Origin: a virus
Lineage: Duplodnaviria > Heunggongvirae > Uroviricota > Caudoviricetes
Length of the DNA stretch: 32,584 nucleotides
Virus record (IMG/VR): IMGVR_UViG_2565956616_000004
Direction: 5' to 3' (one strand)
The notes beneath the pieces are model-generated. The model was not told where the DNA came from. It made no database searches and was given only the letters and a program-made list of their open reading frames with translations. How positions within the stretch are numbered: the stretch's first letter is position 1; the number at the start of each line of letters is the position of its first letter. Below, piece by piece: positions 1-32,584 of the stretch. The translations under genes and the position numbers were made by a program.

Positions 1-131
1 TCATGATTCTCATTCTGAAGCGCCAGAGCACGGTTGAAAACGAAACGACAAGCTCCGGCAAAGCGCCTCATTTGACGCTCCTGTTGACCATCTGGTTTTA
101 ACCGGAATTTGAATGACACCTGTTGTTTCAT
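1..131 (-). mobile_element. tnpB: IS200/IS605-family TnpB (OrfB) N-terminal fragment; the CDS runs off the left edge of the window
   Basis: Reverse-complement of 1-131 begins with ATG (131-129) and translates to MKQQVSFKFRLKPDGQQERQMRRFAGACRFVFNRALALQNENH, matching the conserved TnpB N-terminal pattern (FKFRL.P, RF.GA.RFV.N.AL). Only 43 codons are visible. Confidence 0.6.
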
Positions 132-230
132 GTCACTATTTTAAGCAAAAATAGCCGGGAGGAAAACTGTGCCTTATATCCCCACTATGAGGAGCGTAGG
201 GGGCGGCACATTGGATAAGGCGTAACAGGG

Positions 231-3218
231 ATGAGCTTAAGCGATCAGGTGGTAATGGCCACCAGCATAGAAACGCTGATCGAGCTGCTAAAGAACCTGC
301 CCGATTATGGGCGGGTTTCGTATGTGGTGACAGCGAAGGGAGACGAGGTAAAAACAGCGTTTGATATCGTCGATGCCTCAGCTATTTTGGTATCCAATAC
401 TCTGGATGGGAAAATTAATCCTGACTATCCCCAGGAACTTCAGCCGCGCGACCGGACCCGCGCATCCAGCCTTCTTCAGGTTAACCAGATATCCAAAGAT
501 TTGCGGCCTGCTCAGCTTACTGATTCCGGTTTATCCAGCCATGGCGCGCCGATAATTGGTGAGGATAATGCCGTTGAGTCAGGTAATGGACGGACCATGG
601 GGATCATCAAAGCCTATCAGGACGGCAATGCGGATCGGTATCGTGAGTACCTGATTGATCATGCGACCGAATTCGGCATACGACCTGAAAAGGTTGAATC
701 AATGACGGCTCCGGTACTGGTGCGCCGCCGGTTAACTAAGGTTGACCGCGTTCAGTTTGCCAAGGACTCAAATATTTCTGATCTTCAGGAAATGGCAGCC
801 AGTGAAAAGGCTTTTGTTGATGCCGACAGCATAACACCGGCGATGATGGCGCTTTTTAACCCGTCAGAAAGCGGAGATCTGCTTAGCCGCAGTAATGACG
901 CGTTTATTCGCGGATTTATGACGCAAGTTGGTGCCACACAGGCGGCTGGCCTTGTAACTGAAGATGGGCGACCAACACGGCAACTTGTAGACCGTATACA
1001 AAACGCGATCTTTGCCAAGGCATATAAGGATGCGCGCCTGGTAAGGATGGTTGCAGAAGAACCTGATCCGGACATGCGTAATGTTCTGACGGCGCTTAAT
1101 GCGGCAGCCAATGATTTTGTCCAGATGCAGGCTTTATCAGGAGAAGCGCACAAGCAGGCTGTGACAACTATTGTTGATGGCATTGAGACAGCGGATAGCC
1201 TCGATAAAAAGGCGCTGGCGGCATTGAAAGATGCGGTAGACCTGGTAAGGCAATCGAAGGAGTCAGGCCAGCATATTACCGATGTTATTGCTCAGGGGGA
1301 TATGTTCAGCGAAACGGCCCCGGAAGTGAAAGCACTCGCGTTGTTCATCGTCGCGAATAACCGTAGCGCGAAGCGTATGGCCTCCGCCTTTAAGTTGATG
1401 GCTCAACGTATCAATGATGAGTTACAGCACCAGGGCCAGGCGCTGGGGGATATGTTTGGCGGTGGTGATGTGTCGTTACAGGATATCCTTCGCCAGGTGT
1501 CTCAGGAACTGGAAAACGAAGGCATGCAAGGGATATCCGGCGGTCTTTTCGAGTCCGTTTCCGGCGGTAGTTACAATGGTGTTGCTCCATATACCAGTTT
1601 GCTATTACATCGGGCATCCGGCATCAAAGACATTATTCATCTGATCAGGCTGCTTTCCCGTACAGATCCCCAGGATGAACAGCTTGTACAAGTGCTTGCG
1701 CATTTTGTTCGAATGCCTGTTGCCGACGTGAATAAATGGTGCCGATTATTCGGTATCAGCAATTCGTTACTTCGCGGATTGTTAAATCACGCATCCTCCC
1801 TTGGGCGCGACGGCTTTGATGAGATAGCGCAGGCGATACAAAACGGAGATATGCCACCAGCTATTGACTGGTTTTCCATTCGCCCAACCAGGGTGAAAGC
1901 ATTCCTTAGCGCGGCGCATTCGGCATCACCATTGGCAGAAATGGTTCAGAGGTTGTCGCTCATATTCACAGACCATACCGCGTTGGGTGATCTGACTCTG
2001 GACGAGATGAAAGAAGCCTCCATTCAGTGGGCCGATCAACAAAATGAGGTTAACTCAGACTTCTTGCCAGCATTCAGGAAGGCCGTTAGTAAAGCGGATG
2101 ATGCCCGTGGAATTCTGAAGGCATTTAAGGCATTGCAAAGTCGTGTTAATAAACATGTCGGTGATATCGATGGGGTAACGGCGGAAGGCCGGGATATCCT
2201 TAAAGAGCACGGCATAACGCCAGAGTATATTGATGAGATCAGGACTGATATGCAGCGTGAGGTCGTATCGTCCCTGCAAATCGTAGCCAGAGCGTTGGCG
2301 GATGCTAATCCGAAGAGTGCGGCCATTGTTAACCGGGTTATTGGTGACATTGAAGCATCGGAGGGCATGGGGGCGCTGAAACTCTTCCTTTCGCGAGCGT
2401 TTAATCCTAACGGCAATATTCTCCCTGGCATTATTGGTGAGGCTAAAAAGTATGTCAGTGAAGAAGAACTTGAGCAGCTTGACCAACTACTTAAGCGATT
2501 CTCATATAACCCGCAGACACGCTGGCAAATGAATCAGCGAAGTATGGGTTCGGTCCACGAGAAAGTGTTATCTGCCATGAACAGTGCGATCGCAAACTCA
2601 TCCGTATCTGAAGAAAAAGCTCTTGAGTGGGCCGACTCTTTTATCACAGAAGAAGTGGAAGAAGCCCGCGCTGGACAGAATGGTGGGATAGACCTGCGCA
2701 AGGAACTTGCTGATATTTATCGCCTGACCGGCGGTAAAATTTCGACCTTAACAAAGGTGGTTCACCACCAGGGAAGGGCATATGCAAATCTTAATGGTGT
2801 TGTTGCTGTCAATTTGAACGATGAAAATGCAAGTGCACTGTGGCACGAGCTGGGTCATCATCTTGAGTACAGTAACCCTGGTTTGTTAGAGAAAGCCCGG
2901 TCATTCCTGAAGGCCAATGTTGAAGGGGATAAGCCATCTTTCGTTAATATCGGTGGGCGTGGCAAGCCTGAATGGTGCTTCAGATCTCGATTGAGTAATA
3001 TTTATATGGCGAAGGTATACCCGCCAGCCTCAGTGAGTAATTCCGGGAAAATTCGGCAGAAATCACCGACTATTTCCAAAACGTCAGCAACGGAAGTATT
3101 CTCTATGGCTCTTCAGTTGTATCATGACAAAGAGGCCGCTGCCGCATCACTGATGAATGGTGACGGATTGCTGGAACTGTTATTAGGTGTGGCAAAGGAG
3201 CTAAATAATGCAGATTAA
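231..3218 (+). CDS. Large (995 aa) phage protein with an HExxH zinc-metallopeptidase-like motif; by position possibly the DdrB-like last large gene of a Dar antirestriction operon
   Basis: ATG at 231 follows an in-frame stop at 222-224. The uninterrupted 995-codon ORF contains WHELGHHLEY, with HELGH encoded at 2844-2858. The product name is tentative and based on size and context, not a recognised sequence. Confidence 0.55.
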   Translation: MSLSDQVVMATSIETLIELLKNLPDYGRVSYVVTAKGDEVKTAFDIVDASAILVSNTLDGKINPDYPQELQPRDRTRASSLLQVNQISKDLRPAQLTDSGLSSHGAPIIGEDNAVESGNGRTMGIIKAYQDGNADRYREYLIDHATEFGIRPEKVESMTAPVLVRRRLTKVDRVQFAKDSNISDLQEMAASEKAFVDADSITPAMMALFNPSESGDLLSRSNDAFIRGFMTQVGATQAAGLVTEDGRPTRQLVDRIQNAIFAKAYKDARLVRMVAEEPDPDMRNVLTALNAAANDFVQMQALSGEAHKQAVTTIVDGIETADSLDKKALAALKDAVDLVRQSKESGQHITDVIAQGDMFSETAPEVKALALFIVANNRSAKRMASAFKLMAQRINDELQHQGQALGDMFGGGDVSLQDILRQVSQELENEGMQGISGGLFESVSGGSYNGVAPYTSLLLHRASGIKDIIHLIRLLSRTDPQDEQLVQVLAHFVRMPVADVNKWCRLFGISNSLLRGLLNHASSLGRDGFDEIAQAIQNGDMPPAIDWFSIRPTRVKAFLSAAHSASPLAEMVQRLSLIFTDHTALGDLTLDEMKEASIQWADQQNEVNSDFLPAFRKAVSKADDARGILKAFKALQSRVNKHVGDIDGVTAEGRDILKEHGITPEYIDEIRTDMQREVVSSLQIVARALADANPKSAAIVNRVIGDIEASEGMGALKLFLSRAFNPNGNILPGIIGEAKKYVSEEELEQLDQLLKRFSYNPQTRWQMNQRSMGSVHEKVLSAMNSAIANSSVSEEKALEWADSFITEEVEEARAGQNGGIDLRKELADIYRLTGGKISTLTKVVHHQGRAYANLNGVVAVNLNDENASALWHELGHHLEYSNPGLLEKARSFLKANVEGDKPSFVNIGGRGKPEWCFRSRLSNIYMAKVYPPASVSNSGKIRQKSPTISKTSATEVFSMALQLYHDKEAAAASLMNGDGLLELLLGVAKELNNAD

Positions 3219-3519
3219 AATCGCAGCGCCATTAGGCGGAGATGCCATTATCGAATTTGATGATAATGAAGAAGTTTCCGGGCGTTTAAGCATTATCTCC
3301 GGTGACATTACCGAGGACATGATCGCTGAAGCCATAGCTGGGGCAAATCCCAATAGCTATATGGGATTCGTTAACACCCTTGATGCTCCCGCAAGTGATG
3401 TTCTCCGAACGCTGCATCTTTACGCTGGCTGGTTTGTTGATTGGCCAGCAGTAGATGGTGGCGATGAGGACGACGACGACGATGATTTTGGTGATCATGT
3501 AGACCAGATCGTATATTGA
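3208..3519 (+). CDS. Small protein (103 aa) with a poly-acidic C-terminus (DGGDEDDDDDDFGD), function unknown
   Basis: ORF overlaps the stop of the upstream 995-aa gene by 11 nt and is followed immediately by a terminator hairpin. Confidence 0.5.
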   Translation: MQIKIAAPLGGDAIIEFDDNEEVSGRLSIISGDITEDMIAEAIAGANPNSYMGFVNTLDAPASDVLRTLHLYAGWFVDWPAVDGGDEDDDDDDFGDHVDQIVY

Positions 3520-3520
3520 A

Positions 3521-3548
3521 GAAATCCCGCCAATTGGCGGGATTTTTA
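3521..3548. terminator. Bidirectional intrinsic terminator between convergent genes
   Basis: Perfect stem aaatcccgcc / ggcgggattt with loop aatt (3522-3545), followed by a T-run on the plus strand and a U-rich tract on the minus strand. It lies between stop codons at 3517-3519 (+) and 3551-3553 (-). Confidence 0.7.
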
Positions 3549-3550
3549 CC

Positions 3551-4645
3551 TCACGAGAAACTCTTTTCTGATGTCAGCCAACAGTGCTCGTGCATATCTC
3601 TTGGTGGTTTTTCGACAAATGCCTCTTCAGCCACATCCTGCCAGGGGATTTGTTTAGCCCATTCAGTTATAGCGTTATGGTTTGCCGAGAATAACGGTAT
3701 TGTATAGGCCTTCAGCCAGTCTAATGTGCTGGAGTTGTGTTTTTGAGCGTGATGTTTCGCATGGTGTTTGGCGATCACGATCGTAGGCACTACCCATTTA
3801 CTACCGTCAGTCATTGTGAAGTGCATATTACGGGGAACAGATGACTTTTCCATCAACTCCCGAATCCCGGGGAATTTCCCCAAGATCAATCGGCGATATT
3901 CATCGCTATTGCGCCCACCAAACTCTTTGGCTTTGAATTCAAGATATGCTTCAGAAACGAGAGGTGAATCCTCTGTGTTTAGAGTTATCGCCGTGAAAAA
4001 ACCAGCAGGATTGTTTTTACTATGGGCCAACCGGTGATGCGAATCATAAAAGTACCCTTTCTCGCGTTCCGATGGTTTCGACAGCAACAGCAGGCGCGAG
4101 TCATAATTGGTTAAATTGCCAGTTATCACTGCATGAGCGCGATCGCTGATTTCCGCCGAGTTAATAACGATGAAAAGATCGTGCGGTCCAGTAAAACCAG
4201 CCAGAGACTCTTCGTTATTCAGACAATAGGTTATATAGACGCATCCCCATGTTTCACTGATATGCACCAACCCTTTGTCAGGGTGTATTCTGAAATAATT
4301 GCCAAGAAAAGGGTGTTTTTGGGTAACTCGCTCCCAATAACGGAACATATAGTCAATTATTGTTTTTCGACAATCGTTAATCGCAGGAGAAACAACCACT
4401 GTACGGGAACACGAATACAGTATTGTTTGCAGGATGCTAATCACTGCCACAATAGAGGTTTCCCCAATACCATGTGGTGTGGTGGCAGTGATTTTGGCTC
4501 CGGTGTTCTTTATCGCGTTAATAATTTTTGCTTGATGAGGTGTTAACTCAATGTCAAGCAACTCTTTTGCTGCCAGTTCCCAATTGTCTTTATACCGTTC
4601 TATCAGTGCTAACCAGGCAGATTCATTCTGTATACGATTAATCAC
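3551..4645 (-). CDS. PacB-like terminase large-subunit ATPase-domain paralogue (364 aa) with degenerate Walker A and B motifs and no nuclease domain
   Basis: Clear colinear similarity to the PacB encoded at 23848-25332 (for example GYFYDSHHRLA vs [25 protein letters not shown] vs [14 protein letters not shown]). Walker A is HGIGETS vs GHGTGKS in PacB (K to E); Walker B is LFIVINSAEI vs [10 protein letters not shown] (DE to NS). Confidence 0.65.
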   Translation of the reverse strand: MINRIQNESAWLALIERYKDNWELAAKELLDIELTPHQAKIINAIKNTGAKITATTPHGIGETSIVAVISILQTILYSCSRTVVVSPAINDCRKTIIDYMFRYWERVTQKHPFLGNYFRIHPDKGLVHISETWGCVYITYCLNNEESLAGFTGPHDLFIVINSAEISDRAHAVITGNLTNYDSRLLLLSKPSEREKGYFYDSHHRLAHSKNNPAGFFTAITLNTEDSPLVSEAYLEFKAKEFGGRNSDEYRRLILGKFPGIRELMEKSSVPRNMHFTMTDGSKWVVPTIVIAKHHAKHHAQKHNSSTLDWLKAYTIPLFSANHNAITEWAKQIPWQDVAEEAFVEKPPRDMHEHCWLTSEKSFS

Positions 4646-5426
4646 TTTCCACCTCTTCCGTGGTGTTTTCTTGCAGTTCTGTTAATGCAGCACGACATAG
4701 GTTCCGGGCATTGGCTATAGCCACACTTTTGACTTCATCCGTCATCGTGCAGGTAATGTACTGATCGAGTTCTTCAGCGCGGATGATGCTTTTGCCAATC
4801 AGAAACTGTATTTGCCATAGCAGATCGGCATCCATAATCAGAATTTCTGCCGGGCCTTCAGGGCCAGCCGGGAAGGAAACATAAGACTGTTTGCCCAGGC
4901 CGACAACTCGACAACTTGCTTCAAGAATTGCGCGCTTGAGGTCTGACTTTATAACGGAAACAGGTTGATTTTCACCAGTGATTACGCCGTTGACATGGAA
5001 AGGCATGTAGCTTGAAATACGCTCTACTTTCCACACGCCAGCAAGCGATCCTTCATGCAGCACAATGGGGGTAACCGCGAGTTTCATCTCACCATATAAC
5101 TGCTGGCAGATAGCTGGATTGCTGAATACATCTAAAGGCTCACATTCAAACAGCGGCGCAATCTGCATGAGGTCCATCATGGTCATCCCTGGGGTACGAG
5201 CAGTAATGAATTTGCGCATACCAGTATCCATTGCGCTCCAGATTGCTACACCATGCTTTTTGCTCACTTCTTCAGTAAAGCCAAGGTGGCACATGATGGT
5301 TTTTTCGATAGCCAGATCAGAGATAGAAACCTTTTCGCCAGGTACTCCATCATTATTGATGGTCACTTCGACACTCTGGCCATTACGTAGGCGGTATTGA
5401 ATGGTTTTAGTATTTTGTGCTGTCAT
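4638..5426 (-). CDS. Hypothetical protein (262 aa)
   Basis: ORF taken from the internal ATG at 5426 (MTAQNTK...) rather than the longer track ORF; it overlaps the start of the downstream PacB-like gene by 8 nt. No recognisable motifs. Confidence 0.5.
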   Translation of the reverse strand: MTAQNTKTIQYRLRNGQSVEVTINNDGVPGEKVSISDLAIEKTIMCHLGFTEEVSKKHGVAIWSAMDTGMRKFITARTPGMTMMDLMQIAPLFECEPLDVFSNPAICQQLYGEMKLAVTPIVLHEGSLAGVWKVERISSYMPFHVNGVITGENQPVSVIKSDLKRAILEASCRVVGLGKQSYVSFPAGPEGPAEILIMDADLLWQIQFLIGKSIIRAEELDQYITCTMTDEVKSVAIANARNLCRAALTELQENTTEEVESD

Positions 5427-5440
5427 AGTCTTTTCTCTGC

Positions 5441-5623
5441 TTAAAAACTGATGTATTGCGTCTTCAGGTGGGTTAGGAATGTTTTCCCACCAGCGAAAGC
5501 AATATCTCGTGGTGTTCTGTTCGTTAAAAACGCGTGCCATTGCCAACTTTGGCGTTTTTTAGCGAGTTCGTGCTTTTGTTGGCGTTTGGACCACCGCTTT
5601 TCTTTCAGTCGTTTTTTACTCAT
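5441..5623 (-). CDS. Small highly basic protein (60 aa), function unknown
   Basis: ATG at 5623 lies just downstream of the ssb stop on the same strand; Lys/Arg-rich sequence; weak Shine-Dalgarno. Confidence 0.35.
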   Translation of the reverse strand: MSKKRLKEKRWSKRQQKHELAKKRQSWQWHAFLTNRTPRDIAFAGGKTFLTHLKTQYISF

Positions 5624-5628
5624 AAACT

Positions 5629-6117
5629 CTAAAACGGAATATCGTCTTCAAAGTCCATTGGAGGTTCGTTATTGGCGCTGCTCTGAGGTTTGCCGCCACC
5701 GCTGTATTGCTGGTGGTTTTGAGGTTGGTTTGACTGCCCCCAGCCATTTGAGGACTGTGAATCGTCGCGGCGAGTGCCGATCATTTGCATGGTGCCGCCC
5801 TGGCTGACGATAATTTCCGTCGTGTAACGTTCTACACCGGCGTCATCAGTCCACTTACGGGTTTTAAGTTTCCCTTCGATGTAGACCTGAGAACCTTTTC
5901 GTAAATACTCACTCGCAATTTCAGCAAGTTTTCCGAACAAAACGACTTTATGCCATTCTGTTTGCTCTTTCTGTTGGCCCGTTTGCTTATCGCGCCATGA
6001 TTCATTCGTTGCGATGCTGAGTCTTCCGACTGCGCCGCCATTTGGTATATACCTGATCTCCGGGTCTTGCCCCAGGGTACCAATCAGGATGACTTTGTTT
6101 ACACCGCGTTGTGCCAC
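5629..6117 (-). CDS. ssb: Single-stranded DNA-binding protein
   Basis: 162 aa; N-terminal OB-fold consensus ([20 protein letters not shown]), Gly/Gln-rich linker and the acidic C-terminal tail DFEDDIPF. The start appears to be GTG. Confidence 0.9.
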
Positions 6118-6136
6118 TTTTCTTACCTAATAAAAT

Positions 6137-6153
6137 AAATTAATTAGAGCAAT
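6137..6153 (-). promoter_or_regulatory. C1 repressor operator-like 17-mer upstream of ssb
   Basis: Minus-strand sequence ATTGCTCTAATTAATTT, one mismatch from the P1 C1 operator consensus ATTGCTCTAATAAATTT as I recall it. Confidence 0.55.
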
Positions 6154-6286
6154 AATGTATATCTTTGAAACGTGGCTAACAAGTGATTTGCATTATCCTG
6201 TGCCTTCTAAAGGGATCGAGTCAGTCGGTATTGGCTGTGAATGAGTGTTTGTCCTGGAGCGTAAAAAATTCGCTTATGAGGTCTTT

Positions 6287-6844
6287 ATGAAGGGAAAAAC
6301 AGCCGCAGGAGGCGGTGCAATTTGCGCTATCGCGGTGATGATTACCATCGTGATGGGTAATGGCAATGTGCGAACCAACCAGGCGGGGCTTGATCTGATT
6401 GGTAACGCTGAAGGTTGCCGACGTGATCCATACATGTGCCCGGCGGGGGTATGGACTGACGGGATCGGTAATACACACGGGGTAACGCCGGGTGTGCGAA
6501 AAACCGACCAGCAAATCGCCGCTGATTGGGAAAAGAATATCCTGATCGCTGAACGCTGTATTAATCAGCACTTCCGGGGCAAAGACATGCCCGATAATGC
6601 CTTCAGTGCAATGACAAGCGCGGCATTCAATATGGGATGCAATAGCTTACGGACCTACTACAGCAAAGCGCGAGGCATGCGAGTAGAAACGTCCATCCAC
6701 AAGTGGGCGCAGAAAGGGGAATGGGTGAATATGTGTAACCATCTCCCTGATTTCGTGAACAGTAACGGCGTGCCCCTGCGAGGTTTAAAGATTCGCCGTG
6801 AAAAAGAACGCCAGCTTTGCCTGACGGGGCTTGTCAATGAATAA
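6287..6844 (+). CDS. lyz: SAR-type endolysin (T4-lysozyme fold)
   Basis: From ATG 6287 with a GAGG Shine-Dalgarno. N-terminal Gly/Ala-rich weakly hydrophobic segment (GGGAICAIAVMITIVMG) followed by an E-x8-D-x5-T catalytic triad pattern (NAEGCRRDPYMCPAGVWTDG). Confidence 0.8.
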   Translation: MKGKTAAGGGAICAIAVMITIVMGNGNVRTNQAGLDLIGNAEGCRRDPYMCPAGVWTDGIGNTHGVTPGVRKTDQQIAADWEKNILIAERCINQHFRGKDMPDNAFSAMTSAAFNMGCNSLRTYYSKARGMRVETSIHKWAQKGEWVNMCNHLPDFVNSNGVPLRGLKIRREKERQLCLTGLVNE

Positions 6845-7091
6845 ACTCCGGCAGCTCCGCCGACTTTCGACAATGAAGTTATCGCTGGCGGCGATAGTTT
6901 TTGACTCGATTTTCATGGCGGTATATGTGCTCAATGAGACGTGGCCACTGGAACCGCTATTGTATGCCGGGCTTCGGCTGTGCCTGACATTTTTGAGCAT
7001 GGCTGCGAGATTGATGCAGCAGAAAGAAACCGCTTCAGATTGTCCACGCCGCGCGGTGCGCAAATATATGGCACGAAGGCGAAGGCGATAA
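6837..7091 (+). CDS. Small hydrophobic membrane protein, possibly lysis-associated
   Basis: ATG at 6837 overlaps the lyz stop (ATGAATAA); the product has predicted hydrophobic segments and an Arg-rich tail. No family recognised. Confidence 0.4.
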   Translation: MNKLRQLRRLSTMKLSLAAIVFDSIFMAVYVLNETWPLEPLLYAGLRLCLTFLSMAARLMQQKETASDCPRRAVRKYMARRRRR

Positions 7092-7102
7092 TAGTTAACG
7101 AG

Positions 7103-7130
7103 AACCCCGGCAGCTGCCGGGGTTATTTTT
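7103..7130 (+). terminator. Intrinsic terminator after the lysis genes
   Basis: Palindrome ccccggcag/ctgccgggg (7105-7122) followed by ttattttt. Confidence 0.6.
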
Positions 7131-7135
7131 GGTGG

Positions 7136-9866
<2,731 letters not shown>

Positions 9867-9933
9867 TTAATTAGAATAATTCGCATCGTGTTTGAACGGA
9901 AATTTAACACTAGTCACTTGTTAAGGATTACCA

Positions 9934-12900
9934 ATGAACAAGCTATCTATGGGGGTGTTTCGCTGTTCAAGTGTCAGCGAAATATTGAAATACATTAGGG
10001 CAATAACATCTCACCGAGCGCCGATTAAATACGGCGTGGAAAAGGTGGAAGGCAAAAGCTATGACCGACTGCGCCGTGAGGCGAATCAGAAGGCGATAGA
10101 TTTGCTTAATTCGCTGGTGGACGGCGCGACACTGACAGATGAACAGCGCCAGATCCTGGCTGGGTACACCGGTGAAGGCGGCATTGGCGGGTCCGTCTCC
10201 GAATATTACACACCAAAGCCGATCGCTGAAGGTGTCTGGGAGATCATGAAGCTCTACGGCGCGGACGTAGGTAACACTCTGGAACCATCGGCGGGAACCG
10301 GCGTTTTTAATGAGACAAAACCGGTTGGTACGGTGATGACCGCGACTGAGATCAGCAGTGTTTCCGGTCGTATAAACCAGCTGTTGCACCCGGAAGACAG
10401 CGTACAGATTTCTCCGTTCGAACAACTGGCTGTAAGCACGCCTAACGATTCATTCGACCATGTTGTGGGTAACGTTCCGTTCGGTGGTCGTGATAACACA
10501 CGCAACATCGATAAGCCTTACGCAGAAGAAACGGACATGGGTTCTTACTTCATGCTCCGCATGCTGGACAAGATAAAGCCAGGCGGATTCATGTGCGTGA
10601 TTGTGCCGCCGTCCATTGTTTCAGGTTCAAACATGAAGCGGTTACGCCTGCGCCTATCACGGAAAGCTGAATTTCTTGGTGCCCACCGCTTGCCTACCGG
10701 TACTTTTGACGCAAACGGGACCAGTACAGTTGTTGATGTGGTGCTGATGCGCAAACATCCGGCAGAGATGGCTGAGAAAATCCCCCTGGTGGATGAAAGC
10801 ACTCTCGAATCGGCAAATGTGCTTTGGCCAACGTTTATTTCTGGCAAGTGGTTTGAAAAGGACGGCCGCCGGTTTGTTCATGGCACCCAGGAAAAGGGCT
10901 TCCAGGGGCGTATTGAGGTTCGTGCCGACGGTCAGATTGATAACCAGGCTCTTAAAGCGAAGCTGATTCATCGTTTCGAAAGCCGTATCGACTGGTCTTT
11001 GCTCGATATGGCTGAACCGTCACCGACCGCAGACGTTGTTGGTGAAGGGGAAATGCGCCTGATTAATGGCGTATGGCAAAAATATGCTGGTGGTCGCTGG
11101 ATTGAAGCTGATGCCGGGAAGGAACTTAAGATCGATGCTGCCAGTTATGGCGCGGATAGCTGGGAGGCTCTTCAGCGTAACCTGACTACAACAGAAGGCC
11201 GTCTCGGCATGACATTTACCCAGATGGCAAATGTCCGCGATAAGTACACCACATCAATCAGCGACGATATGGTGCAGCTGGTGGACTGGATTAACAGCCA
11301 GCCTGAAAAATACCGTGAACGCTTGTATCGCGGGGCGATGATTGGCCGGATGTTAATTGAATATCAGGACATGAAGGCCGCCGGGCATAGTGCTGAACAA
11401 ATCGAACAGCAGCGCCTTTCTCTGGTATCCCGTTTGCAGGCAGAGATTGACCGTTTTGGTAACCCCGGTCGCGGTCCGATAGCGAAATTGTCGGGGAGCG
11501 GTGCGCGCGCCTGGTTTGCTTTCCGTGGTGCAATTAAGCTGGATGGCACTATTTCTGACGAGCTGACAGGGAAGCTGGTTACGCATGATTCCAGCGCAAG
11601 TTATGACTCCACCAGCTATCAGGACACCCTGCGTTATCTCTATAGCGATCTCACCCGCGATCCAATCCAGCTCGATGATTTCCGCCTTGCGTTTACCGGC
11701 GAACTGCCAGCCAGTGATGAAGAGTTGCTTAATTTATTGGCCAGCACCCCTGGTATTGCGGTTTCACCGTATGGCGGGATTGTTCCGTTCGCCCGCGCCA
11801 CCAGCGGCGACATTAACGAGATAGTGGCTCCAAAACAGGAATTCCTCGCCACACTCCCCGACGGTCCAGTAAAGAACAACGTCCTTAATCAGCTGGCAGC
11901 TATCGAAGAGAAGCGCATCAAGACGCCAGCAGAGAATATCCGGTTTAAGCTCAATAGCCGTTGGTTCGACCGTTCCGTCATTCTGGAATTTTTGCAGGAA
12001 AACGGCTATCCGGATCTGCGCTATGTGCAGTCAGTGCAGCTGGAAGGCGACGAAATGGTTTCTGACACCTATCACGGTGGTGATGGTCTGTTCGTCGGGC
12101 ACCGATACGGTGTCGTCCAGCGCAAGGATAAAGAAACAGGTGAGATTCGCTACGAGTGGGACCGTAAATCAGGTGAAAACGCGACCGGGTTCCCGGCACA
12201 GCTGGAAAAGTATCTCAATGGTGCGCGTATCGGTGGCAAAGATAGCGCGACGGCGAACGGCTACCGCGAGCAGATGGCACTGCTTGAGGACCAGTTCAAT
12301 AAGTGGATCAAGACGCACGATCGCTACGATGAGCTGGTTGCCAAATACAACGATGTGTTCAATAGCAATATCCCGTATGAACACTCTGGCGATCCGCTTG
12401 GGTTGAAGGGATTAAGCGGTAAGCGCCAGCCATTTGATTACCAGAATAGCGAGGTGCGCCGACTGTCCGAAGATGGGCGCGGCATCCTGGGCTTCGGCAC
12501 CGGGCTGGGTAAAACCACGACCGCGCTGGCGCTTGAGGCGTTCAACTATGAGAACGGTCGCTCCACCCGTACTGCGTATGTAGTGCCTAAATCAGTGCTG
12601 GAAAACTGGTATTACGAAGCAAAAGAATTCCTGAGTGAAGAGGCATTCAGTAACTACCTGTTCGTCGGTCTTGATGTGCTGATGGATGGCGATCAGATTC
12701 GCCAGGTGCAGGTGCTCGATGAGAACGGTAAACCTGTTCTTGGTACTGATGGCACTCCAGTTATGCGCGATGCTCTTAAGCTGGCAGATGAAGCCACTAT
12801 CACGGCGCGGATGAACGCGATCCCGCACTCAAATTACCGTGCAGTCGTGTTTACCAAAGAACAATACGCCCGCATTCCGCTACGTGATGACACCGTAGAT

Positions 12901-15900
12901 GAGCATGCACAGGATATGCTTTATGACTTCGTTGCCGCCGGACGCGTAGCCAGCGCAATGGACTCCGACTCCCACCGCAAAGAGGCCGCGCGTCGCCGGG
13001 TATTGTCGGAGTATTCAGATACCGGCACCGAAAAAGCAGAGAAGTATCCGTACTTTGAGGATATGGGCTTCGATAGTGTGATCGCTGACGAAGGTCACAA
13101 CTACCGCAATAGCTATAAAAATGGTCGCGAAGCGTCACAACTGGCCTATCTGCCCACCAGCGCGGTGGCGCAATCGGCGCGAGATATGGCAATTAAAAAC
13201 GCGTACCTGATGAAAAAGAATGGTGGGCGCGGCCCGGTTCTCCTGACTGCAACGCCAGTCGTTAACACCCCGATCGATGCATACAACATGCTTTCTCATG
13301 TTCTGCCGAAGGAATACTGGCAGAACATGGGGATCTACGGTCCTGATGACTTCGTTAAATTCTTCGGCAAGACCAGGCTGGAAACGGTACAGAAAATCAG
13401 CGGCGAAGTTGAAGAAAAAATGGCGCTGGTGGGTTTTGAAAACCTTGATGCGCTGCGCGGCATATTCCATCGCTGGACAACGCTTAAAACGGCGGAAGAC
13501 GTTAAGGATACCGTGGAGATCCCGGAACTGGACGAACACCAGCAGGATGCACCACTTACTGAAGAACAACTGGCGGCGTATGAAGAATTGCGTCAGCAGG
13601 CGGAAGCGGCGGCCAAAGCCAACAATGGTGTAACGACCTCGGTCAATGAAGACGGCGTGATTGAGCACGAGAAAGCCCGTCCGATCTTCTCAATAATCAG
13701 GGATATGGACCGCGTATGTACTGACATGGACCTGTACTATCGCCGGATCACCTATCGTTTCCTGCCGGAGTACGCCGATGCGGTGCAGCAGCTGGCAGAC
13801 AGTTTGCCTAAACAAGCCACCAGCGAAGACGACGACAGTGATGATTCAATCACGCAGCAATCGCAATACTCCCTGATAGATAAGGGCGAGTTTATTCAGT
13901 TGCAGGTTCCGGAAGCGTTCGAGCAGGAAGTGAATAAGCGCCTGGCCAGGTTTGGCATTGACGAACAGACCGTAACTCACCCCGTTACGCCCAAATACGC
14001 GAAGCTGATTGCCACGCTGAAGGAGTTTTTCCCGGAAGGTAAGCAAATCATCTTCACCGATGAAAAAACGCAGCACCAGAAGCTCAAGCGCATTATCTGC
14101 AATGCTCTTAACCTTGAACCTTCAAAGGTGGGGATACTGAATGCTCAGACGGTTGCCGAGGCAGGTAAAACCGGTAAGAAACTGAAAGCGGTTAAACCGC
14201 CGAAAGAGTTACCGGATGAATCAACAGATGCACAGATAGCGAAATACAACGAGCAAATGGCTCTGTATGACGCCTATATCGCGCAGCAAAATGAAATGTC
14301 GTTGGGCGGTCTGGAAAAGATTGCAGCCGACTTCCAGGAGGGCCGGACTCCGATCATCATCTGCAACAAAAAGGCAGAGGTGGGTATCAACCTGCATCGA
14401 GGAACGACTGACATCCATCATCTGACGTTGCCATGGACACCAGCCAGTATCGCACAGCGTAACGGTCGCGGTGCCCGAGTTGGTTCCAACCGTGCAAGCG
14501 TTCGCGTTCACTACTACTGCGGCAAGGGTTCTTTCGATGAATACCGACTGAAGACGCTGAAGCGTAAAGCAGGCTGGATCTCCGATATCCTCCGTTCAGA
14601 TAAGTCAGAAATGGAGAACGCCGACGCCAACGATATGATCGAAATGCAGATGTATACCGCTAAGGATGATGGCGAACGTCTGGCAATGATGCAGGTTCAA
14701 ATGGATAAGGCGAAAGCCGCGCAACGCGCTCGCCAGAAAGAACAGGCTACTATCGACCTTCAGAACTACATCAAGGCGCAGCACGCAGCTGGCGAGGATG
14801 TGGAGGTACTTACCGCTGAATTAGAGCGAAGCAAAGCGGAACTTGAAAAGACCACCGCCGAGGTAGCTAAATTCAAACAGGCGGTAATGGCCAAAGCAGC
14901 TGATAACGCAGACTGGAAAGCCCGCTGGGGTAGCGTCCATCACACAGACCGTACGTTGTTAGCACAGTATCGCGCGTCGTTGAAAAGCGCCATTCAGCGC
15001 AAGGCTAATATCTCTCAAGCCATCTCCCGCTATGAGAAATTATTGAACCGTACTCAGAAGGCCGCGACGGATATCAAACGCCTGCGCCCGCTGGTGGAGG
15101 ATGCAATAAATAAAGGCATTCTGGATGTTGATCCTGACTTGGTTAACCATGCGAGTGAGTTCCTTGTTATCGGCGATCGCTCATGGCGTGTAGGCCAATA
15201 CTACGATTGTGCCGGTGATATCGTTCGCATTAAGTCGCTGGACTTCGACAGCCAGCGCGCAGACGTGGAGATTATCTTTACCTTCAAAGGTACCAAATCG
15301 GGTAACTGGGATGTGAAGACGCTGGATAAACAGGTTGATGTAACTCCCGATGAAGATGCTGTTATGCAGAAAATCAGTGGTGGCGTCTCCATTGCCGGGA
15401 TTAACGACATCATTTCCTGTGACGATTTCTACCGTTTCCAGCAGCGCGGCATGATCAAAATCACTGACTCATACGGCGTTCAGACTACAGAGTCAGGCTA
15501 TAGCATTGATTTTGTTGGTACCTATACGGACCCACTGAAGCATGCGGTTTACCCGGATCGCCGTGACGGCGCGCTGAAGTCGTCAATTGCAAAATGGGTG
15601 CTTGGTATGATGTCGGAAGGGAATAACCGCCAGATCCGTTCGGCAGAAACATTCCTGGTTGAACTGTTTGGCTCCAATTATGGCGATGTAATCGCGTCAT
15701 ACGGAGATACGCTATCCCCTGAAGCAATTCAGGAGAAAATAGCGGATGCGATCGCCAGAATGCCGGAAAAAACAAGCCAGGGGGCTACTCGTAACGGGGA
15801 TTCTGAACTTGAAGTCACCAATGCCATTTTCGGTACCAATGAGTTCCGGGCGTCAGATTATGAGATCACCACAGCACAGTTTGGCACCATTGGCATTTAC

Positions 15901-16701
15901 AGCAATAAAGACGAGATCAAGCAGGCAATGGACGCAGCAAGTGCGCGCATTGCAGCAGAACGGAAAGCCAATCTGAATCATGCAGTCGCCGCGCTGACTC
16001 AATCGTGGGTAACAGCAATCAGGGAGGCCGCCACCACAGGAAAAATCACACCGGCAATTGCGGATGTCGTAAACGACGGCTCTAAATTTATGGATGCCTA
16101 TCAAATGGATGCGGTGCAGTTGCCATCAGCCTATGGCCAACTCAGCTATCGCATGACCTACAACCTGGTATCAATGTTTTCCGACCTTGCCATCCTTGGG
16201 CTGGTGGACCTTAACGAGGTTACGCCGGAATTGCTCAGCATGCGCAAGAACCATGTGGAGATATTGCACAGAATTAACACGGTACTTTCCGGGCGCACCG
16301 ATGAAGAGAAACAGGCAGACGCTGATCGGATAAACCTGGCCCTAGGCAACATCACGGAGGAAGAAATTGCCGCCAGAAACGAGAAACAAGAAGAGTTATC
16401 ATCAATACAGGGTGATGCCACCAGCATAGCTCAGTCTCTTGGTCTGAATTATCGCGTATCCACCGCCGACCTGAAGATGATGTACGCACCAAAATTCGCC
16501 GCTGGCGAGGTATTTGGGCTTCAGGAGGCGTCCGGCATGAAAGGCATTCTTTTCCGTGCGAAAGACGCAATCAAGGCGAAATTCGGCGCTCGCTGGCTGC
16601 CAGCGAAGGCGAAGAACAGCGATTTCCCGGGTAACTGGTGGATTATCGAGACAAAACACAACGTGGCGGACGTTCTGGCCGTCATCCAACAATACGCATA
16701 A
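9934..16701 (+). CDS. darB: DarB-type antirestriction protein: N6-adenine DNA methyltransferase fused to a superfamily-2 helicase (2255 aa)
   Basis: AAGGA Shine-Dalgarno then ATG at 9934. Methyltransferase motif I-like EPSAGTGVF and motif IV-like DHVVGNVPFGG; helicase Walker A GFGTGLGKTT, motif II VIADEGHNY, motif VI QRNGRGARVG. Length and domain order match what I recall for P1 DarB. Confidence 0.85.
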   Translation: MNKLSMGVFRCSSVSEILKYIRAITSHRAPIKYGVEKVEGKSYDRLRREANQKAIDLLNSLVDGATLTDEQRQILAGYTGEGGIGGSVSEYYTPKPIAEGVWEIMKLYGADVGNTLEPSAGTGVFNETKPVGTVMTATEISSVSGRINQLLHPEDSVQISPFEQLAVSTPNDSFDHVVGNVPFGGRDNTRNIDKPYAEETDMGSYFMLRMLDKIKPGGFMCVIVPPSIVSGSNMKRLRLRLSRKAEFLGAHRLPTGTFDANGTSTVVDVVLMRKHPAEMAEKIPLVDESTLESANVLWPTFISGKWFEKDGRRFVHGTQEKGFQGRIEVRADGQIDNQALKAKLIHRFESRIDWSLLDMAEPSPTADVVGEGEMRLINGVWQKYAGGRWIEADAGKELKIDAASYGADSWEALQRNLTTTEGRLGMTFTQMANVRDKYTTSISDDMVQLVDWINSQPEKYRERLYRGAMIGRMLIEYQDMKAAGHSAEQIEQQRLSLVSRLQAEIDRFGNPGRGPIAKLSGSGARAWFAFRGAIKLDGTISDELTGKLVTHDSSASYDSTSYQDTLRYLYSDLTRDPIQLDDFRLAFTGELPASDEELLNLLASTPGIAVSPYGGIVPFARATSGDINEIVAPKQEFLATLPDGPVKNNVLNQLAAIEEKRIKTPAENIRFKLNSRWFDRSVILEFLQENGYPDLRYVQSVQLEGDEMVSDTYHGGDGLFVGHRYGVVQRKDKETGEIRYEWDRKSGENATGFPAQLEKYLNGARIGGKDSATANGYREQMALLEDQFNKWIKTHDRYDELVAKYNDVFNSNIPYEHSGDPLGLKGLSGKRQPFDYQNSEVRRLSEDGRGILGFGTGLGKTTTALALEAFNYENGRSTRTAYVVPKSVLENWYYEAKEFLSEEAFSNYLFVGLDVLMDGDQIRQVQVLDENGKPVLGTDGTPVMRDALKLADEATITARMNAIPHSNYRAVVFTKEQYARIPLRDDTVDEHAQDMLYDFVAAGRVASAMDSDSHRKEAARRRVLSEYSDTGTEKAEKYPYFEDMGFDSVIADEGHNYRNSYKNGREASQLAYLPTSAVAQSARDMAIKNAYLMKKNGGRGPVLLTATPVVNTPIDAYNMLSHVLPKEYWQNMGIYGPDDFVKFFGKTRLETVQKISGEVEEKMALVGFENLDALRGIFHRWTTLKTAEDVKDTVEIPELDEHQQDAPLTEEQLAAYEELRQQAEAAAKANNGVTTSVNEDGVIEHEKARPIFSIIRDMDRVCTDMDLYYRRITYRFLPEYADAVQQLADSLPKQATSEDDDSDDSITQQSQYSLIDKGEFIQLQVPEAFEQEVNKRLARFGIDEQTVTHPVTPKYAKLIATLKEFFPEGKQIIFTDEKTQHQKLKRIICNALNLEPSKVGILNAQTVAEAGKTGKKLKAVKPPKELPDESTDAQIAKYNEQMALYDAYIAQQNEMSLGGLEKIAADFQEGRTPIIICNKKAEVGINLHRGTTDIHHLTLPWTPASIAQRNGRGARVGSNRASVRVHYYCGKGSFDEYRLKTLKRKAGWISDILRSDKSEMENADANDMIEMQMYTAKDDGERLAMMQVQMDKAKAAQRARQKEQATIDLQNYIKAQHAAGEDVEVLTAELERSKAELEKTTAEVAKFKQAVMAKAADNADWKARWGSVHHTDRTLLAQYRASLKSAIQRKANISQAISRYEKLLNRTQKAATDIKRLRPLVEDAINKGILDVDPDLVNHASEFLVIGDRSWRVGQYYDCAGDIVRIKSLDFDSQRADVEIIFTFKGTKSGNWDVKTLDKQVDVTPDEDAVMQKISGGVSIAGINDIISCDDFYRFQQRGMIKITDSYGVQTTESGYSIDFVGTYTDPLKHAVYPDRRDGALKSSIAKWVLGMMSEGNNRQIRSAETFLVELFGSNYGDVIASYGDTLSPEAIQEKIADAIARMPEKTSQGATRNGDSELEVTNAIFGTNEFRASDYEITTAQFGTIGIYSNKDEIKQAMDAASARIAAERKANLNHAVAALTQSWVTAIREAATTGKITPAIADVVNDGSKFMDAYQMDAVQLPSAYGQLSYRMTYNLVSMFSDLAILGLVDLNEVTPELLSMRKNHVEILHRINTVLSGRTDEEKQADADRINLALGNITEEEIAARNEKQEELSSIQGDATSIAQSLGLNYRVSTADLKMMYAPKFAAGEVFGLQEASGMKGILFRAKDAIKAKFGARWLPAKAKNSDFPGNWWIIETKHNVADVLAVIQQYA

Positions 16702-16702
16702 C

Positions 16703-16725
16703 AGGAGCGCCCGGTTCGCCGGGCG
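16703..16725 (+). other. AGGAG followed by a 7-bp GC hairpin with a UUCG loop in the darB-ulx spacer
   Basis: AGGAG at 16703-16707; stem cgcccgg (16708-16714) / ccgggcg (16719-16725) with loop ttcg. There is no T-run after it, so it is not a terminator. Confidence 0.4.
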
Positions 16726-16734
16726 TCGCATAAT

Positions 16735-17175
16735 ATGGCCACACTATCTGATACAATAAAACCGAATAAAACATATCTTGAGGCGGTACTCCGTACAGCG
16801 TTGTTAGGAAAGACAGAAGACGAATACGTTGATTTCTTCCTGTCAGGGCTACGCGGGCGATTACTGAAAAATCCCCGCCTGTACCGCAGCTATGGTCCAT
16901 ACTGGCCGGAAATTAAAAAATTATTACTGGAGCGCGGTTATGGTAATTTCGGTCGTCTCGTTGACCGTGACGTTCGCAAAATTTACCGTTATGACCGCCC
17001 GGCGCTAACACTCATAGCCGCGACGCTCTACAGCCAGGAGCGTTTTGATAATGGTCAGATATACTCAGCCTGGCATTTACTGCCAGTGCCTGAAGAAGTT
17101 GACGACCAGGACTATGAGTTTGAGTCTTACGATTTGGAAGTTGAAGCCTTGGCACAGGCTGGAGAGAAAACTTGA
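16735..17175 (+). CDS. Hypothetical 146-aa protein at the position of P1 ulx
   Basis: ATG at 16735 directly downstream of darB on the same strand. Identity is inferred from gene order only. Confidence 0.5.
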   Translation: MATLSDTIKPNKTYLEAVLRTALLGKTEDEYVDFFLSGLRGRLLKNPRLYRSYGPYWPEIKKLLLERGYGNFGRLVDRDVRKIYRYDRPALTLIAATLYSQERFDNGQIYSAWHLLPVPEEVDDQDYEFESYDLEVEALAQAGEKT

Positions 17176-17420
17176 AAAAGCGATACTACACAGTAAAGCA
17201 TGGGACGCTACGAGCATTACAAGAGTTTGCTGACAAGCATAACGTTGAGGTGCGCAGGGAAGGGGGAAGTAAAGCTCTGCGCATGTACCGTCCGGACGGG
17301 AAATGGCGGACGGTCGTCGATTTCAAAACAAACAGTGTTCCCCAGGGCGTCCGCGACCGGGCATTCGAAGAATGGGAGCAGATCATCATAGATAACGCAT
17401 TGCTTCTGAATGCTGATTAA
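17172..17420 (+). CDS. Small protein (82 aa) at the position of P1 lxc (C1 co-repressor)
   Basis: TTG start overlapping the upstream stop (TTGA), preceded by GGAGAG. The size matches my recollection of Lxc; not a sequence-level recognition. Confidence 0.45.
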   Translation: MKKRYYTVKHGTLRALQEFADKHNVEVRREGGSKALRMYRPDGKWRTVVDFKTNSVPQGVRDRAFEEWEQIIIDNALLLNAD

Positions 17421-17424
17421 GAAC

Positions 17425-17453
17425 TCTCCGGCCTAGGGAGATTAGGCCGGAGA
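17425..17453. terminator. Stem-loop between the convergent lxc-like and SIR2 genes
   Basis: Perfect 11-bp stem tctccggccta / taggccggaga with loop gggagat; the flanking U-tracts are only moderate. Confidence 0.5.
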
Positions 17454-17461
17454 TAAATATA

Positions 17462-18766
17462 CTATATAAACTTAGATACAATATCGTGAATCTGTTGTAG
17501 CGGGATATCTTCCATCTCATTCTTAATAAGAGAGCGGTTAGATGCTGTCAGTGAAGGCCATTTTGTTTTCCAGGCTAGATATGCTCGCCATGAGTAGCCT
17601 GTTTCGTAAGGTTTATTCATATAAGTCATTGAGTGTTCAACCGCATGTATGTATTTTTTCTCAAAATTGGTTCCTTTTACTTCAAATAAACTACCGAAAT
17701 AAATAAGCCATTTTGCCAGGTGTTCATACTGCTCCCATGCGCCAGGCTTTTTAGTAAGTTCTATTTTTTTATCTATTATATTACAAAAAACATTTAATAC
17801 ATTTTCATTATTCCAGCTATATCCAGATGATGAAATGGAGGAAATGATATGATAAAAAGAATCCTCTAGCTTCAAGAACTCTATTTTATACTCTCTTCCG
17901 TTTTTTATTACCGATTTGATTGAGTGCCTCAATTTGTCTTTTATTTTTTTTGCTTCTGGAATTTTATCGTTAAGTTTTCTAAAGAAATCAGATACCTCTG
18001 TTTTATCTATAACCCTAACCCCATAGCAGGAAAAATAGTAATCTTTAATAGGTTGCAATAGTTCCCCTCGGGAAACAAGGAAAATATTGGAGGACATTAC
18101 GTTGTCCCGTGAAAATACCTTATATTCATTTATAATAGCCTTTAGGTTCGCGTCACTTAGAGAATAGCCAAGGATAACAATAGTGTTTTCATGTAGAACT
18201 GTGCTTAGTTTATTAGAAAAGTAAGAATTACCATTTATAAATCTGAAATAATCCTCGCTAGTAACAACCATGTCTGATGGGGAGTCTATAGAACCGTGAA
18301 CATGGTAGACTTTAACCTCACAATTATATTTTGGAATTGGCAGGCCGGGGGTGATTGTACACGTTCGATTCTCTCCAGCCAGCTTTTCTGCTAACTTGTC
18401 ATAATTTGTCGTAATTACTTTAAATGTGTTTTCTTTGAAAAAGTCTTGAATATATTCAATTGATGGATCAAGTTCGATTGAGGCTATGATTTTCTCAATC
18501 TCTTGGTAAATATTTTTCCCCGAAAGTATAAATTTTAGTGCAATAACCTGAGCAGCTTCTTCAAGGCTAAGGTCTTTTGCTTTTCCATCAGGAAATAATT
18601 CCTCTTTGAGTGAGTCACCATCCTTCAATAAACCGCACAGTTGCTCCAATAAAGATTGCCAACTTGGGGCTTTATCATCAGAAACAGCCTTTGAAAATCC
18701 AGTGCCTGTAAGAAAGCACAGCCTATGTGTAGCCGCTGCATAGGCAATTTCTATATACTCGCTCAT
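17462..18766 (-). CDS. SIR2-family (SIR2_2-like) domain protein, 434 aa: N-terminal SIR2 NADase-like domain plus an unassigned C-terminal domain of about 200 aa; candidate anti-phage effector
   Basis: ATG at 18766 with a GGAG Shine-Dalgarno 6 nt upstream. Motifs FLTGTGFS (aa 18-25), ITTNYD (aa 118-123; N121 codon at 18404-18406) and HVHGS (aa 155-159; H157 codon at 18296-18298). The gene is visibly AT-rich (roughly one-third GC by eye) while the flanking genes are near 50 percent. Confidence 0.85.
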   Translation of the reverse strand: MSEYIEIAYAAATHRLCFLTGTGFSKAVSDDKAPSWQSLLEQLCGLLKDGDSLKEELFPDGKAKDLSLEEAAQVIALKFILSGKNIYQEIEKIIASIELDPSIEYIQDFFKENTFKVITTNYDKLAEKLAGENRTCTITPGLPIPKYNCEVKVYHVHGSIDSPSDMVVTSEDYFRFINGNSYFSNKLSTVLHENTIVILGYSLSDANLKAIINEYKVFSRDNVMSSNIFLVSRGELLQPIKDYYFSCYGVRVIDKTEVSDFFRKLNDKIPEAKKIKDKLRHSIKSVIKNGREYKIEFLKLEDSFYHIISSISSSGYSWNNENVLNVFCNIIDKKIELTKKPGAWEQYEHLAKWLIYFGSLFEVKGTNFEKKYIHAVEHSMTYMNKPYETGYSWRAYLAWKTKWPSLTASNRSLIKNEMEDIPLQQIHDIVSKFI

Positions 18767-18822
18767 TACTTACTCCATTTACTTATAGTTCTACGGAGAA
18801 GTATACCCTAATGCATTGACGT

Positions 18823-19464
18823 TTATAGATAATTTCCTTTTCCTGTTAATACTCCCTTAGGCACCTGTTTTTGTGCCAGCGTTTGGGTGCCGCGAATTAT
18901 GTTAATCAGAGGGCTTAGTAACGATGGTTCCTGGCGTGCCTCAACTTCTCCAGCCATTGCCCTGATGTAGTCGGCGCTGGCAACGTTGTTGTATTCCGTC
19001 GCAAAGCAACATAGTAACGTCAGAACATGCTCTGTCGTTATTTCGCTCCAGTTAATGTTGAAAAATTCATCGCCTTTTTTATCGTGTTCGGAATCGAAGA
19101 TGCTTTGGTGGAGGATGTATTTGCCGGATTCCTTGCGCGGTAACTTGATTGCTTTCTGGCGTTCCAGCTCCTTATAAATCTGCATTGCCTCAATTAGTAC
19201 CGGCCTGCCGTTCATGAAGGGATCGCGCAACCTTACACGCTGGCCAACTCGACCAGTAATAAAGCTGTTTTCCTCTTCCACCAGCACGATAAAACCCTTT
19301 TCCTCTTTTTCTCGCAATTCGCGCAGCAGCTGGAGTTCCATATCGCGGCGGCGTTCAGGGTAGCTGGTCCGCTCAGCCATTATTAGCTCATTGTTGATCC
19401 ATGCAGCAGTCATTGACGCCGGTTTGCCGACGCTCATCGAAACAACGCATATTTTCTTATCCAT
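18823..19464 (-). CDS. Hypothetical 214-aa protein immediately upstream of the SIR2 gene on the same strand (position of P1 mat)
   Basis: ATG at 19464 with an AGGGGG Shine-Dalgarno; the longer 262-aa track ORF uses a GTG at 19611 with no Shine-Dalgarno and runs through a terminator. Backbone-like GC content. No recognisable catalytic motif. Confidence 0.5.
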   Translation of the reverse strand: MDKKICVVSMSVGKPASMTAAWINNELIMAERTSYPERRRDMELQLLRELREKEEKGFIVLVEEENSFITGRVGQRVRLRDPFMNGRPVLIEAMQIYKELERQKAIKLPRKESGKYILHQSIFDSEHDKKGDEFFNINWSEITTEHVLTLLCCFATEYNNVASADYIRAMAGEVEARQEPSLLSPLINIIRGTQTLAQKQVPKGVLTGKGNYL

Positions 19465-19476
19465 AGCGCCCCCTAC

Positions 19477-19505
19477 AAAAAAGAAAAGCCACCAGCGGCG
19501 GCTTA
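19477..19505 (-). terminator. Intrinsic terminator downstream of ref (minus strand)
   Basis: On the minus strand: stem gccgcc/gguggc (one G-U pair, extendable by aagcc/ggctt) followed by UUUUCUUUUUU; it lies about 10 bp upstream of the next gene's Shine-Dalgarno. Confidence 0.5.
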
Positions 19506-19653
19506 GCAATACAACTGAAGGTAGCGCCCGGTACTCAGACTGTGCCGTCCATGGAATATTTGAAAAGGGATCCATCCGTACCGGGCATGTGATGATTCTG
19601 ACTGAAGTCACTTGTCAGTTGTCAATTATTTCAGATTAAAAATAATATATTTA

Positions 19654-20214
19654 TTAGTGCATGATGTTTGCCATCTCATAGGCGTCAGCCAGCAACTCCA
19701 TCTCTGACTTGTTCAGCAAGGTGAATTCTTTCTTGCCTCCAACCACACCATCGGCATGAACAGGGACCAGCCAGGGGTATTTTTCTCTTACTTCAGCCGG
19801 TGCTGCATGCTGGTGGTGCCATCTACAAAGTGGCAATTGCTTTTTGTGACAACCAGGCGCGGTACGACCGGAGATATGGTGCAGAGACACCTCTTCAGAT
19901 ATTACTCCATGCATATAGCAGGCAATGCAGGGGAGAGCGCCAAGAGCATTGGCTATGCGCCGCTCCTCCGCCGTCGGTGTTCGTCCCTTCAAGCCACGAG
20001 ATTTTATTTTTACCGCGCTTTTCCGCGTTTTGCTGGCTGGTGGGCGCTCTTTCTGTTTAGCGATACGGCGGTCGATAGTATTCCGCATTTTCTGATATTG
20101 AGATTCTCGCCAGGCCGGATCAGCCAACTTCTCCCGTTGCCGAGCGATCGCTCGTTCTCTGGCTGCCTTCTGCCACTTACGGTGCTGTTCAATTTTTTGT
20201 TCGATTGTTTTCAT
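19654..20214 (-). CDS. ref: Ref (recombination enhancement function), HNH-family endonuclease
   Basis: 186 aa from ATG 20214; basic low-complexity N-terminus (MKTIEQKIEQHRKWQKAARERAIARQREK) and a Cys/His-rich HNH-like core (CIACYMHGV...SLHHISG...CHKKQLPLCRWHHQ). Matches my recollection of P1 Ref. Confidence 0.85.
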   Translation of the reverse strand: MKTIEQKIEQHRKWQKAARERAIARQREKLADPAWRESQYQKMRNTIDRRIAKQKERPPASKTRKSAVKIKSRGLKGRTPTAEERRIANALGALPCIACYMHGVISEEVSLHHISGRTAPGCHKKQLPLCRWHHQHAAPAEVREKYPWLVPVHADGVVGGKKEFTLLNKSEMELLADAYEMANIMH

Positions 20215-20219
20215 ATGGC

Positions 20220-20245
20220 AAAAAAAAGGCGGCCTGATGGCCGCC
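20220..20245 (-). terminator. Strong intrinsic terminator in the ref leader, ending 5 nt before the ref ATG
   Basis: On the minus strand: 7-bp GC stem ggcggcc / ggccgcc with loop atca, followed by U8. Confidence 0.6.
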
Positions 20246-20305
20246 AATGATGTCAAGGAGTTAAGTAATGGCAACGTCTTCGTAGTTGACAAAAACTGCG
20301 GCTCA

Positions 20306-20329
20306 ATTATAGCAATCAATTAGAGCAAT
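20306..20329 (-). promoter_or_regulatory. C1 operator-like site overlapping a minus-strand TATAAT (candidate C1-repressed ref promoter)
   Basis: Minus-strand ATTGCTCTAATTGATTG (20313-20329) followed by TATAAT (plus coordinates 20306-20311); a second AGCAAT half-site is adjacent. Confidence 0.55.
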
Positions 20330-20435
20330 GGTAGAGATTTTGTTTATCGCGAATCACATTTTTTCACTTCAGTACCTGTGTGCTATACTCCTTCTTGATT
20401 GATTGGATGCGGAATACAAACCCGCTCTTTTGTGC

Positions 20436-20463
20436 AGCCTGGCTCCTTGCCAGGCTTTTTTTA
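20436..20463 (+). terminator. Plus-strand intrinsic terminator-like hairpin overlapping the stop of the minus-strand 103-aa ORF
   Basis: Stem agcctggc / gccaggct with loop tcctt, followed by T7. Confidence 0.45.
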
Positions 20464-20772
20464 TTTCATCATGGAAGCTGTTAATGCTTTGGACCTTGCT
20501 GAACTGATTGAGAGGGCTTTGTCAACGTGCCCCAAAAATTCGCCAAACTCAGACATCACTTTAGCAAAACCGCGCCGTGCTTCTTCCTCGGTGGCATTCA
20601 TCACGAAATGTTCAGCACTACGCATACTTCTGACAGGGAACGCAACGGATATTGAGTCAATATCAGGCATTCTATCGCTCAGCTTTACAGTGACAATGAC
20701 GGCTGGCGACTGAATATTAGTGCTCACTGACAGCACTACATATTTTCCGCCGATGTTGAAATTCTTTCTCAT
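20461..20772 (-). CDS. Hypothetical 103-aa protein between cre and ref (position of P1 cra)
   Basis: ATG at 20772 with a GGTG Shine-Dalgarno, immediately downstream of an operator-like site; positional assignment only. Confidence 0.5.
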   Translation of the reverse strand: MRKNFNIGGKYVVLSVSTNIQSPAVIVTVKLSDRMPDIDSISVAFPVRSMRSAEHFVMNATEEEARRGFAKVMSEFGEFLGHVDKALSISSARSKALTASMMK

Positions 20773-20788
20773 ATGTCACCATAAATAT

Positions 20789-20805
20789 CAAAGAATTAGA
20801 GCAAT
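20789..20805 (-). promoter_or_regulatory. C1 operator-like 17-mer between cre and the 103-aa ORF
   Basis: Minus-strand ATTGCTCTAATTCTTTG. Confidence 0.5.
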
Positions 20806-20822
20806 CATTTACGCGTTAATGG

Positions 20823-21854
20823 CTAATCGCCATCTTCCAGCAGGCGCACCATTGCCCCTGTTTCACTATCCAGGTTACGGATATAGTTCATGACAATATT
20901 TACGTTGGTCCAGCCACCAGCTTGCATGATCTCCGGTATTGAAACTCCGGCGCGGGCCATATCTCGTGCGGCTCCGACACGGGCACTGTGTCCAGACCAG
21001 GCCAGGTACCTCTGACCAGAGTCATCCTTAGCCCCGTAAATCAATCGGTGAGTTGCTTCAAAAATCCCTTCCAGGGCGCGAGTTGATAGCTGGCTGGTGG
21101 ATGATGGCGAGGCAACACCATTTTTTCTGACCCGGCAAAACAAGTAGTTATTCGGATCATCAGCCACACCAGAGACGGAAATCCATCGCTCGACCAGTTT
21201 AGTTACCCCCAGGCTAAGTGCCTTCTCTACACCTGCGGTGCTAACCAGCGTTTTCGTTCTGCCAATATGGATTAACATTCTCCCACCGTCAGTACGTGAG
21301 ATATCTTTAACCCTGATCCTGGAAATTTCGGCTATACGTAACAGGGTGTTATAAGCAATCCCCAGAAATGCCAGATTACGTATATCCTGGCAGCGCTCAC
21401 TATTTTCCATGAGTGAACGAACCAGGTCGAAATCAGTGCGTTCGAACGCCAGCGCCTGTTTTGCACGCTCACCGGCATCAACGTTTTCTTTTCGGATCCG
21501 TCGCATGACCAGTGAAACAGCATTGCTGTCACTTGGTCGTGGCAGCCCGGACCGACGATGAAGCATGTTTAGCTGGCCCAAATGTTGCTGGATAGTTTTT
21601 ACTGCCAGACCGCGCGCCTGAAGATATAGAAGATAATCGCGAACATCTTCAGGTTTTGCGGGAAACCATTTCCGGTTATTCAACTTGCACCATGCCGCCC
21701 ACGACCGGCAAACGGACAGAAGCATTTTCCAGGTATGCTCAGAAAACGCATGGCGATCCCTGAACATGTCCATCAGGTTCTTGCGAACCTCATCACTCGT
21801 TGCATCGACCGGTAATGCAGGCAAATTTTGGTGTACGGTCAGTAAATTGGACAT
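20823..21854 (-). CDS. cre: Cre tyrosine site-specific recombinase
   Basis: 343 aa, MSNLLTVHQNLPALPVDATSDEVRKNLMDMFRDR...RLLEDGD. Near-identical to Cre as I remember it, with a handful of substitutions (for example DRHAF, PAKPEDV, AEISRIRV). Confidence 0.97.
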   Translation of the reverse strand: MSNLLTVHQNLPALPVDATSDEVRKNLMDMFRDRHAFSEHTWKMLLSVCRSWAAWCKLNNRKWFPAKPEDVRDYLLYLQARGLAVKTIQQHLGQLNMLHRRSGLPRPSDSNAVSLVMRRIRKENVDAGERAKQALAFERTDFDLVRSLMENSERCQDIRNLAFLGIAYNTLLRIAEISRIRVKDISRTDGGRMLIHIGRTKTLVSTAGVEKALSLGVTKLVERWISVSGVADDPNNYLFCRVRKNGVASPSSTSQLSTRALEGIFEATHRLIYGAKDDSGQRYLAWSGHSARVGAARDMARAGVSIPEIMQAGGWTNVNIVMNYIRNLDSETGAMVRLLEDGD

Positions 21855-21861
21855 TTAACAC

Positions 21862-22083
21862 TCAGATAATGGTTTTAAGTAAAGTGTACAGGATCGGCTC
21901 TGCCTTTACCTGTTTATGGTTCTCGTCATAGAAACGCCAGCGACCGCGCGTGCGTTCTATTTTCTCTTCACCGCGCGATAATGACAGTTGACAACTATCA
22001 CGATCAAACCCTTTTGCCCGCCAGTAACCACGGTTTTTCTCAAGCTCAAGATGAGTGGACACTTTAGCAGCTGAATATCCCAT
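21862..22083 (-). CDS. Hypothetical 73-aa ORF directly upstream of cre
   Basis: ORF only; no motif recognised. It lies in what would be the cre promoter region, so it may not be a real gene. Confidence 0.3.
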   Translation of the reverse strand: MGYSAAKVSTHLELEKNRGYWRAKGFDRDSCQLSLSRGEEKIERTRGRWRFYDENHKQVKAEPILYTLLKTII

Positions 22084-22180
22084 TTTTCACCTCTGATTGA
22101 TTGGTGGTGCTAAGTGCGCTACGCGAAATCTGGAGCACTAACACTGCCAACATTTCGCAGATTTTACGTAGCGCAACCTT

Positions 22181-22253
22181 GATCAAATGATCAAGTGATC
22201 ACTATTTGACCTGATAAGGTATTGAACTGTATGGATTTACAGGTAAATTGATC
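22181..22253. promoter_or_regulatory. Cluster of GATC (Dam) sites upstream of cre
   Basis: gatcaaatgatcaagtgatcac (three GATC within 22181-22200) plus GATC at 22250-22253. Dam-regulated cre promoters are described for P1. Confidence 0.5.
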
Positions 22254-22313
22254 ATGTTCAATAACCCTTAAGGATCTGAAGAGGAGTTTACGTCCAGCTG
22301 CGCATAAAAATCA

Positions 22314-22330
22314 ATAATTATTAGAGCAAT
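22314..22330 (-). promoter_or_regulatory. C1 operator-like site (immC region)
   Basis: Minus-strand ATTGCTCTAATAATTAT. Confidence 0.6.
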
Positions 22331-22390
22331 AAATTTTGAGAGAAAAATCCCACTCCACCAGCCAAAAACTGGATTGTTTTTCATAGTTGT

Positions 22391-22413
22391 TTGACAATTG
22401 CTCTAATAAATTA
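22391..22413 (+). promoter_or_regulatory. C1 operator overlapping a TTGACA -35 element upstream of coi-c1
   Basis: TTGACA at 22391-22396 followed by ATTGCTCTAATAAATTA (22397-22413), 16 of 17 matches to the operator consensus. Confidence 0.65.
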
Positions 22414-22651
22414 TAGTTTTGCCGCCGTTTCGTAATACGACTTTGGATTCACTATTTAATGTGTCTTCAGCGTTGTAGAGCGGCTCAGAAGGAAATGAGC
22501 AAACAGGGAAACCTTATACAACGGCATTACAGCTATGCATTGCTCATCTTACACACAGCGCAATGTTGTTAGATTACCCCAGCATGGATCATGGGTGAAA
22601 CAGTAGGTCAGAGCTTCAGGCTCTGTGTTGTCAATACAGTGAGGCATAATT

Positions 22652-22861
22652 ATGGCTTTCATTCCACCAACCATCGACGACGTTAGACATTGCTCTAACG
22701 CTTTATCTGTAGACCCCGCCGAAACCGACGCTGCCCGCGCCATTGCTGAACACTACTCAAAGATATCCAATCAGGAGTACCGCATCACCCAAGACGACCT
22801 GGATGATCTCACTGACACAATCGAATATCTCATGGCCACTAACCAGCCAGACTCACAATAA
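22652..22861 (+). CDS. coi: Coi (C1 inactivator)
   Basis: 69 aa, MAFIPPTIDDVRHCSNALSVDPAETDAARAIAEHYSKISNQ...; immediately upstream of c1 on the same strand. Confidence 0.85.
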   Translation: MAFIPPTIDDVRHCSNALSVDPAETDAARAIAEHYSKISNQEYRITQDDLDDLTDTIEYLMATNQPDSQ

Positions 22862-22949
22862 ATGCACTAATAAATCTATTATTTTCGTTGGATCCTTCTA
22901 TAATGGTGGCCAACAACTCCCAGTGTAATCCGCTGTGAGTTGTTGGCCA
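22861..22949 (+). promoter_or_regulatory. c1-proximal control region: operator-like site, TATAAT and a 13-bp leader hairpin
   Basis: AATGCACTAATAAATCT (22861-22877, operator-like), TATAAT at 22899-22904, then a perfect 13-bp inverted repeat tggccaacaactc / gagttgttggcca (22907-22949, 17-nt loop) before the GGAGGAGGA Shine-Dalgarno of c1. Confidence 0.45.
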
Positions 22950-22971
22950 TGTCAATTCTGGAGGAGGATCA

Positions 22972-23823
22972 ATGATAAATTATGTCTACGGCGAACAACT
23001 GTACCAGGAGTTCGTCAGCTTCAGGGATCTCTTTCTAAAAAAAGCTGTTGCACGCGCCCAACACGTTGATGCCGCCAGCGACGGTCGTCCTGTTCGCCCG
23101 GTTGTCGTTCTGCCGTTCAAAGAAACGGACAGCATTCAGGCTGAAATTGATAAATGGACTTTAATGGCGCGGGAACTGGAACAGTACCCAGACCTCAATA
23201 TCCCAAAGACTATTTTATATCCTGTGCCTAACATCCTTCGCGGTGTGCGTAAGGTTACGACTTATCAGACAGAAGCTGTGAACAGCGTCAACATGACCGC
23301 TGGCCGCATTATTCATCTGATTGATAAGGACATTCGCATCCAGAAAAGCGCGGGGATCAATGAGCACAGTGCGAAATACATAGAGAACCTGGAAGCAACA
23401 AAAGAGCTAATGAAGCAGTACCCGGAGGATGAAAAATTCCGTATGCGTGTACACGGCTTTAGCGAAACAATGCTGCGCGTCCATTACATTTCCAGTAGCC
23501 CTAACTACAATGATGGTAAATCAGTTAGTTACCATGTGCCGCTGTGTGGTGTGTTTATCTGCGATGAAACTCTCCGTGATGGAATCATCATCAACGGTGA
23601 ATTCGAGAAAGCAAAATTTAGCCTTTATGACTCTATAGAACCGATCATCTGCGACCGCTGGCCGCAGGCAAAAATATATCGCCTGGCAGATATTGAAAAT
23701 GTAAAAAAACAAATTGCCATCACTCGCGAAGAGAAAAAGGTCAAATCAGCCGCATCAGTTACGCGCAGCCGTAAAACTAAGAAAGGGCAGCCAGTAAACG
23801 ACAACCCCGAAAGCGCGCAATAG
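22972..23823 (+). CDS. c1: C1 repressor of lysogeny
   Basis: 283 aa, MINYVYGEQLYQEFVSFRDLFLKKAVARAQ..., with a basic C-terminal tail. Matches P1 C1 in size and sequence as I recall it, and operator sites matching its consensus are distributed through the window. Confidence 0.93.
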   Translation: MINYVYGEQLYQEFVSFRDLFLKKAVARAQHVDAASDGRPVRPVVVLPFKETDSIQAEIDKWTLMARELEQYPDLNIPKTILYPVPNILRGVRKVTTYQTEAVNSVNMTAGRIIHLIDKDIRIQKSAGINEHSAKYIENLEATKELMKQYPEDEKFRMRVHGFSETMLRVHYISSSPNYNDGKSVSYHVPLCGVFICDETLRDGIIINGEFEKAKFSLYDSIEPIICDRWPQAKIYRLADIENVKKQIAITREEKKVKSAASVTRSRKTKKGQPVNDNPESAQ

Positions 23824-23847
23824 TTTCCATCCGGCATGGTCAATGAG

Positions 23848-25332
23848 TTATTCATTAAGCCATGCCAGAGCTTCATCAACCTGCGCTTCGTCTTCGACGC
23901 TAAGCACTTCATCCTGGGGAACATAATCCGCCAGCATAGCGAAACAATATGTATCCCAATGGTCTGGTGAGTGCAGGTTGAGTTTTTTCTTCATATCCTC
24001 CTTACTCATCACCTTCCATTGACCTGCGGAGTTAATCCCTACAGGGATTTTCGACGCTTCCTCAATAGTTTCATTACCCTTATCCAGTCTCATACGACCA
24101 GATTTTACGGCCTCTGCGGCTTGAACGTTGGCATAAGCACGTTTATCAAAGTACAGGCTCTTATCTTCACGGCTATGCATCTTTTTACCCCAGCGTATAC
24201 GCTGTACGGTAATACCATAATACTCGTACATCAGATCCGCCGTTGCTTTACCCAGCCCATCGCCGTCTATCGCTATGGTGATATTTGGGAATCGCTCAGG
24301 ATTACATTCTGCGAAAATTTTGGCGGCAAGCTGCGTTTCTGTAACGTCTGTGTATTCCAGCATTCGATAGTTGATTACACGGCGTTTATTTCTCTGGCCG
24401 GACACCATCATGATATTGATAACGGACTTATCCCGTCCCGTACCACCAGCAACGTCCACACATGCAAGCCAGCCCCATCCTTTGGCAATCTTGACTTTCC
24501 GCCGCGTCGCACGTTCAACCTCATCACGTCCAAGAAGGAAGCCATCCTGTGATTTAGGGAATAGTCCGCGTACCTTAATCATGTACATAGGGTTATCACG
24601 CCCGCCGTACTCCGCCAGCTTCATTTTGATAAATGCTGGCGTTACCAGCGGTGATTCCTCACTGTTAAGCGTGATCGCCGTATAAACGCCATCAGGGTTA
24701 CCAGGACGCTTGGCCAGTTTATGGTGAGTATCGTAGAAATAGCCGCTTGGGCGTGTAGGCTGTGACAGTAATAAGATGCGGTTATCCTGTCCGGTAAGAG
24801 CACCGGTGATGATACCGAAAGCTCTATCACTGACACCGGAGGCTTCATCGATAATATACAGAAGATGATCTGCGTGTTCACCGGCGAGAGCTTCTTCACT
24901 TCCCAGACGAAAGCCCTTCGGTACTACAGTCCATACACCTTTACCAGTAACCTCATAGAAAGCGGTTTCTGTCAGAACAAAATAATCAGCAAGCCATGGA
25001 AAACGGCTGGTGGCAGTAGCCCAGTTTATCTTGATGTACTTGAATATACCGGTCATTACCTGCTGAATTTTGTTCGCAACGATAATGGCGCGGGCACCGG
25101 GATACATGATTATGAACAACATGATCATGATAGAAGTCATGTCTGATTTCCCGGTACCGTGACCAGACGAAACAGATGTCTTGCTACCCTGTTCCTGCAC
25201 AGACTCAATAATCAGATCCTGCTGCCAGGTAGGTGTTTTGCCGAACAAAACATCAGCGGCAGCAATCCAGTCATAACGATATAGCGCCACCAGCTCGCGC
25301 CAACGTGGATCCGTTACGCAACTTCTGGCCAT
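23848..25332 (-). CDS. pacB: PacB terminase large subunit
   Basis: 494 aa; Walker A GHGTGKS, Walker [10 protein letters not shown]; start ATG overlaps the pacA stop (TAATG). Confidence 0.93.
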
Positions 25333-26525
25333 TAATCATCATCCCCGTATAGCTTGCGGGTAACTTCTTCGTCTTCCTCCTCGTCTTCGTCCAGGTCTTG
25401 TTCCAGCCATGGGTCGTTTGATACACCTTCAGTATCAACATCTCCATAACCGCCTGTATCAACGATATCGGCGATTTCTTCCCTACGCTGCTCAATCCAC
25501 AATGCGGCATCGGCGCGGCGGTTGGCGGCCCGTTCTCGCGCAACTTTGTCCAGATCTTCAAGAGAAGGGCCACCGACGGCTGTTTGCCTTTCCTCATCAT
25601 CGGTATTGGTCTTAGGAGCACGCAGATCGGCTTTGATTTGCTCCAGCATCAGGGGCGGTACTTTCCCTCCATGCGCCTCGATGAATTCAGCTGCCTCCAG
25701 CACTGACCAGTTGTTTTCACGCTTTCGTTCGTATGCCAGCTTAACAATGCCAGCTTGCCCCATAGACAAAGCGTGCTTTTCCGCCTCCCGGCTTTCTTTT
25801 CGATAGTTATTCCGGATGCTGTAAATGGTGTTGATCAGGCTGCTTATCTGCGCGGAACAGCTGTTTAGCATGCTCGCGATACGGTATTCAGGCGGAGTTC
25901 CTTCATCATCGTCTTTTTGCTGATCGCGCATTTCCTGAACCAAGCGAATACACGTATCCCTGGCGTTCTCCAGCATAAGGAGATGAGAGAGAGACTTTTC
26001 CAGAAGAGTGGTTTCCAGAACATCAGCCCCGGACCGACGCAACATAGCGCGCGCGGCCTTCCGCGCTTCAACGTTATCTATCAGGTAATCGCCAGCTTCG
26101 AATTCAAAGCGTTCACCATCATCATCCAGGGTGTCGCGTTCCAGGCGATCACGTAAGGTCCGGTGGGCGCGGGTGATCACGTCATGATCATCAGAACGAT
26201 CATTTATGCGCTTATTCTGGCGCTTCGCGTTCTCGACTGCGGCACTGACAACAGCATTAACTCTTTGTTTTTCAGCCATTTCAGCCACAATGTGATCACC
26301 TGCACGTTGATCATTAGCGTGATCAATGATCATGCTTTTTAGTGGTTTTCTGACAGGCTTATTTGGCTTACGGCTGTCCGCTGTTCCGGTGTCTTCTTTG
26401 AATGCACGGAGATAACGACGTGCGGTGTTTGGGTTGAGATTAAACTCGGCGGCATATTGTGCGATGGTGTAACCACCATCTCGCGCCAGGCGAGCAAAAT
26501 TCTTCTTGTGATCGTCCCAGGTCAC
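25332..26525 (-). CDS. pacA: PacA terminase small subunit (contains the pac site)
   Basis: 397 aa, apparent GTG start with an AAGGAAG Shine-Dalgarno; acidic C-terminus; the pac hexamer cluster lies in its 5' part. Confidence 0.9.
26175..26332. repeat. pac packaging site: seven TGATCA-type hexamers (Dam sites) in two clusters, 3 + 4
   Basis: TGATCA at 26175 and 26186, GATC at 26199-26202, then TGATCA at 26293, 26308, 26320 and 26327. The P1 pac site is described as about 160 bp with this 4/3 arrangement. Confidence 0.85.
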
Positions 26526-26611
26526 TTATGCTTCCTTTCGTATAAAACTCTTTTTGACGCGAGGGTAACGAAAGTCACATGTCAAAAGGCCCGGAACGGG
26601 CAAGCAATCAA

Positions 26612-27064
26612 TCAGATACGTGCGGATGTGGCATTACCGTAATGACGGTGCTGACGGACCACCTTATTGAAAAGTTGACGCGCCATCACCCAAGGCTGGT
26701 GCTCCCGGCGTTCCTTTTCGTCCTGCGTCATATAGAGTTCGTTCTGGAGTTTTTCATCAAACCGGCGCGGAGCGCGGCTGCGGCGAAAGAATTCAGGATT
26801 CAGAGAGTGGATCTGAAATCTACGTGGGCGTGTACTGTCATCAATCAAAACAGACGAATACTTAGACACAGCGATAGCCTTTAAGCGCAGATAAACATCG
26901 CGCTTATCGACATCCAGATGCGGGTATTCCTTTTCAAGAATTGCTGCGAGTTCTTTCGCTGATAGAAGAGATTTAGTGCGGATCATGTAATCCGCAATCT
27001 CGTACGATGTTATTCGTGAGTGATTTATTTCCATGAAGTGGCGTCCCTGCCAGTTAAGTAACAT
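26612..27064 (-). CDS. 150-aa protein at the position of P1 lpa (late promoter activator)
   Basis: ATG at 27064 with an AGGTGA Shine-Dalgarno; a C1 operator-like site lies immediately upstream; positional assignment. Confidence 0.5.
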   Translation of the reverse strand: MLLNWQGRHFMEINHSRITSYEIADYMIRTKSLLSAKELAAILEKEYPHLDVDKRDVYLRLKAIAVSKYSSVLIDDSTRPRRFQIHSLNPEFFRRSRAPRRFDEKLQNELYMTQDEKERREHQPWVMARQLFNKVVRQHRHYGNATSARI

Positions 27065-27134
27065 CCTGTCACCTACTGATTAGCCCATGTCAACTAATCA
27101 ACGTCGAATATAATACCCTCGATTAAAGAAATAG

Positions 27135-27151
27135 CAATACATTAGAGCAAT
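27135..27151 (-). promoter_or_regulatory. C1 operator-like site upstream of the lpa-position gene
   Basis: Minus-strand ATTGCTCTAATGTATTG with an adjacent second AGCAAT half-site. Confidence 0.55.
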
Positions 27152-27152
27152 T

Positions 27153-28196
27153 TTATCTAACGCTCGACGAGTGACTTGTGATAGCGCCGACTCCAAGCGC
27201 GTAATCAAAGAACAATCGTTGATGCATCGCCAGCCTACCGTGCGTCTTCTCCCAATTATCGCGGTCACGCTCAATATCACGCTGGCATGACTGGCACAGA
27301 GGAATAGCATAAATGTCATGCGCGCATAATCGACTATGACGAACGATATAAGGCGTAATGTGAGCGCCAGCTCCCGCAGCTCCACAGCCACAGCATGGAC
27401 GGGAAGCCACAAAGTCCATGTACTCGGGCAATTTTAGCGATTGAAGTTTTGGTATTTTGAAATGCGCCATACCTGGGTCGGAGTCAACATCCACAGGGCA
27501 TACTTTTGCACGCATCGGCGCGGCGCGTTCTTCCATCATCTGAACATATGCTGTAGCGCGATCGTCATACGGGCGAATATCCGCCTCTTTCAGAGGTCCG
27601 CTATCCTGCGGAGTAGCCTTCATCTTATTTATTGATATGCGGCAGACTTCTTCCGGCATCAGGTGCATCATGTTGCGCATGAAAGCCCACCAGCACAGCT
27701 CCTGAATACTTAAATCATGGCTATTTGAAAGGCCCATTTCCTGACGGGCGACATCCAGTATCCAGTTAACGCGATTATTGTGCAGCGTTTCTTTCAGCTC
27801 ATTAAAACCACGCATCCGGTAATGGTTATCGTGATGCCAGCACAACAACACCGCGCTATTGTCTCGTTCTGCGTGGACAATATGGTTGTCACACCAGCTA
27901 CGATCTGCGGCCTGGCATTGCCCCTCTTTCCTGCGCAACCACGCCACCAGCGCGTCAATTCCACCAATACGGCGAAACAGTTCATCGCTGTTAAAAAACG
28001 GCTGCAACGCCTCATTTGTTGCCATGGTTTGCTCGGTAACAACGAGGCCGTCTTCCATGTGCTCGATTAACTCACGCGGCACCGGCTCCATAATAAATTT
28101 ACGGCCAGCCTCCACCAGCTTTCTGACTTCCTGATCCACTTTGAATGTGGCGACGCCAAGCTCTTTTTGTACAAAGGGAGTAATTACGGCTTTCAC
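27153..28196 (-). CDS. Hypothetical 347-aa Cys/His-rich protein (position of P1 pdcB)
   Basis: Apparent GTG start with an AAAGGTG Shine-Dalgarno; contains CWHHDNH and CCGCG...C..C..C clusters suggestive of metal binding. Confidence 0.55.
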
Positions 28197-28223
28197 ATCA
28201 CACCTTTCATCACTGATTGGGCT

Positions 28224-28424
28224 TTATCTGCTGCCCGGCATTCTCTGTTTAAGCACAACCATTTCCTGACGGCATAACACAGCAATAGCAGCCCTGGCTC
28301 CAATTTGCTTACCAACCAGGTATTGCTTTACCTCGCGGCGACTCACGCCATCAAGAAGCATCTTTAACGCTTCACGGGACAATTTGTTGTATTTGCGTGC
28401 CATTAATCTACTCCGCAGAACCAT
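28224..28424 (-). CDS. Small 66-aa protein (position of P1 pdcA)
   Basis: ATG at 28424, overlapping the doc 3' end by 17 nt. Confidence 0.45.
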
Positions 28425-28788
28425 ACAATCTACGTAACGTGTCGGCGACAGAAGATACAGATATCTCGCCAGTCGCAGCGCCTACAGTAAGGTCTGCCAG
28501 TTCAGGTGAATCAAATACCTGCACCCCGTTACGGCGTAGAAATAGCAGCGCGCTGTTTAGCGCGGTACGCTTATTGGCATCATTGAATATATGCCCTCTC
28601 GCTGTAGCCACCAGGTAGGTGGCGGAGACTTCGAAAAGGTCGGTGATCTCTTCGTAGGCAACTCTGGCCTGAACTCTCCCGATAATGGCCTCTGCCCTGC
28701 CCGGATCTGACATGCCAGGCAGGCCGCCGTAGCGGCTTATATTCGCATCATGAAGCGCAATAAGTTCTTCCGGTGATATATGCCTCAT
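28408..28788 (-). CDS. doc: Doc toxin (Fic-fold kinase) of the Phd/Doc addiction module
   Basis: 126 aa, [22 protein letters not shown]..., with the Fic-type motif [11 protein letters not shown]; its ATG overlaps the phd stop (TAATG). Confidence 0.93.
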
Positions 28789-29009
28789 TATCGGTTAACC
28801 AGTTCCTTGTTGGTGGAGTCCAGGGTGTCAAACAGGGATGCAAATTCAGCATCCAGCGCCGCTTTTTTGTAGGCTTCGAAAGTAGCCTTGCTGACAATTA
28901 CTGCTGGCTCACGGCCTCTGCGGGTGATTTCAACCTCTTCCCCGGCTTCAACATTGTTGAGCACTTCAGAAAGGTTGCCGCGCGCGGTACGGAAGTTAAT
29001 GGATTGCAT
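28788..29009 (-). CDS. phd: Phd antitoxin
   Basis: 73 aa from ATG 29009, [73 protein letters not shown]. Confidence 0.9.
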
Positions 29010-29081
29010 AAACACCTCGTGTACTCGTTATGTGTACACAATTATAAACCTCACAGGCATAAAGCACCAGCCCTTTGCAGC

Positions 29082-29471
29082 TTAAATAACCGGACAATCA
29101 TCAAACTCCCCACTTCGGGCATCATTGATGACATGAGTGATCACACCAAAAACAGCATTACTGCCCGTGCATCCATCGTCATCTACTGGTAACGCCTCTT
29201 TCTTCCCGGTGCTTAAATCCTCCAGGTGCTGGCGCGGATACTTCCTGTATCTCTTTATGCGATATTCACCCTCCATAGCGCACACAAGCAGCGAACCATC
29301 AACTGGAGTAAGCGAAGAATCAACCACCAGCAAAGCACCCTGCAATATTCCCTCACGGTGATGGCTATCAGCTGCCCGCATGAAGTAGGTTGCTGATGGA
29401 TGTCTAATTATCTGCTGATCAAGAGAAATTCGGCTTTCAACATAATCCGCCGCAGGAGAAGGGAAGCCCAT
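29082..29471 (-). CDS. humD: HumD (UmuD-like SOS mutagenesis protein, peptidase S24 fold)
   Basis: 129 aa; LexA/UmuD-like C-terminal domain; a LexA box lies 19 bp upstream. Confidence 0.85.
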   Translation of the reverse strand: MGFPSPAADYVESRISLDQQIIRHPSATYFMRAADSHHREGILQGALLVVDSSLTPVDGSLLVCAMEGEYRIKRYRKYPRQHLEDLSTGKKEALPVDDDGCTGSNAVFGVITHVINDARSGEFDDCPVI

Positions 29472-29489
29472 AGCGTTTTACCTCAATGA

Positions 29490-29509
29490 TACTGTTTATT
29501 CATACAGTA
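29490..29509. promoter_or_regulatory. LexA (SOS) box upstream of humD
   Basis: TACTGTTTATTCATACAGTA: CTGT (29492-29495), 8 nt, ACAG (29504-29507). Confidence 0.8.
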
Positions 29510-29594
29510 TACATTGAAAAGGCATAGTTTGTGAAAGCGGGGTTTGTAGGCGCGCCACGCTGGGGGCTAATCACATTTCTCCCCCATCTTGCCG

Positions 29595-29846
29595 TTATTT
29601 TTTTGGTGCATCCTCGTTCTGATACACCGGATCGCTCCCTTTTGGCAACTGGAGGCTTAACTGCCGGTAGTGCCGTAGCCGTTCCATGAAATAGGCGCGC
29701 AGGTTTTCCGGTTGCTCACGGGCCACCTGCTCTGCAATCACAGGTATATTCAGCCGTTCTTTGTAAGCAACGCCGCTGGCGGCAAGGTCTACGTTCACCT
29801 TGTCTCGCTCTTCCTGGCTTTTAGCTGCTATATTTCGATCTGACAC
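29595..29846 (-). CDS. hot: Hot, homologue of the DNA polymerase III theta subunit (HolE)
   Basis: 83 aa, apparent GTG start with a GGAGG Shine-Dalgarno; [43 protein letters not shown] parallels E. coli theta. Confidence 0.85.
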
Positions 29847-29878
29847 AAGAAACCTCCAGGAGTTAGTGGATCAGGCAC

Positions 29879-30229
29879 ATGCACAATAACGTTCTCAATG
29901 TTAGCCGTTCAATTCAGACAATCAGAGACTGCACCAGTGTGGTGGCATCAATCCCATTGCGAAACAGCATAGACGAACTGCAAATTCGTGTATTGAATCC
30001 GAATCAGGCTAATAAGCAATTGCGCTTTATTTTGACGCTGAAAAGTGAAACAGAGGGGATAAAGCACAGCGTAAAAGTGTTTTCTGAGGCCATTCTGCTT
30101 AATGGGAAGTTCCGGCATCTGGTAAGGCCAGAACGTCAATATCCTGACGTCCTGGCGCGTGAAAAAGACCTTCTTTCTGAAGTTCAGGATAGGGTGATCG
30201 ATTTCGTCAAATGCTATCCCCTGCATTGA
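29879..30229 (+). CDS. Hypothetical 116-aa ORF (weakly supported; an overlapping minus-strand ORF 29948-30226 is equally possible)
   Basis: ORF only; weak Shine-Dalgarno; no motif recognised. Confidence 0.25.
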   Translation: MHNNVLNVSRSIQTIRDCTSVVASIPLRNSIDELQIRVLNPNQANKQLRFILTLKSETEGIKHSVKVFSEAILLNGKFRHLVRPERQYPDVLAREKDLLSEVQDRVIDFVKCYPLH

Positions 30230-30428
30230 GGGCAGGTGTTCCCTTCCGCAAAGTAGGGAAAATTGCTATCAAGTTCATCACACCATCTGCGATGGTCGTA
30301 GCACCAAAAGCCTCCCACGGTAAACCAAAAGACTTCATCCACTGGGACACTCGATCTAGTATATCTGCTGGTGGCAGTTCTTCTGGCAATAATTTGCCTG
30401 ATAATTCCCTTTCCGCCCGCGACAGCAT
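30207..30428 (-). CDS. Coiled-coil-like ORF in the -1 frame relative to the short upstream ORF (73 aa from its own ATG, 80 codons open)
   Basis: MLSRAERELSGKLLPEELPP...; its own ATG at 30428 has no Shine-Dalgarno; the frame is open upstream to the slippery site. Confidence 0.45.
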   Translation of the reverse strand: MLSRAERELSGKLLPEELPPADILDRVSQWMKSFGLPWEAFGATTIADGVMNLIAIFPTLRKGTPALNAGDSI

Positions 30429-30496
30429 TTTTTTGAGGCTCGCGTTCTCTTTTTCAGCTCATCTACGCGCACCTGTAATTCAGCTTTCGTTGGCAT
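30356..30496 (-). CDS. Short ORF (46 aa) with a strong Shine-Dalgarno that contains a G AAA AAG slippery heptamer; likely the 5' part of a frameshift-expressed gene
   Basis: GAGGTGG Shine-Dalgarno then ATG at 30496 (MPTKAELQVRVDELKK...); slippery heptamer at 30449-30455. Confidence 0.4.
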   Translation of the reverse strand: MPTKAELQVRVDELKKRTRASKKCCRGRKGNYQANYCQKNCHQQIY

Positions 30497-31130
30497 GGTC
30501 CACCTCATGCTTTTCAGCCACCAGCGGCAATAAAGCCCTGGCCATCTTATGAACCAATAGTGCATCAATAATGCCAAGCGTATGCCCCGGCTTAATGTTT
30601 AATGCCGCCTCAAGGTGACACCTTTCCAGGTCACTTTTCTCGGCTTGTTTATGATGATCTGGTGTAATAACGTCGCCCAAAACACGGCTAATTCTTTCTC
30701 GTAATTGCTGGGTGCCAGCACACTTGATCGCTGTATCGTGGAGACGGTTAACCAGTTCGCGATAAACATGCGGCTTAATGCGGATACGTTCACCGGTGAC
30801 GCCCTTTCCTGGCGCTGGCACCGAACTATCCGGAATATCCGGATAGTTGCCAGCCTCGTAAGCTACCCGCAGCCAGTGCATGAATGTTTCAGTGGACACA
30901 CAACCACAGTCCACATCGATTTTTCCGCGTTGCTGTTCCAGCCAATGCTCAAAATTCAATCTACACGTATTACTTTCATGTTGCTCTTTTTGTCTCAAGG
31001 CCAGCATCTGCTGGGCTATTTCCAATACTTCATCTGCCGTATATCCAGCACCGTGACCATACATTTCGATACGGGAAATAATCTCTGATATGCGCTCTTC
31101 AGTGATTCTGGTCATTTCTTTTTGCGCCAT
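30480..31130 (-). CDS. Hypothetical 216-aa protein
   Basis: ATG at 31130; no recognised motif; overlaps the next gene's start. Confidence 0.55.
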   Translation of the reverse strand: MAQKEMTRITEERISEIISRIEMYGHGAGYTADEVLEIAQQMLALRQKEQHESNTCRLNFEHWLEQQRGKIDVDCGCVSTETFMHWLRVAYEAGNYPDIPDSSVPAPGKGVTGERIRIKPHVYRELVNRLHDTAIKCAGTQQLRERISRVLGDVITPDHHKQAEKSDLERCHLEAALNIKPGHTLGIIDALLVHKMARALLPLVAEKHEVDHANES

Positions 31131-31486
31131 TTCTTTTCACATTCCTTAGTCCATTCTTCAATGTTCATTTTGGCAATATCAGTCATTCCATCACCTAAGA
31201 AATACTTTTTCCGGTATGTCTTGCACTTAAACCACACTACAACAGCCACCAGCCAGAAAATAAAAGGCCATACAGCAATACCAACGACAGCCGCGATAAA
31301 GCCCAATAGCCATAAATGAAGCTCTCCAACTTCTGTTTCCGGCAATATTCTTAAAGAATTAAACAGCAGGATGAACGAATGGTCGTATGCATTGGCAGTA
31401 TAAGACATGCAATCCATATAATTAAAGTCATAGCCTGCGGCTGCCGCCCATAATGGGCGGTCAAGAAAATGTTTTAGTGTCATCAT
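31112..31486 (-). CDS. Small membrane protein (124 aa) with a Lys-rich C-terminus
   Basis: ATG at 31486; central hydrophobic helices (LWLLGFIAAVVGIAVWPFIFWLVAVVVWF). Confidence 0.5.
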   Translation of the reverse strand: MMTLKHFLDRPLWAAAAGYDFNYMDCMSYTANAYDHSFILLFNSLRILPETEVGELHLWLLGFIAAVVGIAVWPFIFWLVAVVVWFKCKTYRKKYFLGDGMTDIAKMNIEEWTKECEKKWRKKK

Positions 31487-31492
31487 ATAAAT

Positions 31493-31786
31493 TTAAGGTT
31501 CAGACCAGTTATCTTCAATAGCAATGCTTAATCTTTGTAGCCATTCTGCTAATTTCAGCATTGCTTCTCTTTCGCTTAAACCACGAGGAAAATCATCAAG
31601 CGAAATTGTTGGCTTGAATCCCCCGCAATTATCCATTTCAACTGTCAGATTTTGTTCCAGCACGGTATTTCTTACGCGGCTATTGTGCCGGAGCAAATAT
31701 ACTGAGCGTGATTTATTGGTTTTGTGGTCTAGCTTATATTCGGTAAGTATCATCTGGCTTTTGCCATGATTATTACCTCTCCACAT
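31493..31786 (-). CDS. Hypothetical protein of about 97 aa
   Basis: Start taken at ATG 31786 (MWRGNNHGK...) with a GAGGT Shine-Dalgarno 5 nt upstream, rather than the TTG at 31882 used by the ORF track. Confidence 0.45.
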   Translation of the reverse strand: MWRGNNHGKSQMILTEYKLDHKTNKSRSVYLLRHNSRVRNTVLEQNLTVEMDNCGGFKPTISLDDFPRGLSEREAMLKLAEWLQRLSIAIEDNWSEP

Positions 31787-31793
31787 ACTTACC

Positions 31794-31916
31794 TCACTTA
31801 ATAAAACAACTCCATGCGTAGTTGATGATTTTTTCCCACGTAATATAAATCTGCGCTCCGGCAGTAAAACCAAAGCCAACAATTGCTGAAAAAATCAAAA
31901 CATTTACTTTTGACAT
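31794..31916 (-). CDS. Possible 40-aa hydrophobic peptide
   Basis: ATG at 31916 (MSKVNVLIFSAIVGFGFTAGAQ...); its stop overlaps the Shine-Dalgarno of the downstream gene. Very tentative. Confidence 0.25.
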   Translation of the reverse strand: MSKVNVLIFSAIVGFGFTAGAQIYITWEKIINYAWSCFIK

Positions 31917-31964
31917 TATAAATTTTCTCTCGGTGTCGTAGGTGATAGCACCATAATTGATAAT

Positions 31965-32566
31965 TTAGTGAGTTAGCAGTTCCATTTTTTTGATGATTTC
32001 CGCATGAGCATCATCGTTATCAACACTTAGCTCGTTTAATGCTTCTCGCACTACATCAACTTCTTCAGGCTGAAAGAAGTCGTCGCGGTAATCACCAAAT
32101 AGAACCGAAACCAGCCTGCCACCAGCAACATCAAGATTGGCGCTAACAGGTGGCTCTTTGCCATCCTCAAATTCGACTAGTTGCCATTCACAAGGTCAGC
32201 TCGAACATATAGCGTGTCATCATGGTGCTGATTGTGGCTGCACCACGTTAATTCGCTTAACTCGCCATCTTCTGGCCATACTCCAGCCGTTTGCAGCCAG
32301 ATATGGGCTGGCGCATCTTGGCAAGGTGTATTAACTGGCAACTTGTAAGTTTGGCTTACAGGTTGGCTACCCTGAAGCATGGCAGCGTGGCAGGCATCCT
32401 CTACGCCTTTAACTGCATCTGCGCAGTAGTTATAGCGATTGCATTCCACTAACTTCTGCTTGAGATTTTCAATTGCTTGCGCGACATCATCCTGTATTTC
32501 CGGAACTGGCGGAACGGCTGTCTGCTGCTCTCGAACGTCATTAGTCGCTATCGGTTCTGCTGCCAA
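31965..32566 (-). pseudogene. Possible frameshifted gene: a 129-aa ORF (32177-32566) followed by a start-less 77-codon ORF in the -1 frame (31965-32195)
   Basis: The downstream reading frame (…EFEDGKEPPVSANLDVAGGRLVSVLFGDYRDDFFQPEEVDVVREALNELSVDNDDAHAEIIKKMELLTH) has no plausible start codon and overlaps the upstream ORF end by 19 nt; no slippery heptamer at the junction. Confidence 0.3.
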
Positions 32567-32584
32567 CTGACTGGCATATTTGTT

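Follow-up and report, generated by a model that had tools for sequence, protein, structure and literature searches.

Terminase large subunits (TerL) count among the hallmark genes of tailed phages and are regarded as single-copy and strictly catalytic. Pseudo-enzyme paralogues are known to regulate or poison their active relatives – examples include pseudokinases and inactive ATPase subunits such as the clamp-loader delta and delta' subunits. Packaging can be blocked or redirected by proteins that bind terminase subunits, as is the case for Ppi and TerS-S of SaPIs and Rpp of PICIs. The literature that we searched contained no viral-terminase pseudo-enzyme paralogue comparable to the one described here.

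We analyzed a 32,584-nucleotide stretch of Caudoviricetes DNA (IMG/VR record IMGVR_UViG_2565956616_000004; hereafter the window), in which a reading of the sequence (the original prediction) had pointed to an inactive paralogue of PacB, the terminase large subunit of P1. The coordinates, strand, and length that had been assigned to this gene, which we call gene X, agree with the open reading frame list. The gene and the two packaging genes of the window, a P1-type phage-plasmid, are as follows.

Positions 3551 to 4645, minus strand: gene X, encoding a PacB-derived pseudo-ATPase of 364 aa (GTG start at 4645, stop at 3551-3553).
Positions 23848 to 25332, minus strand: pacB, the bona fide terminase large subunit, with GHGTGKS, IIDEAS, and the nuclease domain intact; parent family of gene X.
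Positions 25332 to 26525, minus strand: pacA, the terminase small subunit and partner of PacB; a putative binding partner of X.

The annotation of pacA in P1 and its essentiality are described in PMC10695390. The pacA-pacB pair occupies 23848-26525 and gene X lies ~19 kb away, 3' of ssb and isaA, so it lies apart from the small-subunit gene and from the late operon for packaging. This location outside the packaging operon, together with presumed production before PacA and PacB, speaks against a packaging role.

Homology between X and PacB is clear. BLASTP aligned X with the PacB of the window at 94 of 266 positions identical (35%; E 5e-55), and the alignment is colinear over residues 11-272 in both proteins, bearing out the proposal that X is a paralogue of the N-terminal ATPase half of PacB. 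MAFFT alignments placed the two proteins in an identical register. Both matched phrog_5902 (X at E about 2.6e-187, PacB at 2e-151), and the similarity of X to the PacB-like TerL family and this PHROG extends across the ATPase domain. Searches with X against Pfam, NCBIfam, and PDB sequences returned nothing useful.

Structure prediction led to the same family. The AF2 model of X (pLDDT 85.8, pTM 0.80) has a TerL-type ASCE ATPase fold, and its best Foldseek matches were the TerL ATPase domains of Sf6 gp2, P74-26, D6E, and T4 gp17 (E down to 6e-10, TMt up to 0.68). The top 50 BFVD matches were mostly terminase large subunits. The ATPase domain dominates the results of these searches, for which the full-length model was used. 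X retains the TerL ATPase fold, including an N-terminal helical extension and the lid. Within this domain, the two nucleotide-handling motifs are degenerate.

Positions 3860 to 4645, minus strand: N-terminal TerL-type ATPase fold, aa 1-262, catalytically degenerate (aligned with PacB 11-272; TMt 0.68 to the P74-26 TerL ATPase domain).
Positions 4454 to 4480, minus strand: degenerate Walker A, aa 56-64, TPHGIGETS, with Lys replaced by Glu62 (from the alignments).
Positions 4151 to 4177, minus strand: degenerate Walker B, aa 157-165, LFIVINSAE, with Asp-Glu replaced by Ile161-Asn162 (from the alignments).

The original prediction that the Walker A lysine is replaced holds in the alignment with PacB: S-G-H-G-T-G-K-S in PacB corresponds to T-P-H-G-I-G-E-T in X, which places E62 at the lysine. 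For Walker B, the loss of both acidic residues stood, but the earlier pairing of N/S with D/E was one residue off; with the register anchored on the common SDRA, D162/E163 of PacB correspond to I161/N162 of X. The C-terminal nuclease domain is also gone, as had been claimed. X ends at residue 364, and the first nuclease aspartate of PacB (VDVAGG) has no counterpart in the alignment. The open reading frame ends 31 nt from the stop of the convergent hxr gene, leaving no room downstream.

Apart from these losses, X shares with the PacB of the same genome the homology, fold, and N-terminal helical extension of the ATPase domain, the Q motif, the P-loop glycines, the LAG motif, and the lid motifs (GYFYDSHH, SPLV, YR..GxFP). 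Framework residues kept in X are Q38, G59, G61, G150, G197, F199, Y200, S227, P228, Y250, G256, and F258. X differs from PacB in having no Walker A lysine, no Walker B Asp-Glu pair, no RNase H-like nuclease domain, and a different C-terminal domain. As judged from its sequence, X is devoid of the residues needed for ATP binding and hydrolysis as well as of the nuclease domain.

We identified relatives of X by exhaustive HMMER search; a word-indexed search had given three matches for X and two fragments for the tail. At least a dozen divergent clusters at 50% identity consist of catalytically dead, nuclease-less relatives. They share the loss of the motif residues: both the Walker A lysine and the Walker B catalytic glutamate are present in 100% of 105 bona fide (live) TerLs and in none of 12 dead-clade representatives. 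More broadly, K62, D161/E162, H152, S56, T85/A86, and S164/G165 occur in 82-100% of the 105 live TerLs and in 0-2 of the 12 representatives, and the framework residues are retained in 10-12 of the 12. These dead relatives may form a single clade, though monophyly is weakly supported (neighbor-joining bootstrap 54/100) and one sequence, P0043, falls outside.

In every genomic context long enough to judge (~8), the dead relative lies in a P1-type phage-plasmid with a C1-type repressor, a Cre-like recombinase, and either PacA/PacB or other P1 hallmarks. This restriction of the family to P1-type elements argues for a partner that is specific to P1-type phages. Among PLSDB plasmids with a full pacB, gene X is present in ~119 of 558 (about one fifth), and it is absent from about 80% of P1-like plasmids and from P1 itself; species-representative genomes yielded two P1-lineage copies of X and matches to two distant TerLs. 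Given these absences, X is dispensable, in contrast to PacB.

The original prediction had offered, as one option, that gene X is a decaying duplicate. Several features fit a functionless remnant of a pacB duplication, namely the lost catalytic motifs and nuclease domain, the absences just described, and the loss of a single nucleotide close to the 3' end (codon ~334) in the copy of vB_EcoM-813R1, one of ten P1-lineage copies examined. The other nine, however, keep all 364 codons, and 119 of the 120 matches in PLSDB plasmids span 80% or more of the gene. The dN/dS of X is about 0.25 (range 0.17-0.32), falling to 0.12 in the tail; gene X thus has neither a broken frame nor a dN/dS near 1, the marks of a pseudogene. 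A distant P1 relative encodes an orthologue that is 52% identical and shares both the architecture of X and its partner gene. The selective retention of framework residues and the confident AF2 model also stand against a remnant. Because of the low dN/dS, the intact reading frames, the 52% orthologue, and the ~12 clusters of dead relatives, gene X is not a decaying duplicate; selection and conservation effectively refute that reading, to which we assign almost no weight.

We conclude that X is a pseudo-enzyme that selection has maintained and that goes back to an ancient event in which the ATPase half of the P1-type PacB was duplicated. X follows the principle of other pseudo-enzymes in its selective catalytic loss, in the purifying selection on its fold and framework, and in its co-occurrence with an active paralogue.

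The original prediction had described the C terminus of X as an unrelated His-rich tail. We found instead a folded, conserved domain with a distribution of its own in other phages.

Positions 3611 to 3838, minus strand: conserved C-terminal domain, aa ~270-345, with a beta-hairpin, helices, and the HAKHHA helix (pLDDT 74-86).

The remaining residues, 345-364, are predicted to be disordered. Residues 270-364 match the C terminus of phrog_17928 (E 1.6e-13), and an alignment of the ~80 aa domain shows 13 invariant columns over seven lineages. The pattern, X included, is MPDGSxWxVP..VIA..(R/H)A..(Y/H)(Y/H)A ... T.PLF ... WA...(M/I)(N/P)W, in which the histidine run HAKHHA is the P1-lineage form of a conserved RAxYYA helix. 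Searches of Pfam, NCBIfam, and PDB with the tail gave only 3ic3 at E 0.006, with DUF3150 and DUF5076 below threshold.

Outside the X family, the tail domain is found as a stand-alone protein (such as P0126, 38% identical) or joined to DUF1351, and the adjacent genes encode a recombinase, an exonuclease, SSB, or DnaB. In Xanthomonas and Xylella phages it is fused to DUF1351 within a recombinase-exonuclease-SSB module; in Bordetella phage PHB04 it adjoins a RecE-like exonuclease; and in Cronobacter phage JK004 it lies two genes after a DnaB-type helicase. X therefore has the ~80-aa domain in common with the phrog_17928 protein ORF36 of Xanthomonas phage CP2 (DUF1351 plus the C-terminal domain) and with the stand-alone gp35 of JK004. 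The N-terminal part of these proteins (DUF1351 or none) is unrelated to X, and unlike X they are encoded in recombination or replication modules. DUF1351 genes themselves habitually lie next to ssb and to genes for single-strand annealing proteins (PMC8093625).

Upstream of gene X, the window encodes what we presume to be a single transcription unit, ssb-isaA-X.

Positions 4638 to 5426, minus strand: isaA, 262 aa from an ATG at 5426 (the mechanical open reading frame begins at a TTG at 5546); its stop overlaps the start of gene X (GTGATTAA).
Positions 5629 to 6117, minus strand: ssb, first gene of the presumed ssb-isaA-X unit.
Positions 6137 to 6153, minus strand: C1 operator 5' of ssb (ATTGCTCTAATTAATTT, one mismatch to the consensus), equivalent to P1 Ossb/Op21.

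The stop of isaA and the start of X share 8 nt, and a GAGGTG Shine-Dalgarno sequence is present; we infer that X is translationally coupled to isaA. The distant lineage likewise has a gene for an IsaA homologue immediately upstream of its X. Between ssb and X we found no promoter-like or terminator-like sites on the minus strand, and the window holds seven C1 operator sites where 0.15 would be expected. Judging from the coupling to isaA and the position downstream of ssb and the C1 operator, X is probably an early lytic product of the C1-repressed ssb promoter and not made with the late pacAB genes. Placement in a C1-controlled ssb-isaA operon sets X apart from PacB, the product of the late pacA-pacB operon.

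We considered several identities for IsaA. At the sequence level we rejected a paralogue of PacA in a duplicated pacAB pair (BLASTP E 30), and profile comparison gave no support for a detached nuclease or a relative of Ref (hhalign probability 0.1% against both the nuclease half of PacB and a Ref-like protein). As a single-strand annealing protein (RecT/Redbeta, Rad52/Erf, or Sak4), IsaA matched no Pfam or PDB profile and gave no Foldseek match below E 0.03, using a weak AF2 model (pLDDT 64.6).

The neighbors of X are DNA-metabolism genes and its tail recurs in unrelated phages within modules for recombination and replication, which is a further point against a packaging role. Because the tail domain keeps this company, DNA metabolism is at least equally indicated. 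X may accordingly be an exapted terminase fold that no longer has any tie to packaging and whose partners in early replication or recombination are Ssb, IsaA, and/or Ref-type nucleases – a reading that we regard as possible but doubtful. Such an adaptor might bind DNA ends or intermediates, recruit partners through its tail, or shield ends from host nucleases, as an analogue of genes in the Gam or DUF1351 position. The C1-controlled ssb-isaA-X arrangement and the tail domain's association with DUF1351 and with recombinase-exonuclease-SSB, RecE-like exonuclease, and DnaB-type helicase genes favor it, as does the habitual association of DUF1351 genes with annealing-protein and ssb genes noted above. 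Two homologues provide further examples, which bring the neighbors, with the window included, to ssb twice and ref once: an SSB-like open reading frame lies directly upstream of the homologue P0011, and a gene for a Ref-like RecA-dependent nuclease overlaps the start of the homologue P0015.

This is guilt by association only, however, and we know of no TerL ATPase domain that acts in recombination. Neither profile nor fold comparison (the latter with the weak IsaA model) detected recombinase or nuclease similarity in IsaA. The confinement of the family to P1-type elements also weighs against an adaptor, as a generic recombination accessory might have spread. Most dead-clade members have no tail domain, which counts against an adaptor. 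The partner encoded upstream also differs among them (IsaA, Ref-like, radical SAM, or SSB); the missing tail and the changing partner are likewise points against a packaging role.

Gene X occupies a recognized hyper-variable accessory region of P1-like elements (RD-2 or region 2; PMC6906374, PMC9603915). In P1, the slot between hxr and isaA holds IS1 and isaB; in P7 and JL22 it holds porin genes. IsaB of P1 sits where X does, between hxr and isaA, but its sequence is unrelated (BLASTP E 0.05) and it falls in a different PHROG. Window positions 3518-4621 find no DNA match in P1. We therefore rejected the possibility that X is the intact ancestor of an isaB gene split by IS1.

A slot of this kind would suit a gene for conflict, acting as a decoy or poison against rivals, such as the terminase of P1-type phages or satellites that co-infect the cell, or blinding Avs-type TerL-sensing receptors before PacB appears. 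We consider such a role unlikely, and it has evidence on both sides. In the distant lineage, a Tad2-like anti-Thoeris gene immediately precedes the isaA-X pair, and the presumed early expression of X suits counter-defence. The isaA-X region has 92-94% nucleotide identity in a genome pair where pacB has 99.3%. The Avs3-bound PhiV-1 terminase (8dgc) is among the Foldseek matches to the X model. Avs3, however, reportedly recognizes terminase through its nucleotide-bound ATPase active site and its nuclease site, and X has lost both. PADLOC-DB defence models gave no match at E <= 0.1 for X or IsaA, nor for Hxr, P0126, or P0012. The dN/dS of X is well below 1 and gives no hint of diversifying selection at the level of the gene. 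Across the distant genome pair, X (52% identity) is about as old as the backbone (PacB 57%, IsaA 48%, Cre 42%), unlike a recently traded cargo gene. Exclusion by a resident prophage is unlikely because X would be C1-repressed in lysogens. The more specific proposal that X is a domesticated dead motor domain, deployed early as a decoy or poison that jams the terminase of a rival P1-type phage or satellite or masks the terminase fold from Avs-type receptors, strikes us as improbable.

A terminase-linked role is plausible in view of the homology to PacB and the confinement to PacAB-type elements. Our tentative preference, held well short of even confidence, is that X is a non-catalytic, terminase-derived binding subunit that engages the P1-type packaging machinery and is tethered by its tail to the Ssb apparatus or to DNA. 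A packaging-linked role is favored in this sense, with the DNA-metabolism adaptor nearly as likely. X almost certainly acts by binding and not as a catalyst. The protein-protein surfaces of a terminase ATPase, which we assume X to have retained, would engage PacA, PacB, or the portal, making X a regulatory or poison subunit without catalysis of its own. In that capacity it would restrain pac cleavage and packaging until late PacAB outnumbers it or, alternatively, would interfere with the terminase of a related co-resident phage, while the tail domain would tether it to the Ssb/recombination-replication apparatus or to DNA. The logic in common with Ppi, TerS-S, and Rpp would be interference through protein binding and not catalysis. 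Those proteins, by contrast, are TerS homologues or unrelated small satellite proteins, whereas X is a TerL ATPase derivative encoded by the helper-type phage itself.

These results describe a family of ancient, selectively maintained, dead, and nuclease-less TerL paralogues across P1-type phage-plasmids. The annotation 'terminase large subunit' that some records give this gene (e.g., MH422554) is functionally wrong and could mislead packaging-type prediction and TerL phylogenies. The analysis also defines, in the tail, a small, uncharacterized domain whose occurrence follows that of phage modules for recombination and replication. If the decoy or poison reading is true, X would be the first terminase-derived pseudo-enzyme in inter-element warfare. 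In P1, gene X offers a genetically tractable case for what the non-catalytic surfaces of a motor are good for – candidate uses being the regulation of packaging, a link from packaging to replication and recombination, and conflict.

The window is a portion of a P1-type (Punavirus) phage-plasmid. The coordinates and length originally predicted for the ORF under study, hereafter gene X, were confirmed exactly.

Genes of the window (coordinates, strand, gene)
231-3218, plus, ddrB
3208-3519, plus, hxr
3551-4645, minus, gene X (GTG start, 364 aa)
4638-5426, minus, isaA
5629-6117, minus, ssb
6245-6844, plus, lyz
7136-8185, minus, pro
8148-9857, minus, prt
9934-16701, plus, darB
19654-20319, minus, ref
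20823-21854, minus, cre
22972-23823, plus, c1
23848-25332, minus, pacB
25332-26525, minus, pacA

The interval between darB and ref/cre, which holds res-mod in P1, here encodes a protein of 434 aa (17462-18766, minus) with a SIR2_2 domain (Pfam E 2e-23). Its G+C content is 35% versus 48.5% for the window; acquisition as a defence-type gene is probable.

Consistent with the proposal that X is a paralogue of the ATPase half of PacB, we found that the two proteins align colinearly over 266 residues (BLASTP, 35% identity, E 5e-55). An AlphaFold2 model of X built on 19 sequences (mean pLDDT 85.8, pTM 0.80) best matched terminase ATPase domains in the PDB – Sf6 gp2 (E 6e-10) and P74-26 (TMt 0.68), then D6E and T4 gp17 – and terminase large subunits again in BFVD. 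The nuclease domain is absent, as proposed, and so is the Walker A lysine: aligning TPHGIGET of X to SGHGTGKS of PacB puts Glu62 in its place. With the Walker B register anchored on a shared SDRA, I161-N162 of X lie opposite D162-E163 of PacB; the predicted loss of the acidic pair stands, though its original pairing was one residue off.

Searched exhaustively with HMMER, 1.84 billion representatives yielded 749 relatives. We surveyed motifs in 141 sequences of at least 200 aa from among the matches listed, and GK[ST] and DE were intact in most. The exceptions were about a dozen 50%-identity clusters, equally dead, all short and all without a nuclease domain – 230-270 aa, 364-366 aa with the C-terminal tail of X, or 444 aa with a different C-terminal region. 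Apart from P0043, these formed a single clade in a neighbour-joining tree, nested among PacB-like terminases, with modest support for its core (bootstrap 54/100). X and its relatives were then placed in one alignment with 105 full-length homologues whose motifs are intact (live TerLs), and every column conserved among the latter was tabulated for 12 representatives of this dead clade.

Residues conserved in live TerLs and their state in 12 dead-clade representatives
Walker A Lys: 100% in 105 live TerLs, missing in 12/12
Walker B Glu: 100% in 105 live TerLs, missing in 12/12
His ten residues before Walker B: 96% in 105 live TerLs, missing in 12/12
Ser preceding P-loop: 94% in 105 live TerLs, missing in 12/12
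Walker B Asp, T-A pair after strand 2, conserved Gln (X position 91), S-G after Walker B: essentially lost
Q38, G59, G61, G150, G197, F199, Y200, S227, P228, G243, Y250, G256, F258: retained in 10-12/12

Loss of catalytic residues with retention of framework residues is the signature of a pseudo-enzyme rather than of random decay. The suggestion that X is a decaying duplicate fits neither this retention nor the P1-lineage copies, nine of ten of which keep all 364 codons, with pairwise dN/dS of 0.17-0.32. The tenth (vB_EcoM-813R1, ON470617.2; locus L003) has a 1-nt deletion in a C run (codon ~334, about position 2141) that frameshifts the final ~30 codons; this reflects an error in sequencing or else a naturally truncated disordered end, the final 20 residues being predicted disordered. 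The most diverged pair differs by 31 synonymous and 31 non-synonymous changes (dS 0.14, ω 0.26; 0.31 in the ATPase-like part and 0.12 in the tail). X is under selection and old, and simple decay is effectively excluded as its origin.

The tail had been described as unrelated and His-rich, but we found it to be a conserved domain. Residues ~270-345 are modelled as a beta-hairpin plus helices (pLDDT 74-86), match the phrog_17928 C-terminus (E 1.6e-13) and have 13 invariant columns in an alignment of seven lineages, HAKHHAQKH being the P1-lineage version of a conserved (R/H)A-x-(Y/H)(Y/H)A helix. The domain occurs alone as a 123-aa metagenomic protein and as Cronobacter phage JK004 gp35, two genes downstream of a DnaB-type helicase. 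In Bordetella phage PHB04 it makes up the N-terminal part of a 187-aa protein encoded next to a RecE-like exonuclease, and in Xanthomonas and Xylella phages it lies at the C-terminus of ~470-511-aa DUF1351 proteins whose genes cluster with recombinase, exonuclease and SSB. DUF1351 genes habitually adjoin single-strand-annealing-protein and ssb genes (PMC8093625).

The isaA stop overlaps the X start (GTGATTAA), with GAGGTG just 5', and scanning for consensus sites between ssb and X revealed nothing resembling a promoter or terminator on the minus strand. Just 5' of ssb lies a C1 operator with one mismatch, corresponding to Ossb/Op21 of the P1 annotation. The operator consensus ATTGCTCTAATAAATTT has seven matches in the window (up to 3 mismatches; 0.15 expected by chance), including the one 5' of ssb and a cluster 5' of c1.

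C1 operator matches
6137-6153 (5' of ssb)
9988-10004
20313-20329
22314-22330
22397-22413
22861-22877
27135-27151

From this arrangement we infer that ssb, isaA and X are probably co-expressed early under C1 control.

IsaA (262 aa; alignment A5) is well conserved and occurs only in P1-type elements. Searches of Pfam, PHROG-annotated families, PADLOC and PDB profiles gave it no match, nor did it resemble PacA, Ref or the nuclease half of PacB. Its AlphaFold2 model is weak (pLDDT 64.6; confident for residues 31-110) and gave no significant fold match (best Foldseek E 0.03). Some isaA genes have no X beside them; one, for instance, is followed by arsenic-resistance cargo.

All X-homologue contexts long enough to judge are P1-type elements, with C1-type repressor, Cre-like recombinase, PacA/PacB, Ref, Hot or HumD homologues; confinement of X to P1-type phage-plasmids is well supported as far as sampled. 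Upstream of individual homologues we observed an SSB-like ORF, a radical-SAM protein, and a Ref-like RecA-dependent nuclease gene that runs into the start of the homologue. At this last locus (L087) the nuclease (7336-8004; 222 aa, PF16786) overlaps a 263-aa dead TerL homologue (8001-8792) by 4 nt, which suggests translational coupling of nuclease and pseudo-ATPase. In L097, ~880 bp (7120-8000) directly 5' of a 252-aa dead homologue (P0016) contain no called gene, only short overlapping ORFs. The 444-aa member (P0012; L095 8001-9335) carries a different ~180-aa C-terminal extension instead of the tail and is followed by a LysM protein. These ssb and ref neighbourhoods, with the recombination and replication gene company of the tail domain, make it possible, if somewhat doubtful, that X serves as an adaptor when DNA is replicated or recombined early on.

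The hxr-isaA interval belongs to the variable regions known from P1-like elements (PMC6906374, PMC9603915). Phage P1 has IS1 and isaB there, P7 and others have porin genes, and no X-homologous DNA was found in P1 (NC_005856, 2016-3713 versus window 3518-4621). We considered whether the P1 'IS1-associated' genes are two halves of one interrupted gene; here they are not, since P1 lacks X DNA and the isaB product is unrelated to X. Both isaA and isaB are non-essential in P1 by CRISPRi (PMC10695390). A nearly full-length X is present in 119 PLSDB plasmids and pacB in 558; that X is accessory is well supported.

Distant P1 relatives (PacB 57%, Cre 42% and PacA ~21% identical to the window proteins) encode a full-length X orthologue, tail included (52-53% identity), directly after an IsaA homologue (48%). 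There the pair has a different genomic position, behind cre and dUTPase, and a Tad2-like gene (PF11195, anti-Thoeris family) follows the dUTPase and sits immediately 5' of isaA-X (L086 6590-7234, L094 6515-7201). Phage vB_EcoM-Ro157c2YLVW likewise has a DUF2829/Tad2-type gene annotated at this slot. The variable slot of X, the adjoining Tad2-like gene in the distant relatives and the greater divergence of X (in one genome pair, nucleotide identity is 99.3% for pacB, 94.3% for isaA and 92% for X) would suit a conflict gene directed against rival phages or TerL-sensing immunity. However, X matched no PADLOC defence model, its dN/dS is well below 1, and it lacks the terminase active-site features that Avs3 recognises; we consider this role unlikely, behind the adaptor and ahead only of decay.

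Databases label X 'hypothetical protein' or, functionally wrongly, 'terminase large subunit'; PHROGs places it with PacB fragments under 'unknown function', and we came across no account of an inactive terminase paralogue in our full-text literature searches. There is good support for X as a catalytically dead offshoot of the PacB ATPase domain that lacks a nuclease, has gained a domain and is maintained. In line with the usual logic of pseudo-enzymes, and with the confinement of X to elements whose terminases are of the PacAB type, we tentatively rank first a non-catalytic terminase-like subunit, which would engage PacA, PacB or the portal and may thereby modulate or poison packaging – a gene readily testable in the P1 system.

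What the first reader, a model, noticed from the sequence alone, without database searches (positions are those of the whole stretch)
17421..19653. Cargo exchange at the lxc-ref junction: the slot where P1 carries its type III restriction-modification genes holds a 1.3-kb SIR2 gene instead
Read right to left, the backbone order in the window is cre, 103-aa gene, ref, 214-aa gene, then the SIR2 gene, then lxc-like, ulx-like and darB. From my recollection of the P1 map (cre, cra, ref, mat, res, mod, then lxc, ulx, darB), the res/mod genes (about 5 kb) would sit exactly where the SIR2 gene now is. No large methyltransferase or restriction-subunit ORF is present between 17421 and 19653. The insert is bounded by a perfect 11-bp hairpin at 17425-17453 on one side and the stop of the 214-aa gene on the other. 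This suggests the locus is a swappable defence-cargo position in P1-like elements.
Basis: partly seen in the sequence, partly recalled or inferred. Interest (0 to 1): 0.6.

Follow-up and report, generated by a model that had tools for sequence, protein, structure and literature searches.

The report
SIR2 gene in P1's swappable slot
In this P1-like phage-plasmid, the short gap between the lxc and mat genes, where P1 and P7 keep their restriction-modification genes, holds a single SIR2 gene that probably defends against other phages; the gap was already known to vary, so this is a well-supported but unsurprising case.

Summary
Against P1, homology stops exactly at the lxc stop codon (17420) and resumes exactly at the mat stop codon (18823). 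The 1,402 bp between them (GC 0.33-0.36, backbone about 0.50) replace P1's res-mod. They hold one 434-aa SIR2_2 gene and a perfect 11-bp hairpin. P7 also has res-mod here.

Among about 75 P1-like loci the interval takes at least 12 forms:
- SIR2 (19%), type III R-M, and the CapRel family. CapRel-SJ46, an experimentally validated defence gene, lies in this very slot.
- DUF2971, PIN, JukA and YaaC-plus-deoxyribosyltransferase-like cargos.
- GNAT and EAL cargos, which do not look like defence.
- An empty 43-bp form.

Only the last 100-150 nt of mat travel with the cargo. Nothing further out does, which fits exchange by homologous recombination.

The SIR2 protein has invariant NADase residues and a hypervariable C-terminal HEAT-like domain. 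It has no conserved partner gene. It looks like a miniature DSR2, so it is probably an abortive-infection NAD+ depleter, but this is untested.

The res-mod locus is already published as variable region "RD-1"/"region 1". The specific SIR2 allele and its family are uncharacterised. Corrections: the 103-aa gene is c8, and the "214-aa gene" is the 250-aa mat.

The parts
16735..17175 (+). ulx (Ulx-like anti-restriction), conserved left-flank backbone gene
   Evidence: 98% identical to P1 ulx. PHROG 1629 'Ulx-like anti-restriction'.
17172..17420 (+). lxc (modulator of the C1 repressor). Its stop codon is the left boundary of the variable slot.
   Evidence: P1 homology ends at 17420, which is the lxc stop. 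In all 80 surveyed loci the conserved sequence ends within 2-4 nt of this point.
17421..18822 (.). Cargo module of 1,402 bp that replaces P1 res-mod
   Evidence: No P1 homology. GC 0.33-0.36. Matched in 124 PLSDB plasmids, 65 of them over at least 80% of its length; the best, pZBEC21_01, is 100% identical. Found in 12 further IMG/VR loci in the same slot, with one more contig ending just inside it. No terminal inverted repeats or target duplications.
17425..17453 (.). Perfect 11-bp hairpin with a 7-nt loop between the convergent lxc and SIR2 genes; probably a bidirectional terminator
   Evidence: dG -22.2/-20.8 kcal/mol, z -4.8/-4.4. Flagged as terminator-like on the minus strand. Almost every other slot form, the empty one included, has its own GC-rich hairpin at this position.
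17462..18766 (-). SIR2 gene, 434 aa: SIR2 NADase-type Rossmann domain (about residues 1-255) plus an all-helical HEAT-like C-terminal domain (258-434)
18767..18822 (-). 56-bp spacer between the mat stop and the SIR2 start, with GGAG 7-10 nt upstream of the ATG; no hairpin
   Evidence: Sequence. The spacer differs by one base between the window allele and the 57%-identical SIR2 variants. No sigma-70 consensus match was found.
18823..19575 (-). mat (maturation control, 250 aa), the right flank. Its last 100-150 nt (18823 to about 18970) are linked to the cargo form.
   Evidence: 93-96% identical to P1 mat. In 50-nt bins, SIR2 loci are 99-100% identical while other forms are 58-78% in bin 1 and 48-93% in bin 2, returning to the uniform 91-100% level from about nt 150.
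19576..19653 (-). mat regulatory region: equivalents of P1's C1 operator Omat and promoters Pmat and LPmat
   Evidence: 97% identical to P1 2610-2730, which carries those annotated sites.
19654..20214 (-). ref (RecA-dependent nuclease), backbone
   Evidence: Pfam RecA_dep_nuc at 2.6e-50. 97% identical to P1 ref.
   Evidence: Aligns to P1 c8, 1518-1829.
20823..21854 (-). cre recombinase, backbone
   Evidence: 98% identical to P1 cre.

Best explanation
The lxc-mat intergenic gap of P1-like phage-plasmids is an accessory-gene slot, and it mostly holds anti-phage defence genes. The gap is 43 bp when empty. This element carries the SIR2 form of the slot in place of the type III restriction-modification genes of P1 and P7.

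Shown here:
- The boundaries sit at the two convergent stop codons.
- At least 12 unrelated low-GC cargos occupy the same position across P1-like elements.
- Only the last 100-150 nt of mat are linked to the cargo.

Inferred: forms of the slot move between otherwise near-identical backbones by homologous recombination in the conserved flanks (darB-ulx-lxc on one side, mat-ref-c8-cre on the other). Transposition or site-specific insertion is not needed.

The cargo gene encodes a 434-aa stand-alone protein. Its N-terminal SIR2 domain has the catalytic Asn/Asp/His of NAD+-hydrolysing defence sirtuins. Its C-terminal domain is a small, fast-diverging alpha-solenoid.

Inferred mechanism: the protein works like a miniature DSR2. 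The helical domain senses a component of an infecting phage and releases the NADase. NAD+ is then depleted and the infection aborts, which protects the lysogen population and the resident P1-like plasmid.

The hairpin at 17425-17453 most likely terminates both convergent transcripts. How the gene is transcribed is unresolved: from its own promoter, or by read-through from the C1-repressed and late mat promoters.
For: Slot:
- Exact breakpoints against P1. P1 and P7 both have mat-res-mod-lxc.
- At least 12 forms in 80 IMG/VR loci, all with GC 0.32-0.43.
- Cargo annotation: EcoP1I; CapRel-like (PDC-S33, 6.7e-86); DUF2971/PDC-S31; PIN_12; JukA; YaaC plus a weak, below-cutoff Nuc_deoxyrib_tr match.
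- CapRel-SJ46 lies between lxc and mat in phage SJ46, and it is an experimentally proven defence (PMC9712102).

Recombination:
- Cargo-linked divergence is confined to the mat 3' end, and there is none on the lxc side.
- No terminal inverted repeats, target duplications or transposase.

Frequency:
- 124 of 699 ulx-lxc-bearing PLSDB plasmids match the cargo.
- 133 of 5,426 complete E. coli genomes match, and 135 of the 137 places are on plasmids.

SIR2 protein:
- SIR2_2 domain. Invariant TTNYD and HVHG motifs. H157 aligns with DSR2 H171.
- Structural neighbours are DSR2, ThsA and KomC. The C-terminus is a HEAT-like solenoid.
- The C-terminus is the most variable part: 48-50% identity against 69% for the core between slot variants, and 68% against 92-99% between two close variants.
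- No conserved neighbour across the non-P1 contexts examined. Those contexts include prophage ends and sites beside other defence genes.
Against: - No experiment exists for this SIR2 family. PHROG 7567 is 'unknown function', and neither protein accession appears in the searchable literature.
- PADLOC and NCBIfam matches cover only the SIR2 domain. The Dsr2 equivalog scores 30.6 bits against a cut-off of 1,400.
- No recognisable sigma-70 promoter lies upstream of SIR2 and no terminator follows mat. Expression in the repressed prophage is therefore not established.
- Several slot cargos (GNAT, EAL/AraC-like, lipoprotein) are not obviously defensive.
- The recombination mechanism is inferred from population patterns. 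It was not observed.
Confidence: 0.7

Rival explanations
1. The SIR2 gene is a plasmid-stabilising (addiction) or other P1-serving function, not an anti-phage defence. It would take over the post-segregational killing role attributed to res-mod, or act during P1's own lytic cycle because it is co-transcribed with mat from the late promoter.
For: - SIR2 is co-directional with mat, 56 bp downstream, with no terminator between them.
- The mat control region (C1 operator, late promoter) is conserved.
- No separate promoter was detected.
- PMC6906374 counts res-mod among the P1 addiction systems.
Against: - There is no antitoxin-like partner or second ORF in the cargo.
- Homologues sit at integrated-prophage ends and beside R-M, Gabija-like and GmrSD genes in chromosomes with no plasmid context.
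- CapRel in the same slot and the same orientation is a proven defence.
- The fast-diverging C-terminal domain fits a sensor in an arms race.
Confidence: 0.12
2. The protein is an ordinary NAD-dependent protein deacylase, as RefSeq names it. It would modify a host or phage protein and be carried as a metabolic or regulatory moron.
For: The RefSeq product name is 'SIR2 family NAD-dependent protein deacylase'. The Rossmann core and the catalytic His are shared with true sirtuins.
Against: - It matches SIR2_2 (PF13289), not the canonical sirtuin family.
- The sequence has no CxxC...CxxC zinc-ribbon motif. Its six Cys are at positions 17, 44, 136, 149, 247 and 328 (read).
- All the closest solved structures are NAD+-hydrolysing defence effectors: DSR2, ThsA and KomC.
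- Its contexts include prophage ends and neighbouring defence genes.
Confidence: 0.06
3. The SIR2 gene is one component of a multi-gene system (Thoeris, SIR2-HerA, Lamassu-SIR2 or short-pAgo/SIR2). Its partner would lie elsewhere in the element or the host, so the gene is non-functional alone.
For: PADLOC gives domain-level hits to ThsA (8e-18) and LmuA (1.5e-13). A preprint reports anti-Thoeris Tad2 in 56% of P1-like elements.
Against: - The cargo holds a single ORF.
- The C-terminus is a helical solenoid, not a SLOG domain.
- No TIR, HerA, SMC or pAgo gene is a consistent neighbour in the contexts examined. The only HerA-like gene (DUF87, Halomonas) lies 2.6 kb and three genes downstream.
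- Neighbouring proteins from five of those contexts are not homologous to one another.
- The full-length 430-460-aa architecture is conserved across the family.
Confidence: 0.07

Closest known systems
P1/P7 res-mod locus: published variable region 'RD-1' (Venturini et al. 2019, PMC6906374) and 'region 1' (JL22 study 2022, PMC9603915) of P1-like phage-plasmids
   Same: It is the same genomic position, between mat and lxc. It shows the same low GC and the same pattern of res-mod being absent and replaced by other ORFs shared among E. coli phage-plasmids.
   Different: Those papers do not name the SIR2 form, list the series of forms, or define the boundaries to the base. Nor do they note the empty 43-bp form or the cargo-linked mat 3' end.
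CapRel-SJ46 (fused toxin-antitoxin defence of Salmonella phage SJ46; Zhang et al. 2022, PMC9712102)
   Same: It occupies the identical lxc-mat slot, in the same orientation (co-directional with mat), as a single gene of about 373 aa with an N-terminal effector and a C-terminal sensor.
   Different: Its effector is a tRNA-pyrophosphorylating toxSAS, not an NADase. The two proteins are unrelated in sequence.
DSR2 (defence-associated sirtuin 2, Bacillus subtilis)
   Same: Both have a SIR2 NADase domain with the same catalytic His. DSR2 is the best structural match (E about 4e-9), and both are single proteins with a C-terminal alpha-solenoid domain (PMC11850899 abstract).
   Different: DSR2 is about 1,000 aa with MID and CTD domains that bind the tail-tube protein. 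This protein is 434 aa with a solenoid of about 175 aa. The NCBIfam Dsr2 score is 30.6 against a cut-off of 1,400. Identity is about 14-21%.
Thoeris ThsA
   Same: The SIR2 domain is similar: PADLOC ThsA 8e-18, and PDB entries 7uxt, 6lhx and 8bto.
   Different: ThsA has a C-terminal SLOG domain that binds gcADPR and needs the TIR protein ThsB. Here the C-terminus is all-helical and there is no ThsB.
Defence hotspots of P2 phages and P4 satellites (Rousset et al. 2022; recalled from my own knowledge, not checked here)
   Same: The concept is the same: a fixed intergenic position in a conserved temperate-element backbone that holds alternative low-GC anti-phage systems.
   Different: The backbone differs (an extrachromosomal P1-type phage-plasmid), as do the flanking genes. 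The slot is bounded by two convergent stop codons, and it also holds some non-defence cargos.

Membership tests
P1-like variable region RD-1 / region 1 (res-mod locus) | Lies between mat and lxc on a P1-type backbone | tested here: met
   Breakpoints at the lxc stop (17420) and the mat stop (18823) against P1. P1 and P7 maps.
P1-like variable region RD-1 / region 1 (res-mod locus) | Low-GC content that differs between otherwise conserved elements | tested here: met
   GC 0.33-0.36 against about 0.50. At least 12 forms in 80 loci.
Defence-type SIR2 NADases (Pfam SIR2_2) | SIR2_2 domain above the Pfam gathering threshold | tested here: met
   83.4 bits against a cut-off of 24.5, E=2.1e-23.
Defence-type SIR2 NADases (Pfam SIR2_2) | Catalytic Asn/Asp (TTNYD) and His (HG) conserved | tested here: met
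   N121, D123, H155 and H157 are invariant in 33 homologues. H157 aligns with DSR2 H171.
Defence-type SIR2 NADases (Pfam SIR2_2) | NAD+ hydrolysis on infection, and phage resistance | not testable with these tools
   Needs plaque assays and NAD+ measurement.
DSR2 | Full-length match to the Dsr2 equivalog (about 1,000-1,200 aa; SIR2 + MID + CTD) | tested here: not met
   NCBIfam NF041819 scores 30.6 bits against a cut-off of 1,400 and covers only residues 117-212. The protein is 434 aa.
Thoeris (ThsA/ThsB) | C-terminal SLOG domain in ThsA and an adjacent TIR-domain ThsB | tested here: not met
   The C-terminus is all-helical and HEAT-like. The cargo has a single ORF. ThsA hits are limited to the SIR2 core.
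SIR2-HerA (Nezha) | Adjacent HerA helicase gene | tested here: not met
   No second ORF in the cargo. No adjacent HerA in the homologue contexts; the only HerA-like gene (DUF87, Halomonas) is three genes away.
Lamassu (LmuA-SIR2 / LmuB) | Adjacent SMC-like LmuB | tested here: not met
   The LmuA hit covers only residues 20-219. No SMC gene in the cargo.
PADLOC candidate PDC-S25 | Full-length match to the 517-528-aa profile | tested here: not met
   The match covers profile positions 127-278 of 517, which is the SIR2 core only.
Canonical sirtuin protein deacylases | Zn-ribbon with two CxxC pairs inserted in the Rossmann fold | tested here: not met
   No CxxC motif in the 434-aa sequence (read). 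No match to a canonical sirtuin (Pfam SIR2) family in the scan.
Transposon or IS-borne insertion | Terminal inverted repeats, target-site duplication, transposase | tested here: not met
   No flanking repeats beyond chance-level short matches. No transposase ORF.

The most novel reading that the evidence does not exclude
The 434-aa SIR2 + mini-solenoid protein (PHROG 7567) could be an uncharacterised, autonomous sensor-effector defence. It would be a 'mini-DSR2' whose hypervariable 175-aa HEAT-like domain recognises a phage protein. It is carried by roughly one in six P1-like phage-plasmids. The lxc-mat slot would then be a P1 equivalent of the P2/P4 defence hotspots, and its other uncharacterised cargos (DUF2971, PIN_12, YaaC + deoxyribosyltransferase-like, GNAT) would be new anti-phage systems waiting to be tested.
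Probability: 0.5. Interest if true: 0.5.

Novelty: new member of a known kind. Interest (0 to 1): 0.35.

Why it matters
P1-like phage-plasmids are common in E. coli and Salmonella. They also spread resistance genes. A base-precise, recombination-exchangeable slot holding alternative immune genes would help explain differences between lysogens in phage sensitivity, which bears on phage therapy and on transduction.

The slot also gives a compact, ready-made list of candidate defence genes. One member, CapRel-SJ46, is already a textbook system.

The SIR2 form is among the commonest and is untested. Its small size would make it a convenient model for how a SIR2 NADase is gated by a sensor domain.

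None of this overturns current ideas. It extends known patterns to a specific locus and a specific gene family.

Tried and rejected
- Transposon or IS insertion: no terminal repeats, duplications or transposase.
- Membership of Thoeris, SIR2-HerA, Lamassu, DSR2 or PDC-S25: only the SIR2 core matches, and partner genes and domains are absent.
- Hidden partner gene: the genes next to homologues in five non-P1 contexts are not homologous to one another or to Mat.
- Own promoter: the sigma-70 scan found nothing in the 56-bp spacer or the mat 3' end on the gene's strand. By eye there is only a weak TATAAG/TATACT. This stays unresolved.
- The Vibrio cholerae SIR2 defence paper (PMC11559045): that system is SIR2-HerA (Nezha), not this family. 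The V. cholerae homologue of this protein has no HerA beside it.
- Literature search for protein accessions WP_023155280 and WP_023156640: no paper. Searches combining SIR2 with phage-plasmid found nothing on this locus.
- Searches failed because a search term ('P1') was too short. They gave no information.
- Linkage on the lxc side: none found, 98.0% against 97.6%.
Full report

Yes. The ORF list and a blastn comparison with annotated P1 (NC_005856) give the following order, read right to left:
- cre, 20823-21854
- c8, 20461-20772, 103 aa
- ref, 19654-20214
- mat, 18823-19575
- a 434-aa ORF, 17462-18766
- lxc, 17172-17420
- ulx, 16735-17175
- darB

P1's own order is cra, cre, c8, ref, mat, res, mod(::IS5), lxc, ulx, darB. 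P7 has mat, res, mod, lxc, with Tn3 between ref and mat.

Homology to P1 ends at window 17420, which is the lxc stop codon (P1 9750). It resumes at 18823, which is the mat stop codon (P1 3468). So 1,402 bp replace 6,281 bp of P1, or 5,082 bp without IS5.

The replacing DNA has GC of 0.33-0.35, against about 0.50 around it. Its single long ORF is a SIR2_2 protein (Pfam E=2e-23).

The 11-bp perfect hairpin at 17425-17435/17443-17453 is real. It is far more stable than shuffled sequence: dG -22.2/-20.8 kcal/mol, z -4.8/-4.4.

Three small corrections apply:
- The 103-aa gene is c8, not cra.
- The "214-aa gene" is mat, which is 250 aa from the P1-equivalent start.
- The stated span 17421-19653 includes mat, which is backbone.

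**2. What lies in this position elsewhere?**

I fetched 80 P1-like loci from IMG/VR using Lxc as the query. I then located lxc, mat, ref, c8 and cre in each. About 75 loci contain both anchors.

The lxc-mat interval clusters into at least 12 unrelated forms, all with GC 0.32-0.43:

| Form | Content | Loci |
|---|---|---|
| SIR2 | 434/435-aa SIR2 gene | 13 + the window |
| c1 | 346-aa DUF2971 protein (PADLOC candidate PDC-S31) | 10 |
| c2 | 378-aa RelA_SpoT protein; full-length match to PDC-S33, E=6.7e-86 | 10 (incl. phage vB_EcoM-673R5) |
| c3 | EcoP1I-type res-mod | 8 (incl. P1) |
| c4, c12 | Empty, 43 bp or 35 bp | 7 + 1 |
| c5 | 316-aa PIN_12 protein | 6 |
| c6, c10 | GNAT acetyltransferase | 4 + 3 |
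| c7 | YaaC-like protein + 169-aa protein with a weak, below-cutoff deoxyribosyltransferase-like match | 4 |
| c8 | 3.5 kb: JukA, an HTH protein, an antirepressor-like protein, a lipoprotein | 4 |
| c9 | EAL + AraC-like | 4 |
| c11 | Lipoprotein | 1 |

The RelA_SpoT form is the CapRel family. In Salmonella phage SJ46 the order is lxc (56103-56351), RelA/SpoT protein (56389-57510, minus strand), mat (57623-58264). CapRel-SJ46 from that phage is an experimentally established anti-phage system (PMC9712102).

So the slot holds two validated defence systems (type III R-M and CapRel), several candidates, and a minority of cargos that do not look defensive.

**3. How common is the SIR2 form?**

- It is absent from all 50,697 phage records, even in distant-search mode.
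- It hits 124 PLSDB plasmids. Of these, 65 match over at least 80% of the length, mostly 92-99-kb non-mobilisable E. coli plasmids. For comparison, 699 plasmids carry ulx-lxc.
- In complete E. coli genomes it is found in 133 of 5,426, and 135 of the 137 places are on plasmids.
- The window is 100% identical here to plasmid pZBEC21_01.
- The weaker hits are a diverged SIR2 variant of 435 aa, 57% identical at protein level. Where checked, it sits in exactly the same slot: pM505-b, L043 and L074.

**4. How do the forms move?**

Nothing suggests a transposon. There are no terminal inverted repeats, no target duplication and no transposase.

I compared flank identity to the window in SIR2-bearing and other loci:
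- On the lxc/ulx/darB side there is no association at all, even in the first 250 bp (98.0% against 97.6%).
- On the mat side only the first bins differ. In 50-nt bins counted from the mat stop, SIR2 loci are 99-100% identical. Other forms are 58-78% in the first bin and 48-93% in the second.
- All groups return to the uniform 91-100% level by about nt 150.
- Three forms (c1, c9, c11) replace the last 118-132 nt of mat outright.

This is the pattern expected if a module consisting of the cargo plus the mat 3' end is shuffled among backbones by homologous recombination in the conserved flanks. That is an inference from population data.

Nearly every form, including the empty one, has its own GC-rich hairpin directly after the lxc stop. 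It is most likely a terminator between convergent transcription units.

**5. What is the SIR2 protein?**

It belongs to a compact family of 430-460-aa proteins conserved over their full length:
- Members are 55-61% identical across Vibrio, Halomonas, Xenorhabdus, Marinobacter, Pseudoalteromonas, Klebsiella, Pantoea and Pseudomonas.
- There are 72 clusters (at 50% identity) with E below 1e-30.
- It matches PHROG 7567 over its full length; that family is "unknown function".

Evidence on the N-terminal domain:
- The motifs TTNYD (N121, D123) and HVHG (H155, H157) are invariant.
- H157 aligns with the DSR2 residue mutated in the H171A entries.

Evidence from structure prediction:
- An AlphaFold model (pLDDT 81.7) shows a SIR2 Rossmann domain followed by an all-helical domain, residues 258-434.
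- The best solved-structure matches are DSR2, ThsA and KomC, all NAD+-degrading defence effectors.

The C-terminal domain is the least conserved part:
- 48-50% identity against 69% for the core, between the two slot variants.
- 68% against 92-99%, between two closely related variants.

Genomic contexts outside P1:
- At the end of an integrated E. coli prophage beside the integrase in three of four places; in the fourth, at the prophage edge beside host genes.
- Among HNH, HsdR_N-like (faint match) and DUF87 genes in Halomonas.
- Beside a type I HsdR.
- Beside Gabija-like genes in a Pseudomonas putida-type contig.
- Near GmrSD in V. cholerae.
- In Pseudoalteromonas, with no recognisable defence gene nearby.
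- The neighbours checked share no homology with one another.

I therefore read it as a single-gene sensor-effector, working like a miniature DSR2.

It fails the membership tests for DSR2 (30.6 bits against 1,400), Thoeris (no SLOG, no ThsB), SIR2-HerA, Lamassu and PDC-S25. It also lacks the zinc-ribbon CxxC pairs of true deacylase sirtuins (sequence).

**6. Expression is unresolved.**

- SIR2 lies 56 bp downstream of mat on the same strand. It has a GGAG ribosome-binding site, and no hairpin lies between the two genes.
- The mat control region is 97% identical to P1's, where it carries a C1 operator, a sigma-70 promoter and a late promoter.
- No sigma-70 match was found just upstream of SIR2.
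- The 56-bp spacer differs by one base between SIR2 variants whose coding DNA is only about 65% identical. This hints at a functional element there, or at recombination within the 5' end of the gene.
- CapRel has the same orientation in the same slot.

**7. Comparison with the literature.**

- Venturini et al. 2019 list res-mod as hot-spot RD-1. It was missing from three P1-like plasmids and replaced by ORFs shared with other phage-plasmids, and it sits at a low-GC boundary (PMC6906374).
- The JL22 study calls res-mod "region 1" of eight highly variable regions (PMC9603915).
- A 2025 preprint catalogues type III R-M, dGTPase, PrrC and CapRel on P1-like elements. The word SIR2 does not occur in its main text.
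- Papers on phage-plasmid gene flow discuss defence genes in general terms.
- I found no paper describing the SIR2 form, its protein family, or the slot's series of forms and boundaries.

**8. Verdict.**

The general phenomenon is already known. The new elements are the precise anatomy, the series of forms with CapRel-SJ46 placed in it, the evidence for recombination, and the identification of a common, uncharacterised SIR2-solenoid candidate defence. Interest is modest.

Noticed in passing
window 29525-32584: This is the only other stretch of the window that departs from P1. The lxr gene is missing, hot is only 85% identical, and most of the upf/pmgT-V region is replaced by other small ORFs, with GC 0.37-0.41 at 31001-32000. 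It corresponds to published 'region 8' of P1-like variable regions (PMC9603915).
   Followed up: partly
L073 12404-14404; also L025, L032, L035, L064, L065, L075, L080 (between mat and c8): There is a second variable position next door. In about 8 of 75 P1-like loci ref is absent, and roughly 2 kb between mat and c8 carry something else. In L073 this is a 352-aa protein whose ends closely match the ANT/antirepressor-like protein of the c8 slot form. L024 has a 5-kb insert between mat and ref, SJ46 has Tn1721/CTX-M-27 there, and P7 has Tn3.
   Followed up: partly
L046 10248-10282, compared with L008 and L002 slot sequences: One 'empty' form (35 bp) reads as a hybrid. It has the left hairpin arm of the CapRel form joined to the right tail of the 43-bp empty form, across a shared CCGGGCA. 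This could be the scar of cargo loss by recombination within the hairpins (n=1).
   Followed up: no
L002 (phage vB_EcoM-673R5) 3482-4581; L029 and L081 slot cargos: Some slot genes are broken. The CapRel-like gene of vB_EcoM-673R5 is split into 185- and 203-aa ORFs. The SIR2 gene is split or truncated in 2 of 13 IMG/VR loci. These could be sequencing errors or real inactivation.
   Followed up: no
L084-L087 (E. coli chromosomes), gene at 6001-7311: A 56%-identical homologue of the SIR2 protein sits at the edge of an integrated yfdP-type prophage near the ccm/narP region, directly beside the integrase in three of the four places. The same family is therefore cargo on a second, unrelated temperate element in E. 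coli.
   Followed up: partly
window 18767-18822: The 56-bp mat-SIR2 spacer and the first codons are almost identical between SIR2 alleles whose coding sequences are only about 65% identical in DNA. No promoter consensus was found, so the reason for this conservation is unexplained.
   Followed up: partly

What the first reader, a model, noticed from the sequence alone, without database searches (positions are those of the whole stretch)
17462..18766. AT-rich SIR2-family (NADase-like) gene in a P1-like phage: candidate undescribed anti-phage defence gene
Directly visible: a 434-aa minus-strand ORF with a good Shine-Dalgarno carries the three hallmark SIR2 motifs in the right order and spacing: GTGFS (aa 21-25), TTNYD (aa 119-123, N121 at 18404-18406) and HVHGS (aa 155-159, H157 at 18296-18298). 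The C-terminal 200 residues are helical-looking with no Gly-rich SLOG-like motif. The gene is conspicuously AT-rich against flanks near 50 percent GC, with the compositional step right at its start and stop, the pattern of a recent horizontal insertion. Established knowledge: SIR2-domain proteins are NAD-depleting effectors in several anti-phage systems (Thoeris ThsA, DSR1/2, SIR2-HerA, SIR2-APAZ/Ago). Inference: this is a compact single-gene, or two-gene with the upstream ORF, abortive-infection-type system carried by the phage itself, probably to exclude competing phages. It does not match the architectures I know: too short for DSR, no SLOG or TIR partner for Thoeris, no HerA or Argonaute.
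Basis: partly seen in the sequence, partly recalled or inferred. Interest (0 to 1): 0.85.

Follow-up and report, generated by a model that had tools for sequence, protein, structure and literature searches.

The report
Compact SIR2 defence-like gene in P1
A P1-like phage-plasmid carries, in the slot where phage P1 keeps its restriction system, a 434-residue protein that joins an NAD-consuming SIR2 domain to a small helical-repeat domain; it is most likely a one-gene anti-phage system, a new small variant of a known kind, and it has not been tested.

Summary
A 434-aa minus-strand ORF (17462-18766) has a GGAG ribosome-binding site. It carries the GTGFS, TTNYD and HVHGS motifs at the stated positions, and at 35% GC against 47-50% flanks it is the most AT-rich stretch of the window.

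It is a Pfam SIR2_2 protein (E 2e-23). Its predicted fold matches the NADase domains of DSR2, ThsA and KomC, and the catalytic Asn and His are invariant. The C-terminal 180 residues form a helical-repeat domain. That domain occurs only in this family and always behind SIR2.

No neighbouring gene is conserved across about 65 full-length loci from other genera, so it is a single-gene module. The upstream ORF is the P1 core gene mat, not a partner.

The 1.4-kb cassette fills the lxc-mat slot. That slot is empty in RCS47, holds the EcoP1I restriction system in P1, and holds CapRel in SJ46. A second allele (57% identity) occupies the same slot in other P1-like plasmids.

Best reading: a compact, DSR-like, self-contained NAD-depleting abortive-infection protein. 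Defence activity, the trigger and the expression pattern are untested. A preprint's ~440-aa "sole-Sir2" may or may not be the same family.

I call it a new variant of a known kind, of moderate interest.

The parts
17462..18766 (-). SIR2-family gene, 434 aa (identical to WP_023155280.1)
   Evidence: ORF. Pfam SIR2_2 E 2.1e-23. 100% DNA match annotated 'SIR2 family protein'. dN/dS of 0.17-0.32 against the 92.9% and 97.8% alleles indicates purifying selection.
18002..18766 (-). N-terminal SIR2 (Rossmann-like, NAD-binding) domain, aa 1-255
   Evidence: AlphaFold2 model with alternating strands and helices. Foldseek gives TM 0.70 to the DSR2 SIR2 domain and 0.64 to KomC, with ThsA also hit. Sequence hits to ThsA, DSR2 and KomC structures.
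18692..18706 (-). GTGFS glycine-rich NAD-binding loop (aa 21-25)
   Evidence: Translation. T20-S25 are invariant in 35 homologues.
18404..18406 (-). Codon of N121 in TTNYD, predicted catalytic Asn
   Evidence: Invariant. It sits in the TTNYD motif that aligns with the same motif of DSR2 and ThsA.
18296..18298 (-). Codon of H157 in HVHGS, predicted catalytic His
   Evidence: Invariant. It aligns with DSR2 H171, the residue mutated in the deposited H171A structures.
17465..18001 (-). C-terminal all-alpha helical-repeat domain, aa 256-434, putative sensor or regulatory domain
18767..18822 (-). 56-bp upstream spacer with the GGAG Shine-Dalgarno (18776-18773); no consensus sigma-70 promoter
   Evidence: Sequence. 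The spacer is identical in front of the divergent second allele. The promoter scan finds no minus-strand site and no terminator between mat and the gene.
17425..17453 (.). G+C-rich hairpin between the convergent stops of lxc and the SIR2 gene; cassette-specific terminator-like element
   Evidence: 11-pair stem reported. RCS47, SJ46 and allele 2 each have a different hairpin at this position.
17172..17420 (+). lxc, P1 backbone gene and left border of the variable slot
   Evidence: PHROG 2160. Annotated Lxc in P1, RCS47 and SJ46. Sequences diverge immediately after its stop codon.
18823..19464 (-). mat (maturation control), P1 backbone gene and right border of the slot; not a partner of the SIR2 gene
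   Evidence: Annotated Mat in P1, RCS47 and SJ46. Present in 694 PLSDB plasmids against 66 with this SIR2 allele.

Best explanation
The gene encodes a self-contained sensor-effector immunity protein carried as cargo by a P1-like phage-plasmid.

- Effector: the N-terminal SIR2_2 domain (aa 1-255, catalytic N121 and H157) is an NAD+-consuming enzyme of the ThsA/DSR/KomC type.
- Regulator: the family-specific C-terminal helical-repeat domain (aa 256-434) keeps the enzyme inactive until an infection cue is met, most likely a protein of a superinfecting phage that it binds directly, as in DSR2.
- Outcome: activation depletes NAD+, which stops the growth of the infected lysogen and of the invading phage (abortive infection). 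This protects the clonal population and the resident P1-like element.
- Acquisition: the gene arrived as a 1.4-kb AT-rich cassette in the lxc-mat slot, a hotspot that other P1-like elements fill with other defence systems.

Shown here: the domain identity, the fold, the invariant catalytic residues, the single-gene organisation, the hotspot location and purifying selection. Inferred: NADase chemistry (from homology), the defence role (from context), direct protein sensing and abortive infection (by analogy with DSR2).
For: Enzyme:
- Pfam SIR2_2 E 2.1e-23.
- The best sequence matches among solved structures are the NADases ThsA, DSR2 and KomC.
- The predicted fold superposes on the DSR2 SIR2 domain with TM 0.70.
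- GTGFS, N121 and H157 are invariant.
- There is no canonical-sirtuin Pfam hit and no CxxC zinc motif.

Single gene:
- Clustering all ORFs around about 65 full-length loci from other genera yields no shared neighbour apart from the gene itself and antisense artefacts inside it.
- Neighbours differ in size, strand and distance, also for distant Firmicutes-like members.

Defence context:
- The slot is empty in RCS47.
- It holds EcoP1I res/mod in P1 and the RelA/SpoT gene of SJ46. Phage SJ46 encodes the experimentally validated CapRel-SJ46 (PMC9712102).
- It holds other cargo in JL22 and Ro157c2YLVW.
- A second allele, 57% identical, sits in the same slot.
- Homologues elsewhere lie beside type I R-M, Mrr, AIPR, NERD-UvrD, Gabija, TIR and DUF2971 genes and integrases. 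In an E. coli prophage the homologue lies at the prophage end next to the integrase.
- About 29 IMG/VR viral contigs carry full-length members.

Sensor-like C-terminus:
- It is a helical repeat, a fold class typical of protein binding.
- It is exclusive to this family.
- It diverges faster than the SIR2 domain.

Functional gene: dN/dS 0.17-0.32.

Precedent: a ~440-aa standalone Sir2 was reported to be an NADase in vitro, and a homologue of it protected E. coli against T2 and T4 (bioRxiv 10.1101/2024.12.27.630466).
Against: - There is no experimental datum for this protein or for any identified member of its family.
- No PADLOC 2.0 or NCBIfam model matches it at full length. All hits cover only the SIR2 part.
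- No consensus sigma-70 promoter and no terminator lie between mat and the gene. In P1, mat is under C1 and late-promoter control. The gene may therefore be transcribed with mat and be low in lysogens, which would fit a guard of the lysogen poorly.
- Many homologues sit among ordinary housekeeping genes such as aconitase, HtpG and LepA, so the defence-island signal is only partial.
- The helical C-terminal domain has no specific structural relative, DSR2 included. Direct protein sensing is therefore pure analogy.
- TIR genes next to 3 of 38 homologues leave room for signal-based activation in some lineages.
Confidence: 0.55

Rival explanations
1. It is the effector arm of a signal-based system, similar to Thoeris or Kongming. 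The helical domain would bind a small nucleotide signal made by a TIR or other synthase encoded elsewhere in the host or the element. The gene alone would then be inert.
For: ThsA is the top solved-structure hit by sequence, with KomC also listed. TIR-domain genes lie next to the homologue in 3 of 38 loci. In L014 the TIR gene is directly downstream on the same strand, and two of the TIR proteins score as ThsB (E down to 6e-52) in PADLOC.
Against: There is no SLOG, Macro or other known ligand-binding fold; the C-terminus is a helical repeat. No TIR or other neighbour is conserved. The three TIR proteins have different architectures and positions. The cassette in the window contains nothing but this gene, and none of the 15 window ORFs scanned against Pfam has a TIR domain.
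Confidence: 0.1
2. It is not an immune protein. It would be a NAD-dependent protein deacylase or ADP-ribosyltransferase that modifies a host or phage protein as a lysogenic-conversion or life-cycle function.
For: RefSeq names it 'SIR2 family NAD-dependent protein deacylase'. Many chromosomal homologues sit among housekeeping genes. A helical-repeat domain could bind a substrate protein.
Against: It belongs to SIR2_2, not to the canonical sirtuin family, and lacks the zinc-binding cysteines. Every solved structure it matches by sequence is a ThsA, DSR2 or KomC-type protein; all but one are from anti-phage work or named as NADases, and that one is deposited as an NAD-dependent deacetylase. The patchy distribution, AT-rich cassette, hotspot location, allelic replacement and carriage on viral contigs are the signature of defence cargo.
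Confidence: 0.12
3. It acts for the phage during lytic growth. It would be co-transcribed with mat from the C1-controlled and late promoters, lowering NAD+ or modifying a target to help P1 development, to exclude co-infecting phages late, or to counter a host defence.
For: It is on the same strand as mat, with a 56-bp gap that has no terminator and no consensus promoter. In P1, mat has a C1 operator and a late promoter. The genes on the other side, darB and ulx, are anti-restriction genes.
Against: The homologues are mostly chromosomal genes outside phages. The same slot holds R-M and CapRel, which act in the lysogen. An NADase active during P1's own lytic cycle would harm P1.
Confidence: 0.08
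4. It is a plasmid-addiction or toxin-like module that stabilises the P1-like plasmid by killing cells that lose it.
For: NAD-depleting enzymes are potentially toxic. The P1 plasmid already relies on the phd/doc addiction pair, which is present in the window.
Against: The cassette has no antitoxin gene and no room for one, and no Rfam RNA is found. Chromosomal homologues have no conserved partner. Purifying selection acts on an intact, catalytically complete enzyme.
Confidence: 0.05

Closest known systems
DSR2 (defence-associated sirtuin 2, Bacillus subtilis)
   Same: Both are single proteins with an N-terminal SIR2 NADase domain followed by an all-helical region. DSR2 is the best structural match for the SIR2 domain (TM 0.70 to the isolated DSR2 SIR2 domain), and the TTNYD Asn and the His (H157 aligned with H171) are shared. 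It is the model for direct sensing of a phage protein (tail tube) followed by NAD+ depletion (PMC11087589 and PMC10981675, abstracts).
Thoeris ThsA
   Same: ThsA is the closest solved structure by sequence (SeThsA 7uxt, E 1.5e-9; BcThsA), has a similar length (~480 aa), and has an N-terminal SIR2 NADase.
   Different: ThsA has a C-terminal SLOG domain that binds gcADPR and needs a ThsB TIR partner. Here the C-terminus is a helical repeat. The window has no TIR gene, and TIR is not a conserved neighbour.
'sole-Sir2' of the CRISPR-supervised systems preprint (bioRxiv 10.1101/2024.12.27.630466)
   Same: It is a standalone Sir2 protein of about 440 aa. It converted NAD+ to ADPR in vitro, and a homologue of it protected E. 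coli against T2 and T4. It is functionally the nearest precedent for a compact one-gene SIR2 system.
   Different: The preprint describes the Sir2 domain as C-terminal and the unknown part as N-terminal, the reverse of this protein. It was found inside type I-C cas operons, and no cas neighbour was seen for this family. No sequences are available to me, so identity is untested.
PADLOC candidate PDC-S25 (probably equivalent to PHROG 2695)
   Same: It is the best PADLOC hit (E 1.9e-24) and is a single-gene SIR2 candidate.
   Different: Only the SIR2 core aligns (profile positions 127-278 of 517). PDC-S25 is about 90 aa longer, and its C-terminal half does not match. The only paper found to hold the term mentions it once and is on another subject; I did not read it.
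CapRel-SJ46 and EcoP1I (the other occupants of the same P1 slot)
   Same: They occupy the same genomic position between lxc and mat in P1-like elements. CapRel is likewise a single fused sensor-effector protein carried by a P1-like prophage (PMC9712102).
   Different: The proteins and chemistries are unrelated: tRNA pyrophosphorylation for CapRel and type III restriction for EcoP1I.

Membership tests
SIR2_2 superfamily (Pfam PF13289), defence-type sirtuins | Significant match to the SIR2_2 profile above the gathering score | tested here: met
   83.4 bits against a cut-off of 24.5, E 2.1e-23, aa 117-253.
SIR2_2 superfamily (Pfam PF13289), defence-type sirtuins | Rossmann-like NAD-binding fold with the catalytic Asn and His | tested here: met
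   AlphaFold2 pLDDT 84.7. Foldseek TM 0.70 to the DSR2 SIR2 domain. N121 and H157 are invariant, and H157 aligns with DSR2 H171.
SIR2_2 superfamily (Pfam PF13289), defence-type sirtuins | NAD+ glycohydrolase activity | not testable with these tools
   Needs an enzyme assay.
Canonical sirtuin deacylases (CobB/Sir2, Pfam PF02146) | Match to PF02146 and a Cys4 zinc-binding module | tested here: not met
   No PF02146 hit at E up to 0.1. There are six Cys and no CxxC motif.
Thoeris (ThsA/ThsB) | C-terminal SLOG (or Macro) signal-binding domain in ThsA | tested here: not met
   ThsA profile hits stop at profile position 215-230. The C-terminus is all-alpha and matches only helical repeats.
Thoeris (ThsA/ThsB) | Adjacent ThsB TIR gene | tested here: not met
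   The cassette holds one gene. No neighbour is conserved. TIR is nearby in only 3 of 38 loci.
DSR1 / DSR2 | Full-length match to the NCBIfam equivalog (about 1000-1250 aa architecture) | tested here: not met
   Dsr2 30.6 bits and Dsr1 21.2 bits against cut-offs of 1400, over the SIR2 core only. The protein is 434 aa.
SIR2-HerA (Nezha / Gao_Her) | Adjacent HerA-type ATPase gene | tested here: not met
   The neighbours in the window are lxc and mat. No conserved partner is found in about 65 loci. The one DUF87 gene seen, in Halomonas, is four genes away.
SPARSA (SIR2-APAZ with short pAgo) | APAZ domain and an adjacent short Argonaute | tested here: not met
   PADLOC 'SIR2' models give only weak partial hits, E 3e-6 or worse. 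There is no conserved neighbour.
Lamassu (SIR2-type LmuA with LmuB/LmuC) | Adjacent SMC-like LmuB | tested here: not met
   The LmuA profile aligns only over positions 21-221 of 433. No SMC partner is conserved, and the upstream (L045) and downstream (L061) neighbours that gave SMC_N hits when scanned are ABC ATPases.
Avs5 (SIR2-STAND) | STAND NTPase domain after SIR2 | tested here: not met
   No NTPase Pfam hit. The C-terminal domain is a 180-aa helical repeat.
PDC-S25 (PADLOC candidate) | Full-length match to the ~520-position profile | tested here: not met
   Only profile positions 127-278 of 517 align.
sole-Sir2 (CRISIS preprint) | Sequence homology over the full length, and domain order | not testable with these tools
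   No sequence or accession is held. The text gives the opposite domain order.
P1-like (Punavirus) lxc-mat defence hotspot cargo | Insertion exactly between the stop codons of lxc and mat, where other elements carry other cargo or none | tested here: met
   RCS47 has 39 bp there, P1 has res/mod, SJ46 has RelA/SpoT, and JL22 and Ro157c2YLVW have other genes. Homology breaks right after the lxc stop and resumes at the mat stop.

The most novel reading that the evidence does not exclude
This family would be the smallest self-contained SIR2 immune receptor. A 180-residue, Trp-rich helical-repeat domain found nowhere else would directly recognise a phage protein and release an NADase. The two 57%-identical alleles that swap in the same P1 slot behind an identical 56-bp leader would give P1-like plasmids different phage-exclusion specificities. 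That would make it a compact, naturally allelic model for how sensor domains of abortive-infection proteins diversify on a phage-plasmid.
Probability: 0.3. Interest if true: 0.6.

Novelty: new variant of a known kind. Interest (0 to 1): 0.45.

Why it matters
SIR2 NADases are a major effector class of bacterial immunity. The characterised single-protein forms (DSR1, DSR2, Avs5) are large, and the small ones (ThsA, KomC, SIR2-HerA, SPARSA) need partner genes.

- Tractability: a 434-aa protein that senses and kills on its own would be a convenient minimal system for studying how a SIR2 domain is held off and switched on.
- Prevalence: one of the two alleles of this gene matches in 133 of 5,426 complete E. 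coli genomes, almost always on a plasmid (135 of 137 matching places). That is about 2.4%. 69 of these carry this allele at 80% coverage or more. This allele is in 66 PLSDB plasmids, and the P1 gene mat is in 694.
- Practical relevance: it may therefore shape phage susceptibility, including to therapeutic phages, in clinical and livestock isolates. P1-like plasmids also spread resistance genes.
- Wider point: the lxc-mat slot behaves as a defence hotspot in a phage-plasmid and could be mined for further systems.

Tried and rejected
- Two-gene system with the upstream ORF: rejected. That ORF is P1 mat, which is present without the SIR2 gene and is unrelated to the genes upstream of homologues.
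- A conserved partner anywhere within 6 kb either side: I clustered all ORFs of 70 aa or more from 80 genome loci and found none. Partners shorter than 70 aa or too diverged for BLASTP would be missed.
- Lamassu, Thoeris, SIR2-HerA, SPARSA, Avs5 and DSR membership: each fails on a defining feature.
- Fusions of the C-terminal domain to other effectors: none in 1.84 billion representatives.
- A promoter for the gene: the consensus scan finds none between mat and the ATG, and by eye there is only a weak TATACT. This is unresolved.
- Hidden RNA genes: Rfam and tRNA scans of the window are empty.
- Literature: nothing under the protein accession and nothing relevant on SIR2 in P1-like elements. 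The PDC-S25 search returned only a passing mention in an unrelated paper. The S. thermophilus paper concerns SIR2-HerA only. The domain-centric screen excluded single-gene systems.
- The sole-Sir2 sequences could not be obtained.
- INPHARED holds no phage record with this gene, although IMG/VR and PHROGs do.
Full report
**1. The observation**

The minus-strand ORF 17462-18766 encodes 434 residues. GTGFS is at 21-25, TTNYD at 119-123 and HVHGS at 155-159. The codon coordinates given for N121 and H157 are correct. A GGAG lies 6 nt upstream of the ATG.

The gene is the most AT-rich part of the window:
- The gene is 35.3% GC and the cassette 35.7%.
- The left flank is 50.5% GC and the right flank 47.0%.
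- GC3 is 0.32, against 0.54 for mat and 0.58 for darB.

The surrounding genes are those of a P1-like phage-plasmid: ddrB, ssb, lyz, pro, prt, darB, ulx, lxc, mat, ref, c8, cre, c1, pacB and pacA, lpa, doc and a humD-like gene.

**2. The protein**

*SIR2 domain.* Pfam SIR2_2 matches at E 2.1e-23, 83.4 bits against a cut-off of 24.5. Every sequence match to a solved structure is a ThsA, DSR2 or KomC-type protein; all but one are from anti-phage work or named as NADases, and that one is deposited as an NAD-dependent deacetylase. All matches lie within the SIR2 region. H157 aligns with DSR2 H171, the residue mutated in the deposited H171A structures.

An AlphaFold2 model built on 35 homologues (pLDDT 84.7, pTM 0.83) has an N-terminal alpha/beta domain (aa 1-255) and an all-helical C-terminal domain. 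Foldseek places the N-terminal domain on the isolated SIR2 domain of DSR2 (TM 0.70) and on KomC (TM 0.64), and also on ThsA. There is no hit to the canonical sirtuin family and no CxxC zinc motif. It is therefore not a housekeeping deacylase, despite the RefSeq product name.

A profile of this domain, searched against 1.84 billion representative proteins, finds just 97 clusters. In every full-length hit it starts near residue 255. All ten distant hits I checked carry SIR2_2 in front of it. So it is a family-specific domain and not a shuffled module.

It is well conserved, with many invariant aromatic residues: W344, Y347, W353, W393, W399 and W403. It nevertheless diverges faster than the SIR2 domain, with a mean identity to the window protein of 44% against 62%.

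**3. One gene, not two**

The 213-aa ORF upstream (18823-19464) is P1 mat. It is annotated as such in P1, RCS47 and SJ46. It is present in 694 PLSDB plasmids, against 66 that carry this SIR2 allele. It is unrelated to the genes upstream of homologues elsewhere.

I fetched 80 loci from other genomes: Vibrio, Halomonas, Pseudoalteromonas, Pseudomonas, Pantoea, Proteus, Acinetobacter, Rhizobiales, Rhodobacterales and others. I then clustered all ORFs of 70 aa or more within 6 kb. The only cluster shared by more than six loci is the SIR2 gene itself, plus antisense ORFs inside it. Flanking genes differ in size, strand and spacing. Three distant, Firmicutes-like members are also standalone.

**4. 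Where it sits**

In phage RCS47, lxc and mat are 39 bp apart. In the window, homology to RCS47, SJ46 and P1 breaks immediately after the lxc stop (17420) and resumes at the mat stop (18823). The inserted cassette, 17421-18822, contains three things:
- a hairpin (17425-17453) that differs from the hairpins of the other elements;
- the gene;
- a 56-bp leader.

The same slot has several other states in sequenced P1-like elements:

| Element | Content of the lxc-mat slot |
|---|---|
| RCS47 | empty (39 bp) |
| P1 | type III R-M EcoP1I (res/mod) |
| SJ46 | RelA/SpoT-family gene |
| JL22 | 316-aa hypothetical gene |
| Ro157c2YLVW | HTH gene plus a hypothetical gene |
| MH422554 | about 1.15 kb unannotated |

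Phage SJ46 encodes the experimentally validated CapRel-SJ46 (PMC9712102). I take the RelA/SpoT gene in its slot to be CapRel, on the basis of its family and its length.

In complete E. coli genomes, 133 of 5,426 have a match, and 135 of the 137 matching places are on plasmids. 69 genomes carry this allele. About 62 carry a second allele of the same family in the same slot, a 435-aa protein 57% identical to this one. The 56-bp leader is identical in front of both alleles, whereas the downstream hairpin differs. This points to allele replacement by recombination with one crossover at the 5' end of the gene.

This is the behaviour of a defence hotspot.

**5. Other context**

Homologues in other bacteria lie beside the following:
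- a type I R-M HsdR, an AIPR protein and a NERD-UvrD helicase;
- Mrr, DUF2971 and TIR proteins;
- Gabija, on a plasmid-like contig;
- HNH, DUF4145, DUF87 and STAND genes, in Halomonas.

In an E. coli prophage the homologue lies at the prophage edge next to the integrase. About 29 IMG/VR viral contigs carry full-length members, and about half of these are P1-like.

Others lie among ordinary metabolic genes. The defence-island signal is therefore real but not uniform.

The gene is under purifying selection, with dN/dS of 0.17 and 0.32 against the 92.9% and 97.8% alleles. In the closer comparison the C-terminal domain has 12 non-synonymous and 3 synonymous changes. That is suggestive of faster change, but the numbers are too small to weigh.

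**6. How it most likely works**

- Shown: a SIR2_2 fold with an intact catalytic Asn and His, a private helical-repeat domain, single-gene organisation, and hotspot cargo on a temperate element.
- Inferred from homology: NAD+ glycohydrolase activity.
- Inferred from context: anti-phage function.
- Inferred by analogy with DSR2: the helical domain holds the enzyme off and releases it on binding a phage protein, causing NAD+ depletion and abortive infection.

My confidence in the overall model is 0.55. It is higher for the enzyme class (about 0.85) and lower for direct protein sensing (about 0.35).

Caveats:
- No consensus promoter and no terminator separate mat from the gene. In P1, mat is under C1 and late control. 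Expression in the lysogen is therefore unproven.
- TIR genes adjacent to 3 of 38 homologues keep a signal-activated mode alive for some lineages.

**7. Comparison with known systems**

It works like DSR2 or ThsA but is a member of neither:
- The Dsr2 and Dsr1 equivalog scores are 30.6 and 21.2 bits against cut-offs of 1400.
- There is no SLOG domain and no ThsB.
- There is no HerA, Ago, SMC or STAND part.
- The best PADLOC hit, the candidate PDC-S25, aligns over the SIR2 core only.
- PHROG 7567 is the same protein, with unknown function.

The nearest functional precedent is 'sole-Sir2', a standalone protein of about 440 aa. It is an NADase in vitro, and a homologue of it protects E. coli against T2 and T4 (bioRxiv 10.1101/2024.12.27.630466). 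That text places the Sir2 domain at the C-terminus and found the gene inside type I-C cas operons. I saw neither feature here, and I had no sequence for a direct comparison.

The searchable literature has nothing relevant on a SIR2 gene in P1-like elements.

**8. Verdict**

This is a real, well-defined and widespread gene. It is a new compact variant of the SIR2 single-protein defence theme, sitting in a defence hotspot of P1-like phage-plasmids. Function is inferred, not shown. Interest is moderate, at 0.45.

Noticed in passing
L093:2279-3586 and L094:2273-3580 (P1-like plasmids pCFS3292-3 and pMS6198C); window 18767-18822: A second allele of the same SIR2 family occupies the same lxc-mat slot in about 62 complete E. 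coli genomes. It is 435 aa and 57% identical overall (SIR2 domain 62%, C-terminal domain 50%). Its 56-bp leader is identical to the window's, but its terminator hairpin differs. This suggests allele exchange with a crossover at the 5' end of the gene.
   Followed up: partly
L092, L010, L011, L100, L102, L103 (lxc-mat interval of RCS47, SJ46, P1, JL22, Ro157c2YLVW, MH422554): The lxc-mat interval is a multi-state hotspot. It is empty in RCS47. It holds EcoP1I res/mod in P1, a RelA/SpoT (CapRel) gene in SJ46, a 316-aa hypothetical gene in JL22, an HTH gene plus a hypothetical gene in Ro157c2YLVW, and about 1.15 kb of unannotated DNA in MH422554. The uncharacterised cargos could be further defence candidates.
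   Followed up: partly
window 3551-5546 (-): Two overlapping ORFs of 364 and 302 aa lie between ddrB and ssb. They match PHROG 5902 and 2326 (unknown function) and have no Pfam or PADLOC hit. The first has a weak match to the ATPase part of large terminases (E 4e-9). At 44-46% GC they are slightly AT-richer than their neighbours.
   Followed up: partly
window about 29050-32584, against NZ_CP143628.1 13125 onward (L096): The plasmid whose SIR2 cassette (17421-18825) is identical to the window's (pZBEC21_01) carries a type I R-M operon (hsdM, hsdS, hsdR) right after phd/doc. The window instead has a humD-like S24 peptidase ORF and small PHROG-unknown ORFs there. This is a second variable point of the backbone.
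   Followed up: no
L014:7406-8308, L021:7979-8842, L042:4459-5205: TIR-domain genes lie next to family members in 3 of 38 loci examined. In Vreelandella nanhaiensis (L014) the TIR gene is directly downstream on the same strand, 95 bp away. Two of the TIR proteins score as ThsB in PADLOC. This may be defence-island coincidence or an occasional functional pairing.
   Followed up: partly
window 17465-18001 against L104: Against the 97.8%-identical allele, the C-terminal domain has 12 non-synonymous and 3 synonymous changes (dN/dS about 1), while the SIR2 domain has 4 and 10 (0.11). The pattern disappears in the 92.9% allele, and the counts are too small to conclude anything.
   Followed up: partly
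window 31112-31882 (-): Two small ORFs of 124 and 129 aa are about 40% GC, the next most AT-rich genes of the window. They match PHROG 2638 and 1258, both of unknown function.
   Followed up: no
L003-L006 (E. coli chromosomes), gene at 7001-8311: A 436-aa homologue (56% identity) sits at the edge of a lambdoid-type prophage. In three of the four loci shown it lies directly after the integrase-like gene; the fourth has only small ORFs upstream. Variable cargo follows in some strains, for example an AIDA-type autotransporter. This is a typical moron or defence position.
   Followed up: no

Follow-up and report, generated by a model that had tools for sequence, protein, structure and literature searches.

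A gene that lies directly upstream of a SIR2-domain gene may be its partner in defence or a backbone gene of the phage that carries both. This question was raised by a 32,584-nt stretch of viral DNA (Caudoviricetes; IMG/VR record IMGVR_UViG_2565956616_000004), referred to here as the window, in which an open reading frame (ORF) at 18823-19464 precedes a SIR2 gene. As the initial annotation had described, the two genes are co-directional, with SIR2 at 17462-18766 on the minus strand and a 56-bp junction at 18767-18822. A terminator scan found no terminator-like site between them, and a consensus scan detected no sigma-70-like site scoring at least 9/12 on the minus strand in or near the junction. 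A relaxed scan of the junction gave 8/12 at best (the -10 is TATACT at 18805-18800; its -35 is poor and overlaps the stop codon of the upstream gene), in agreement with the earlier view that no convincing sigma-70 promoter is present there. The features that define the locus are listed below.

18823-19464, minus strand: mat coding sequence (213 aa plus stop), the P1 maturation gene, phage backbone; full-length match to phrog_1837 and 92.8% DNA identity to P1 mat
17462-18766, minus strand: SIR2 gene (434 aa), stand-alone cargo; PF13289 SIR2_2, E = 2e-23
18767-18822, minus strand: the junction, a cargo-specific 56-bp SIR2 leader with GGAG 6 nt before the ATG and a weak promoter candidate; GC 35.7%
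17425-17453, minus strand: hairpin terminator between the convergent SIR2 and lxc genes (11-bp stem, 7 G-C pairs)
19654-20214, minus strand: ref, encoding a RecA-dependent nuclease, upstream of mat; PF16786, E = 3e-50; a 561-nt coding sequence annotated in P1 and the plasmids
17172-17420, plus strand: lxc (82 aa), conserved right flank of the slot described below; 98.8-100% amino acid identity in every locus where lxc was found; annotated as lxc/modulator in SJ46

The upstream ORF is a real gene. It comprises 642 nt, that is, 213 codons and a stop codon, with the ATG at 19464 and the stop codon at 18825-18823 on the minus strand; the location given in the initial annotation held, and the 214 aa reported there had counted the stop. 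Among 86 P1-like loci, diversity was 0.072 at third codon positions versus 0.005 at first and second positions. Comparison with P1 Mat, which the initial annotation had suggested, showed 92.8% identity in DNA and 204 of 213 residues identical in the protein (95.8%), and phrog_1837 was matched along its full length (E = 6e-113, positions 1-212 of 212). The N-terminus MDKKIC was invariant across the close family. The gene order cre-c8-ref-mat-[slot]-lxc-ulx-darB is common to the window, P1 and plasmids, and the region 16700-20400 was 100% identical to the E. coli plasmid CP148519.1; the window is a P1-like phage-plasmid. The ORF indeed occupies the position of P1 mat, and the order ref-mat-slot-lxc is kept. 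P1 Mat and window Mat agree in this location, flanked by ref and the slot, and in their Omat/Pmat/LPmat region, but the downstream neighbour of mat is the convergent res/mod in P1 and SIR2 in the window. The GC content of mat (47.7%) is that of the window (48.5%) and not that of the AT-rich SIR2 gene (35.3%) or the junction (35.7%), as had been noted before. The earlier suggestion of a conserved phage gene is right: the ORF is an ordinary, already named backbone gene, mat.

The DNA downstream of mat behaved differently from mat itself. Homology of the window with P1 and with locus L003 ended at 18823, the mat stop, and resumed at about 17416-17423, at the lxc stop, so that the unit exchanged here is 17424-18822.

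17424-18822, no strand assigned: the variable mat-lxc slot as filled here, with one gene, its leader and a terminator; homology stops at 18823 and at about 17416-17423

We surveyed the DNA that separates the mat and lxc stop codons in plasmid examples and in 80 IMG/VR loci; these loci were chosen as those with the closest Mat relatives, which biases the class counts. A scan of genome contigs contributed only 2 further loci. Slot sizes ranged from 35 bp to 5.1 kb among the scored loci, with at least 11 states. The cargo was mostly a single gene and was found in either orientation.

35-45 bp: hairpin only, in 9 fully scored loci; the adjoining Mat is 98-99% identical to window Mat
about 586 bp: lipoprotein-like 135-aa ORF
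878-921 bp: GNAT
1050-1060 bp: PIN_12, PDC-S34-like
1196 bp: DUF2971, PDC-S31-like
1272-1277 bp: RelA/SpoT-like, equal to CapRel of phage SJ46
1408 bp: window SIR2
1416-1421 bp: second SIR2 allele, 57% protein identity
1704 bp: YaaC and a nucleoside deoxyribosyltransferase-like gene
1749 bp: EAL
about 3570 bp: ant and JukA
about 5090 bp: EcoP1I res/mod, as in P1

In PLSDB, mat was present in 694 plasmid records, and the window SIR2 in 66, all of them P1-sized plasmids. Co-occurrence of Mat with SIR2 across elements, as expected of a two-gene system, was thus not found. Nor was Mat part of the exchanged module, since the boundary with P1 lies at the mat stop and only the last ~160 nt of the gene hitch-hike. 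These last nucleotides form a feature of their own.

18823-18984, minus strand: variable mat 3' end, encoding a low-confidence C-terminal tail and forming the left recombination boundary of the slot; nt 481-642 of mat track the cargo class

Whatever the cargo, nt 1-480 of mat were 95-99% identical to the window, whereas the last 162 nt (nt 481-642) were 63-100% identical and tracked the cargo class; diversity was 0.21 in the last 162 nt versus 0.03 in the remainder. All nine amino acid changes between window Mat and P1 Mat were confined to the last 50 residues, and residues 172-213 of the Mat structure model had a pLDDT below 50. In two loci (L004 and L005) the homology breakpoints fell inside mat, at 18941 or 18955, so the diverged 3' end is carried along with the cassette. 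We read this cargo-tracking end as hitch-hiking. When tail types were defined by at least 88% identity over the last 45 residues, the window type was found with SIR2 allele A, SIR2 allele B, the empty slot, CapRel and GNAT, and a second type was common to res/mod and ant-JukA elements. No SIR2-specific Mat is recognisable in the loci compared. A cargo-specific Mat tail serving as antidote was also considered, and was rejected because the window tail type is found with SIR2, the empty slot, CapRel and GNAT alike.

The product of the SIR2 gene carries TTNYD and HVHG motifs within the PF13289 domain, and homologues of about 434 aa, with 55-61% identity over the full length, are widespread in Gammaproteobacteria. 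Four unrelated contexts of such homologues were compared: an E. coli lambdoid prophage, where the gene lies next to the integrase (L006-L009, 5001-6311; 55-57% identity); a Halomonas island; a site beside a Marinobacter type I R-M system; and a Klebsiella P4-like satellite, where it lies between a primase gene and a Phage_cap_P2-family gene (L013/L014, 5001-6308; 55-57% identity). Uncharacterised SIR2-domain systems have been reported in the P4 defence hotspot (Rousset et al.). No Mat homologue was found near SIR2 in the four contexts (tblastn E > 0.5), and when neighbours shared within 3 kb on each side were sought in six contexts, SIR2 was the only common ORF. The ~434-aa architecture is conserved as a lone gene, and since the same type of lone gene is found in prophage and satellite contexts, it recurs in different mobile-element slots. 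Against the phage collection, megablast of SIR2 gave no match and tblastn found distant SIR2 domains only.

Known SIR2 defence systems resembled the window gene in the SIR2 domain only. The PADLOC models ThsA, PDC-S25, LmuA and Dsr2 matched that domain alone, at about residues 100-250. For Thoeris ThsA the matches were limited to residues 117-236; ThsA has a SLOG domain and a TIR-domain ThsB neighbour, whereas window SIR2 lacks SLOG and the called neighbours in its contexts lack TIR, and the gene was not assigned to Thoeris. SIR2-HerA has the SIR2 domain in common with the window gene, but the window has no HerA neighbour. The domain is likewise shared with DSR1/DSR2, but the long DSR-type C-terminal region is absent from window SIR2.

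The 56-bp junction is absent from P1 and from the other cargo classes, and it is nearly identical upstream of the second SIR2 allele (window 18767-18822 and L002 7643-7698; also L031, L036 and L037), whose protein is 57% identical. The two alleles have a similar mat tail, and their divergence starts in the first codons of the gene. Such a shared leader suggests either allele replacement by recombination within the cassette or a conserved expression platform. In Logan assemblies we also observed a 392-aa ORF (P0340) in which Mat residues 1-81 are joined to the part of the second SIR2 allele that starts near residue 120; it resembles the product of a deletion by which both genes would be inactivated.

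The closest parallel to the window cassette is CapRel(SJ46) of Salmonella phage SJ46, a lone defence gene that fills the same mat-lxc slot and runs in the direction of mat, as does window SIR2. The effectors differ, CapRel(SJ46) being a RelA/SpoT-like fused toxin-antitoxin and the window effector a SIR2, and the gap after mat is 112 bp in the CapRel(SJ46) locus versus 56 bp in the window. CapRel(SJ46) protects E. coli when cloned as the ORF with 100-200 bp of upstream DNA on a promoter-less pBR322 backbone (PMC9712102), so that defence is obtained without an intact mat. By likeness to CapRel(SJ46), which provides the nearest evidence, a defence function of SIR2 would be independent of Mat.

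With mat in 694 plasmid records versus 66 for SIR2, and with SIR2 homologues in four Mat-less contexts, mat is assigned to the backbone and SIR2 to stand-alone cargo. It is very likely, in our judgement, that mat is a conserved P1 backbone gene beside the slot, that SIR2 is self-contained cargo, and that the two are not partners. Under this model, the convergent mat and lxc genes would enclose a slot for cassette exchange, with mat as its left border. Homologous recombination in the conserved mat body and in lxc would swap the intervening DNA, and the diverged last ~160 nt of mat would often move with the cargo. Here the slot would hold one AT-rich SIR2 gene, putatively of the NADase type, with its own 56-bp leader and terminator. 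Mat would be neither needed for SIR2 function nor adapted to SIR2. It would be transcribed as in P1, from Pmat (sigma-70, repressed by C1 at Omat) and the overlapping LPmat, through a conserved leader that bears a hairpin. The elements of this control region are given below.

19646-19663, no strand assigned: Omat, operator of the C1 repressor, overlapping the end of ref; CATGCACTAATAAATATA, identical to P1 Omat at 2628-2645
19595-19625, minus strand: Pmat (sigma-70; -35 TTGACA, -10 CAGAAT) overlapping the late promoter LPmat (-22 box AAGTGACTT); identical to the P1 NC_005856 elements at 2666-2696
19465-19594, minus strand: mat 5' leader from the promoters to the start codon, with a 5' stem-loop, a terminator-like hairpin (19504-19486) and a T-run, from terminator scan and fold

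The -35 TTGACA lies at 19625-19620, the -22 box AAGTGACTT at 19613-19605 and the shared -10 CAGAAT at 19600-19595. All four control elements annotated in P1 were identical in sequence in the window, and identity over 216 nt was 97.7%. A dual control region (Omat, Pmat and LPmat), as predicted from sequence, is conserved upstream of window mat. The P1 annotation places Pmat under C1 control and names LPmat as the late promoter; dual mat promoters, a C1-repressed Pmat and a late LPmat, have reportedly been described in P1. The Shine-Dalgarno sequence AGGGGG was found 4 nt before the ATG; it is present, as the initial annotation said, but is moderate and not strong.

The 130-nt leader, from the -10 element to the ATG, was more conserved than the third codon positions of mat (diversity 0.015 versus 0.072 in 86 loci), and this near-invariance persisted where the upstream gene differs. 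Its predicted fold (-44.7 kcal/mol; z = -1.9, which is modest) has a 5' stem (GCCCGGUAC...GUACCGGGC) and, after it, the terminator hairpin with its T-run. An Rfam scan of 17300-19800 gave no match. Such a leader could act as an attenuator or give a small RNA of ~100 nt. The terminator reported just upstream of mat is thus present as a hairpin with a T-run at 19504-19486, but it sits within the mat leader, ~90 nt downstream of the promoters, and for this reason is not a sign that a new transcription unit begins there.

The ref-mat intergenic region was also a repeated transposon target (equivalent of ~19470-19650; L003 1098-6515 and L100 1-2252). Between ref and mat, L003 has a TnAs1-type element bearing a chemotaxis-receptor gene, and SJ46 (L100) carries Tn1721 with blaCTX-M-27 in the ref-mat region (PMC5241659); in both, the mat promoter region stays beside mat.

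How the SIR2 gene is expressed is a separate matter from partnership. Since the junction lacks both a terminator and a good promoter, co-transcription of mat and SIR2 remains plausible, as first proposed; read-through from mat into SIR2 is possible and does not imply partnership. In its strongest form, SIR2 would have no effective promoter of its own and would be expressed mainly by read-through from Pmat/LPmat, the two genes being coupled in transcription only. A junction with no terminator and only a weak promoter candidate, at best 8/12, means that SIR2 may depend on transcription through mat, and the 56-bp leader conserved between SIR2 alleles of only 57% protein identity is also in keeping with this. 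We nevertheless regard it as unlikely. Pmat is C1-repressed and LPmat is late in P1, and both lie upstream of the leader terminator, which transcripts have to cross, so read-through alone would not be enough to express SIR2 in a lysogen. A defence gene is expected to be on in that state and would serve little purpose if silent. AT-rich cargo often relies on promoters with a weak -35. For CapRel, which occupies this slot in the same orientation, 100-200 bp of native upstream DNA suffice for expression. If read-through did apply, the SIR2 level would follow C1 derepression and late lytic growth, not lysogeny, which is a coupling in timing and not a partnership.

A less probable alternative concerns the mat product. 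P1 is annotated with a 250-aa Mat, and the true protein could be this form, or one of 262 aa, starting at 19575 (or 19611), the hairpin then being coding. The frame is open from ATG 19575 in the window and in P1, and the upstream-start frame is retained in 35 of 88 loci. However, in 51 of the 88 the upstream ATG is out of frame, owing to a 1-nt polymorphism of a G-run just before ATG 19464 (19472-19476; one base difference in length), and L002 and L005 have a frameshift in the N-terminal extension. In the PHROG profile (212 positions) and in all distant homologues the protein begins at the short form, with M-x-x-K-I at the start of every distant homologue. Furthermore, ATG 19575 lies only ~20 nt downstream of the -10 element, and no Shine-Dalgarno sequence was seen before it. 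A longer Mat is quite improbable on these grounds; the comparative data favour 213 aa, and the mat start in the P1 GenBank record is probably too far upstream.

Least credible of all is the functional partnership that the initial annotation had raised as a possibility, with Mat as sensor, regulator or antidote beside SIR2 in a defence operon of two genes: two co-directional genes 56 bp apart with no terminator or consensus promoter between them, and a mat 3' end that differs in DNA between cargo classes, would suit it, but mat is found in roughly ten times as many plasmid records as the window SIR2, persists when the slot is empty or filled by any of at least nine other cargo types, is 98-99% identical in protein beside SIR2 and beside empty slots with a tail type common to other cargo, lies beyond an exchange boundary at its own stop codon and differs from SIR2 by 12 GC points, and the SIR2 homologues in the other contexts examined have neither a Mat homologue nor a shared neighbour.

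With mat thus assigned to the backbone, its own function can be considered. P1 Mat (P1_gp006) is labelled 'maturation control' and has long been recognised only through a phenotype in particle maturation. The older amber-mutant literature describes mat as essential. A P1 CRISPRi screen conflicts with this and scores it as non-essential (EOP 0.28). The family phrog_1837 has no assigned function in PHROG, and Pfam and PADLOC scans of Mat gave no match. The statement that Mat has no recognisable catalytic or sensor motif therefore stood at the sequence level, but not at the level of the fold. A profile search of 1.84 billion representative proteins yielded 144 clusters of Mat relatives of roughly 200-230 aa. 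A first structure model from 12 close sequences (pLDDT 59) was treated as provisional until a model from 22 sequences (pLDDT 78.5, pTM 0.71) gave the same matches. In a Foldseek search against viral models, terminases were among the matches, and the predicted model had an RNase H-like fold of the terminase type at 7-10% sequence identity. Mat is thus predicted to fold like the RNase H-like nuclease domain of large terminases, with a flexible C-terminal tail.

The likeness is to the RuvC-related nuclease domains of T4 gp17, G20c, Sf6 gp2, SPP1 G2P and HCMV UL89 (7-10% identity to Mat). Large terminases have an N-terminal packaging ATPase, but Mat (213 aa) has no ATPase domain. Terminase nucleases have their first catalytic Asp on strand 1, whereas in 60 Mat members no acidic residue is conserved in or just after strand 1, and position 11, just after that strand, is a nearly invariant Ser. 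The acidic positions conserved in Mat are only D/E63-E64, D/N124 and D/N138, a pattern that does not match the catalytic set, as judged from sequence and secondary structure rather than from superposition. Among the 60 relatives, the D/E-E pair 63-64 at the end of strand 4 was conserved at 98-100%, D/N124 and D/N138-W139 were conserved as well, and G131 and the C-terminal Leu were invariant. Because the first catalytic Asp is not conserved, Mat may not be a canonical nuclease; it resembles, or derives from, a terminase/RuvC-type nuclease domain and is not classed as a terminase. The profile of the 60 relatives gave only chance-level matches to PDB sequences (E > 0.5).

The window encodes the P1 terminase subunits separately from Mat.

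25332-26525: PacA, P1 terminase subunit
23848-25332: PacB (494 aa), large terminase subunit, separate from Mat

An hhalign comparison of the Mat profile with PacB gave a probability score so low as to indicate no significant similarity (0.3 on the scale of the program). PacB itself had no Pfam match, and its phmmer matches in the PDB were weak and at chance level (E about 0.8); they fell on the C-terminal nuclease parts of terminases from Sf6 and E217, so that a nuclease domain in PacB would be tentative.

The neighbourhood of distant relatives points to morphogenesis. In three of them (17-33% identity; L097 6001-8185, and L098 and L099 6001-11340) the next gene is a baseplate wedge gene (phrog_1269) that overlaps Mat stop to start; L098 and L099 have a run of tail and baseplate genes after Mat, and L099 has a Ref-like RecA-dependent nuclease gene before it. 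These ref and baseplate/tail neighbours imply that the ref-mat pairing and the link to morphogenesis are old. The likeliest role of Mat would be to act on DNA or on the packaging/assembly machinery in virion maturation. As a tentative reading of the whole, we propose that Mat is a stand-alone, probably non-canonical large-terminase nuclease (RNase H/RuvC-like) domain with a flexible tail that ends in a conserved Leu, acting on DNA or the packaging/assembly machinery; that in distant relatives its gene follows ref and heads a baseplate operon; and that its leader, with the 5' stem-loop and terminator, may yield a ~100-nt small RNA or an attenuator gating mat. Held slightly more loosely still is the idea that Mat binds or processes DNA, or docks by its tail on the packaging and assembly machinery, during maturation.

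For P1-like phage-plasmids, these results mean that the mat-lxc interval is a cassette slot, which already holds two well-studied systems, EcoP1I and CapRel(SJ46), together with several single genes. The boundary of the SIR2 system in the window would be that of a one-gene cassette of ~1.4 kb, 17424-18822. For mat, an old and poorly understood P1 gene, the structural clue offers a testable starting point.
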